Part shown: positions 1 to 64,000 of the stretch, piece by piece | Numbering within the stretch: position 1 is the first letter of the stretch | Layout: each line of letters begins with the position of its first letter | Assembly (NCBI GenBank): GCA_002633005.1 | Contig: NMRA01000655.1 | Location: 31,599-95,598, forward strand | DNA: 64,000 nt | Direction: 5' to 3' | Origin: Phoronis australis | Lineage: Eukaryota; Animalia; Phoronida | Notes under the pieces: model-generated | Databases searched by the model: none | Told to the model about the DNA's origin: nothing | Seen by the model: the letters and a program-made list of their open reading frames with translations, nothing else | Made by a program: the position numbers and the translations under genes

Positions 1-537
1 TGCAGCCATTGAAGGAGAGCCCCTACCTGATCTGTGCATTGTTCTGCCACGCGACAAGTGTCTCTCTGTTATTCGTGGACTTGTGGCGCTCGTCCTGGCC
101 TTGGATTTCTCTTGTAATGTGGATCTTTTCTTGGTGGCTTGCAAGGTAAAGGGAGTGTCACGTAGTTTTCAAATCAAATTTTAGCAACGAAAATTTAGTA
201 TCTTCCAAAATGTTTAATGACGTATCTTCTTGTCAAAAATGGACAGAAATTCGGAGAAGAAATTTAAGCGAATTTTGTGCTGTATTTTTGCCGTTTTTTT
301 CTGGACTTTTTACCATAAATTTGTCAATGAAATTCCTCAACTTTTTAAAATAATACAGAAACTGTATTATTATTATAACCATAGTTACTTATACTTCATT
401 ATCACCATTGATAGTATATTTATTACAACCATAGTTAGTTGTACTTGCATGGGGTTTAAGGTAGCAGATGTACAATGTAGAAAGTCTTGTTCATGAAGTG
501 CTGCTTGGTAACATTACTACAAAGCTCTAACAGTGGC

Positions 538-1163
538 TTTTTTCATAATTTTATTCAATAATATACATTGATAATTTTTAAAGGGTGAAAGGGTGAACAA
601 GGAAAAGGGGAGAGGACTTTCACTCACACACTCGCACACTCATTCACACATTTCATCATTTAATGATAATACTACTAAACAATATATGAGTTAAGTATAT
701 TACAGATATTACAGATTCATTGCATGGCAGCACTGAGGCTCTCCCATATTTTAATATTAATATTGTCCGTTTCTTTTTGTTTTTGAAAATTAACTATTGA
801 AATTTTAATATATTTTGACATGAATATTTTAAGGGCAGACCAATCTGGATGCAAGTGCTGTTGGCTACGTAAATAAATAAAATATTGGGCGATAGTGATA
901 ACATAATCAATCAACAGGGAGAATTCAGAACCTAAATGGCAAAACATGCTTTCATTTTTGGTTATTCTGACTTCTTCCTTAAGGGAAGATGTCAAAATAT
1001 CCTGAACATTAATCAACAATCTTTGCACTACATCACAAAGCAAAAACATGTGTTCAGTACTGTGTACTAGATTACAATAGGGACATTTATTTGAATTAAC
1101 AATCCCAAACAGTGGTTTATAATACGTTGTTGCTACATGCCTGATCCAGTGTTCAGTCATCAT
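538..1163 (-). mobile_element. 5'-truncated L1/Tx1-type LINE 3' remnant (C-terminal zf-RVT region) in a BIRC6 intron
   Basis: ORF 717-1163 contains CPYCNLVHSTEHMFLLC (CxxC...HxFxxC) followed by VITIAQYFIY, typical of the L1/Tx1 ORF2 C-terminus. Minus-strand AATAAA plus an A-tract at ~538-556. Confidence 0.75.
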
Positions 1164-3755
1164 GTGTTCTGGTCACCAGTGGTCTCGTCACATGTCATTG
1201 TTCATGTAGAAGTTGCCATTAAGGTAGGCGCTGTTTGCCTTAGGAAGGAACACTCTGTTAAAGTATTGGTCTATTTAGTTGAAGCATTGTCTCATTATTG
1301 TTGCAAGGTGATTGCCAAGATCACAACGACCACTCGGCCAGCCATCAGTCTGTCAGAGGCTATGGCACAGGAACAGTTACAGAAGTTTATCCTATTGTGC
1401 GCTAATGTGGAGTATAACCATGGCAATATTAGCTGGAGCGGTCCGTGGGCAGGGCATGCCATTTTCTGTCTTTTGCAGTATATTCTTGAAGGTAGGTTTG
1501 TGTGCAAGAATTACGTTCTTCTGGCACACGCATGAACAAAGTTCCTCACCCATAATTGTGACTCACTCAGTTTACTGACTCATAGTCTGGTTCCTAGACT
1601 CACAAACACAGTGCACGGACTTCCTGTCTGTGAGCCAGCAGCTGTATTTTTGGCTACGTCAGCAGTGTCTTGTGAGTCCGGCACAGTGTTTGAGTCATAC
1701 CAGTGTATCGGTGAACTGTGTTTGCCGAGCAAATGGGTCAGGCTTTAGTGTTGCTTTCACATCTTGCTGTTGCCGAGTGATAATGGTGGAATGCTATAGA
1801 CATTTTTTATATTTTTTACATGATTAAAGTGTCATGCAATATGCGACGGATGCAGAAACTTTTTGGGTGCTTCAGGTGAAAAGCTGTATCCACCCACAAC
1901 CGTGAATGAGGTTGTCACTGACAACGAAACCTCCCATCTCTCGCAGAGTGAAGGTTCCCAGGACCAAGAGAGTCCTTTGGCAGGTGACGATGAGTACTAG
2001 CCAATCATAGTTGTTGAAAATGAAGCAACTGCTGGCGCTAATGGTTAGTTATTCACACTTAACTACCAGTATTCTATGATTGATAGGGAAATACTGATGA
2101 GGATTTTACCCTGTACTCTGTTGATATGCAGAGATATATTATGATAGATCATCATTCTGGAATAAAATACATCCAGTCACCTACTCTCTGTACTCCTAAA
2201 GATTTTGTCTGCTTTTTCTAACCAACCTTAGTTTAATCTCTGGATCAAGTTTCTCAAATCCTATTTGCACTTGAATGCTTTAGTTTTTTCTTTCTGTGAA
2301 GAATTTTTTACTCTGAATGCATCTCCTTACTTTTAGCATCGCCTGAACCAAACAAAGGAGAGAAGTACGACAAGGAGACGTCTCTGTTTATGGACCTCCT
2401 GCTGGGAGATGCATATGACGATGTGTTGACAACAAACTACATGAGTACATCACCGGGGAGCCCAAGTCTACCGACATTAATACAAACAGCACCTCGGTAC
2501 CTGACTGGAAGAGTATCACGTAGGTTTTAGGTTTTGGCAAGTGCAACCTGTGAGGGAATTGAAAGAATGTTGCACAGATGTGAGATGCTCTTTCTGATCG
2601 AACATGAATGCAAACGGTGATCGAATTGTTTAATTTATTGTTCTTTGACTATCTTGTTTATATCCGTAAATTCCTCATTCTTTTTGCCTTTCAGTGCCCA
2701 GTCAAGGATTATGTTTTGAATTTATTTTTTTTGTTCAACTTCGTTGGCTACTTACCAGTTTTTGACCCATTGAATTCCAACTTTCATGGAATAAAACTCA
2801 CTTCAGTTTAACATTACCATCAGACGTTGCCAAATCCTGAATTAAAGTTGAGGTTATCATTTTTTCCCGGTGATGAAGAAATTTCTGTTGTTCGCTTACT
2901 TGTTGCATTGCAATTGATGTAATGCCATCAGAACTGTCCAACTTCAATGTTTAATTGACTCCAGGCCCGTAGGAAGGAAAAAATGATTGGCGCGGCACAA
3001 CCTAATTTGACTTCGCCAACCTACCTTCTTGCTATCGTCATCCCCCCACCCGTTTTCTGGATTTCACCATATTTGTAGTGAACCCCACCCCCACGTCCGC
3101 CATTAGGTGGGGGTAATACCGGGGATGCAGCCATCAGGATTTGAGTAACCATGAACCAACAAACCAACAAAGATTCACAGAGAGTAAGAGTGCGTCTAGG
3201 CCCCGAGTGCTCTGACAGGTAGCTGGGAGCTGCATGAAGTAACTATAGCTGGGTCGAAGGTCAAGGTTCCTTTTAGTATGATCCATTTTCGGGAAAACTT
3301 CATTTTATTATGGGGATTCTTTGAAGTAATTTTTGGAAAGGTGAGGTCCCGAGGTGCATGGTATGAGTGCCTTTGTGGCCGTTTCAGAATCCCTTGATGA
3401 AACACAGGCGGTTAGTCCAGTTTCTGGCTGCTGGGAAAAATGATGCAGAGTGTGTCCCAAAAATGTACACACTTCAACGTCTGGGGTTCAAATTCAGTTT
3501 CCGTGGGTAACTGAGATTCTAAGCAGGCCTATTGCATGGCTACACTTTATTTTTTACGTGTGTGTGCGTGTCATGATTTCCTTTGTGAATGCGCGCACCT
3601 TGGGGGGCTCGGTGCTCGGGTGGCTTGATGGCAATGTGGGCAAAAAGGTACGCCTCAGAGAAATGAAATATCCGAGAAAGACGAGACGAAAGTCCACTAA
3701 AAAGGCAGGATACGGCGTATGCACAATTCATACCCCTGAATAAACCCCATATTCG

Positions 3756-5210
3756 TTTTTATGCGCCCACATATTTATATAAGGACGCATTATGCCGTCA
3801 TCTCCGTCCATCCGTCCGGGCGGCGTCCGGCGTCTACTTCAAAAGTCCTGAACGGATTTTCATGAAATTTGGTGTTTAGGCACTTATTAGTGAGATGACG
3901 CTTTCCTCTTGTTTTCAGATGGATTCTACATAGTTTGCGCCACCTAGTGGCCATTTTTAGTGTTTTCGAGTCTGTTTTTGTGCGTCCACCCCTCTATCAA
4001 CCAAACTGCGCAAAGGATGATTGTGAAAATTGGCATGTATATGCTTAATATGTAGAGGACGGTTGACGATGATTTTCCGACGATTTCCACTACTGTGGCA
4101 CCTCCTAGTGGCAGTTTTNNNNNNNNNNNNNNNNNNNNNNNNNNNNNNNNNNNNNNNNNNNNNNNNNNNNNNNNNNNNNNNNNNNNNNNNNNNNNNNNNN
4201 NNNNNNNNNNNNNNNNNNNNNNNNNNNNNNNNNNNNNNNNNNNNNNNNNNNNNNNNNNNNNNNNNNNNNNNNNNNNNNNNNNNNNNNNNNNNNNNNNNNN
4301 NNNNNNNNNNNNNNNNNNNNNNNNNNNNNNNNNNNNNNNNNNNNNNNNNNNNNNNNNNNNNNNNNNNNNNNNNNNNNNNNNNNNNNNNNNNNNNNNNNNN
4401 NNNNNNNNNNNNNNNNNNNNNNNNNNNNNNNNNNNNNNNNNNNNNNNNNNNNNNNNNNNNNNNNNNNNNNNNNNNNNNNNNNNNNNNNNNNNNNNNNNNN
4501 NNNNNNNNNNNNNNNNNNNNNNNNNNNNNNNNNNNNNNNNNNNNNNNNNNNNNNNNNNNNNNNNNNNNNNNNNNNNNNNNNNNNNNNNNNNNNNNNNNNN
4601 NNNNNNNNNNNNNNNNNNNNNNNNNNNNNNNNNNNNNNNNNNNNNNNNNNNNNNNNNNNNNNNNNNNNNNNNNNNNNNNNNNNNNNNNNNNNNNNNNNNN
4701 NNNNNNNNNNNNNNNNNNNNNNNNNNNNNNNNNNNNNNNNNNNNNNNNNNNNNNNNNNNNNNNNNNNNNNNNNNNNNNNNNNNNNNNNNNNNNNNNNNNN
4801 NNNNNNNNNNNNNNNNNNNNNNNNNNNNNNNNNNNNNNNNNNNNNNNNNNNNNNNNNNNNNNNNNNNNNNNNNNNNNNNNNNNNNNNNNNNNNNNNNNNN
4901 NNNNNNNNNNNNNNNNNNNNNNNNNNNNNNNNNNNNNNNNNNNNNNNNNNNNNNNNNNNNNNNNNNNNNNNNNNNNNNNGGTGCTTTAAGCAACTGATGT
5001 ATAGGATGTGCTTGTATTATGAAGATCACTCACATTTTGCCCCTAGCCTATTGAGGAGACAATGACCATGCCTTTCCATTTTTCAGAGCACAACATACTA
5101 CATATATGCCCTCTACTGGCCACTTTATGGTACCAATAAACAACCCTAGAAGGATACCGTATACGGTGCAACTGTGGGCGCATTTCAACGCTCTGCGTTG
5201 CTCTTGTTTT
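3756..5210 (+). mobile_element. Non-autonomous Helentron/DINE-1-like (HINE) element spanning an N gap
   Basis: Starts TTTTTATGCGCCCAC, has an internal inverted copy (GGACGCAT) and a (CCGT)n-like tract. Ends GTGGGCGCAT (subterminal IR) followed by the hairpin CAACGCTCTGCGTTG and a T-rich tail. Confidence 0.6.
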
Positions 5211-8130
5211 CTTTAGTAAAAGGTCCACATCCTCAAAAATTCGAGCCCCCCTCAAGGGACATTTCTCTGAACTGCTCCACCGAGAAAGGGTCTCGTCTGA
5301 AATCAGGCACTTTAATAAGCTTGGAAAGAGTGACAGTTCATTCCACCGTTGTGTGGTCAGCCGACGGTGCAGGAAGTAACCTTCTTCAGCATGAAAGTTG
5401 GTTGCACGATTTCACAAAAAAACAGGAAAATAGACGTAATCAAATCCAACATTGGGTCCTCTCTCCGTGAGCTTACCCTTAAGAATGTGTCAATAGAAAT
5501 ATAAAAACTGTGGTCACTTCAATGTCATCAATGTCCCCTCTATGTGAAAATATCTATATTTTCAAAAGTCAAGAAATGTTTAGCAATTGATGATACCTGT
5601 CAGGTCATCAATTTTTCTGAAGTGAAAAACAATTCGAGAAAAAAAGCGACAGTCTTCTCCATTATTTTTTGCCAGTGAGGGGCCTCTGGAAAAATATGGT
5701 TTTGCAGTCGCAAAATTGACTTACTGAATTTAAAAATCCAGTAAATTAATATGCTCCGCAAAAGCTTCGCTTTACAAATTTTCTCAATTTTTCGAAATGA
5801 GTGTATGAATGATTACGTGCACGTTTTCAAGTGCGTTTAGACGACCTGTGCTGTGGGGGCGGAGACCCCAACAATGTCATGTCCAGTGTCCTCAAGAGGT
5901 AAATCGTGCACTGTACAGAGTTGTAAAATGTCCTCATAAATTTTCTCTCTTATCCGCATTTAGCAGTCTTTCTATTCTCGACTGTCCCCGCCCCATGCTT
6001 AGGTTGTTGCCACGGTTTATCCCTGATGCCTGAAAACTTTTGGGGGGCCTATTGCCCCCACCCCCAGACATATTAGCTGGGGCATGATTCTGAATTTCAA
6101 CCAAAACCCTTTGTGAACCATCAATATGGTTTTGTAACACATCATAATACAATGTAATGCGCATGTTTCCTTGAAGGTTTTGTAACAAGCCACCAACAAA
6201 TAATCTTCCAGTGAAAGTGTTAACAAAAAAATAAATTTCTCCAAGCTTTAACCCATTTTTAGATAAGAAGATACTTGTCAGCGTATATGTTAACTTTGCT
6301 AATGACACAGAGTATAACTACTCTTAATGTTTTGCAAATGTGTTTCTGTAGGTACAATGACCTGAGTAGTATGACTGCAAATAGTATGAACAAGCCCAAA
6401 AATTCACTCAAGGAAAATAATGAAGTTCCTTTGGCATCTCACCGTAATAATGGTGCTGGACCGGCCCATGTGTCTACAGCGCTGGATGCTAGACTAGAAT
6501 ATGGTGTGGACTGTTGTGCTGAACTCAGGCTTAAGGTCGGTGGAATTGTCTCGGTGGCTCTTCAGTGGGACAATTCACACTTCTTTTGAATTTAGTGAAT
6601 AACTTGGTGCAGTAATTATTAAAAATGTATGTTGCAATTCTGTTGTAGTACTAACGAAGAAGACACTGTTATTTTGGCACTGTTATCCTGTCCGTTATGA
6701 GCAAATTAGACTAAGGTTTTAATTGTTTCCTAGATGCATGGAGATATTGCTGTCTTTCTGAATTAGAATTTGTGTATAAATGTGTTACTCCCCTACTGTG
6801 GCTGGTGTACAGATCTGCAGTGGTTTTAATTAATTTCACATTACAAGGATGTCTGTTTTGGGAGTTTATGAACTTGGAGTTTAAAAAGTGAGTAATATTT
6901 TGAGGAAGCGTGTACACCTGGTGTGTTTTGGGAAGGGTAAGCTGCTACATAATATCAGTCCTCACACCAGAATGTTAACTAGCTTTGCATGCAATTGCAG
7001 TTCTTAGCATCTATGGAAGCAGAAGAAGTGCAGAATGCTCTGGTCACTGCCCTACCCCATCTCAAGCAAAGGTCAATGATAGCCAATCACCACCCACCAC
7101 TGCTACAGTCAATGACTCGCTGCATGTTGAAACCTCTGGTAGCGACACCTACCAGACTATACCATCTGGCGAAATGTTGAGCCTTTGCTTTGATCAGGTG
7201 TTCAGTTTACTACAGCTCCACTGTGTCAATGTTGACACTATTCTCAAACTATGGTTGGGCTGAACGACGATGCGCATGACGACGGCACCACCATTAGAGC
7301 TACACCTGGTGGTGCCATGGCTAAGTTTGAGACTTCAAATGTGCCTAGTATCCAAGTAAACCACAGCTCTGTCACCAGTCTCTTGGCTGCACTAGCCTGG
7401 TCCCCAGAGGTCTCTGTGCACACATAGGTGTTGGCCTTTCAGGTTTGCTAAACCTCGTCAGAAAATTGTTCATATTTGTTATTAGTTTTACATTAATTAA
7501 AAATTGCTATATTTTACATTTTTTTTAAAACTGTTGGTACAATTCTCACCCATGCTGCACACTAGTTCTTGATTTTTCTTCTTAGTTATCAGTGTCCTAC
7601 AATGTACTTTCAGTAACATTGCTCACAGTCATGTTGTTTATAACTTGTCAAAATTTTAAGCTAAAATAAATTATATGTTTATTTTTTGCTATTAAGGGGC
7701 TGGTAATTGCCAGTTTTTTAGCACGGAATTTCGTCAATGCTGTGGGTACCATGTAAATATTTATCACGTGTTTTGTCAGGCACTTACCCTACTCGGTCGT
7801 CGTAGTGGAGACTGGCCAGACGGATGTGTTGGACACACCATCATCAACGATCCCAACTTCCTGACGGTCCTCCTCAAGTTCATGAGTTCCTTGGACTACA
7901 GTTCCAGTGGGAACAATCGGGTAACCAAGACAAAAGTTATCGCACAAAATACCCTTTTCCCGTTTTTACAGCTTATTCTGTTAATGAAAATGGCTGGTGA
8001 TAACTATTGGGGGAGCAAAACTAATTACAAAATGGCTACGCCACCGTATAGTACTAACTTTCTTGAGTTCTTAATTCACTTTGTCTGTCGTGAGGGAAGA
8101 CGACTCTGACGATGATGTCAGCTTCTTCCC

Positions 8131-11100
8131 TTTTTATGTGCCCACATATTTACATATTTATATTTGGACGCATTATGCCATCAACACCGCTAGTCTGTAT
8201 GTTCAGCGTCCGTCCATCCCGAATCCGCTGCTCTATCTCCAAAACCCTTTGACGTACGTTCATGAAATTTAGTACATATGTTCCTTTCATGGATGGGACG
8301 GCATGAGCGAACTTTCAGACGGATCCGACTATACCGGTGTGCCCCTATTGGCAATTTTAGTTTGTTGCGCTTACCTCTATATGTTCAATAGTCTTCAGTG
8401 TATTTACATAAAATTTATCATATAGGCATCTATTAATAAGATGACACTATCCTTCCGGTTTCAGATGGATTCAACAAAGTTTGTGCCACCTGGAGGCCAT
8501 TTTTGCTTTTTTCGGGTCTGATTTTTTTCGTCCACCCCTCTATCAACCAAACCGCTACAAAGGTGATCCTGGAAATTGGCATGTGTGTTTTTATTATGAA
8601 GAAGGTGACTGACTATGATTTTCCAAGAATTTCGACTACTGTGGCGCCTCCTAGTGGCAGTTTTGTCTCTTTGCACCCATGCCTGTATCTCCTAAACCGT
8701 TGATAGGATCTTTACTAAATTCTGCAAGTGTATTTATATGATGTTGACAAGGGATGAAGACAACTTTCAGACAGATCTGACTACCGGTGTGCCCCCCTAG
8801 TGGCAATTTATGTTTTTTAAATTTACCTCTGTATCTTGAACGGTCCTCAACATATTTTCATAAAGTTTGAAGTATAGGAAAATATTAGTGAGATGAAGCT
8901 ATCCTCCAATTTTCTGATGGATTTGACGCAGTTTGCGCCACGTAGTGGCCATTTTTACTGTTTTTTAGTCTGTTTTTTGGTGTCCACCACTCTATCAACC
9001 AAACCGCACTAAGGATGATTGTGAAAATTGGTATGTATGTTCTTACTACGAAGTTGACGATGATTTACCAATGACTCCTAGTGGCAGTATTGTTTTTTTG
9101 CGCCCATGGCTGTATATCCTAAACCGTTTGCAGCATCTTTTCTAAATTGAGCAAGTGTATTTATGTGATGTTAACAGCGGATAGCAACAACTTTCAGACA
9201 GATCTGACTACCAGTGTGCCCGCTAGTGGCAATTTTCATTTTTTAGGCTTACCTCTGTGTCTTCAAAGGTCCTCAACGGATTATCAGAAAGTTTGGATTG
9301 TAAGCATTTATTGGTGAGATGATGTTATCCTCCCGCTTTCGGATGGAATTGAGGAACTTTTGTGCCACCTAGTGGCCATTTTTCCTGTTTTTGAGTCTTG
9401 TTTTTTGCCTCCACCCCTCGATCAAACAAACTATTCTGAGGATGCCAGGATGACTTTGAAAATTGGTGTATTTGTTGACAATAACGCATTCGACTACTGT
9501 AGCGTCTCCTAGTGGTAGTTTTGTTTTGTTTTGTGCGCATAGCTGCACCTCCTAAACTCACTGCAGGATCTTTATTAAATTTAGTAATTGTATTTATATG
9601 AAGCTAACAACAGATGACGACGTCTTTCAGGCGGATCCAATGAAGGCTGTGTGCCAAATTGGCAATTTCATTATTTTTTGTTTTCCTTTGTTTCTCTGAA
9701 GTTCCTTGACAGATTTTTACGAAATTTTCTAAATAACTTTCTATTTAAAAAGCGATGGCATGTACCCGTTTTCAGATGGATTGGATTTTTTTCGCCCTCT
9801 GGTGGCTATTTTTGTGAAACAAATAAACAACCCTAGAAGCACTCCATCTGCGGTGCATTCATGGGCACAATGCAACGTTCCGCGTTGCTCTTTTAAAAAT
9901 TTACAGATGTGTTCCTGATGAGAAGGGGTCTGCGGCCAATTGTCCTTAACCCTTTGAAGGAGCTTTGTGAAAGCTGTGTTCCTATGGAGCGGACAACAAA
10001 GGATCTGAATACCACTGTGACCCTAGTGGCAAAATGTGTTTTTGCTCTTCCCTCTGTATCTTTGGAGTTCATTAATGTGTTTTCAAAAAATTTGGAGACA
10101 ACAAGAGACAGATTTGATATTTTCTGCGCCACCTAGTGGTCACTTAAAATTTTTTATGCGTGTCTTTTACGTCCACCTCTCTATCTGCCAAACCACTCAA
10201 AGGATAAATATGAAAAGTAAAGGTTGTTTTCCTGATGCAAAGATCCTGGCTGACGTTGATTTTTGGATGTTTTTCACTAATCTGGCTCCCCATAAGGGCA
10301 GTTTTGTTTTTTGCGTCCATGGCTGTCTTTCCTTAAACCTTTGAAGGATCTTTGCGAAATTAGCCAGAGGAGTTTCTAGAGATAGCACCAGATGAAGATG
10401 AGTTTCAAACCAATCAGACTATAGCTGTGCCCTCTTTTGTTTTTAACGTTTGCCTCTATATCTTAGGAGTTCCTTGGCTTAGTTTTATGAAATTTGGCAA
10501 AAAGTTGTGTATTGCAGAGATAGCACCACCTTCTCAATTCGGACGGGTTTATGCAGTCTCCGCCATGTAATGGTCATTTTTGTGTACTAAAAACACCCAT
10601 AGAAGCACACCATTTGTGGTGCTGTCACTACACATTTCCCTTGTGTCACGTGGCGTATATCTTGCCGGTAGGCGGTTGAAATAACACAATTTGATTTGGA
10701 TGTAATAATGAGTATAATGACTAAATGTTTGAATTTCCCTAAATGAAAAATCATAAAGATTAATAAAGAAGCCTAATTTAATCAGTTTGTGATCATGTTT
10801 CCCATTCCTGGCGTCGGCCTTGGATCCAGTGTTACACTTGTTATGAGGAGTTTCCTCTTCTCTTGATCATTCGATCCAGTTTTCCAAGCAGTCTTCACTT
10901 GATGAAATGCTTCGGAATAACTATGAAGTTCAGTCCATGGAACAACATATATGTTAACATGAATTCAGTCCATCGAATTCTAGATACAATGTACCCTCTT
11001 TGAAATTCAGTCCATNAGTGGTAGTTTTGTTTTGTTTTGTGCCCATAGCTGCATCTCCTAAACTCACTGCAGGATCGTTATTAAATTTAGTAATTGTATT

Positions 11101-12036
11101 TATATGAAGCTAACAACAGTTGACGTCTTTCAGGCGGATCCAATAAAGGCTGTGTCCCAAATTGGCAATTTCATTATTTTTTGTTTTCCTTTGTTTTTCT
11201 AAAGTTCCTTGACCGAATTCTATGAAGTTTGCTTAAATAGCTTTCTTTTTAAAAAGCGATGGTATGTACCCATTTTCAGATGGATTAAATTTTTTTTCGC
11301 CCTCTGGTGGCTATTTTTGTGAAACAAATAAACAACCCTAGAAGCACTCCATTTGCGGTGCATTAATGGGCAAAATGCAACGTTCCGCGTTGCTCTTGTG
11401 AAAATTTACAGATGTGTTCCTGATGAGAAGGGGTCTGCGGCCAAATGTCCTTAACCCTTTGAAGGAGCTTTGTGAAAGCTGTGTTCCTATGGAGTGGACG
11501 ACAAATGATCTGAATACCACTATGACTCTAGTGGCAAAATGTGTTTTTGCTCTTGCCTCTGTATCTTTGGAGTTCATTAATTTAATGTGTTTTCATGAAA
11601 TTCGGAGACAACAAGAGATTTGATACTTTCTGCGCCACCTAGTGGCCACGTAAAATTTTTTATGCGTGTCTTACGTCCGCCTCTCTATCTGCCAAACCAC
11701 TCAAAGGATCAATATGAAAAGTAACGGTTGTTTTTCTGATGCAAAGATCCTGGCTGACATTGATTTTTGGATGTTTTTCACTAATCTTGGTCCCCATAAG
11801 GGTAGTTTTGTTTTTTGCGTCCATGGCTGTCTTTCCTTAAACCTTTGAAGGATCTTTGCGAAATTAGCCAGAGGAGTTCCTAGAGATAGCACCAGATGAA
11901 GATGAGTTTCAAACCAATCAGACTATAGCTGTGCCCCCTTTTGTTTTTAACGTTTGCCTCTATATCTTAGGAGTTCCTTGGCTTATTTTTATGAAATTTG
12001 GCAAATGGTTGTGTATTACAGAGATAGCACCACCTT
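8131..12036 (+). repeat. HINE-like element(s) of the same family with internal degenerate tandem units bearing GCGCCACCTAGTGGC; includes a ~1-kb duplication (~9510-10530 vs 11017-12036)
   Basis: Starts TTTTTATGTGCCCAC; 3' hairpin GCAACGTTCCGCGTTGC at ~9872 and ~11377; recurring CCACCTAGTGG/CCTCCTAGTGG/CCCCTAGTGG cores; near-identical duplicate begins right after the single N at 11016. Confidence 0.65.
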
Positions 12037-12469
12037 CCTTTGTTTGAAAAACAGGTGGTACCTATACTTTTTTGACTTGTTTACTAATTATTTTCAAAAG
12101 TTTGAGCTTGATGACACTCCTTTTTAAACAATAAAAATACCTTGTCAGTGAGAAAGATACAGCAATTGCTTCTCGAGTATGTAAATGGTTGCATCAAGAC
12201 AGTGCTCTTCGTCCACATGAAGTATAGCAGAGACATCCCAGTAAAAATCTTTTATCTTTTACTCACTATTTCTCGTTTCCGGGAGGTACGTCAATGAATG
12301 TAAAATGGATGGAATAGGCGAACACTTTCAGTGCATGTTTTCTCTTTTGTATGTGTGAGACAAATGCATGTCAAGTTAATAAAATTATTTCTTTTGTCTT
12401 ACAGTGCTATAGAGACTACGAAGGCAAAATCGAACTTGGGTGAAGCCACACCTGTCCAAGTTTAAGTAG

Positions 12470-13160
12470 GTCCCATTAAAACTCTAATAGACAGGGTATA
12501 TCGCATTAACAACACTTGGGCTAGATTTGATTCTAATATTAAATAACTTACAACGAATTTACAAAAGAATGGCTATCCCCTAGAATTAGTCAATAGGGTA
12601 CTGAAAGCAAGACTCCAACGTAACCCTGATGATGTTCATCCTGTAGACAAAACTAACTACAAGTACTTTAAAATACCCTATGTTGGGTTTTACGCCAAAA
12701 TTGCTCAACGAAAACTCAACAAATTGGTGAATGATTACTGTGTGAACTTAAGAGTTGTATTAACATTCAAGTCTCTAAAACTGTCAAGTTTATTTAACCC
12801 TAAGGACAAAATTTCTCTGGGTCTACGGTCCAAGGTAGTATACAAACTTATCTGTGCTGGATGTGGCTCCAGTTATATAGGCGAAACTGTTCGCCATTTG
12901 AAAACCAGGACCAAGGAACATCTAAATTCTGACAGTAATTCACATGTAAATATTCACCCACAGAGCTCCAATCATTGTTTTCAGCAGTGCTCTTTCAATG
13001 ACTTTGCAATAATAGACCAGACAGTAACAACAAAGGAGCTTAAAATTCATGAGGCTTTACATATCAGTTGGTGCAAGCCCAACCTCAATAGGCAACTGAC
13101 ACACCACAGGTTGTCATTGTTGGTCTAGTTCATTGTCACTCCCTGTAACTGACTGTTATT
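12470..13160 (+). mobile_element. Penelope-like retroelement 3' fragment (RT thumb region + GIY-YIG endonuclease)
   Basis: IKTLIDRVYRI...KNGYP...KIPYVG...SKVVYKLICAGCGSSYIGETVRHLKTRTKEH...LKIHEALHI...PNLNRQ, with one in-frame stop upstream. Confidence 0.9.
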
Positions 13161-13469
13161 TTCTTGAACTTTAAGTATAATAAACATTGATTTGTGGATG
13201 TTTGATGTCTGTGTTGGTGTATCTTGGCATAGGTGTTTAATGTGTTGAAAGCTTTTTGACTGTTGTCAGCAAATCTGCAGTATGCTGAGAGCTGTTTTCT
13301 AGGTTTTCAGTAATGTTTTCTTTTTACCTTTTTCACATTGTATCTGCCAGGTTAAACTAGTTCATTAAGTGGAATTTTTAACAAATCCTTAACACAGTGT
13401 GTTCTGTTTATTTATGGGTTTTTGCATTTGAATTGAGCAATATTGTACTGTTGGATATGATCTTTTCAG

Positions 13470-15115
13470 CTCAAAACCATGTGCAGCCTATGCAGTCTAG
13501 TCGGAGTTACTTCCCTTGTTAGGTCATGCTTCATCCGCTCAGGTCGCACTGTTGCTCATAAGTGTGCCAAACTTTTTGTCTTGTGCATTCGGTGAGTACT
13601 CTCCAATCGACTTGTCGACCCTTCTTAGGAACTAAGGGTACTTGTAGAACTGCTCAGATTATCAAAACGTGTTCAATGCTTGGGTGTTTGTTTGCTGTGG
13701 GGTTGATACACTGACAGTTTCATCATAATTATTGTCAGAGTTTGTACAGGTAACATCAAACACACAGTGAATTACTGGCCATTGTGAGCCCTGGAGTACA
13801 GAAGCCTGCTAGGAAAATGTAAAAGTGACAGTTTAAGTAATTTTTTTTGAACTTCAAGAAACTTTTGCATAACAGTGTACTTTCTACACAGGTTAATGTG
13901 GAACTCCCCTGCCAAGGAAGCTGCCCCACTGTTTAATCGCAGTCTACTACAGTCCCTCCTGGTGTGCCTGCTTGGAGTTCTGGCTGCACGCTCTGCTGGT
14001 GCCGTGCGTTGGTTTTTCACTCTGCACAATCATGTGAAGAGCCTGGATATCGGTCAAACAGCTGAGGCATGCACTGTTTTACTGTCGGCCATGTTGACTG
14101 CTTATGCTGTACTCGAGTTGAGTATGAAGTGTGAGTTTGAGTGTGATTCGAGTCTGAGTACTGAGATTGGAGACCGGGCCCAGGTCAATCATCCCCACGA
14201 GTCACAAATATTAATTTGTAGTTTTGTCAAAATTATCTTAAAAGTCTTGAGGGGAATCCGTCAATTGTTATTCAATCCAAATGAGCAAAGAATAGCTACT
14301 GTAATGTTTTGTTACTACATTTTTGATGAAAAGATGAGATGATTATTTTTTTGGAAACTACCGCATCTTCACGGTATTTTTGTTTTGCAAATTAATTTTT
14401 TCTAGTATTAAGTAACTAACTAGAAATAATGGTGAAAATCAAAATTTAGTTACGTTTTTGTATTTAAATTCCTTTCGAGCATTCAACAATGACAATGCAA
14501 TTGATATACTTGACCAAATGTGAGGGTCAGTGCCCAGTTCAGACTGAGATTAGACTAGTATGATATCTCCTTCAAATACTTCCCGTTGTAATCGTGTACT
14601 ATATGTTTATTATTGTTTTTCCAGGTACCAACACTACGATGTCCTCTGTAGGTATCACGGGCATAACCTCATCGGGGGTCATGTCATTCATCAACCATGC
14701 CAACCTACCACCAGCAGCAAGTGCTGCCCGTGCTGCCCTTTCATCACTTTCCTCGGCAATGATGTCACCGGAACAACAGCTGCAGCAACTGCAGCTGAAG
14801 ACAACAACTCTGATACAGCAGCAAAAGGCAAAACTCGAACAGAAGCTGGCCGACTCGAAGGCAGCGGCCATCTTGTCATCTGGTTTGACGAGTCTGAGCA
14901 GCACCATGCCAGCCTATGCCTTGCATGACACATTGCCGTCGACACCCAAAAGTACACCGTTATTCATGACTCCGCCTGTTACTCCACCTAATGAGTCGCA
15001 GGTACTCGGACAACCTGTGGCTGCAGCACAGACGTTGCCATCGGTGCCTGAGGCTGTTGACCATCCACTGGACAATTCAATGACAATGAAATCATCAGAC
15101 AAATCAGCTGGAAAG
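13470..15115 (+). pseudogene. BIRC6: BIRC6 pseudogene, block B (exons 13470-13591, 13892-~14093 truncated, 14625-15115), from a more N-terminal part of the protein than block A
   Basis: LVRSCFIRSGRTVAHKCAKLFVLCI, AGAVRWFFTLHNHVKSLDIGQTAEACTVLLSAM and QQQKAKLEQKL...STPKSTPLFMTPPVTPPNE match remembered human BIRC6 AGRSIAHKCARFLALCI, GSVYWYFVLLNYVKDEDLAGCSTACASLLTAV and QQQKAKLEAKL...PTPKTTPLFMTPPLTPPNE. Similarity stops abruptly at ~14093. Confidence 0.88.
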
Positions 15116-15257
15116 GTGAGTTGAGGTCGCTGCAGTGTTAAACATCGCTTGTGAGAACATAAGAACGGAAATTCTTCAACTATTTATCATTATAAATACA
15201 AATTTATCGTACAGGGGAAATTTCATTTCTTCAAATTTCCATACATGTCAGAATCTT

Positions 15258-15660
15258 TAGTTGTATCCAACTAATCCCAATCTATCTCAACTTATCCTGC
15301 CAACGCCATGCCCTCTGTTGCCCTTCAACGTAGCTTAGTTGAAATTGGTTGTACCAACTAATCCCTAGTTGTATCCAACTAATCCCAATCTATCTCAACT
15401 TATCCTGCCAACGCCATGCCCTCTGTTGCCCTTCAACGTAGTTTAGTTGAAATTGGTTGTACCAACTAATCCCAAGTTATCTCCTGCCCGATTACCACCA
15501 CGCCCTCTGTCGTCCTTCAACATAGTTAAGATTAGTTGTACCATGGTGCCATCTGTTGAGCGTTGCTTGCCACACTACACCCTCTTATTTCCACCATCAC
15601 CTCAAATGGCCTATTCAACTAATTCAACTAATTCAACCAATTGTAGCGCCATCTGAAGTA
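15258..15660. repeat. Left subterminal ~108-bp tandem repeat of the KDZ element
   Basis: TAGTTGTATCCAACTAATCCCAATCTATCTCAACTTATCCTGCC... recurs at ~15259 and ~15367, then degenerates. Contains TCAACTAATTCAACTAAT, the reverse complement of the right-end array core. Confidence 0.8.
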
Positions 15661-15665
15661 TTACT

Positions 15666-16270
15666 AGCATTGCAATTGTGCTGAGATATGTTGTCAAACG
15701 TTAACGATTATCGTGTTGCCATCTGTTGTCAGAAGTTCAATCTACTTCAATTTATCCTCATCGTAGAGCAATCTTGGTGCTTTGTGTACTTAAATTTTTC
15801 ATAAATAAACGTTTTTGCTAAGATGAAAAAGCATAACAAAGACTTGATTCGGCATTGACACAAATATTTTTTTGTATTCTTATATTTATCTAAACTAAGC
15901 GTTTGTGCATAGCATTGCAATTGTGCTGATATATGTTGTCAAACGTTAACGGCTATCGTGTTGCCATCTGTTGTCAGAAGTTTACTTGAATCTACTCCAA
16001 CTTATCCTCATCGTAGAGCAATCTTGGTGCTTTGTGTACTTAAATTTTTCACAAATAAACGTTTTTGCAAAGATGAAAAAACAACCAAAGTCAACAGATA
16101 GGCTAAGTATAACTAACCCGCCAAGTATAACCCAGGAAGAGTTTTGTATAATTAACCCGCTAAGTATAACCCAAGAAATGTTTTTTGTTATGGCAATTAA
16201 AGTCAACAGATAGGCCAAGTATAATTAACCCGCCAAGTATAACCCAAAAAGAGTTTTTGGTTAAGGCAAT
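15666..16270. repeat. Direct duplication (~15666-15835 / 15909-16080) plus short AAGTATAACCC/TAACCCGCC repeats
   Basis: TAGCATTGCAATTGTGCTGA...AAACGTTTTTGC occurs twice; AAGTATAA(C/T)(T/C)AACCCG is reiterated at 16105-16245. Confidence 0.75.
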
Positions 16271-17138
16271 TTTTTATTTGATATAGCTGAAATACATACC
16301 AGAATACTTTCTTACACATCGCCTACCCGTTCTATAATGAATACCGTAATAGAAATTACCAAAACAAATCAAAATAACGTGATCATTCACAACATAAGTG
16401 TATGGCAATCTCGCTTACCCGTTATTTAGTGCGTGATCATTCACAACATACATTTTTGTAAGTGTCTGGCAACCTCGCTTACCCGTTATTTAGTGAATGT
16501 ACACAGAATATCAAAAACTGTCAAAAGAATTCAAAATACTATAATAAATGTACTAAACGTTTTCACATTAAGTGATGATAAAATCTAACAAGAATTAGGA
16601 AAAACCAACAATTTCGAGTAACATCTCTGCATATCATTCATTTACTACAAAGTGCATGAGTAAGCATTCATCGCATTTTTATTGTCTATCAAATAAACAA
16701 CAGTGTGAATGAACAAATTAAATAAACCACTAGCGGCAAAGCCTCTCCCCAAAAACGAAACCAGTTTCATTGCTACATATCACCCAGTTACTGCGACATA
16801 TACAAAAACCAATTCTGTATTAGCAAATCGATAGTAATAAACATTGTGAATGAAAATGGTTTAACCAAAAATCAACTTAAACACTTCTAATAACTGAATA
16901 TGAAGCTAGCGCTGAAAATATACATGCCATCAAACGGTAATCTAAACATTAAATTAAAGAATCTTGCAACACCTCGCAGATCGTGATCGTAATATGAGAT
17001 AAATGGGGCGATGACTTAATCATAAATATCACTAGTATAATGTCACTAAATGAGGAAACAATATGGCTGACAAATGAATTGAACTTATACAAATTTTACG
17101 TAAAACACGTCTACCAAAAGTGGATTAATTCATGACGC

Positions 17139-17537
17139 CTACAGATGCACAGAGGTACTGGCCTCCGCAGCAGTGGGCGACGTCCCATCCTCATCAGCCT
17201 CAAATAGGCGCCTCTTCGCAGGCCTAGCTGGCGTATCTGCTACTGATGTACTGTACTCAGCCCACCCAACACCATATGTCTCCAGTTTCGACCGAAACTC
17301 CTCCGCCTCTTCCAGATCATCTGGTAGAGGCCTCTTTACAAAAGTCACCGAAACCTTGTTGTTATATTGGCTTGGTTGCAGTTTCAGTTCACCGAGCTCT
17401 TCCGCCGCCAATCTTTCCATCATCGCCCTGTAGGTTGACGACGTAAGGCCCCTTTTTTTCTTCCGCAAAATCTGCGTCATGCTGAATGATGGCGCTGGGT
17501 ACAACAGTAATGCTCGTGCACACGCCATGTCCGTTTG
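17139..17537 (-). pseudogene. Putative C-terminal exon (winged-helix-like) of a DUF3987-type NTPase cargo gene
   Basis: ALLLYPAPSFSMTQIL...MERLAAEELGELKL...VTFVKRPLPDD...FRSKLETYGVGWAEY resembles the C-termini of metazoan DUF3987 proteins as I recall them. The 5' side is cut at a repeat junction (17538). Confidence 0.5.
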
Positions 17538-18196
17538 GAAACCCATCTCCCGGTATCAAGGTTCTGGTGCAAGGAAATCTAGAAAAACATCTAGTTTTTT
17601 GATACCTTCTTTTCTCATTCAAATAAAAATGTTACTGCATAAAATCAATATATAATTTCATTTCATTAACGATTTACTACAATCACAAGAACAGGTGAAA
17701 CCACTTTGAGATGTTTAAACATTTTTCAGAGACAAGGAAGCGCTAGCATATTGCTTAAAATAGCATTCAGAAGTACCATAAGTTAAAATCCATTTCTGCT
17801 GTCACAAACTTTGATCTCGGTTGCTGTGGAAGCACAGATTTCGTTTATTTTTATATTTACATGTATGTATTGCACACAAGAACCCTGGTATCCGTGATTG
17901 AAACTTTACTTTAGTTGTAGAACCTTTTCTACTTCAAGCCTTTTTCTTCTCTGTTATATCTCTTTTAAAGAATGAGCTATCTGATAATTGAGAGTTTGGC
18001 CTATCAGCGGTATTTAAAGGGATCAATTAATTATTGTATCCTTTAAATAGTTTGCATACGCCCAGGTTATGTTTTGCTCAGGTAGACCAGGACAGGAACT
18101 CGATGTGTTTAAGGTAACTTTCGCGGTGATGACAGAACCAAGCATCTCAGAAAGAATAATGATGATATAGTTGACAATTTTAATGACTAACAAAAT
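17538..18196. repeat. ~660-bp near-identical duplicate of 22248-22905, ending at a single N
   Basis: AAACCCATCTCCCGGTATCAAGG...TAATGACTAACAAAAT is present at both positions. Confidence 0.9.
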
Positions 18197-18197
18197 N

Positions 18198-18640
18198 TTC
18201 TATGGGTCTACGGTCCAAGGTAGTATACAAATTTATCTGTGCTGGATGTGGCTCCAGTTATATAGGCGAAACTGCTCGCCATTTGAAAACCAGGACCAAG
18301 GAACATCTAAATTCTGACAGTAATTCACATGTAAATATTCACCTGCAAAGCTCCAATCATTGTTATCAGCAGTGCTCTTTCAATGACTTTGAAATAATAG
18401 ACCAGGCAGTAACAACAAAGGAGCTTAAAATTCGTGAGGCTTTACATATCAGTTGGTGCAAGCCCAATCTCGATAGGCAACTGACACACCACAGGTTGTC
18501 ATTGTTGGTCTAGTTCATTGTCACTCCCTGTAACTGACTGTATCTGTGCTTCATTACTTGTTGCTGGGCCTAGCTAGGTGGCCACTGTATTATGACTTCT
18601 GAGGATGATGTTTAATAAATGTCACCGAAACATGTCAAGT
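18198..18640 (+). mobile_element. Second Penelope-like GIY-YIG 3' fragment
   Basis: ORF 18202-18513 is nearly identical to 12817-13128 (VVYKFICAGCGSSYIGETARHLKTRTKEH). Confidence 0.9.
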
Positions 18641-19540
18641 TTTAAAACCGTTGTTGTTTTCGTGAACATATGCTGTTACTTGCTATCATGGAGTAATAAA
18701 AATTTCCGTTCCTCTAATTTTTTGATGAAGAATGTATTTTCCTGAAAATACGTTTTTGCATAATCTTGGGTAATTCAGTATCACACCTTTCTGCACGAAA
18801 TCATACATATTTAATCTCAATTTGAGAGTAAAGGGTGTTTCTCGCATGTAAGAAAAAACTACACAAACAGCCTCACCAGTTTGACAAAAACAATTCGGGA
18901 AAACGAAAATACTCAAACCCGACCAATAAGTGTAGGGTTCCGGTTCTCATTTGATAATCAACAACGGACCTAATAGGCAAAGTTAGGTCTAACCGCACAA
19001 ATGGCTAAACTTCAAAAACATACTTCGCCAAAATATAAACGGCATTCCAACAGTGGATGTGCAGCCACAGCACGGCTTCTTGTGCTGGCTACCGTAATTC
19101 GAATCAGCATCCTCTGTCTGCACTTACTGTACATGTAGCTAAGCGATTCCCAACAAACCAGTCTAATAATGGCCTGTTACATTATCGTACAAAATCGATC
19201 CCAAGTAATACACTTAACCGAAAATGGGGGTCATATTTTAGTCTCACTCAAAAAAGCAGCACCGAACTGACATTTTTCTTATACCTTTTTGAAAGTCTAT
19301 GTGTGGGCTATCTCACCGTTTTCAATACACATTTCTATCCACGTTTTGAGAATAACGAACTCGCCTAAGCATTGTTGCTAACCGTAATCAAGCCAAACTT
19401 GTAGGGAAAATCATGTCTTGCTTAAAACTTAAATTGTAGCTTGGGCAATTTGTATTGTCATGGAAAAACAACAAGTTCTCAACTATAAAAAAAGCATTTC
19501 AAAAAGGATACACAATGAAAATGAATTTTCAAATACTTAC

Positions 19541-19774
19541 GGACAGTGCCGCTGACTTGTTGGATCCCGTCTGACCGGCCAGCATAGAGAAGACTGTTAA
19601 AGGTTGCTCAAATTTCTTCCACATGAACACGCTGGATTGCTTGGTGAAGTGCGCAACGGCCGCCAGAAAAGCTGGTAGAACGAACTGTGGACAAACGCTA
19701 TTGCTCTCAGCAGCGTTGGTTATAACCGCAGCCAATAGCGGAGTTGCAACCGAATCGATTTCACGATTGCGCAT
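19541..19774 (-). CDS. First coding exon of a DUF3987 (YfjI-like) P-loop NTPase/helicase-like cargo gene
   Basis: MRNREID...AAESNSVCPQFVLPAFLAAVAHF...FEQPLTVFSMLAGQTGSNKSAALS: Walker-A-like GxxGSxKS in the DUF3987 context, ending at a canonical GTAAGT donor. Confidence 0.65.
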
Positions 19775-21370
19775 GTCCGGAAATTAGGGTGCGCAAAGGC
19801 TATTGGGATTGATAAGGGTAAATGGAATGGCCGATTGGTTTGCACGACGTGTGATTTGTGTGCATTAAACTACGCTGATGTGTGCAATTCTGCCGCTATT
19901 CGCCCTAATAAGCGCCCATGCCCCAACAAGTGCCCCAACGCGTTTTCAGACTTTGCTAACGTAAGCGCCCAGCCCATGAACTACATGCGAAAAATGCCCT
20001 TACCTACAGTTCTAACGTCTCCAATTTATCAATTGAAAGATCCGACAGTCCTGAATTTGTAGACCACGAGCCTCACCGTTATGTCCGTATACACTTCAAA
20101 CTTACGCCGCGATTCAAAAAGAACGCAGAAGTTTTGCTGCTCTTGCGAGGGATGTGCCCCACTACGCGGGTGGGGACTTTGAAAAGAGATGCAGCGTAAT
20201 TCAGTGTCAGCGGCCTTGCATTGTTTCTTTCCGGTACAGATCCTCACCGGCCTCAACAGGAATCCAAACTTCTTTGTACACGTGAAAACCGTGAATCGAA
20301 GACTAATAAAAAAATCGACCAGTGTTAGCACGCGGCCAAGAAGCGCGAGCTGCATAATGTACCGGCTGTCGGCATCGAAGACATTTAGTCGGGAACTATC
20401 TATTCATGAAACGGGTAACAAAGCATCGGCAAATAATTATTGGCACTAATTTCCGAAAGTTTCTAATACCGTAAAAAACTTTTGCATTTTTGTGAAGAGA
20501 AATTATTTAACTAATCGTAATTGGTGTTTTTAAGGTCAAAATGACCCACTTCGCACCCTCACACCCCAAATCTTCCGGAAAATAGCTGTTACACTACGGT
20601 CACGCATCCACTCACCCGGCGACTCAATGAGTGACATATCGGTCTTACCGAAAAAATTCTCGAACGTTTTTTAGCAGATGAGGCCAGCAAGTGCTGAGCT
20701 AAATATTAAAACACGCTCTGCTTGACTGCTTGACTTAATTTCTTTGGATACAATGCACACCTAGATCATTACATTACTCTGGCAAAAGAACTCTGATGAC
20801 CATCATACGCACGCTTACTGTCACACACACGCATACAAACCTCAAAACAAACGTCATGTGACAACAACATGTGTGTTCCTCCAGAGATTTTTATCGTGTT
20901 GCGTGCTACAATCTAGCGCAGATTTGGACTTAATCTGCAGTTAATCCAGACTCCACAAGAACTTAAAAACCTTAGAGATGCTATTGGGAAAACTTGAGGA
21001 GGATTTCAGGTAATTTGTTGAGTCGAAGCTGTATTCTTATTCAAGAATTCAAGTCCTATCGACGATTGCGAGACCGGCAGCTACGCATTTCTCGGCAAGA
21101 TTTCGCCCTGGGACTTCCAACACAATTTTATGAAAAATGATCGTAATTTAACAACGAATTTTGATAGCAATGCACCACAATTTTGTAGAAAGTAAATCAT
21201 AATATTCTGCACGCTTTATCCTAGCATACATATAGTGAGCGTACGTTACGTGTGTTGACCCAGAACAGGTGATTGTGCAGAGGCATTATCCTCAAAATTG
21301 CTCATGTTGGCTTGGTTCTGGTCAAGCGAAAACAAGTTTTTTTCACTACCAGCCGCCGTAGAGTGATTTG

Positions 21371-21724
21371 TTACTGTTTCTTTGAAGGGAGATATTGTTG
21401 GGCAGTTTCCAAGATACGTTTTCTTGCCGCCCTCAAAATGAGCGCTGCATGCTTTATGCTACCAAGTCGGAAAGAATTCACGAAGTCGGCCTTTGCTACC
21501 AGGTCTACTAAAGTCTCTGACCCATGTTTAACGCAGTTCTTGATCCTTGGGAAACAGGTAGTAATTAATTTTTTTAACTCGCTAACTGGTATTATAGCAT
21601 GCCAGGCACACAACACGTATAACCTCCCTGTGGCCGGTTCGCCCCCACGCTTGCCGACGTACTTGTTTACCGGCTTAACCACAATGCAACATTCTGACCC
21701 ATTTCCAATATGGCGGCGTTGCAA
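21371..21724 (-). CDS. Orphan 117-aa ORF inside the KDZ element
   Basis: Open, amphipathic, protein-like sequence (LYVLCAWHAIIPVSELKKLITTCFPRIK). No family recognised and the start codon is uncertain. Confidence 0.3.
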   Translation of the reverse strand: MQRRHIGNGSECCIVVKPVNKYVGKRGGEPATGRLYVLCAWHAIIPVSELKKLITTCFPRIKNCVKHGSETLVDLVAKADFVNSFRLGSIKHAALILRAARKRILETAQQYLPSKKQ

Positions 21725-23266
21725 CTCCGCTATTCGTCAGAGAGCAAAGCACTCATATGAACAGATTCGGATTGGTCAAAACACTGCTTCATTCTCGTCT
21801 CAAAATCGCATTTAGCAATCGAAGACATGATGATGACGGCAAGGTCAGCTGATTTCAAACCATGTATAAAGGGGACACGGGCGCGTGTACCCTTTTATAT
21901 CCAAATCTCCACGAACGGTCAGCCAATAGCCACGAGCTTCTGAACGCCAAACATTTTAGAATTCTGTACCGGCACAAGATTGGTTATGGGGATTCGCCTG
22001 CTATATGCACGTTCAGTGCTGCCAGTATTGACAACATCTAAACCTAGTTTTACTGCCTTACTAGATACTCCTCAAAATATGAAGACAATTTTCATTTACG
22101 ATTAAAAAGTCCCTTTCCGAAAGCAGTGTTTTTCATTTTGGGCATTCTATATACCAAAGCCACTAATACCAACACAACAGAACAACGACCCTCAGACAGG
22201 ATTTAAGTTAGACACCCCGAGCTCCTAAAATATAGCGTTTTGTGCACAAACCCATCTCCCGGTATCAAGGTTCTGGTGCAAGGAAATCTAAAAAAAACTA
22301 GTTTTTTTGATACCTTCTTTTCTCAATCAAATAAAAATGTTACTGCATAAAATCAATATATAACTTCATTTCATTAACGATTTACTACAATCACAAGAAC
22401 AGGTGAAACCACTTTGAGTTATGTTTAAACATTTTTCAGAGACAAGGAAGCGCTAGCATATTGCTTAAATAGCATTCAGAAGTACCCTAAGTTAAAATCC
22501 ATTTCTGCTGTCACAAACTTTGATCTCGGTTGCTTTGAAAGCACAGATTTCGTTTATTTTTATATTTACATGTATGTATTGCACACAAGAACCCTGGTAT
22601 CCGTGATTGAAACTTTACTTTAGTTGTAGAACCTTTTCTACTTCAAGCCTTTTTCTTCTCTGTTATATCTCTTTTAAAGAATGAGCTATCTGATAATTGA
22701 GAGTTTGGCCTATCAGCGGTAATTAAAGGGATCAATTAACTATTGTATCCTTTAAATAGTTTGCATACGCCCAGGTTATGTTTTGCTCAGGTAGACCAGG
22801 ACAGGAACTCGATGTGTTTAAGGTAACGTTCGCGGTGATGACAGAATCAAGCATCTCAGAAAGAATAATGATGATATAGTTGACAATTTTAATGACTAAC
22901 AAAATAGCGTTTCAAGTCAAGCGGGCCTCCTCACATAAATTGTCCACTCTATATAAACCATATGTTTTGCCAACATGTGGCTGAATAATCGTCTTATTGA
23001 CTGCCATGTTTGTATTCACCAAAACATAGAACATTGTCTGTATCACGCTATATTTCCGTAGTTTGTGATAACTACATACTGGCTTGACTTCCGCAATGAA
23101 TCCGATTGCCCATTACAAACATGCGGCAATGTAAAATTCCACCAAGAGCATTAATAGGTTCATTTCCGAGAAGTTGCACTTGTGATACAGCAATTCAACT
23201 TTAGCTGGGTTGAATACCGTCAAGTCGGCACATCGCTTAATTTCAGTATTGAAGACCGCTCGCAAT

Positions 23267-23597
23267 ATGAGTCCAGCTGAGGTGCATCAGAAGTGGGTGC
23301 TAATCCAGGAGCTGATAGGACCAGCAACAGAATATCCTAAGAAAATTGGAACGACTTTCTGGAAAAAAAACCTCACATTTTGAGCGAGTGAAATTAGCTG
23401 CGTTCGTTTATGTTAACGGCTTGCCACCATTGTTGTTTTCGGATTGGAATCACCTTATACTTGAACAAACCGAGCACCTCAACCATTATCAGAGACTGCT
23501 TTCATATTTCGAACAAGGGAAGAATTACAGAATTTACGCGTGGAATGTTAGCATGAGGCAGTATGAATGGTTAGATGGAACGCCAAAATTTTACTAA
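23267..23597 (+). pseudogene. ~109-aa intronless ORF, primase large-subunit C-terminal/PriX-like helical domain (tentative); one frameshift in an A8 run
   Basis: MSPAEVHQKWVLIQELIGPATEYPKKIGTTFWKK + (shift at 23363-23370) SHFERVKLAAFVYVNGLPPLLFSDW...YRIYAWNVSMRQYEWLDG. The pattern P..I...F....H..R..L..F...NG resembles the PriL CTD. Confidence 0.45.
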
Positions 23598-24900
23598 ACC
23601 TTACGAGTGGACCTTAAAAGTAAGTATTGTCGTTCACTAACATCCCCGAAAGCCGGTAATTGCTAACACTAACTTGCAAAAAATTTCTGAAATTGACCTA
23701 TGCTCCTATAGTTAGGTACACAGTGAAAAAGCTGTTAGCAATATCGTTGTTAGACGGTGATAACATAACTGATGTTTCCTGCATAATGTGATTTTTCTTG
23801 ATTTTAAGAGGGAACAACATGTTTCTTGATTCAGTTCTGGATCCTGCACGTTGTATTTCATATTACAAAAAAATATCCTTTAAATGTGTGAATGGTGACA
23901 TGCCAATACTTTTTACATTATAACGCAAATACATTCAACACTATTTATCAATTTTCAGAGCGTCATGGAACATCCGCTGTCGAAATCTACCCAATGTCAG
24001 AAAAAGGCCTGGGAAATGGTTAAAGAATGGCACTGAAAGATTAATGCGTGTGTTACAAACTGAAGTGTGCGTTGCAAATCAGTGAAATTTCATTAACTAA
24101 ATTTGTTTGTGCAGGATCGTACCAGGAAATGATTTACATTATTATGCGCAATGCCAAGGCTCAGGAGAAGCTGTGCATTGTTTTATCCTACACCAGCCCA
24201 CTGATGTCACATTCTCTCAGACACTTGTCTCCAGCACAACCGCCCTTCAATCACCTCCCGAGGTGGTCCGTGAACTTGCACTCCTTTCTTTAATTTTACC
24301 AGTTCTTATCGGTTGCGTCACAATGGACTGAATTCTCTTTCGAATGTACATGACGTTGTAAAGTTTCCGGTTATCAACACACAGGAAATAAAAGTTGAAT
24401 TAAGTTTAGATTGTAATAGATTGCCTTGTATTAACATAATGAAGATATGACAATGTTAACTGTTACACTAATCGCACTTCATAGACTTCAACATAAATAT
24501 AACAACTTCATTAAAAGAAAAAAAACTCTTTTTAAGATGAACTCCATTTGACATAATTTATATCTTTTAGGATGGAACAAAAGAAATATTCGCTACAGAA
24601 GTAGGCCTATATTGACCCAATACAATGATTGCAATGTGGAAACGATATCTTATATTTTCTTTTTAATAGGAAAAAAACAATTTATTACTGTGGACAAATG
24701 CTTTTTAAACTTCCAATTTCAACTCCCGTCACTTGGTAGTCTTTGTTATACCCGAGTTATTAAACATGTTATGTCCAGCCACATAAGGACGCTGCGGCCA
24801 CTTGAGGGCGCTGCTAGGACATTCCTAGTACCAACGTCGCCTTATTGGTTCCGCGAGGCAACAAAGCAACGTGCTTCACGGCAGACCCTTATCAGCAATC

Positions 24901-27900
24901 ATGACCCAAAGTCGTCAACGCTTTACAACATCTGAGGATAATTTATTTGTACTGTGTTGCCTTAGACAAATACCTCCCGGTTTACCGAAGCGGTATGAGC
25001 ACATTGCAAACCTTGTCAATACCGTATGGAAAAAGGGTAGCAATTATAGCGTTCAAGATGTTCAGTGCGCAGCTGAAAAATTCGAACATTTTCTTCCCCA
25101 GTTCCATGACAATCCACTTCGCGTCAACGATGAAGAAGTTTTCAGATTGCTAGTTCAGTACTCTGAATCCAATAATCTGAGCAAAGGAAAACACCACCTT
25201 GGGCAATTTGTTACATATTCGTTCATTCCTAAAGTGAAACGCTGTTGTGACAAGGAATTGGTTCTTGCTCCCAGTACAACGGTCAACGTCTACACCGTTT
25301 GCAAACCTCCCTGTCAAGGCACGCTGTATAAGTCACGGTGCGATAAATGTGGTACCACATACAGTCTCAACTGCTCTACATTCAGTGGCGATGCTTTTTA
25401 TTACGGCAGTACCGTGACATGCGACGAATATGTTTCTTTCAACGACAACAGTGTTTTCAGCAGAGACTTATTGATCTCCTTGGATATCAACATGTAAGTA
25501 AAAACTTTCTGTTATCACATTGCATGTGTTTGTCATTTTTTCCCATTTTTACACCTTTTCGCACAATTGCATTTATAACATTAATACTACCGATGAGCGA
25601 GTGTAGTACTATAGTAAACTCCCTGGCCGCACTGGTGCCATAAGGGGGCGGGCTATAGCCCCCACTTTTTTCAGGGCCGCGCCGCTCATGTAGAAATAAG
25701 AACAATAGAAATTGTTAAATATTCTGGTCACATCACATGATCAATAGGTCGACAGTCTTAGGCCTTTTATTTAGTGCAGACGCCCTAAATTTCTTGAATC
25801 CCAATAACTGCCACATTTGTACCAGTGTGCGGTGACTAAAACAGTAAATTTTCAGATTACCGTGGAGTTTCATTTCTTTAAATTAAAGATTATTTTCAGA
25901 ATTAATTTTAAAATTTTTCCGTTTTTCAATCCCAAATCTTTATCTGTCTTGTTGCTGAGTGCTAAAAACTACTGGACACATCCAATCTGTGAATCGAGAC
26001 CATTAAAATGAGGTGGAAGTAGGTTTGGTAAAAATGTATCTGTAATTGATCAAATGTTCCACGCAAACGAAATGCAGGTTATGAAAAATGCCACGTATGA
26101 AAACGGGAGACTGCAAGTTTGGCTTATTGCTTAGAATACAAATCCTAAGACATGGCCGCTTGATATTAATATGTTCTGAAACCCATTTTGATGCTGCATT
26201 CATCATGTGTGAAACATGCAGTTTGTCACTTTTCATGTCTCCCCAATTAATATTTCCAATCGGGCACCTGTAGAAAAAACAGCGTTTTTCCTGAAATGAC
26301 ATCTATTGGTGCCAATCAAAATAAAATAATTATGACTTCATAGTCAGATTCTGAACATTGACTTGTGTGTACAATGATCTTTTATTGTAATTTGTCATTT
26401 TCCTTGAGTATGAAGTGTTTGTTGATATCTTGTGTCTATGGATGCCAGTGAGTCCTGTCCTGTCTCATTGTCAGTATTCAGTGATTGAGAGGGTGTTGTT
26501 GTTGCCCAAGAACAGGCGTGCGTTCAGTAGACGCTAGGACCTACGCTAGGACCTAGCTAGAATCTAGTCAAAGTCACGTGCTCTCATTTAACATGCACGG
26601 CTATATCTCACGTAATCTCGCGAAGTCTTGCGAGGTCCTAGCGTTACTGAACGGGAGGCAAATGTCGAGTCAACTGCCATTTGTATAACCTGTAATGCTT
26701 AGTAGTGGTCAGCAATCACTATAAATAAGTACAAAGGCAAAACAATAGACCAATCAAAAATAAGGAAGTTGAAAAGAAGTTGAAATACGAATTGACTAGA
26801 AAAACAAGTAAAATTGTCAACAGAAAGATAAAAGGGCTCGGGCAGGAAATGAAGTTGATCATGAATACACATGTCCACTTACAGTGGCACTACGTGTCTC
26901 ATAAAAATGCAAATAAACATGGTAATGAATTGTCGGACCACTGACTGTACATGTATACATTTCACGAATAATGAGGTAAAACCAATTTACAGGTTCGGAC
27001 ATCATTTCCATAAAATCCGTCAGCTGTTATGGGTCACATTGACCAAACATGCTTTGACACGTGTACAGTATTAATCAGACGTTTTGAAAAGCATTATAGA
27101 TGTCTACTCGCTCATCTTTCAAATTCTGTGTGTATGCAGTGCTATGTTATAATTCAAACTAAGTCAGAGATTCCAAAAACACTTATTTCAAATGGGACTT
27201 TCGCGCACCCAAATGAAAACGTGGTTCAAGGTTGTCCCTGCCGGCCCCGAGTGGTAAGAATTCACGCGACCTTCGCTTAATTTACTGCGCCAATGTCGCA
27301 CTGGTGCACTCTTGAATGAACACCACAATTAACAGCGTCGTAATAAATCCATGGGCTGCACGGAAAGCTGGGTGTTTGTTTCTTCCAATGCCTCTTATCA
27401 ATAATAAAGCCTTGACTTAAGCCCGTGTGATAATTCAAAACATAAATATGTCAAGTGTTGCAAATGTGAGGAATAACTAATTATTCGATGGGAACTATAC
27501 CAAAAAGTTTGTTTCCAATGTTATAGTTAATTGAGTCAACTTGGTTTTTGCTAAGAAAGAAATCATAACGATGATTTTCACTACAGGCGTCGGAAGTACA
27601 CCAGCTTTGAAGCGTATGCCGCTTGTTACAATGAAGTGAATGCTGCTAGAAGTAGAGACCTAGTAATTCCACATGTGCAAATGGACAGGAGAAAATTAGC
27701 TGACACTTGGTACGTAAAAATGGGTTGGCCTCAGTTAAGGTACTGTACATGCAATAATTAACCTTCGTGAAGTCCTTTCGTGTTTCATGAAATAACTTCT
27801 TAGCTATTCTTTGAAAAAGTTTTAACTCAGACATGAGTTAAAAGATTACTCAGTTGTTTAAAATCGCTGCTCTTCCCTGTAAGAAAAATCATCAAAAAAC

Positions 27901-30656
27901 TGTCGTTATGGCTCTCTCGACCACAGACAATATTGGAATTGTCTCAAAACACGTGTGTACTTGTGCATAAATGATGCGTAGAAAAAAGTTTTATAGCTAC
28001 CACTGAAAAATGAAGAATCAGTTCTATACAAACTGTGGATCTCACTAAGGTTGACAAAGACAATTGCCTAAACCCGATCATGGGCTTCTTATTTGTTATG
28101 AATGTTTCAGCACGAGTTTATGATTAGCTAAATTTCTTAACAAAACCTCGATTACTACAACAGTATAAAATTCCTTGGTAATTTTTTATAACTCAGTTGT
28201 CACATAATGTCGATCGTATAATTGCAGTTTCGATGCAAGCGCCTAGATAATTAGGGTATCATCCTTCAAAGTCCTCTTATTGTTTCGCTTTGCCCAATTG
28301 CTTTTTCAGGTATAAATGGAAATTGCTGTACTGGCTGCACAGCATGGACAAACTGACTGAAATGTCACTGAGATTGGTCTCTGACACTCTCGATGTGACA
28401 TTGGAACATTTCATAAATGACATCAGATCACATTTTGTGAAAAAGTGGTCGGGTCCATCTCATAAGGACAACTGCACACACGAGGGTAAACTTTTAGGTT
28501 AAGTTGAAATAGAATACTTCACAAAACAATAATGCCTATTTAGATGAACACGGACTCTAAATGACCGCCACCACTGACCAGTTAGTACTTATAGTAACCA
28601 ATTTTTTAAAACACTAACTACTTCTTTTGCTTGTTATTATAAAGTAAGACGAGTTACATAATGAGTATCCCAAACACCAGGTTCGATATATGTTTTAATT
28701 GCAGTTCTTGTCGTTCCAGGTTGCTCCAAGATGCTGGTTGTCGATGGCCACATGAAGGCAAGGCGAAATGTTTGTAATGTGCGAGAAAGTGCTTATGTCG
28801 ACTCAGAGGAGTTAGGCAGTATCAGCATTGGATGCCCCAATACTCCTAAACTAGGTTCGATGTATTGTTCAGCACATGCCGATACTGCTGAGCATGACTC
28901 CGAAGTAAAGGTACAGTAAACTTGAAATGTCATCCAAGTTTCAACTACATACACTATGGCTACATGTATTGATGTCGTTGGTAATTACTGGCAGGATCCG
29001 ACAAGAGAAAAACCATTCACAGCCTTCAAAATAACATGTCTGCATCATGCAAGGCCCCTGGAGCGGCATGTGTATTGTTTGCTCATCTTGGTGTAGGGTC
29101 TTTAATTCGTGCCTTTATTGACTATAAAACTACTCAACCACAGGAAATCAGCTTTTATAATTGGCAACCACTTTTGGTGATACATGATTGGCAACCACTT
29201 TTGGTGATAACCAAAATCCAAGCACAAATTTCGGTACTTCATCACTGTCTGCCTGTGGCTCCTGAAGTTCAGATTCCCAGTCGTACTGCGGAGCGCTTGT
29301 CCATTTTTGGTTGGACTTAAAACCCAACAACATTTTACAGCGCACTTAAATGTATTGTAGTCGGCTGAGTTAGGATGTTTAGGGTTGACTACGTTGTTTT
29401 GGAACAGAAGTAGCAGAGGAGTCATGCAATCATGCGCATGAGCACTTAACTTTATAAGCACGGATCACTGAATCATGCACATAAACCTATCAATCGTGCA
29501 TAAGGAGCTTTGGATCAAGCACACGAAGAACGACGAATACACAGTACGAACGCAATTGTAATGCACAATGGCACATACTCATAACAACGATTACCGGGCT
29601 ATGACAATGGGCACCGACAGCCTGGTAATTCACTCGGACATATGATTAAGAGATTTGTGTGTATGGTTTGTGAGTAATGTTATATGTTCCTGCGCATGAT
29701 ATTATGGTCGTGCTTACCGGAAAGAGTCCGTTGAAAAAATGCCGTATTTTAATTTCGGTGTACCCTTTGTTACATTGATTTTGTAACTAATTCATTATAT
29801 GGGAATGAGTCTCTGATCTTGTTGCATTCACTGTGTGTCTGATTTTATAAATCCACACTATTTCAATGAAACTTTCCGTTATCAAAACCTTCAATTTCCA
29901 TTACATTTCTCCACTAAGTGTTGACGTAATGCATTATCAACACTCTAGGGGAAGATTGCTTTATTAATTTGTAAGCAACTTCATTACTTCTTGTTAAAAA
30001 GCAAAACAAACTTTTCTTCCAGAAGGCTGACAACGCAGAAGGAACCAAGAATATTCCTGTGGCATTTGGCACCAGACTTGGTAAGAAGAAAAGGCTGGAC
30101 GTCTATGAAATGGACAAAGATGAAGAAGGAGATTTGAAATCGCTTACCTGTAAAACTACTAAAGACAAGTCAAGCACAAAAAAACAAGACAGCTGGTATT
30201 GTCGCAGCAGTGTACAACTGTGGTATTATAGCAAGTATCGATGAACTGTTTGGAAGTGAGAGCTTGTCTCAAGTTTACAACTTTTTAATTGCTTTGTACA
30301 AAGAGTCCCAACACTTCTCCCCTCTTTTGGCGTATGACGACGCATGCCATCTACATAAATTCATTCACAATCCGAAGCGGTGTGAGGTCACTGAAAGTAG
30401 CAAGTTCTTAGTATCCCTCGTTTTAGTAGTAGACAAAATGCACTTTAAGAATCATGTGGACAAGTGGTGTCATGAGCATGTTAATCCACATAAGGTGCCT
30501 GAGGTGGACGCTCTAAATACTGAGGCTTGTGAGCAGACGTTTGGTCACCTTGCAAGATATAAGCATGCTCTACGGCACATGAATTATGGCCGATATAATT
30601 TGTTTTTGTTAACACTTGCCGATATGATGAACCACAGCAAACTTGAAACAGTCTGA
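24901..30656 (+). CDS. KDZ transposase (CxC5 + CxC6 cysteine clusters + catalytic domain), exons 24901-25493, 27587-27709, 28310-28485, 28720-28910, 30023-30656; one frameshift in A7 at 30178-30184
   Basis: Phase-compatible GT-AG exons. CxC5-like FIPKVKRCC...SRCDKCGTTY; LVVDGHMKARRNVC...GCPNTPKLGSMYCSAH; TAGIVAAVYNCGII...ELFGSESLSQV...AYDDACHL...VVDKMHFKNHVDKWCHEHVNP...NTEACEQTF, characteristic of KDZ transposases. Confidence 0.9.
26520..26653. mobile_element. Small MITE-like inverted repeat in intron 1 of the transposase
   Basis: CGTTCAGTAGACGCTAGGACCT ... AGGTCCTAGCGTTACTGAACG. Confidence 0.5.
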
Positions 30657-32569
30657 CCATATGGCACTGCGACGGTGAAATCACAACAATTTTGGACAAA
30701 ATAAGTCGCAATATTTTAATTACAATGTCGTTGGTCATTTTTGAATGACAGCATTTTGAAAAACTGGTTTGTCTTCTGGCGTATTGCTGACGTTATGGAG
30801 CCAGTTTAGGCTTATTTCCGTGTCCAAACTACATCAAGCGACACGAGACGGCATCATGTAACATCCGAATAGTACAGCATATAAACTTTAAACGTTATAT
30901 CGCTGCTGGTATAGATCTTGCATATTTCACTTGTCAACCACATTGTTTCCTCAGTTGGTGAGATTTTACTGTAGTTATTTATGATGTTCCTGCTCCTACT
31001 GCAGAGAGCAAAGCGGACGTTGATTTTCTGACCAGTTAGACTAACGTGACGTCTTGAAGTGGCATGGTTAAATTCTGTTAAACCCCTTGATTTAAATATT
31101 GACTGTAGGTTGACGATGCATTGTCTCATTAAATTGTGAATATGCAAATGAAGTAATAACTTACAAACAATCCAGTGTACTCAAAAGTGCCGAAACCATC
31201 CGATAAACAATTACCACGACAGTCTCGCGAAAGTCTCGTTATGCGAGACAATTTTTATGAAAATGAGTATGGTAACATTTCATGTTATCCTTATGAAACA
31301 AAGCACAGTTTTTATTATTTGTTTATAACAACATCAAATTACAATTTGGGATTACTTGAAATAACTAGGGCTTTTTATATGTTCACGCATGTTTCTAAGT
31401 TTATCATTTATAGTGTTATCTTTAAAACCACAATTTCATTAAAATTGTTTCTTTTCCCCGATCATACATATAGTTATCCTGGAAGTCATTGGGTGGTGTT
31501 TGTTACAAATTTAGATATTCAGGATTTTAATGAGACATAATGTAGCCAATCATGGATGGATACTACATGTACGTACACCCCGAAGTCAGCTTCATGAAAG
31601 AAGAAATATTACTTCATGCTATTGTTTGATCTTATTTCTGTTACTGTCCACTTGTTTGGCATATAAGGGGTGTTTTACAGCAGCAGAAAAATAGAAAGGA
31701 TTCAGTAACTTGATAACAAAACGATGTCTACCTTTATTGAAGCAAGATAGCAAGGTCACCTAATGATTAAATGACCGGGAAGTTTTCCTCTCTGGAACAA
31801 ATTGGGTAAACCAAGAAAATATGCGTCATTAGCTGAAAGGTTTAACAACATCCCTATGACTTTATTCCTACATATGTTTGTATATAATTTCTTGCTTTTT
31901 AATCTCATCAGTGATTAGCATATGCGCTACTGTTGTTTTGTAGAATATATTTTGACTGTTGTGTAGCAAAGGTTCTAGTTATCAAGCTCTTACTCAGTTA
32001 CAAATGCACTTATTGGGTTGTATTTTGTTTCAAGGTCACATAATTTCGAAATTAATCGTATGAGTGAGTGAAAATAACGCTTCCATTAAAACAGAAAATA
32101 TATTTGACTGGCATAAGTTAGTTATCATTCAATGTACATCCTACACAATGATTCGCCACTTAGATTAACAATTTTTTTAAATTAAAAAAATAAACAATCA
32201 TCATTTCTCGTGTGTGGTGTCAACCCTCATAGTTTTTCTAACTTAGGCACATTGCATTTTACATTGTGCCTATTGGTGATAAGACTAAAAAGTTTATCAC
32301 TTTTTCGTAGATTTGTTGATGCGTCGGCGCGCAAGTTTTATAGTTATTCTGGCTTCTGTCATGACCAACGGAAACGCACAATTTACTCTTTTTATAGCTG
32401 TAGTTAACTTAAGCCTATTGCTCACTTTCTACGGCCCGATTTTAGTAGACTTCTAAATATTTCTACACATGACAGCTTTAGGAAGAAAATTTACCTACTG
32501 AAAAGGATTGCTTTCCTGTTTACACGAAAACAACTTTTAAATACAAATTGAATAAGCTGGGTTGAATAC

Positions 32570-35200
32570 TAGTCAAAATGCGTGTTCAGTGTCTTAAAAA
32601 TTGTGAGCCTGTTCCTTACGTCACGTCTGTTGTCAGCCTTTCGTAAGGTAGCGCAGCATTTAGTGGGAATAGTTGAATTCGTTGAAATGCGTGTTCCGTG
32701 TCCCTAAAAGTCGTGAGCCTGTTGTTGGCGTCACGACTGTTATCAGCCCGTCCACAGGTGGCGCAGCGATTAGTGGGAATAGTTGAATTAGTTGAAAAGC
32801 GTGTTCGGTGTCTCTAAGGTTGTGAACCTTTTGCTTACGTCATGTGTAATGTCAGCCCGGCCGCTGGTGGCGCTGCGATTAGTGGGATTAGTTGAATTAG
32901 TTGAAAAGCGTGTTCGGTGTCTCTAAATTCGTGAGCCTGTTGTTGACGTCATTTCTGTTCTCAGTCCGTCGGCAGGTGGCGCAGCGATTAGTAGGAATAG
33001 TTGAATTAGTTGAAAAGCGTATTAGGTGTCTCTAAAGTCGTGAGCCTATGGCTGACGTCATGTCTTTTATCAGTCCGTCCGCAGGTGGCGCAGCGATTAG
33101 TGGGATTAGTTGAATTAGTTGAAATGCGTGTTTGGTGTCTCTAAAAGACTTTAGCTGACGTCATGTTTAATGTCAGCCCGGCCGCTGGTGGCGCGGCGAT
33201 TAGTGGGATTAGTTGAATTAGTTGAAAAGCGTGCTCCGTGTCTCTAAATTCGTGAGCCTGTTGTTGACGTCATTTCTGTTGTCAGCCCGTCGGCAGGTGG
33301 CGCAGCGATTAGTGGGAATAGTTGAATTAGTTGAAAAGCGTATTAGATGTCTCTAAAGTCCTGAGGCTGTGGCTGACGTCGTGTCTTTTGCCAGTCCGTC
33401 CGCAGGTGGCGTGGCGATTAGTGGGATTAGTTGAATTAGTTGAAAAGCGTGCTCGGTGTCTCTAAATTCGTGAGCCTGTTGTTGACGTCATTTCTGTTCT
33501 CAGTCCGTCGGCAGGTGGCGCAGCGATTAGTAGGAATAGTTGAATTAGTTGAAAAGCGTATTAGGTGTCTCTAAAGCCCCATAAAGTCCTGAGCCTGTGG
33601 CTGACGTCATGTATTTTGTCAGCCCGGCCGCTGGTGGCGCGGCGATTAGTGGGATTAGTTGAATTAGTTGAAAAGCGTGCTCGGTGTCTCGAAAGTCGTG
33701 AGCCTGTTGTTGACGTCATTTCTGTTGTCAGCCCGTCGGCAGGTGGCGCAACGATTAGTGAGAATAGTTGAATTAGTTGAAAAGCGTATTAGATGTCTCT
33801 AAAGTCCTGAGCCTGTGGCTGACGTCATGTCTTTTGTCAGTCCGACCGCAGGTGGCGCAGCGATTAGTGGGATTAGTTGAATTAGTTGAAATGCGTGTTT
33901 GGTGTCTCTAAAAGACTTTTGCTGACGTCATGTTTAATGTCAGCCCGGCCGCTGGTGGCGCGGCGATTAGTGGGATTAGTTGAATTAGTTGAAAAGCGTG
34001 TTCCGTGTCTCTAAAGTCGTGAGCCTGTTGTTGACGTCATTTCTGTTGTCAGCCCGTCGGCAGGTGGCGCAGCGATTACTGGGAATAGTTGAATTAGTTG
34101 AAAAGCGTATTAGGTGTATCTAAAGTCCTGAGCCTGTGGCTGACATCATGTATTTTGTCAGTCCGACCGCAGGTGGCGTGGCGATTAGTGGGATTAGTTG
34201 ACTTAGTTGAAAAGCGTGCTCCGTGTCTCTAAAGTCGTGAGCCTGTTGTTGACGTCATTTCTGTTGTCAGCCCGTCGACAGGTGGCGCAGCGATTAGTGG
34301 GAATAGTTGAATTAGTTGAAAAGCGTATTAGGTGTCTCTAAAGTCCTGAGCCTGTGGCTGACATCATGTATTTTGTCAGTCCGACCGCAGGTGGCGTGGC
34401 GATTAGTGGGATTAGTTGAATTAGTTGAAAAGCGTGTTTGGTGTCTCTAAACGCTTTTTCTGACCTCAGGTCTAATGTCACCCCGGCCGCTGGGAGCGCA
34501 GCAATTAGGGGGATTAGTTGAATTAGTTGAAAAGCGTGCTCGGTGTCTCTAAAGTCGTGAGCCTGTTGTTGACGTCATTTCTGTTGTCAGCCCGTCGGCA
34601 GGTGGCGCAGCGGTTTGAACAGCGTATTACGTGTCTCTTAAGTCGTGAGCCTGTGACTGACGTCATGACTTTTGTCAGTCCGTTCGCAGGTGGCGCGGCG
34701 ATTAGTGGGATTAGTTGAATTAGTTGAAAAGCGTGTTCGGTTTCTCTAAGGTTGTGAGCTTCTTGGTTACGTCATGTGTAATGTCAGCCCGGCCGCTGGT
34801 GGCGCGGCGATTAGTGGGATTAGTTGAATTAGTTGAAAAGCGTGCTCGGTGTCTCTAAGGTTGTGAGCTTCTTGGTTACGTCATGTGTAATGTCAGCACG
34901 GCCGCTGGTGGCGCGGCGATTAGTGGGATTAGTTGAATTAGTTGAAAAACGTGTTCGGTGTCTCTAAGGTTGTTTGCTTACGTCATGTGTATTGTCAGCC
35001 CGGCCGTTGGTGGCGCGGCGATTAGTGGGATTGGTTGAAAAGCGTGTTCGGTGCCTTTAAAGTTGTGAATTAGTTGAAATGCTTGCTTGATGTTATTGAA
35101 ATTGTGAGCCTTATGCTTTAGTCATATTTCTCATCAGCCTTTCCACAGGTGGCGCAGCGATTAGTAGGAATACCTGATATTGTTGAAATGCATGTAAATG
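32570..35200. repeat. Right subterminal tandem array of the KDZ element, ~109-bp unit, ~24 copies, with recurring unit variants
   Basis: TAGTGGGA(A/T)TAGTTGAATTAGTTGAAAAGCGT recurs at 32771, 32880, 32989, 33098, 33201, etc. Each unit has (C/G)GCAGGTGGCGC or CGCTGGTGGCGC. Confidence 0.95.
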
Positions 35201-36049
35201 TCCCTTAAAATGTCAGCCAATCATGTGTGTTTTCTTCTTGCTAACAGGTGTTGCATCGATTGCAGGGTATTGTTACATAGGCTAATACGGGTGCTAAGTG
35301 TTCGGCAACCTACCCATGTGTGGCGCAATAGTAGATTGAAATATCTGACTTTGATAGGAACTTCAAGCTTATGTCTTAAAGATCATTCTTTGCACTTACA
35401 TGCTTCAACGCCTCCTATTGCTAGTACTTATTAGAGCAAGAGAAAAAAGAAACATAGGGGGCACTGCAATTAGTTGAACTACAGCTTCCTATCAATCGAT
35501 TAGTAGGGCCCTACCAAAGATTCTGACATGACTCCAAATTTCTAAACAAAAAAACATTTAGTCTATGGATTATAAGCTAATATTGGACAATGTAGATTAT
35601 CATTTATTTGCAAAATATGTGAAAAACTAATGTACACTCACCTGTTTATTACTGTTAATTAACTAAATGCCCTGAGTCAAAACTCTGCCAAACTTTGTCA
35701 CATTGTATGCCAGATTTTTTTGGCAATAATGTGGAACTTTTGTCATGATATTGTTCTTGAATTTTTGTCCTGGGATATGATTTTGACAATTCTAGTTGCC
35801 AGCTCTTTCAGTCATAATAGACATGTATTCAGAATTCCAGGAAACAGTCAAAAGGTGCAAAATCGTTTCACGGAATTTAGGAAAAGTTATTCAGGATTGA
35901 AATGAATAGTAATGGAATGGACAGTTAGCCATCCTGATGTACTTTGTCAACCGCTTTATTTTGAACTACTGAATGTACTGGTGTCTGTGATGACAAATTC
36001 CAGGCCCAACGTGGTCTTGGTAACTTTTATTACACGACCACTGATACTC

Positions 36050-38341
36050 CTCTCCTCTGATTACCTTTTAATGGTGTAATGCTGATGGGCTTAGGCATGG
36101 GATATTGCTTTTTTTTCATTCTGTCCATACGTTTGATGCAGCTCTTCATGATCTGACCAACTACAGGTTGCAGAAACCAAAAGCTTTGAATTGTGTATTA
36201 CTAAACATAACAAGAAGATGACTGCTAAAAACATGCCAATCTAACAAGTAACATGTACCGACGGAGTGTAGTGGGAATACATACCCTATCTGCTCTGAAA
36301 ACAACACCATTGTAAGTAGCTAATTGATCTCTGCAATCCCAATAAGGTAATGCGATGTGAGGTACTTGTGACCTATGTTCTGGCCAACCATTCAAAATCA
36401 ACTGCTCTACACACTGCAGTTCATCATCATAGCATGTTGCCATAGCAATTTTATCATGCATACAATGAGCTCATCATCCATGATAGCATGTCATCACCAT
36501 TGTGAGGTAATCTACTCAAACAATCAGGTAAACCAATAGTAGTACCTTTTTGTACACCAAATTGAATGAGTATGGTTGAAGTTTCAGCATCATTCTTTGA
36601 ATTCTCATCGGAGACATGCCTATTGGCTTCTTAAACAAACTCTCTAAAGGCTTATGGTCTGATTCAATTGTGACTTCAGGCATACCGTAAATCAACTTGT
36701 GAAATCGAATACACCCAAAACATACAGCTAACATCTCTTTCTCTATTTGAGCATATCGCTCTTCTGTAGGTGTTAGCGCCCTAGCGGCATAAGCAACAAT
36801 GCCATCATCCTGAATCACTGCTGCACCTAATCCCTTGGGTCTAGCGTCAACACTTAGTGTAATTGGTTTGTTGACATCGAAGTATTTTAATACAGGGGTG
36901 TTACACAAAGCTTCCTTGATACTTGAAAAAGCTTTCGATTCTACTTAGCCCCACTTCCATGAGCCTGAGAGCAATCAGTTGACTCAAGTTTGGGATAAAT
37001 TTGGACACATATGAAATCACTCCCAATGCTGACTGCAGTTCTTGTTCATTGATTGGTTCTGGCATATTAACAATACCCTGAATTCTCTCTTAGGATGGTT
37101 TTACACCATCTGCGGTCAAAACATGACCCACGTAACTAACTTGGGGATGACTAATCTTAATCTTATTTAAATTCAATTTTAACCCTTGTTTTCTGGCTAT
37201 CTCAAGTACAGCTGTGAGCCGTTCATCATGCTCTTGAGTTGTTTTTCCGTGAATCTGAATATCATCCATCACAATTTCTACTCCCGAAATGTGATCAAAC
37301 ATATTTTGCATAGCCCTTTGATAAATTTCTGGGGAACATTTCAAGCCCATTGGCAATCTAAGATGCCTGTAACGCCCAAATGGGGTATTAAATGCTGTAT
37401 AGTAAGAACTTTGCTCACTCAGCCTGATTTGGTAATAACCCATGTTTGCATCAAGAACACTGAAAATTGTACTCCCATGTAATCTGGTTACAATATCATC
37501 AATTGAATTCATCGGGTGGTGTTCATACAAAATAGCCTTATTTAAGCTCGAGGGATCAATGCACAACCTACCGTAGCTCTATTATTGCATTTCCGAACTC
37601 ATACTAAATAATGGAGACACCCAAGGTGTTGGCTTATGCAGTGACTTTCGCGATAATGCCACACCTTTCTAAATTGTCTAATTCCACTTTTACCTGCTCT
37701 CTGATAGCAGCGAGAACTGGTCTGGGAGGGTGAACTACTGGTGGTATCGACGAATCTACCTGAATATCGTATTCCCCTGGAATACACCCAATTGTTTCTT
37801 CAAATACATCACTGTTTTCTTACAAAACTGTCATGACTTGCATTTTGTTTCTTAGAGTCGACTTCAAACACTCTCTGGACCACATTTAATATCACACTGT
37901 CATCACGACCTAACAAATCTACTTGTTTCCTGTTGTATAGTACAAGAAACTCTAGCATATGTCTTTCATTCTTATAATCCGCTGTCGGTACAATTTTACC
38001 ATATGCTTGCTGTGGTTTGCCATGAATACCATTTATCATAACATTTGCTGTGTTTCAACAAGAGTTCCCTACCTAACTTTCTGAGTGTAGCTAGTGACAA
38101 TACGTTGCAACCTGCAAACGTATCAATTGCTAAGGATAAGTTTGACTTACCAACTTGTACAGTGACATTCCAATCATCAGAATTTGTACATGCATAATTT
38201 GAATTGATACCAAACACATCTTTAAAATTGCATTGATCCATCATATTTGCCATTTTGTCCTCCTCTGTTCTGTGTGTGTGTCCTCGGTGATTCCGACCAC
38301 GATTGCCTCTGTAATGCCCTCTAGATTGTCCTCTTCTCTGT
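36050..38341 (-). mobile_element. Degenerate Ty3/Gypsy LTR retrotransposon pol (protease, RT, RNase H, start of integrase)
   Basis: IDTFAGCNVL (protease); FSVLDANMGYYQI, AFNTPFGRYRHLRLPMGL, IVMDDIQIHG (RT); SVDARPKGLGA, RYAQIEKEMLAVCFG, IESDHKPLE, RIQRMMLKLQPY (RNase H); GWPE...YWDCRDQL. Multiple stops and frameshifts. Confidence 0.93.
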
Positions 38342-38711
38342 NNNNNNNNNNNNNNNNNNNNNNNNNNNNNNNNNNNNNNNNNNNNNNNNNNNNNNNNNNN
38401 NNNNNNNNNNNNNNNNNNNNNNNNNNNNNNNNNNNNNNNNNNNNNNNNNNNNNNNNNNNNNNNNNNNNNNNNNNNNNNNNNNNNNNNNNNNNNNNNNNNN
38501 NNNNNNNNNNNNNNNNNNNNNNNNNNNNNNNNNNNNNNNNNNNNNNNNNNNNNNNNNNNNNNNNNNNNNNNNNNNNNNNNNNNNNNNNNNNNNNNNNNNN
38601 NNNNNNNNNNNNNNNNNNNNNNNNNNNNNNNNNNNNNNNNNNNNNNNNNNNNNNNNNNNNNNNNNNNNNNNNNNNNNNNNNNNNNNNNNNNNNNNNNNNN
38701 NNNNNNNNNNN

Positions 38712-39101
38712 NTCATGTTGACCTTTACCTGTGCACCGAATTTGAAAAAGATAGCTTTAAAACTGAAGGAGGAGTAGCATTTTGAAAACTATATGACCTT
38801 TGCACCAAACGACCTCTTCCAGTGCAATATGGAATATGATTATATAACCAATCAAAATTTATATACTGTCAAAATTCATATGCTGAATTTAAAGACCGTA
38901 CCTGCACCCAATTTGGAGTTATTAAGCCTCTAAGTTGGTCGGAAGAAGAATAAGAATAAGAATAAGAATAAGAATAAGAATAAGAATAAAATTGAAGAAA
39001 ACCCAGGAACAACAGTACTCTGCGCTTACACGCGCAGAGTAATAAAATTGAAGAAAACCCAGGAACAACAGTACTCCGCGCTTGCACGCGCAGAGTAATA
39101 A
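38712..39101 (-). repeat. Fragment of a second Helentron/HINE-like family (related to 56167-58565) with (AAGAAT)n microsatellite
   Basis: Reverse complement matches 56167-56530; contains an ACTCTGCGC...GCGCAGAGT palindrome and a hexamer repeat at 38945-38990. Confidence 0.75.
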
Positions 39102-39839
39102 ATACAAAAAGTATTTTTTATTTTTCCTGATCTTTGTTCTTTCAGAAAATATATACTTTTCCTAGTCGACAAAACTTATTTTTTTGATATACCAGTTAGA
39201 TTGGAGGCCACTTAATAAGGTTTGAGAAAACCTTAAGTCTTATTTCCTGGATTTGGTGTCAATGTTGACTCAAGGCCATCTTTGTTTGAATACATTAAGC
39301 AGGGAAAAATGTCACTGTTAAATCGGCAGTAACATCGTGAAGAAATCACTTACCTCAGAATGTGTTTGTCCAGTCACCTGAATTCCTCCCTCATTATCCG
39401 TTCCTACTCCAATGTTTTATGTGGGGACATACCAACTGAATAAGTTGTTCTACTTTATTGCAATCAGCAGTTCAAGTAGCATATATTGATCAAGAATTGG
39501 GAGTTGCCGGCAAACAAATAAAAACTAGGTCAGCTATTTTACAGATCCCATTGGCCAATGTTTGTAAAAGCCGTTTCGTGTTCGTATGTTCAAGGTCATG
39601 ACGTTAGTTCAAAATCTAGGTCATCCCCAACATAACAGGTATACGACAAGCTTGCGCATTTAGGTGTTTAGTGGATACATATCTACGCACGTAGTATTAC
39701 TTTTTGTTTTCTTTTGTGCAATGTTAAGCTGTTGCCTAGACACAAGTTTATAGCTTCTGGGTTTACCTACAATTACGAAGTAAAATAATCTTTACCAACA
39801 AACCCCCGTGGGAGATCCACCACTTACTCGGTGTCGATA

Positions 39840-42208
39840 CAGTGGCGGATCTACGGGGGGGTTCAAGGGGTTTAAACCCCCCCTCGGGCCAGGACCCAAA
39901 AATTAAAAAAAAACAAACAAAAGCGTCTCCAGCAAAACAAAAACGGCACCGCCAGCGTGTGTAAACCCCAAGTAAACCAACTTGGAAAAAATTGAGAGGG
40001 GGGGGGTTCACTTCGAAAATATAGTTTTTTGCATTGTGAATTGCTGAGTCTTTGTGGCTCATCGGCAAAACGCGCGGGAATTTATTTTACATGCGCTTCC
40101 GTCGACACTTCTGAAGTAGCCAAGCATTTTAAGTGGATTCACCGCTGAAAGAGCAGTTCTATAGCTGATTTCTTTAGGTAACTAGCTTCTTAACTCTAAA
40201 ATATGTTTTGATTTGATTAGGGGAAATACTGCGGTGCCGCAACCCTGATATTCAGGCGAATTGACGTGCAACGTTTTTACCTCATCTGTCATGCCGTGTC
40301 ATTCTATTACACTCCACACGTTTGTAACTGATGTATAGTAAAGTTGTCTTGCGCAATATCATACAGTGTACATGTACATGTAATACTGTGTCCATGTACA
40401 CGTAATATTTTTGAAAAAAAATCTTTTTCCGAAGAATTGCTACTGTGGCGGGCGCCGTGGTCTGGTCGCGAGTCCGTTTGAAGACACACTCTATAACAAG
40501 TTATGTCTATACTAGTAATGACCAAGGGGGCACCCACATTGAGAAAGTGACCGCATTCGCGAAAAGTGTACAGTACCAGAAATGGCTGGGAGGCTGTTCT
40601 TTCACAACAAAGTCTTGCGGGACTCGTGCGATGTTCAATAGACCTCTTATAAGGAGCCCTAGTTCCGACCTCAACACCTACCGTCTGTCTACCTGCAACT
40701 GCCGTCTTCTATACTGGGAATTTCCGCAGAAAGGCTCACCCGATGAAACGCTCATGCCCATGGGCATTTATTTGATATTAGTACTTCGGGTTCCAAGCGT
40801 TCAGACATTGGAACGTTTATTTCGAAAATTGCAAGAGATGCAAATAGGTCCTTGGATGCTTCGTCAAGGTTTGAAGTAGTCCATGATGAACGAATCAAAT
40901 TTAGTTGCGCATGTAAGTCTTTCGAATGGACTTGGCAACCTCAAGGGTCTTAGTGTCAACTGAGCTGCGAAACGAGATGCTGACATTGTAGAGGCTTACA
41001 AGCTCATTGACATAGCAGTTGACGAAGTGCAAGCGTTGGGAACAAATATCGAAGATATCTGGGTAGAATGGTTCCAAGACGAGCAAATCATTGGATCCGA
41101 TATACAAATTCCTCGGCAGTCTAGACAACAGAAGGATAGGACTAACGTATGAGTAACCACTGGGGATTAAAATTTTAAAGAGAAGTTTTCAATTCAAAAT
41201 TTTTTGCATAGTACACTTTAGGTCTCGTGACGGACCAGGCCAGCTTGATTTGTGTAGATGTTGAGTTTCAGTGTACTTCTGGTCCCTCGGCGAACTAGTC
41301 TTGTGATTTTTTTACCAAAGTGTGCTTTGTAAAACTATTTATCTCAGCCAGTGCTGTTTGATCCCGCGACAGATCGACTATTTGTATAGGGATAATAAGC
41401 ACAGGTGTACTCTTGGTCTTGTGACCGACCAGGTCAGCTTTTTGTGTAATCTCAGTGTACATCTGGTCCCTCTGCAAACTAGTCCAGTGCCCACCACTGT
41501 GCACAGGATGTTTTGGTTTCGTGAAACTGTTTTCAAATGATTTGTTTCCTGATAGATTTGACGTTTTTAATTGTTGTCAACGTGATTCAGCTTAATAAAG
41601 TGATACCTAATTATTTATTGTCGCTTTTGATAATAGACTATGAGTTGAGAGCACCATCGTTCGCCAGTTTTTCTCGTAACGAGACAGAACACATGTTTAT
41701 TTCCGGACTAACAGTACAGATCTTTGTTCTTAAACAACTTGAGGCTGCTGTCATGCGACCATCTGATATTCAAGTTTTTACGCCCCGTCGGTGTTCCTTA
41801 ATTATGCTCTTGAATATTTGGAAATTGTCTTAACCCCTGTATACACACCACACTTTCTCGTATACGACTTTTCGTATGCTAAAAAAGGTGTGTGTAAGCA
41901 GATGTTCCAACAAAGATCTTTGCTGGTGGCGTGACTCATACCCAGATGTGCACAATATGGTTTCACGAAACTTATGTGCCAAGCTCATGTGACGAAATCG
42001 AGAAGGGTTTGTTATCATCTTAAGAAAAACTCCAGAGACATGTTAAATGCCAGAAACTTACCAGGATTTGGCTACAAAAACAAAAAATATCTTACACGGG
42101 AGGGGAAACCCCCCTCCCGACCTCCCCACGCTCGGCGCCACGCGCCTAGGATTCGACCTTGTCGGGAATCCTAAACCCCCCCTTGCTGAAAACGTAGATC
42201 CGCCACTG
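39840..42208. mobile_element. hAT-like non-autonomous element (16-bp TIR CAGTGGCGGATCTACG)
   Basis: CAGTGGCGGATCTACG at 39840 and CGTAGATCCGCCACTG ending at 42208, with G/C-run subterminal motifs. No TSD detected. Confidence 0.5.
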
Positions 42209-43560
42209 CTATAGGGGATATGCACCGAGGTACGTTGATGCGTATCATTCGGTAAACAATGCGGGCGGCTTAGAAACCACATAATAGCTAACGGGTAAGT
42301 ATGGAAAGCCAAAGAGAAAAAATTCAGGACACAAATTTTCTACACAAAACTTAATAAGTTCTCTGCAGGACCAAAATATACTCAAAACCAAAGTTTATCG
42401 CGCCTGGGCCAAAAATTTATCACGACAGAACAGAAACTTATTAAGTCAGCAAAGTTCACACTACAGGAAAATTTCACGTCAGGAGAATTTCATGCCAGGA
42501 AGTCACGTGACGATCCACAAGCATATGATTCCTCAAAGACATGACATGACATAATAAGTAGACCATAACCGGGCGCGTGCCACTCAGATACATGCAGCAG
42601 TTGTCAATATGACGCCATATTGGACAGTGCTGCACAGGACAAAAAAGGCGGAAGATATTGGGAGCCCCAAGGCATCAGTCAGGCGATGCGGGGGCTCTCA
42701 GTGTTATGCCTGCAGCCAAACAGTTAAGTTTTTGGTCCTGTTATTGAGTGGTGAGTTTTTGGTTCGGCCATGGAGTTTATTGGTGCTGCCGGCAACTAGG
42801 TTTTTATGTTCTGCCACCATAGTTTAAGCGGAAGGTTCCTGAAGTGCAATAACATGCATTTTTAATGTAATACATAGGCCGATTTAGGGGGGGCCCAGGG
42901 GGCCCGACCCCCCCTTGTCTGCCTCAAAAAATAAAACAGTAAGAGCGTAGGGAAATGGTGAGTTTATTAATTAACCCCGGTAATTAAAATTATACAGATG
43001 AAAAAATATTTAAATGTGTGCAGTTTTAGTGTTGGGGGGAGGGGGGGGCTCAAATCCAATTTAAGGGTCAAATTCGGAAAACGGCGCATTCGTAACGGAA
43101 CTATGGCTAAGTATAGGCTCTCCCGCGATATCCTAGGCGACCGGCAGTGGCGCGGCGCACTACGATTCCGTTTCCGTCGTCTGCTCCACTGTGCAATGAA
43201 GAAAATTTACTTCATTTTTTAAAGAAAATGGAATTTGAGTGACAATGAAAAAACAGAAGCTGCTGGCAAGATGTGAATTTTAATCGAAACCTGAGTGAAT
43301 CAATCAGAAACTCGCAATACTCTCTTTGACAAACCTTATCTTAAGACGATTTCCTAAGCAATCCCGTCATTATTGCCAACACGAAAAGTGGATTTGGTCT
43401 TTTGGGCATTTGAAGACTATTTCAAATACGACAAATTTGTTAAGAATTGATGGCACAAAATACAAAACGTGTAATAAGCATTACAAAAAGAAGTAGGTTT
43501 CGCGCGCAAACGCTGTGGACCATAAACAAGTAGGTCTTTTAGTACGAGATTAGAAGTTAA

Positions 43561-43630
43561 GTCGTGTTGGCGTAGTGGTAACTCACGCACGCTCTACAGT
43601 GTATCTGCAAGGTCGTGAGTTCGAGTCTTT
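43561..43630 (+). other. tRNA-derived Pol III promoter-like remnant (A box and B box)
   Basis: TGGCGTAGTGG (A box) and GTTCGAGTC (B box) at tRNA-like spacing. No complete cloverleaf. Confidence 0.35.
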
Positions 43631-43970
43631 AGTACTTGCAGTTTTTCCTGTTTGACACGTTCTTTTTTTGCCTTTTTTCTTGGATAATACTTCAGGAATC
43701 AAAGAAAATGCTTGATTTTTAGAGGTAAAAACAGAAAAATTTCCTGGGCGGGAGGGGGGGCAAATCCCCCTCCCGACCTCCCCCCATTCGGTGCTATGCG
43801 CATCGACAATTGTTCAGTTTGCGCAAATTTTTGCAGCCGGACAAAGTGTTGGGCCCCCCCTTGTGATATCCTAGATCCGTCACTGTAATAGACTCTATTC
43901 ACGCTAACATTTCTCCGGGTTGAAAACGAGGCTGTGTGATCAACAGCTGGTCGAGAACAGGACAACGTGA

Positions 43971-46900
43971 GTGGCGCTACACTGCTGTGTCCCAAATTGC
44001 ACGAACGATTCACGCTGTGGCTCGGGAAAACAATTGTCATTTCACTGTTTTCCTTCGGATGAGAACCTCAGGAAACAATGGGTGGTGAAAATTCGCCGTG
44101 ATATCGGCCCCCACTTTCAGCTTAGTTGTTTTTTCTGTCGTCGACCGATTCATAGAGCTCAGCTCCTATATCGCTCGGCGGGCTTCACTGCGTTTCGTGG
44201 CCCCGTCACTCTAATGATACCATCAAAACAATCGCAAAAACTGAACATTTATTTTGTATTACTAGTCACGTCATGATTGTTGACTTGTTAAAGTACAGTA
44301 GGCCTATTGCTTTTTTGCCTTAGCATACAGCTAACTCGGCATTTGGTTTAGTCCCGGGATTTGGTTACAAATCTAGGTCACGTTGTGTGGCCTCATGTCA
44401 CGTGCATCATGCGTGCATCAAGCACATGATTCCATCGGCTGTGTTTGTTCTTAAAAAATGTTGTTTTTTGTTTATCGATTAAGCAAAATTTTTGTTCATT
44501 ATTATCTGTTCTTCTTTGTTATAGATTACTAAAGGCACTAGAGTTCGCTCTCAACATTTTAAAGCAGAAGACATGGTCAAAACATTAGCAGGACTGCGTA
44601 AACTTAAACCTGGTACCAAGGAGTGTACGAGTATTAGGAGAGTTCACTCTGCCATTTTACCATTCGCCGCAATGGTTACCGGTCGAAACACTAGCGCTCC
44701 AAGCGGTGAATAATCAACACTTACTTAGGAGCGCAGTCCGAACAATGTAAACACTGATGAATTCATACTTTAATGACATTCAACGTGCAATAAAATTACT
44801 GTTATTGAAAATGGATAGAATACGTAAACTAACATCCACTTATAATCGAATGAGAAAGAAAATGTGTATTTTAATCAATATTAAAGTGTATTTGTTACGG
44901 ATGATTTGCAGGTTAATTGTGTTCATTATGTATTTTAAATGTGAGGTCTTTTGTTTTGCTTAGCTTTAGTTTTCTGCCTCGCCGCTAGGCACTTTCTAGG
45001 CTATTGTTTCACTGGCTTGCCATTTCACTCTGCCCGCATCATTTGAAGCGTCAAGTCGCTTACTGTTGATGTGTACTAGTGAGTATTTTCTTTCGTTATC
45101 TGTATCATTTGCTTTGTTTTGGACGCAGTTAGTACATTTTCATTTCCCTTAGTTTGTATATTTGTGTAGATAGTACTGTATTTAATTTGCTGTAATTTTG
45201 TGTATAATATGTTTCCATGGTCTGCTTTTTCTGTGTGTCTTGTGTTGACCACGCCCCGTGTCAGTCATTTTGTTAATTTAGTGTTTCTTGTTCTTTGCAG
45301 ACAAGATTCGTACAAGTTTTGTATGGTAGTCAGTGGTTGCAGACTTTATATTCGCTGTGTTCATGGGCCACTTTGGGCCACGGAACAAAGAATAAAGTTT
45401 ACCATACCATTACAATCTTTCGTATATTATCACACGGCAACAGTATTTGTTTTTATTCTCTTGAAGCTCCCTTCAAAATCTATCACGGTTTTGTTTCATG
45501 TTCGAGTTCTTAACAAGGCAAATTACCTTTCCTTACAACAGTTCATACCTCCACGGACTACAAAATTTGAATGATTGCTCCTGGGGGTTCAGAGGGTAAT
45601 TCCCCCAGGTGACAGCTAAGGGGGTACCAGGCAAAAACCAGGTGGGCGCCAAATGGGTGTTGACCCACTCCCAGGGGGTTACATGGGAGGAGTGCTAAAC
45701 AGGTAAACCAAAGAGGTATGTCACATGGGTGTTGAGCCCCTCCCATCGTCACAAATTTTGGTTGCTCCCCTGAGCATTGACAAACATGTTGCTCCCAGCT
45801 CACTGCTGGTTTCACCTCTACCCAACAATTTCGCATGCCGGTGTTCTCTATTCAAGGCACCAGGATACTAGCAATGCGAACAATTGTTTGGTGTAGTGGA
45901 TGTTACACATGTAAGAAGAAGAAAGCAATTCACTACCACAAAATCGTAATATAATTTTAGAACATTCCATTATTTCTTTGACATGGCAGCATAGGGTAAA
46001 CTCGATCGCACTCTCCCACGCGCGCACCCAGCGGACTCGGGGGGCTCAAACGAGCCCCTCCATTTGGCGAAGTGGTCAAAAAGGTCCGTCCCCGAGAGAC
46101 AAAAATTTCGAGAAAATGGGACAAAAGTCCACTAAAGAAACGCAAATGCGCAATTCACAGTGGTGGTCCTGTGTTTTTTTTTTAATCCGCCCCGGGAACT
46201 CATTTGTTAGCAAAAGGTTTACATCGTCAGGAATTCAAGCCCCCACATTGAGTATATCACCACGCATAACTAGTCCAAGTTCATCATGTCATGACAAAAA
46301 AGTTAAGAGGTACTGAACAGCAATCAAAATATTCACTAGCCCCACAACTTCATACAAAACTGAATTAAAAAGACTTGGATGATAAAACTAAAATTTTATT
46401 TTCTATACCCACTGTTCATATTATCAAAAACAGTAAATATTTCAGGTAAGCTAAAGCTAGACCACAAGATCATATTTGTTACTTAGTAACAAATGGGGCT
46501 TAAATTAATCACAATCTCCAAAAACGTACAAAATAGACAACACATGCATCAATACAACAAGAAAATCTAACCAACCTTCTCACTCTCTATTAATTTACTA
46601 GTAAACAACAGCTATTTTTGCCAATGAAATGCGTTGAAGCTGATAACTAATTTACTCACAGAGGTGTTTGTCATTGAGAAGCAAAATGATACGGATAGCT
46701 TGTGTTTAACAAAATGTCAGCCCACCATTCAGACTCTAAAAGACCCATCAGTTTCACTTTGGCTCTCTTCAAATCACAGGCTAACCATTCATAAAATGTT
46801 TTAATCTGATCAATCTTAGTAAAATACGAAAACCAGATTTTGACTAATTGTCCTTTCTACACGTGATGTTCCAGTACTTGCTTTGTGAGACCATAACCAG

Positions 46901-49475
46901 AAATGCAAAAAAGCCTATTCCACAGCTGTAACATAATTTCCGGAGAACTTTTTGAAATCTTCATTCTTGGTAATTCGGGACATAAAATACTGCTCGGGCA
47001 CTGCATTCAATACCAGCTTGTTCTTCATTCATGAACATGGTCTCCTCAAAGTGATGAGAGCATTAGTTGCAGTTCTTGGACAAGTAGGTTGCATCTCTAG
47101 TCATAAGGTCGGCTCCCAGTGCTTGCACCTGAACAGAAATCAGTGAGAGACTCAGGAACAAACCTCATACTCACCAGGTTCACAGAGATTGGTAGCTTAC
47201 ACTAAACTACACTACAGAAGTCCTGTCATACTGTGATTGTGATAGAGACAAAAGCGTCTTGGTGTCAACTAAAAAAAAACTAGGACTCAAATGTGGATCC
47301 ACGGATATTTTAAGGGCTGCACAACTTTTCACTGAGATCCACAGATTCTCTAACTTGACTCAGGCCCTGTGGCTTGTGGCTGTGATTGTGCCATGGCCGT
47401 GTCACCACGATTCATATTCACCCATGGCCATGGGAAAGTTTTCCTAAAATTATCCCTGCGATCGTTAGAGTGACATTTTGATTTGGAATACATGGACTGC
47501 AAGTATCCAAATAGCTGACGATCACATTGTACGTTAATCATAGTCCTTTCGCCGGCTGCCCAGTAGGTCTAGCCTACACTGCAGACAACAGACAGTGCCA
47601 GGCACCGGGACTGCGATCGACTTGTCTAACAACCGTGAACAGAACACACAAAATGAAAGACAATGTATCATATTATTGAATAACAGATAATCCTTACCTT
47701 TCTGGATCCTTAGGAAACCTACAAAATGACACGTCTGGGGTTTTCGTGGATGAATTCATGCAATTTATCGCACTGCAAAATGCGTCCTTCCCCATTGTTT
47801 TGGCGCTTCCTGGTTGACCGTTGCTTGTTCACCACTTGGCGGCGCTAGTAGTAGCGGTAACAGCGAACTCACAAGTGAACTCTCCTATACTCGTACACTC
47901 CTTGCTGGTACTGTCCCAACCCAGTTTGACTGGTCAACGGCTGTGACAAGAAGAGCGCCGAAAAAAAGAGTTCCTTGCAGGTATTGCAAAGAGATTATCC
48001 GTTCTTAGGTTATTTGACTCTAACTTCAATTCAGTATTGTTGTTTTTAATCCACTCTCAGTTAACAATTGGAAATAAGCATTGCTCTGAGGATGTTGCTT
48101 CTTGATATTGTAGGATTTAATTAATGCACTTTATTTATTACAAGTGGTAATTCTGCTTGCATGGTTATGGGCGGCACAGCACTGAAAAAAGTGAGGGCTA
48201 TAGCCCCCCAGCCCCCAATGGTGCGCCGCCCATGTAAAAATCTTGGTTACTTGCTTATAACATTCGTTTTCTTAAAAAATTCCATTTTACGAGTCCAAAA
48301 CACTGGTCTAGGTTGCCGCAAGACCAAACAAGGACATGTCTTTCGTTAGGTCAGCTCAATGACCACCCTCTCGTCTCAAGTTTCTCGATTTGAAGCTGTT
48401 ATAAGCCTGCCTTTGAAGAAAGCTGTTGACAGAATGCAGGCTATACAGCACTTCTTATGTCCTGAATGATAATCAGAGTGAATTAGGTAGTCATACAAAA
48501 ACTTAACTTTTTCAGTGTGGAAATATTGAGTAGGAGAAACGCAGAATGTTTCGACACAGAAGATGAGAAGGCGACTGAGACTCCGTGGGTATCTGAAGAC
48601 CATGACTACAACTGCAAGCCAAGAAGTGACAGAGAACTTTTGGAAGGTGCTATAAAGCACATTGAGGAGTTGGCTGCTGAGAATACAATGCTGAAGCAGC
48701 AGATGTTCGGCCTAGAACATTTTTCAGCGGACCCTACAAACATCCTGTATTTCACAGGGTTCAAGAACTACGAAACATTGAAAGCAGTTTACCTGGCGTT
48801 AGAACCAACTGCGCAGAGAATGTTGAGGTTGACTCAAGCTCAAAGACGAAGCGGAAATGCGAATGGTTTAAAATATACTGCTTTCAGATCAGAGTCTCTT
48901 AAACTGATCACCAGTTCTTTTTATTTCTGTGTCAGATAAGGCAAGGATTATTTGAACAAGATTTAGCAGTACGGTTTAATGTATACCAATCTCCTGTTAG
49001 TCGCACTCTGATCACTTGGGTTAACTATCTTTATTCAAAGACTTACTCAAGTTACAAAAGCCACACGACATTTAAAGGTCTTGTTGGTATAAGTCCTTTT
49101 GAAGCCCCACGTTTGTCAGCCCTTTGTATACAGGGTGCATCTCTGATAAAGAGATCACCAAGTTAAGTGGTGTAGTGCAGTTGGTTGAGACTGGTGACGA
49201 TGTGATGGCCGATAAGGGTTTCCTTATTAGTGATCTTCTTGGTGCTAGGAATGCAACTCTGAACATTCCACCATTTTTGGGTAAGAAGAGAAAGTTTATC
49301 AGAAAGGAAGTCATCGAAACTCAGGAAATAGCTAGGGTAAGAATTCACGTGGAAAGGGCCACCAGAAGGGAAAAGGAATACCACATGCTTGATGGGGCAT
49401 TGCCACTGATTTTAGTTGGTTTTGCCAATCAGTTGTGTGTGCCCTTTTGACCATATTCAAAGGTCCATTGTTTTA
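43971..49475 (+). pseudogene. ISL2EU (PIF/Harbinger-related) THAP + DDE_Tnp_4 transposase, degenerate and interrupted
   Basis: CCVPNCTNDSR...LSFHCFPSDENLRKQWVVKIRRD; ITKGTRVRSQHF...KLKPGT / VPTQFDW (split by the P-like insertion); LYFTGFKNY; [18 protein letters not shown]; [11 protein letters not shown]...VMADKGF...LNIPPF...IARVRIHVERA. Frameshifts present. Confidence 0.88.
44617..47904 (-). mobile_element. P-element-like DNA transposon with degenerate THAP gene, inserted into the ISL2EU THAP exon
   Basis: ~31-bp TIR CAAGGAGTGTACGAGTA(T)TAGGAGAGTTCACT; 7-bp TSD CTGGTAC (44610-44616, 47905-47911); minus-strand THAP remnants FCSAINCMNS...FCRFPKDPER (47700-47794) and CSHHFEETMF (~47050). Confidence 0.8.
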
Positions 49476-49768
49476 GATTTGACACTGGTGTTACTCAGGG
49501 CTCATGGAGGTGTTAGTATTTAACAATTGTTAGTAAACTGCTTAAAAGCATGCGATACCATGAAGTAGGTCCCAAGATTTACACTGTGACATTTCAATCA
49601 TAAGTAATACTATGTGCTAAAGGTGACGAATTATATAAGTAATATAAAGATATCGTATCATCAATACATACCTATATTTGATAACACACTGTACATTACA
49701 ACGAACGTGTTCACACACTATAAATGGTCAATTTCAGACAGTTCGATTTATAATTCACAGAATGGTGA

Positions 49769-51680
49769 CTACAAGAAGAACTCAAAAAAGAATTTGTCCA
49801 GTTTCACTTTCATTACTTCCCACAACGAAGCATCAAAGTAGATGCGCTCCAAATGATAGTCTACTTTGGCCTGAACAAAGAAATCGCACCATGCTGACCC
49901 AGTGATGGCCATCTGGCTCATGACCTGAAAATAGTAGTCGTGGTGCTCTGACAGTTTGTATTGACTGTCTGTCTCCTTGAAGTACTTTGTTTCTTTAAAT
50001 GACTCCACAACTGGACATTTTATTTTCGGCAGACAAAACTGTGGATTAGCTAACGGGTCATACTTTCCGGTGATGCACCAAGATATGGAGCATCGGGATT
50101 GACCACAAACCCAAACAGATAGACATTGGTATGCCTTATGTCTGCATAATTCCTAGCTGCGGTGGGTTCATGATCAATCCCATGCTGCATAGCTTGAGTG
50201 GTCACCCTCTTAGTAGTGGTCAAGTCACTGGCTAACTTCTCGAAGTCTTTCCTTCTGGAGACGATGCGTTTAAAAACACTAGAAGTCAGTCGTCCCTTTC
50301 TGGCTTCTTTCCACTGATGACATTCTGACTGAAGACTCGTCTCCTGCTCAGGAAGCATTACAGTGTCTTTATCAATGTGCAAGCCATTGTATTTGTCCAT
50401 CTGCGGTTTTATCAAAGTTAGCATGTACATCTTTGACAGCACCAAAAAGTCAAACAAAGGCAGATCTGGAGAATCAATATGAATTATGTCCCCCGTTATT
50501 TTCTCTTGCACTGGCTGTTGGTACGATAACACACCTCCTCGTGGTACTTGACCAAATTTAGAGTCGGACAGTTCGAGTTCACTCAAGTTACTCAGCAGAA
50601 TAAGAGCTTGTGAGTCACTTTTAATAGAGGAAAGGTTATTTACGAGCTGTTGCGTGAAGGTAACAGCTGGAATTGGCTGTTCCACCGGACAAAATACTTT
50701 TGGAACAACTCCTTCAACCACTTTTCTATAATTCTCCTTGGTCTTCACTGGCTTCACTTTGTTTACAACCAGGACATAAACAGGATTTGCCCTTATCCCA
50801 TCTTGCCTATGGGGTACGTGCCATGCCTGGGGCAGGGAGGTCTTTGCAACGACGGGTGGAACGCTCTTAAAGCCCATCTTCTTGAAGTGGCACACAGTAT
50901 AGAGGGGACCTATCACGTGGGTGCAGTGGCCGTTACCCGCCTTACAGGTACACAAGCACTCCCCGATCTCGACTGATGCGCCCTGCTTGACTTTAACCTG
51001 GAAATGACATAAGGCATATGTTACACCAATCAAACTGATATTTCATCTGCAATATCAACCTCTGTTATTCAACATTTTAGTTACCAATGAACAACTTAAA
51101 TACCAGATAAAGTAGAAATGTCTAGTCATGGGTATTTGGATATTGTTATTAAAGGGAAGTGGGAGAGTGACATGGTCTCGAATGCCCACCTATTAGACAA
51201 CGTTGGCTTAACTAATGAAATCGAAAACTAGTAGCCAGGGGAACTTTCCTTCGGAATGTATCAAATAACAAGTATTCGAAATTTCATAGCAGTCTGTTCA
51301 CGCATCGTCGAGAAGTCGATATTCAAAACTTGAAATAAATCCAAAATTGCAACGCGAGATATTGGCAATAACGCACATTCGGCATCATATCAGAACGTGG
51401 AAAGTGGTTGGTGAAGAATCTCTTAATATCCATGCCTTTGAATTTATTTTGATTCATATGAAGCGATAAATCAAAGTTAAGATATTAAAGAAGGCAGTTA
51501 TCAAAAAATTGTTTTTTTTTGAGGTCACAATTACATTAAATGGTTTAGCCAAGCTGAGCCGAGGCAGAATTTGCACTTACGTAAGATATATTTACCTGTG
51601 AAATATATGGAGCATTATTCTTTCGCATGGAAGGGTTACACTTTCCTTTTTGCAAACATCCACCCTAGTCCTGCTTCACT
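49769..51680 (-). pseudogene. SWIM zinc finger + YqaJ (lambda-exonuclease) second gene of ISL2EU, convergent with the transposase
   Basis: CTCKAGNGHCTHV (SWIM), TSLPQAWHVP, QSECHQWKEARKGRLTSS, AMQHGIDHE, GFVVNPDAPYLGASP, HDYYFQVMSQMAITGSAWCDF. Upstream exon KCNPSMRKNNAPY at ~51600-51675. Frameshift near 50060. Confidence 0.88.
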
Positions 51681-52018
51681 GAAAACAAAGCATTTACGAT
51701 TTAGAGTAATTTAATTCCAGGAAATTACTGTTCTTCAAAAATTTACATGGACCACATTTTATTTTACAGTGAGAGGTGATGTTTGGAAGCGGTGGGGGGT
51801 CACCCCCTAGATCCACCACACTGCTGCTCCAAATTTTTTGGCATTACTTAAAGGTTTGAAAGGCTCATCAGCATTTGCTGCATGCAAACTTTTTAGAATG
51901 TAATCTATTAGTGCGGGCGATAGAATAACGCGCCAGCTTCGTTTAAAACGATTTATTCTTGAAGAGACTGTTATCTGCAAACGATAAATACAGTTTGTCA
52001 AACAACGGAATCAAACAA

Positions 52019-53512
52019 TGTTCTCAAAACGTTACCCAATAGTCAATACGGCTAGCACACGGGACTCGAACCCGCATAAGACAAAACCACCACAAAGCAG
52101 CCGTTACAGTTCAACAATTAAACACTAGTCCTACAATGTCCAGCAGACCTACATGAATAGACTAAACGTAAAGCCTTAACAGAATTACATGTACTTACTG
52201 GAGTTTTCCTCGTGGCCCAGCTAATAATCTCTCTACAGTGCATCACAACATGTTGAAACCAATATTCGAAATGAGCGCTGTAAATGACTGCTGAGGCTAA
52301 AACCCATCAAAACTGCACTGTGATTGGTTATATTACAATGGTAGCATCTATTTAGCCAATAAACAATTACCTAGGAGCGTGGGTAGACAGCAATTGCAAT
52401 GCACTCTGGAAACGCCCTAAGGTGTACATACAACGCCTCTAGTGGACATAAAGTTCCTAAACAAAAGACTAATGCTCCTGCATTAACATTCCCCCGGAAG
52501 CATGGCATATGCTTAACAATTACAAATATTAAATAATCAAATACAATCGATCACATAAATGTCCGACTTAACAAAATCATTGGTCCTCCATGAGCAGCAG
52601 TACCACAGTCTTGTGAACTGGTCGCTTCAATGTCCCGTTCAGCGTCTTGACCTCGAGGCAGCGTACACGACCACGATCATCTGGATGTACACTAGACACT
52701 CGGCCCATCAACCACTTGTTACGAGGCAGGTTGTCGTCCTTGATGAGAACTACGTCACCAATATTTGCATTACGCTTCGGCGAAGTCCACTTGAGGCGAG
52801 CTTGCAAGGATAGCAGGAATTCGTTTCTCCTTCGTCTCCAGAAGAGGCGAGCTTGCAAGGATAGCAGGAATTCGTTTCTCCTTCGTCTCCAGAAGAGGTC
52901 CGCTAAAAACTGAACACGACGCCATCTCTTTCGCATATAAACATCCTGACGCTGAAACTGGCCCGGGGGAGGCACGACAACTGATGACCTCAGGGTTAAG
53001 ATATCGCTTGGCGACAATGGGTTCAAATCATCTGCGTCGGTCGTCATTGGAGTAAGAGGGCGTGAATTGACGATGGCTTCCGCTTCGCAGAACAAAGTAC
53101 GCAGCGATTCGTCATCCAGACAGCTACCTACATCCTGTCGTATAACCTCCTCTTCCTTGTCCACTAAAGGGAGGCAGTTGTCCACCGTTCTGATCTGCCT
53201 TTCCCAGGCGCCTCCCATGTGGCTGACTGTGGGAGGGTTGAACTTCCAGTCAATGTCAATCTGGAGCATAGTTCGCTGAACTGCCGCATAATCGATTTCT
53301 GCAAGGGCCTCTTTCAATTCCTTGTAAGCACCTACAAAATTTGTCGCGTTATCAGGTTTGCTTGGATGATAAACAGCGTGATGAGGAAGATACCAACAGC
53401 GGCCATCGGGTGTTTGAAGCTTTTCTGTGGGAACCCTTTTGGCGTAACCCTTCTCAACAATGCCTTCTACGAATGCGACGTAGTCATCCCTATACCTTGA
53501 ATCTCGCTGCAC
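52019..53512 (-). mobile_element. BEL/Pao LTR retrotransposon remnant (internally deleted pol/integrase/DUF5641, PPT and putative 3' LTR ~52019-52488)
   Basis: WYLPHHAVYHPSKP joined directly to DNATNFVG...WKFNPP..SHMGGAWER...EAIVNSRPL...RWRRVQ...GDVVLIKDDNLPRNKW...LKRPVHK. The polypurine GGGGGAA precedes TGTTAA on the minus strand. The LTR far end is tentative. Confidence 0.85.
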
Positions 53513-53905
53513 CTTCTTCTTCTGTCAGTTTGCATGTGTCACGGCTTGCTGTCTGTTGGGAGCAACGGGTAAACGCCGTAAGGACACACACAACGGATCG
53601 TCATTGTCACGTGGTCTCCTGACATGGAATTTTCTCCTGAAAAGAAATTCTCTCCAGACAAGAAATTCTATGCCCTGACATAATAAATTGTGTGTCCCAG
53701 TATGATAAATTTTGGTTTTGAGTACATTTTTTGGTCACGCAGAGAGTCTAATTCTTGAACAGAAAACTGGTGTCCGGCAGTGGGATTTTGTCTGCTTTGG
53801 CTTTCCATAGGTAAGCAACCAACCACTGCATTTCAGACTCGTTACTGGCATAAAACTCTTGTTAACGGCATTTAAATGAAAATCCACCCGCAATCAATGG
53901 GTTCC

Positions 53906-54720
53906 ATGCGCCCACATATATGTAATCATATATACGGGGCGCACTATGTCGTCATCCTTGCCGTCCGCCGGTCCGTCCATTGACATCCACTGCTGTTTCT
54001 CCAATGTTCATGAAATTTTGCAGATATGTTTCTCAATACCCTGAGAAGGCGCAAGCGTTTTTTTTAGAAACGTTCATCTTGATCCGACTCTGTGTATGCG
54101 CCCTAGGGCCATTTAATTTTTACGTTTGCCTTGTAAGTATCTTCGTAGTTCCTTGGATTCATTGTTATGAAATTTGACGAATAGGTACCTTTTAAAGAGA
54201 TGACGCTACGTTTTCGTTATCGTATAGATTCGTCATATTCTGCGCCACCTAGTGGCCATTTTGACGGTTAAACCACTCTGAGGATCATTACGACTTAAAA
54301 TTAGCATATGTGCTCCTACTAGCAAGGACAACCTTTGGAACTTCATTGTTTAATTTGGAAAACGTATTTCTAAGAACGTGCTCAGATGATAACGACTCTC
54401 GGACGGATCAGACTACCGCTGGGGACACCCTAGAGCAATTTTAGGTTTTTCTTTTTTGCTCCATCCTCGGAGTTCCTTGGCGAGTTTTTAAGAAATTTGC
54501 CAGATGTTTTTCGTCGCTTTTCCGCCTTCATATCGATTTGCTGTCAATAATTTACGCCACCTAGGGGCCACTTATATTTTTTGAGTGTTTTTGCCTACGG
54601 TTCTCTATCGACCAAACCCGTGTAAGCACCGTTATGAGAGCACGACTGTCTGACACTTCCTTTGGTTTTAGTTTTCTGCGTTTTCATTTCCTCTTTATAT
54701 AAGGATTTCACTGAAATTCG
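53906..54720 (+). repeat. Degenerate copy of the first HINE-like family
   Basis: ATGCGCCCAC...GGGGCGCA, a (CCGT)n-like tract, TTCATGAAATTT and GCGCCACCTAGTGGCC, shared with 3756 and 8131. Confidence 0.6.
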
Positions 54721-56166
54721 GTTAATAGGTTTCCATTAAAGAGACGATAATGTTTTCCTATTTTGGAAAATTATACAAATTAAGTCCGCCATGATGCAAA
54801 ATTTGCTTACCAAATACTGCAGTTATATTATTTTTATGTTTTTACCCATGTTTCCGTGGTCAGTGAATTTAATGAAGCTACTTTTGAGGTGTATGCATCG
54901 ATAATTTGAATAAATTATATTATGCAAATTAAGGCAGCCATCAAGGAAAATTCTACTTGTGCCTATAACTGCGGCATCAAACACCACAGGTAAATTAGAC
55001 TGATATTTATTCAAATAAAGGCCGCTATTAATTAAAATTCTGTTTCTGCTCATATTTTTCTTACATGTGGATTACTTTGATATTTGCACTAATGCTTTAT
55101 AGCCAAAGTGCTTAAAACAACCATTTACCTTGTTTTGACAAATGACTACAATGTCACCACCATTAAACCTTCCTTTATAACACTGCATATAACAATCGTG
55201 AATTTAATAACCAAAAAACGAGAAAATAAAAGAAAGGCGACTTAGTTTCTTAGCTCCATGGACATTTGTGTAACCTATGAATGTATCCAGCACCAGTGTG
55301 CCATGTCCACCCACACGCAATGGCTCAGTAGTGCTATGATTGGCTTTCCCAATTTTACGCAATATGTATCGACAAATATATACTCGTAGCTCGGGATCAC
55401 CTAATTAACTTATTATACGACAGTGTTTGCGGCAGTTCTAATTTGACATCTGATAGACTGATGGAGCTGTTTTTTTGAGTGTTTTTGATGTGAAATTGGT
55501 GCTTTTTAGTACGTTAACACAAACAAATTGCACATCATAAATTTGCATAATTCATGTAAATTATGTCCACCAACAGTAGTCTAGGTCATCGTCTTTGTTA
55601 TACTAACTCTGAATGGTTTGAATAAGGTAGAGAGACTTGTATGACTGCACAAAGAAACAGAAACAAGATCTTAAATTATTTTGAGACGTGTTCTATTATA
55701 ATCTCCGTTCTCTTTGTGATGTCACCATTATCATACAACGATATATTCATATGGATATCCTTCACTCCTCGTTTGTCTCACAACTACAGCATCAAGCTTA
55801 GCAAGACTTGTTTAAGATTTCCTAAAACAATAACTGAGACACAACGTGACATGTTTTCTTTTCTCAGCTTATCAAAACAAAGCAAAATTCGAGGTTTGAG
55901 GTCCTTCCAAATAAATTTTTCTAAATGGAATTCTGTTTCACTTCAGTAGCAGCCTATCGCAGAAACCTTTGTTTACGATTGCCAGTACATGCACGTTAAG
56001 GACCTCAATTGTTTGGACATGTACATTGTACACGGTCATCAAAAATTACCACTACAGACCGTGTGATCGACGCAGCGAGTTTCTTACAATTCCAAAAAAT
56101 CATTGCAAAAGAAGTACTCTTTGGGAAGAAGTACCGATTATATCGACATATAAAACTAACAAGATC

Positions 56167-58565
56167 ATTACTCTGCGCGTGCAAGCGCAGAGTACTGTTG
56201 TTCCTGGGTTTTCTTCAATTTTATTACTCTGCGCGTGTAATCGCAGAGTACTATTGTTCCTGGGTTTTCTTCAATTTTCTTCTTCTTATTATTCTTCTTC
56301 CGACCAACTTTGAGGCTTAATAACTCCAAATTGGTTGCAGGTACGGTCTTTAAATTCAGCATATGACTTTTGACAGTATATAAATTTTGATTGGTTATAT
56401 AATTATATTCCATATTGCACCGGAAGAGGTCGTTTGGTGCAAAGGTCATATAATTTTCAAAATGCTACTGCTCCTTTAGTTTTAAAGCTATCTTTTTCAA
56501 ATTTGGTGCACAGGTATACGTCAACATGAAAATTTAAAAAATTACTTTTCTAAGTAATCGGGTCATCCAATCAGGTGAAATAGGTCAAAGGTCATTAGGT
56601 GCAAACTAAAATTTTGAGCTAGACACTTCAAATTGACAGGTCTGATTGCCACAGATAAATCAAATCGGAATCCAAAGTTTCAGGTCATTTAGTGCAAACA
56701 TGGGGTCATTAGGTGCATTTTTCTTCTGAAAATTTGACCTTTTCAATCGGCAAGTATTCTGATGTGTCAACCGTTAGACAACTGTGATTCTCAGCGTTAA
56801 ACACATTTTCCATGGGCTTTGCAATAATTCTACTAAAGATGCTTAAAATGCACCGGATAGGGTCAATTAGTGCAAAGGTCATCTAACATTCAAAATATTA
56901 TATCCCCTATATTTTTCAAGGAATTCTTTTCAATTTCAGCACATTGGTGTAAGTCAACATGCCAATTGAATACCCTACTTTACTTTGCAATAGGCCTAAC
57001 CAATCAGAAAAAATAGGTCAAAGGTCATTGAATGCAAACTAAAATTTTGAGCTAGAGACATCAGATTTACGCATCTGTTTACTAAGTGCGATTGAGTTTG
57101 AATTCTAAATTTTCAGGTCATTTGGTGCACCCATGGGGTCATTAAGTGCATTTTTCTTCTGAAAGTTTGACCACTTCATTCACCTTGTATTCTGAAGTGC
57201 TTAAAGTAAAACAACTGTGTTTATTAGCCTTAACCACAATTTTAATCGAGTTAACAATTACTCCCTCATCGTGGCTCATAATGCACCGGAAGAGGTCAAT
57301 TAGTGGAAAGGTCATCAAAAATTAATATGTAATTTCTCCTACAATTTTAAAGAATTCCTTTTCATATTGGTAAACGGGTTGTTGTCAGTAACTTCCCACA
57401 ATAATTCCAGTAATACACACGCGCAGAGTCCGTTATTGTCACGCCGTGACAATAATCTTTCTAGTTCTTCTTATTCTTATTCTTCTTCCTACCAACTTTA
57501 ACACTTAAGACTCCAAAATTATTGGAGGTATGTTCTTCAAATTTAACATAAGATTTTCGGCAGTATATAAATTTTGATTCATTATATATTCATATTCAAT
57601 AAAGCACCGGAAGAGGTCATTTGGTGCAAAGGTCATTTAATTTTTAAGTGCTACTCCTTCTTTAGTTTAAAAGATATTCTTTTCAAATTCGGTACACATG
57701 TATAAGTCAAGAAGGCAATTTAAAAAATTACTTTTTCTAAGTAATCGGGTCATCCAATCAGGTTAAATAGGTCAAAGGTCATTAGGTGCAAACTAAAATT
57801 TTGTACTAGACACTTCAAATTCACAGGTCTGATTGGCACAGCTAATTCAATTCGGAATTCAAAGTTTCAGGTCATTTAGTGCAAACATGGGGTCATTCGG
57901 TGCATTTTTCTTCTGAAAATTTGACCTTTTCAATCAGCAAGTATTCTGATATGTCAACCGTTAGACAACTGTGATTCTCAGCATTAAGCGCATGTTCAAA
58001 ATGTTATATCTCTTACGTTTATCAAGCAATTCTTTTCAATTTCAGCACACTGGTGTAAGTCAACACGCCAATTGAATTCCCTACTTTACTTCGCAATAGG
58101 CTAAACCAAAGCGAAAAAATAGGTCAAAGGTCATTGGGTGCAAACTAAAATTTTGAGCTAGAGACTTCAAAATTACATATCTGTTTACTAAGTGCGATTG
58201 AGGTTGAATTCTAACTTTTCAGGTCATTTGGTGCACCCATGGAGTCATTAGGTGCATTTTTCTTCTGAAAGTTTGACCAATTCATTCATCTTGGATTCTG
58301 AAGTGCTTAAAATAAAGCATCATTCTGTGATTCTTAGCATCAATTGAGTTTAGAATTTTTCCCTCATCGGGGCTCCTAATGCACCGGAGGTGGTCAATTA
58401 GTGGAAAGGTCATCAAAATATTAACATGTAATTTCTCCTACAATTTTAAAGAATTCCTTCTCATATTGGTAAACGGGTTACTGTCAATAACTTCCAATAA
58501 CAATCCCAGTAATACGCATGCGCAGAGTCCATTATTGTCACGCCGTGACAATAATCTTTCTAGTT
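56167..58565 (+). mobile_element. Two tandem Helentron/Helitron-like non-autonomous elements with internal AGGTCA-rich repeats
   Basis: 5' ACTCTGCGCG..GCGCAGAGT palindromes and TTC/TTATTC microsatellite. Each unit ends GCGCAGAGTCC + hairpin TTATTGTCACGCCGTGACAATAA + CTAGTT (~57460, ~58560). Confidence 0.7.
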
Positions 58566-59777
58566 ATTATTTGAAATTCAAAAATATTGATCTTCCAGTT
58601 GTTCATTATTTCAATCCCATTAATGCTTTTGCGGGATGTCTCATGATGTTGGTTGATTCTATTTTCCATGAACATATTTTGAGTTTTTTGTTACTTTATT
58701 TCTGTTTAAAACTAGTTGACTGGGCCGTATTGACATGATGCTAAAGGGGACTTTTTCCGCGCTGCCTCTCCGAAAGGCTTGCCACACATATACTCTACTA
58801 CTAAGTTCACACAAGAGGCGAAAACGGCTAGCAAATTCGATGGCTAGAAAGGTGGCGAAAACACTAGCGTTTTAATCAGACAGACGTTGCGAGATGGTAC
58901 GTTCGTCAGAAAGTGTCTAAAAGATATTTTGGATGGTCTTTAGCATTCCATGCCTCTTTAAAAAATGAAATACGAAAGCAAGCACTAGAATCTTGGGTGC
59001 CCTGCTTCAACAATTTCACACAGAAAATCATTATTTTTCAAGCTTGGCTGAGCACGTGACTCGCGTCACGTGTTTAAGGTGTGGTTTTAACCCTACTTTT
59101 ACGAATTTCACTTTATTGAGGTGTCAAAAAGATATACAACTAGAACTAATAAAATTTCGTTTCATGGGTACCGAAACAACTCAATCAACTCCACTGGCGT
59201 GTTGCAAAATGCGGACAATCACTAAGAGAAACAGCATCACCTCAGCATACTAGAAAGAACGACGTCTCGTAAACTTCGACTATTCCCGTTTATTTTCGGG
59301 GGCGAAACGGAGGGCTGTTCCGGGTACATCAAACGTGAAGCCCTGAACTAAGCACTGCTTGATCTAGGATACCACAATAATGGGCATTTTTTAAAGAAAA
59401 ATCTACGCGGAAGTTTGTGTGTCAGCGGCGATTGATTATGTTCGTATTGGAATGTGGACTCTTGCATGTGGTTACGCAGGATACTAAACCTTGTTTTGAT
59501 GATTTCGACCAATCCTCACGGTGTCACCTGCTAATGTATCACTGGTGTCAATCTTGAAAGATAAATGCAGGAAATAAATGAAAACTCATAACCTTTATCA
59601 TATATTACAACTTTTTGTACTTAATAATTCAGTTAGCAACACGCCAATCGTCATTTATCAAGTACCTACATAGGCTAAATTTCACTGTGTATTTTGCCGT
59701 AAGTATACAATTCAGTATAGCTACAATTAGCAGTCTGTATATTTACTAATCCCTTACAACCCAGGCAGCAACCAAAA

Positions 59778-62700
59778 CTAAATAAAATTAACCCGTGTTT
59801 GATGCAGGCTACTGCACTTCCCAAAACTTCTCCAGTTATTTCGCCTCCTCACTAGCCTTTCCCTGTGCGGAAGAACGCAGAATTCGTCAAACATGCGTTG
59901 ACCTTTGTTGCCCTGTAAAATGTTGATACTACCTGTAGTGTAAGGAATCAGAATATGGTGAAGGTGGACCGTAAAATGATTTAATACCCTGTTTCGGTAG
60001 TTATATCACAAAATCACTTCTTTTCATGCAAGAAATACGGTACGTACGATGAAGTGGTCGGAACTTCCCAAAAGCTGACGACAGTCATAGGATACATGTA
60101 CATTGTATGTTAGTTTGCAAATTTAACCAACTCTGATAGTTATCAAACTTGTTTTACACTTTTTAATGTTGACGAGTAGAGTATTTGCTTCTGTTAATTC
60201 AATATGGTGGATTTTGATACTCAGAAGATTTGTTTACACGTTCAAACAGGGTTTTGCATCCTTTCAAACAGTCATCTATCTTTTACATAAAATCTGTTAG
60301 TTCAAAATAACGAAATTCGTTACCAACACAAGTCATAGGCAAAACATACAAGCCTCATTTCCGCTTGGACAATTCTGAAATTGACCGTACAATATTAAAC
60401 TCTTAGTGCCGGAAGGTGGTGGTTTCAGCGTTTTTTTTGGTAACGGAAAATGGCCTCCTCCCACAATGAAGAACATTATGAGATCAATTTTACGATAGTG
60501 AAAAGTCTAAATTGATCTTCGCTTTTGGCCAGCTAAACAAGGCGACATGCAATTTTAGGCTGTCGTTGTTACGTGACACTTAACTCATTCAAATAACAAA
60601 AAAGATTCGACGTATAATAGAGCAAAAACGTAACCATTGTATTTCATATTCCCACCTGTTGTATTTCGTTTTCCACTTTTCGCTGCGCAGAATACACTTC
60701 AGGCAACATGTACTTGATGCCGCACTGAGTCACTGCTTCGCTGAAGTGTTTCGCCTTCATTAGGATACTGATGATGACTCGACCACTTATGCTGAAACGC
60801 CAAAATGCTCAGATTAGAAAGCGATGTTTTTGTGACATGTCTTGTCGACAAAATGTGCAGTGAACACAGACACAATGATATTGTCGCCCCTCAACTATGT
60901 TGAGAAGTTTACCATGTTTGTTTGGCACAAAGATGGCTCCAGATCGAGTCAGCGGAAGGCCCATGGAATTGTACAAAAGTCGAAAACAAAGTTGCAACAA
61001 GTTGATGGGGGCAAAATCCGATAGGCTTTCAATTTTGATCGAGCTGATGTACTGCCTACACTCGAAATAAGTCGAAAATTTGATTCTGCCAAAATTTTTC
61101 CTGCCGAATTTCCCTTCAAGTATTCGTGATTAGATGATAAATGCGAGTGTGGAACCTCCGCCAACCAACAAGAGAGCCGGTCAAAATGGATTCTTACCCT
61201 TCGGAACACCGTTACAGTAATGTCATATATCAATTACCGAATGTCTCTCGGTCCTTCTTTTTCAAAGTACCACAAAGCTTCAAGGAGTTTACTGAATATC
61301 TTTTTATTTCGAACTATCTGTGTGCTGCTACCCACGTCAACGACAATGTTAATCATCCACCTGGCCACTTTGCATCTAACTCGAGGATGTCGATGTCTGT
61401 AAAATTAAGACCATAACGAAATAGTAATTTATCAGACTTTGAATTTCATCCTGTGCCCTTGATCTCCAAACTTTACCCGACACTAGACTCGTAAATCAAG
61501 TTATCCCGTGGCACACCCTGTGTAAATTTTGAAATTCGACGCGATATGGGTAAGCACTATTCGAGTCGAGTCTCGAAATAAAAGTCGGTGGTCTCGGGCT
61601 AGGCTAGTTGTTCTCCCATCTCACTGGGTGGATTTGCTGAAATGCCCATTCGCATTGCGCCGTTGGATTGCCGCGAGCTCCACTGACAGACTGAGATGTT
61701 GAAGTGAAGGTACTCGAAGGTATCTGGAGGCGTTATATTTGTTAGTAAGCTTGTCCGGCGCTGCTTTGGATGACCGATATTAAAATAACATTTTCTTTTG
61801 TGGATATGGTGTGTTACGCTATCCATTAAAATGCCAGTGGCCAATATTAAAAATTAATTCCCGTAATTCGTTTTTCTTTGCAAGCGCAAGAAGAACAGTC
61901 AATAGATTTCAACGCATACCTACTCCCTGTGTTGATCAAAACGGCTAGCGTTGTCAGTGGTTGTACGCAAGAAATAATAGTCTGGATGACCTTCTCCGAT
62001 TCTTTACTAATTTTGTCGTTGTCAGAAGTCAGTCTTGATAATAAGACCTTGCACAGCGTGTCCAATTCCTAATCAATAAAAGATAGAAACGCACAAAAGT
62101 TGCAAAACTGTCATTTCTATAACGCACGACATGCGCAAAAACGGAGATTCATGATGTCAGGACAGTTTTGCTGCTCAGCATCTTGAATTGCAGTGCCGAA
62201 TGATAGGACGACCCCCTGAGTTTGCTCGTTGGTTTAAACGTTGGTTGTAGTTCACTCGCGTACACGAACAAGTACAACAGTTTAGCAAAGAATACGACTA
62301 CCATAAGTGTAATGACGTGTTCATAACATATTGAGAAAGTGTCTACAGTATTTTGAAAAGTTTGCAGTTGTGAGGTTTTTAATGTAGTACATTTCTGCGA
62401 CGTTGTAGTGGAATAGTTTTAGCTTAGACGATTTGTCGTTATAAACATTATCTCTACTTGTTGCTTGCTCAAATCAGACGTCATACCTGCGCTTGGCAAG
62501 ATTTGCGTCTTGGCATAAAATAACCGCCTGGTAAATTTAACTTTTGAGCCCGACCAATGGCATAACTGTTGTCAGTTATGTCCGAGTCCAAAAATAAATT
62601 CTTGTTTCAATAACAAACAAGTAGTACTAGTGCTGTAGCGATAAATGGCTTAAAGTTAAGGTTTTTTTCACGGAAGGCAGTAATAAAGGACGGGAGAAAT

Positions 62701-63665
62701 CCTTAACATACCATCTCGATGGAGTAAGGGAATGCCATGATGAGTTCGCCTACTGCGTTGGCTGCACTAATCACAATCCTCGGTCTGGTGCTGCAGGTCA
62801 GTTTACTTGCAAGCCAGTCGCAGATGGCGCCAAGTTTTTCTTCCATCAGGCCAGAATGGTGCTTGGTCAGCCGCCGTATCTCCGTCAAAATGTCGGGTTC
62901 TTTGCGCCTATGAACCGGTAGAATGGATCGCAAACCGTATACTTTCACAAGCCTTACTCAGAACAAGGTCATATTAATCTATACAGTATGTCCACACGGC
63001 AAATATTCGACAAGGGTAACGTAGTTGGGGTTGTGGATCTATTGGTTTAGGTCATAGTGAAGTTACTAACAGTGAATGGACGACTGTAGTGCAAGAAATG
63101 GAGTTAAGTAGTCGTTGGATCATACTTTAAACGGATGCCATCCCATGGCTTTGAAAAACAAAAGAAAACGTGCAGACACGTGGAGCCAAAATAAACATCG
63201 ATTTCTCTGACTAAGCTTGTCGCAATACTTTTACGAAACACCGTATCATTATAATGGACAGCTGACCAGTCATTCTTCTCTCGAAGTTTCTTCAGAAGTT
63301 GAACCATATCATTGCTCGGAGATTGACAAGGACGAAGTTGTTCGACTAGGGGATAGAATGGAGGCTCTCCCTCCCATGGAGGCTGGCTGGAACAAACGTG
63401 CGAGCAAATAATTTATGTTTAGCCATTTCCCTCGACAAAATCAATAAGTAAAAACATTGGGCCAAGTTAAGTGAAGTTTAACTCTACCAAATCGTGTAAA
63501 ATAGATTGTCTAGCGTCACAGTTGACATATCAAAAATTTTATTAGATGTAGCCCAAACACAATCATTAAAAATGACGCTGATTTAGATGTGTCGGAAGAC
63601 GTCATGCTTTTTGTCCTACACTAGGGCTGACTTCAGTAGACCGCAAAGCGTTAGCTTACACTCAT
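59778..63665 (-). CDS. Single TOG/HEAT-repeat protein, TOGARAM/FAM179 (crescerin)-like, ~298 aa; exons 63665-63660, 63382-63267, 62907-62712, 62068-61920, 61396-61238, 60791-60656, 59912-59778
   Basis: Seven phase-compatible GT-AG exons without stops: LRPCQSPSNDMVQLLKKLREKNDW|RKEPDILTEIRRLTKHHS...PRIVISAANAVGEL|ELDTLCKVLL...ESEKVIQTII...LINTGS|RHRHPRVRCKVARW...EGPRDIR|ISGR, a TOG-domain pattern. The first exon (gccATGAGT|gtaag) is tentative. Confidence 0.75.
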
Positions 63666-64000
63666 GGCAAAAAAATCACTTATGGAACCGAAAACTGCAA
63701 TCTCATAATGCAACACTCCAACCTTGTCGATCAATCCTTCAGTGGCCACCAGTTTGCTGGGACAAGCTATTAAGGTTCCCGAGAATACTCGCCGAACACT
63801 CTTTTTTCAATCACGTCTTGCGGCATCTTGCCTTTAAAGGCGAAGGCAACCCTTTTTCATGTCATTTTTAGCATAAATAGGGTTCGTTGACTATCCCAGA
63901 CACATTTTTCATTTAATTACAGCTTTTCGTAATTTGATTAATTTCTCGTCCTCTACTCCGGAAGTGACGTTTTGGGAGGCAAGTGTTTCGAGCCAATTTC

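Follow-up and report, generated by a model that had tools for sequence, protein, structure and literature searches.

Ends of the element

The window (the whole stretch of DNA analysed, 64,000 nucleotides) contains a 20-kb unit with a KDZ transposase gene and a P-loop ATPase gene, bounded by an 8-bp direct repeat, CAAATTTC. Positions are listed in Table 1. Exact 15-bp inverted repeats are inset 4 nt from CAAATTTC on each side. The window contains 332 exact inverted pairs of 15-mers. Besides the pair of the element, only 11 overlapping matches, all from a single unrelated long inverted repeat with a palindromic 8-mer, carry a symmetric direct repeat of 8 bp. By chance, none of the 126 inverted 15-mer pairs in 30 Markov shuffles shows such a repeat.

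Both ends carry subterminal repeats, the left unit being present twice and the right unit 22.9 times. The motif CAACTAAT occurs six times on the plus strand and once on the minus strand at the left end, 34 times on the minus strand at the right end, not at all in the interior and once outside the element. The large KDZ transposon with an 8-bp target-site duplication (TSD) proposed in the sequence-only reading is seen here with its TSD, inset inverted repeats and both subterminal arrays. Summed contig depth hints at a few copies of the element, depth not being equal to copy number.

Terminal inverted repeats (TIRs) with an 8-bp TSD, here recognized from sequence alone, are as in Zisupton and Dileera, the KDZ elements with 8-bp TSDs (PMC12730594; all published work is cited as far as the accessible portion of each text goes). 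The Kyakuja clade displays a 7-bp TSD, CA..TG ends and no TIRs (PMC12730594) and was rejected: the TSD here is 8 bp, TIRs are present and the right end is ACTC.

Table 1. Features of the element, with positions in the window
Feature	Position	Strand	Basis
Left TSD CAAATTTC	15232..15239	.	direct repeat, chance test
Left 15-bp inverted repeat, terminus CATA-CATGTC	15244..15258	+	terminal signature recurs in G001 loci
Left subterminal repeats, 108-bp unit, 6 CAACTAAT motifs	15252..15655	+	repeat and motif counts
DUF3987-like gene, last coding exon, predicted winged helix	17142..17538	-	homology to P0024 aa 406-468; RNA
Block X, first copy	17539..18196	.	97.4% to second copy
Single N, junction of two diverged element versions	18197..18197	.	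duplicated block, contigs
Nested 5'-truncated Penelope-like (GIY-YIG) fragment, right end approximate	18198..18693	+	GIY-YIG, depth, contig ends
DUF3987-like gene, exon 1, second part, Walker A GQTGSNKS	19541..19736	-	homologs
Nested ISL2EU-like element, read as non-autonomous	19737..21731	.	TIR, AT duplication, THAP
DUF3987-like gene, exon 1, first part, start codon 21828	21734..21828	-	in frame with 19541-19736
Block X', second copy	22248..22905	.	97.4% to X
Small ORF read earlier as PriX-like, frameshifted	23267..23597	+	ORF, A8 run
Possible second small spliced ORF, speculative; longest piece without Pfam match	23819..24328	+	single analysis
Transposase exon 1 (CxC5)	24901..25493	+	domain match, gene model
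Transposase exon 2	27587..27709	+	gene model; homology to L001
Transposase exon 3; alternative donor 28497	28310..28485	+	gene model
Transposase exon 4, VDGHMK (predicted first D); alternative boundaries exist	28720..28910	+	gene model
Transposase exon 5, KDZ core, YDDACH and NTEACEQ; A7 frameshift near 30180	30023..30656	+	KDZ domain match
Right subterminal array, 109-bp unit x22.9, CAACTAAT on minus strand	32576..35039	.	repeat and motif counts
Right 15-bp inverted repeat, inward terminus GAGT-CATGTC	35516..35530	-	inset 4 nt
Right TSD CAAATTTC	35535..35542	.	direct repeat

The CxC5-KDZ transposase gene

The transposase gene consists of five exons joined by GT-AG introns and encodes approximately 573 aa. 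The KDZ domain (PF18758) is matched with E = 1.5e-10 and 41.6 bits (cut-off 26.6). The N-terminal CxC5 cysteine cluster gives E = 1.1e-5 and 26.0 bits, slightly below the cut-off of 26.9, and in L010, a relative in the second assembly described below (G001), the cluster scores 31.1 bits, above the cut-off. VDGHMK, YDDACH and NTEACEQ, at positions 305, 466 and 527 of the transposase model, align with L001 and hold an acidic triad that we take to be the predicted catalytic residues. The single frameshift, in the A7 run, lies after the first predicted catalytic D and ahead of the second, and the gene is nearly intact, as had been reported. The window ORFs scanned show no match to SWIM or CxC4, and the element none to TET/JBP.

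The DUF3987-like gene

The P-loop gene is oriented head-to-head with the transposase gene. Its exons in the window display no direct Pfam match, and the DUF3987 assignment runs through homologs. Eight of the 15 exon homologs scanned match DUF3987 with E <= 0.01, one of them above the cut-off, and two full-length bivalve homologs match PF13148 with 88.5 bits (P0024) and 77.2 bits (P0025), the cut-off being 27. P0024 also matches PHROG 2373, annotated 'DNA helicase' (E = 2.4e-18). The Walker A sequence GQTGSNKS aligns with G[FY]T[GS]TNK of the homologs and the last exon aligns with P0024 (E = 1e-4; hhalign 47%). The AF2 model of P0024 is poor (pLDDT 41); its top Foldseek rows are mostly winged-helix proteins, none of which reaches E 0.001. 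P0024 carries candidate Walker B and arginine-finger motifs, and this ATPase core (P0024 aa 105–400) is unmatched in the window.

A nested element of 2 kb interrupts exon 1, whose two halves are in frame across the empty site, CCAATTCG. Minus-strand transcripts cover the last exon and extend 3′ to about 16370; this exon is the only one of the ATPase gene with RNA, and 21760–22240 has none. The gene, DUF3987-like by way of its homologs, is genuine cargo of the KDZ element. Its membership of the element, claimed earlier, is supported by a head-to-head layout and terminal signature shared with G001. The earlier description of the gene stands for its family, by way of homologs, but not for its completeness, as the core is missing here and the first exon interrupted.

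Nested inserts and the junction at position 18197

The insert in exon 1 displays a 14-bp TIR, an AT duplication in A|AT|T and a decayed THAP gene (E = 3.6e-6, above the cut-off). ISL2EU elements, of the PHIS superfamily, show an AT duplication in A|AT|T and short TIRs (PMC4482050), and the insert resembles them in both and in its THAP remnant. Unlike ISL2EU, no DDE or YqaJ ORF is matched inside it, and from its sequence it is read as a non-autonomous derivative. Its depth is up to thousands of times that of the KDZ element, and it is missing from one contig of another individual. The ORFs at 20032–20403, 21273–21812 and 21374–21736 fall in this insert. The refuting case named earlier, cargo that is part of another element inserted into this one, holds for several orphan ORFs but not for the P-loop gene.

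The Penelope fragment (GIY-YIG, E = 1.5e-4) is 96% identical to 12806–13156. Block X (658 bp) ends exactly at N18197. In another individual, contigs end at 17540 and begin at 17539; contigs continue unbroken approximately 1.9 kb past block X, and one extends 862 bp into sequence absent from the window. At the N, two versions of one element that have diverged from each other are joined, and 17538|17539 is likely the deletion junction of a shorter version. The earlier suspicion that the two ends lie on different molecules was right in that N18197 is a junction; what it joins are versions of one element.

It is extremely improbable that the 20-kb unit is an assembly accident, with unrelated parts joined at N18197 and an 8-bp repeat arising by chance. 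The single N does lie mid-element, and the second single N of the window, at 11016, likewise borders a duplicated block; among the contigs listed in runs X1 and X2, none runs from block X into the Penelope fragment, and no contig covers the stretch in full. However, the ends share the exact 15-bp inverted repeat, the 8-bp direct repeat and mirrored motifs that the interior lacks, and parts of one gene are found on both sides of the N. The contig breaks at 17540/17539 also fit a left part that joins block X and continues toward the transposase.

The gene pair in a second assembly

G001 is an unrelated intron-bearing assembly, likely from an animal. Two of its nine KDZ loci, L010 and L006, have a DUF3987-type gene head-to-head with a CxC5-KDZ transposase. 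All three DUF3987 matches in G001 (17–19 bits, under the curated cut-off of 27) represent these two genes, each approximately 500 bp from the transposase. The ATPase subfamily of G001 is distant from that of the window, and the ATPase profile A2 found nothing in G001. L010 repeats the whole layout, with termini CACT-CATGTC and GAGT-GATGTC versus CATA-CATGTC and GAGT-CATGTC here, so that a CA..CATGT / GAGT signature is common to the window element and this one locus. The L010 flanks form no TSD, and the right terminus of L006 was not found. No DUF3987-type gene was seen at the other seven loci, including L008, which has a CxC5-type N-terminus.

The ATPase gene could be a passive passenger that an ancestral KDZ element picked up a single time and that does nothing for transposition. 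Locus L008 would agree with this, as would fungal KDZ elements, which in the accessible literature hold extra ORFs and exchange TET/JBP genes, and another individual seems to have, beside the full version, one that has lost most of the ATPase gene. This explanation is nevertheless unlikely, since the divergent arrangement is kept in the very distant elements of the window, L010 and L006, and both ATPase genes found in G001 by a Walker A exon search adjoin a KDZ transposase. The three ATPases barely align across subfamilies while the arrangement is kept, which suggests long retention under selection.

The small ORF between the two genes

The ORF at 23267–23597, which had been labelled PriL-CTD/PriX-like, spans approximately 110 codons and is frameshifted near 23370, at an A8 run. 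No significant Pfam, PHROG, PDB-sequence, phage, homolog or fold match was found, in tests that are weak, and the label is unproven rather than excluded. In the ESM Atlas the ORF lies near small viral clusters with DNA_pol_A in 34–67% of members (score 0.92), with recognition values of 1850 and 2047, under the guide value of 2300; with PF00476 left out, the named clusters gave nothing. The ORF is likely a lineage-specific passenger.

A helicase plus primase module with partial self-replication, as first suggested, would have the DUF3987 helicase and a PriX/PriCT-like protein unwind and prime the excised element for copying by host polymerases. PriCT domains are related to PriX and PriL and accompany DUF3987 helicases (PMC5862659, PMC11724360), which in phage and bacterial mobile elements are also accompanied by AEP or DnaG primases. 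The small ORF sits between the ATPase and transposase genes, points toward the latter and has the viral Atlas neighbours given above. Such a module is very unlikely, however: no kinship of the ORF to primases emerged, and the 62 scanned of 83 ORFs of at least 55 aa contain no AEP/DnaG primase catalytic domain or polymerase. The two ATPase-bearing G001 relatives have only approximately 500 bp between the genes, with no match to the small ORF, and PriX/PriCT domains are non-catalytic according to the accessible literature. Equally doubtful is a widespread animal KDZ lineage with a phage-type SF6 ring helicase as its obligatory second protein and, in the sub-lineage of the window alone, a small PriX/PriCT-like protein for primer handling, its excised element unwound and then copied by host polymerases, which would be a DDE transposon part-way to self-replication.

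Comparison with known systems

The element resembles KDZ transposons in its KDZ transposase, N-terminal CxC cluster, introns (nematode Zisupton is multi-exon, PMC9297572), 8-bp TSD, inverted repeats and accessory ORFs. It is also like them in large size, which by itself is not new: Cryptococcus KDZ1-3 and KDZx1 are 6.4–10.9 kb with extra ORFs (PMC11588098), and Zisupton-3_cRei is 31.7 kb (PMC9977147). It differs in the CxC5-type transposase head-to-head with a DUF3987-like ATPase gene, in short inverted repeats that start 4 nt inside asymmetric CA.. / GAGT ends, and in the lack of a TET/JBP or SWIM match. The accessible portions of the KDZ literature, the original Zisupton description (Bohne 2012) and Iyer 2014 aside, hold no mention of a helicase in a KDZ element, and no published account of a KDZ and DUF3987-like pairing was found.

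DUF3987 proteins are described as SF6/MCM-related and as carrying a winged helix at the C terminus (PMC4889955); a bacterial representative acts as a 5'-3' helicase in oligomeric form (PMC11724360). The ATPase gene is like phage and bacterial DUF3987 (PF13148) helicases such as AgaPH in family match via homologs, Walker A and mobile-element location, and may share the C-terminal winged helix, which is predicted for it. Unlike these, it is a eukaryotic intron-containing gene partnered with a DDE transposase, has an atypical Walker A (GxTGSNKS) and shows no AEP/DnaG primase or PriCT fusion. The helicases of AcademH and KolobokH are of the DEAD/Helicase_C (SF2) type. These helicase-carrying DDE transposons (PMC10799480) likewise combine a cut-and-paste transposase with an accessory helicase gene; the present element differs in its SF6-like AAA+ type, KDZ transposase and 8-bp TSD.

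Proposed function

The locus is probably a decayed, rearranged two-gene KDZ transposon, with divergent CxC5-KDZ and DUF3987-like ATPase genes between array-lined ends, the ATPase acting as a likely accessory ring helicase, predicted to be of phage type, in transposition and not as a replicase. The mirrored subterminal motifs would serve as binding sites for the transposase, which would bring together ends 15–20 kb apart, excise the element and insert it at a target cut with an 8-bp stagger. The winged helix may allow the ATPase to assemble on DNA as an oligomer; there, at the donor gap or at the target, it would unwind the duplex or remodel it, which would help a long element to move. MuB, TnsC and IstB are AAA+ transposition regulators that oligomerise on DNA beside a DDE transposase. 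They may offer a functional analogy to the ATPase here, with the difference that the DUF3987 family is linked to replicative helicases. This copy would be inactive as assembled, since the transposase is frameshifted and the ATPase gene lacks its core and is interrupted by the ISL2EU-like insert; such a damaged mosaic is of value as a pointer to a family and its terminal signature, not as a working element.

Few eukaryotic DNA transposons are as poorly characterised as the KDZ elements, and in the accessible literature DUF3987/SF6-like ATPases are described only from phage and bacterial replication modules. A KDZ lineage with a retained ATPase would be a two-protein system, which raises the question of whether a eukaryotic DDE transposase needs an AAA+ partner for elements of 10–20 kb. 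Such a lineage would also account for the still uncharacterised DUF3987 genes annotated in bivalves and other invertebrates, as possible transposon genes.

Ends of the element

An exact 15-bp inverted repeat sits 4 nt inward of each copy of the duplicated 8-mer CAAATTTC. Among the 332 exact inverted 15-mer pairs of the window, a symmetric 8-bp direct repeat is found at the element's pair and at 11 overlapping matches in one unrelated long inverted repeat, and nowhere else; in 30 shuffles it accompanies 0 of 126 pairs. Subterminal repeats consist of a 108-bp unit at the left end and a 109-bp unit (22.9 units) at the right. The motif CAACTAAT occurs six times on the + strand and once on the − strand at the left end and 34 times on the − strand at the right end, with no occurrence in the 16.9-kb interior and one outside the element. 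The shared inverted repeat, the target-site duplication (TSD) and the mirrored CAACTAAT thus place both ends in one element family, and the TSD, inset repeats and arrays described in the sequence-only reading are borne out. The mirrored motifs are putative transposase sites. According to PMC12730594 and PMC11588098, KDZ elements move by DDE-type cut-and-paste transposition and leave 8-bp TSDs.

Features of the element, with window coordinates
Feature	Position	Remarks
TSD CAAATTTC	15232–15239 and 35535–35542	direct 8-mer, both flanks
Penelope fragment	18198–18693	96% like 12806–13156
Nested insert	19737–21731	14-bp TIRs; AT duplicated in A|AT|T site
CxC5	24829–25494	Pfam, E = 1.1e-5
KDZ	30138–30653	Pfam, E = 1.5e-10

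The right array (32576–35039) also carries TGACGTCA 13 times and CAGNTGGCGC 12 times, words which we take to resemble CRE and E-box or CTCF-core motifs. At the left flank, 14564–15239 holds a transcribed + strand ORF with its stop ~115 bp before the element. Summed contig depth there is ~10 times that of the element interior, and the element may have inserted into a multi-copy sequence. One flank contig shows a difference 34 letters from its end at 15206, which is compatible with a fork at the TSD but suggestive only.

The transposase gene

The Pfam scan covered 62 of the 83 window ORFs of at least 55 aa. The transposase model has five exons with GT-AG borders, several of which have alternatives. 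It stays open for ~413 codons; the frame then shifts at an A7 run near 30180, through either a real mutation or a homopolymer error, and the complete product would come to ~573 aa. Exons 2–5 align with L001, an uninterrupted relative. The gene had been called nearly intact, which is fair, but the shift separates the first predicted catalytic aspartate from the second. Scans of viral contigs with the KDZ exon, the ATPase and the small ORF at 23267–23597 brought up no relatives, and one metagenome scan gave four loci of 2.0–3.3 kb, a length insufficient for neighbouring genes.

Intron 1 likely contains nested inserts at 25590–27120. This stretch displays an imperfect inverted pair (25592–25613 / 27095–27116) and a short palindromic element (26543–26644). 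A 60-bp stretch at 17019–17078 is 82% alike to 30926–30985; each of the two divergent genes has one of these stretches on its downstream side, oriented alike with respect to its transcript, and the pair is possibly a 3′ regulatory element common to both genes.

The DUF3987-like ATPase gene

The ATPase exons of the window show no direct Pfam match, and the family assignment comes from homologs. HMMER with the Walker A exon against 1.84 billion representatives gave 18 matches, five of them with the look of repeat-derived or unrelated proteins; the alignments were made without P0001, P0002, P0007, P0008, P0012 and P0016. DUF3987 is found at E ≤ 0.01 in 8 of 15 scanned homologs of this exon, one over the cut-off. 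A word-index search with the same exon yielded no homolog among 350 candidates. A profile search gave two full-length bivalve proteins with clear DUF3987 scores. In PHROG, one of the two, P0024, matches the entry named DNA helicase (2.4e-18) and has a weak match to the entry named DNA primase (0.0065); it has no match in phages or among PDB sequences, and a scan of prokaryote genomes for the ATPase found none. AF2 gave models of low quality (pLDDT 54 and, for P0024, 41), and fold searches yielded no significant match, a result that demonstrates neither a new fold nor the lack of a PriX fold.

Mapped back by tblastn, P0024 is represented in the window by aa 38–98 and 406–468 alone. The profile adds an N-terminal piece (21733–21894), and the three ATPase pieces are the top three of 921. 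The core from Walker B to the arginine finger is absent from the window by both methods. The DUF3987-type P-loop gene proposed earlier stands as to family and as part of the element; its core is missing here.

RNA evidence comes from runs X6 and X7 (18–19% of reads used). Over the bins of 16370–17594 first-mate + depth is 4.6–12 and 0.08–6.8, respectively, with the opposite side at most 1.2, and the RNA strand is opposite to that of the + strand host exon at 14900–15144. A minus-strand transcript of the last ATPase exon would account for this pattern. Depth is 0 over 21760–22240 and below 0.7 over 19065–19554 in these runs, which confines the RNA evidence for the ATPase to the last-exon region.

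Recurrence of the gene pair

A KDZ-alignment scan of genome contigs led, through a single locus, to G001. This 16-Mb assembly is catalogued as a bacterial MAG and includes intron-containing, animal-type DNA that is likely host DNA. The assembly carries several KDZ elements (contigs C10 and C18; L005–L018), with 18 KDZ matches at 9 loci, and upstream DNA was examined for all nine. Three (L006, L008, L010) have a CxC5-type N-terminus and an exon-4 match. An ATPase gene lies ~500 bp head-to-head from the transposase at L006 and L010; it was not found in the upstream DNA of L008 or the other six. PF13148 gives three matches, all below cut-off, in two minus-strand genes upstream of KDZ genes, and the only two Walker A exon matches in G001 are the ATPase genes of L006 and L010. 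That the ATPase gene is a passenger is unlikely.

L010 has the same layout as the window element within ~11.6 kb, running from a short array at the left through the ATPase and the transposase to a long array at the right. Its termini read inward CACT-CATGTC and GAGT-GATGTC, those of the window CATA-CATGTC and GAGT-CATGTC, and the left end of L006 CAGT-CATGTT. These termini support the 4-nt inset and the element boundaries in the window. The flanks of L010 do not form a TSD, and the right end of L006 was not found. The lid/winged-helix exon of L010 has two weak matches elsewhere in G001, on C14 and C16 (E = 0.002–0.003). Inside the L010 KDZ gene, positions 12997–14424 form a single 476-codon ORF with DUF3504 and QRICH1 matches, presumably a Crypton-like tyrosine recombinase.

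Nested inserts

Depth over 19555–21759 is hundreds to thousands of times that of neighbouring bins in contigs and reads of other individuals, and the record 5 contig of run X1 joins 21732 directly to 19734. Excision of 19737–21731 restores the frame between both halves of ATPase exon 1. The insert contains a decayed THAP gene (E = 3.6e-6), and its features match ISL2EU hallmarks as given in PMC4482050. Orphan ORFs 20032–20403, 21273–21812 and 21374–21736, earlier counted as cargo, belong to this ISL2EU-like insert and are rejected as cargo, as is the Penelope GIY-YIG. A HIRAN-like remnant suspected by eye from its motif at ~19980–20300 gave no Pfam match in three frames. Elsewhere, the ORFs of an ISL2EU-like element at 48167–51042 match DDE_Tnp_4 (E = 7.6e-18) and YqaJ (E = 3.3e-8). 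Near 48167 lies a 43-bp piece with a mirrored counterpart at 25647–25689, in transposase intron 1.

The junction at N18197

Block X (17539–18196) stops at the N and is found again at 22248–22905 with 97.4% identity. One 2.6-kb contig from runs X1 and X2 includes X and extends ~1.9 kb more, unbroken at 18196, which would take it into 22906 onward. Among the contigs listed, some stop at 17540 and one connects 22240 to 17539; record 5 extends 862 bp beyond 18694 into sequence absent from the window. Such contigs can attest to presence, not to absence. The simplest reading is of two versions, a short one (15.6 kb) with 17539–22247 deleted and a long one (summed, at least ~18 kb) with the whole ATPase gene; in the window, the left part of the short version runs into the right part of the long one. 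The copy in the window is damaged and mosaic.

At N18197, a haplotype assembly join is somewhat more probable than a real recombinant. The other single N (11016), which likewise lies next to a duplicate, speaks for the join, and a 7-bp microhomology to the Penelope copy at N18197 for the recombinant. Both sides are the same element under either reading. That the 20-kb unit is an assembly accident is very improbable. The join feared earlier exists insofar as two diverged versions meet there, but the two ends are not unrelated to each other. N 11016 flanks a duplicated block at 9511–12037 (1030 bp, 93%) without microhomology. Contigs from X2 show 49 differences in 296 letters at 17017–17312 and 29 in 255 at 17737–17991, which suggests that the species also has a sister family that has diverged from this one.

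Function and novelty

With demonstrated ends, TSD, arrays, two divergent genes and a recurring gene pair, the element is probably a two-gene KDZ transposon with an accessory ATPase. The ATPase may act as an accessory ring helicase or remodeller on donor or target DNA. PMC4889955 and PMC5862659 place DUF3987 among the SF6 families, as a relative of MCM whose C-terminus forms a winged helix and whose usual partners are primases, and PMC11724360 reports one member as a proven oligomeric 5′-3′ helicase.

The 62 of 83 ORFs scanned yielded neither a primase nor a polymerase, one of which a replicative role would need; self-replication is accordingly disfavoured as improbable, and the proposed replication module is not upheld. 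The PriX-like label of its supposed gene, the frameshifted + strand small ORF, did not hold up either and is unproven. The word-index search gave no homolog from one candidate, and the ORF has no match at the G001 KDZ loci, L006 and L010 included, and elsewhere in G001 just E = 0.76. A densovirus NS3-like protein or a coral small protein is a conceivable identity for it.

Published work already describes KDZ elements with extra ORFs (PMC11588098), DDE transposons carrying SF2 helicases (PMC10799480) and a 31.7-kb Zisupton (PMC9977147), a giant KDZ for which size was rejected as a novelty. The literature listings and papers searched, which take in neither Repbase nor most subscription papers, contain no account of a DUF3987 gene in a KDZ element.

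Other repeats in the window

Decayed LTR retrotransposon pieces are found at 36225–38340 (RT and RNase H) and 52580–53524 (DUF5641). A long inverted repeat pair of ~390 bp (38713–39102 / 56167–56529; 90–95%, 17 kb apart) may represent a small repeat present twice or the termini of a further large element.
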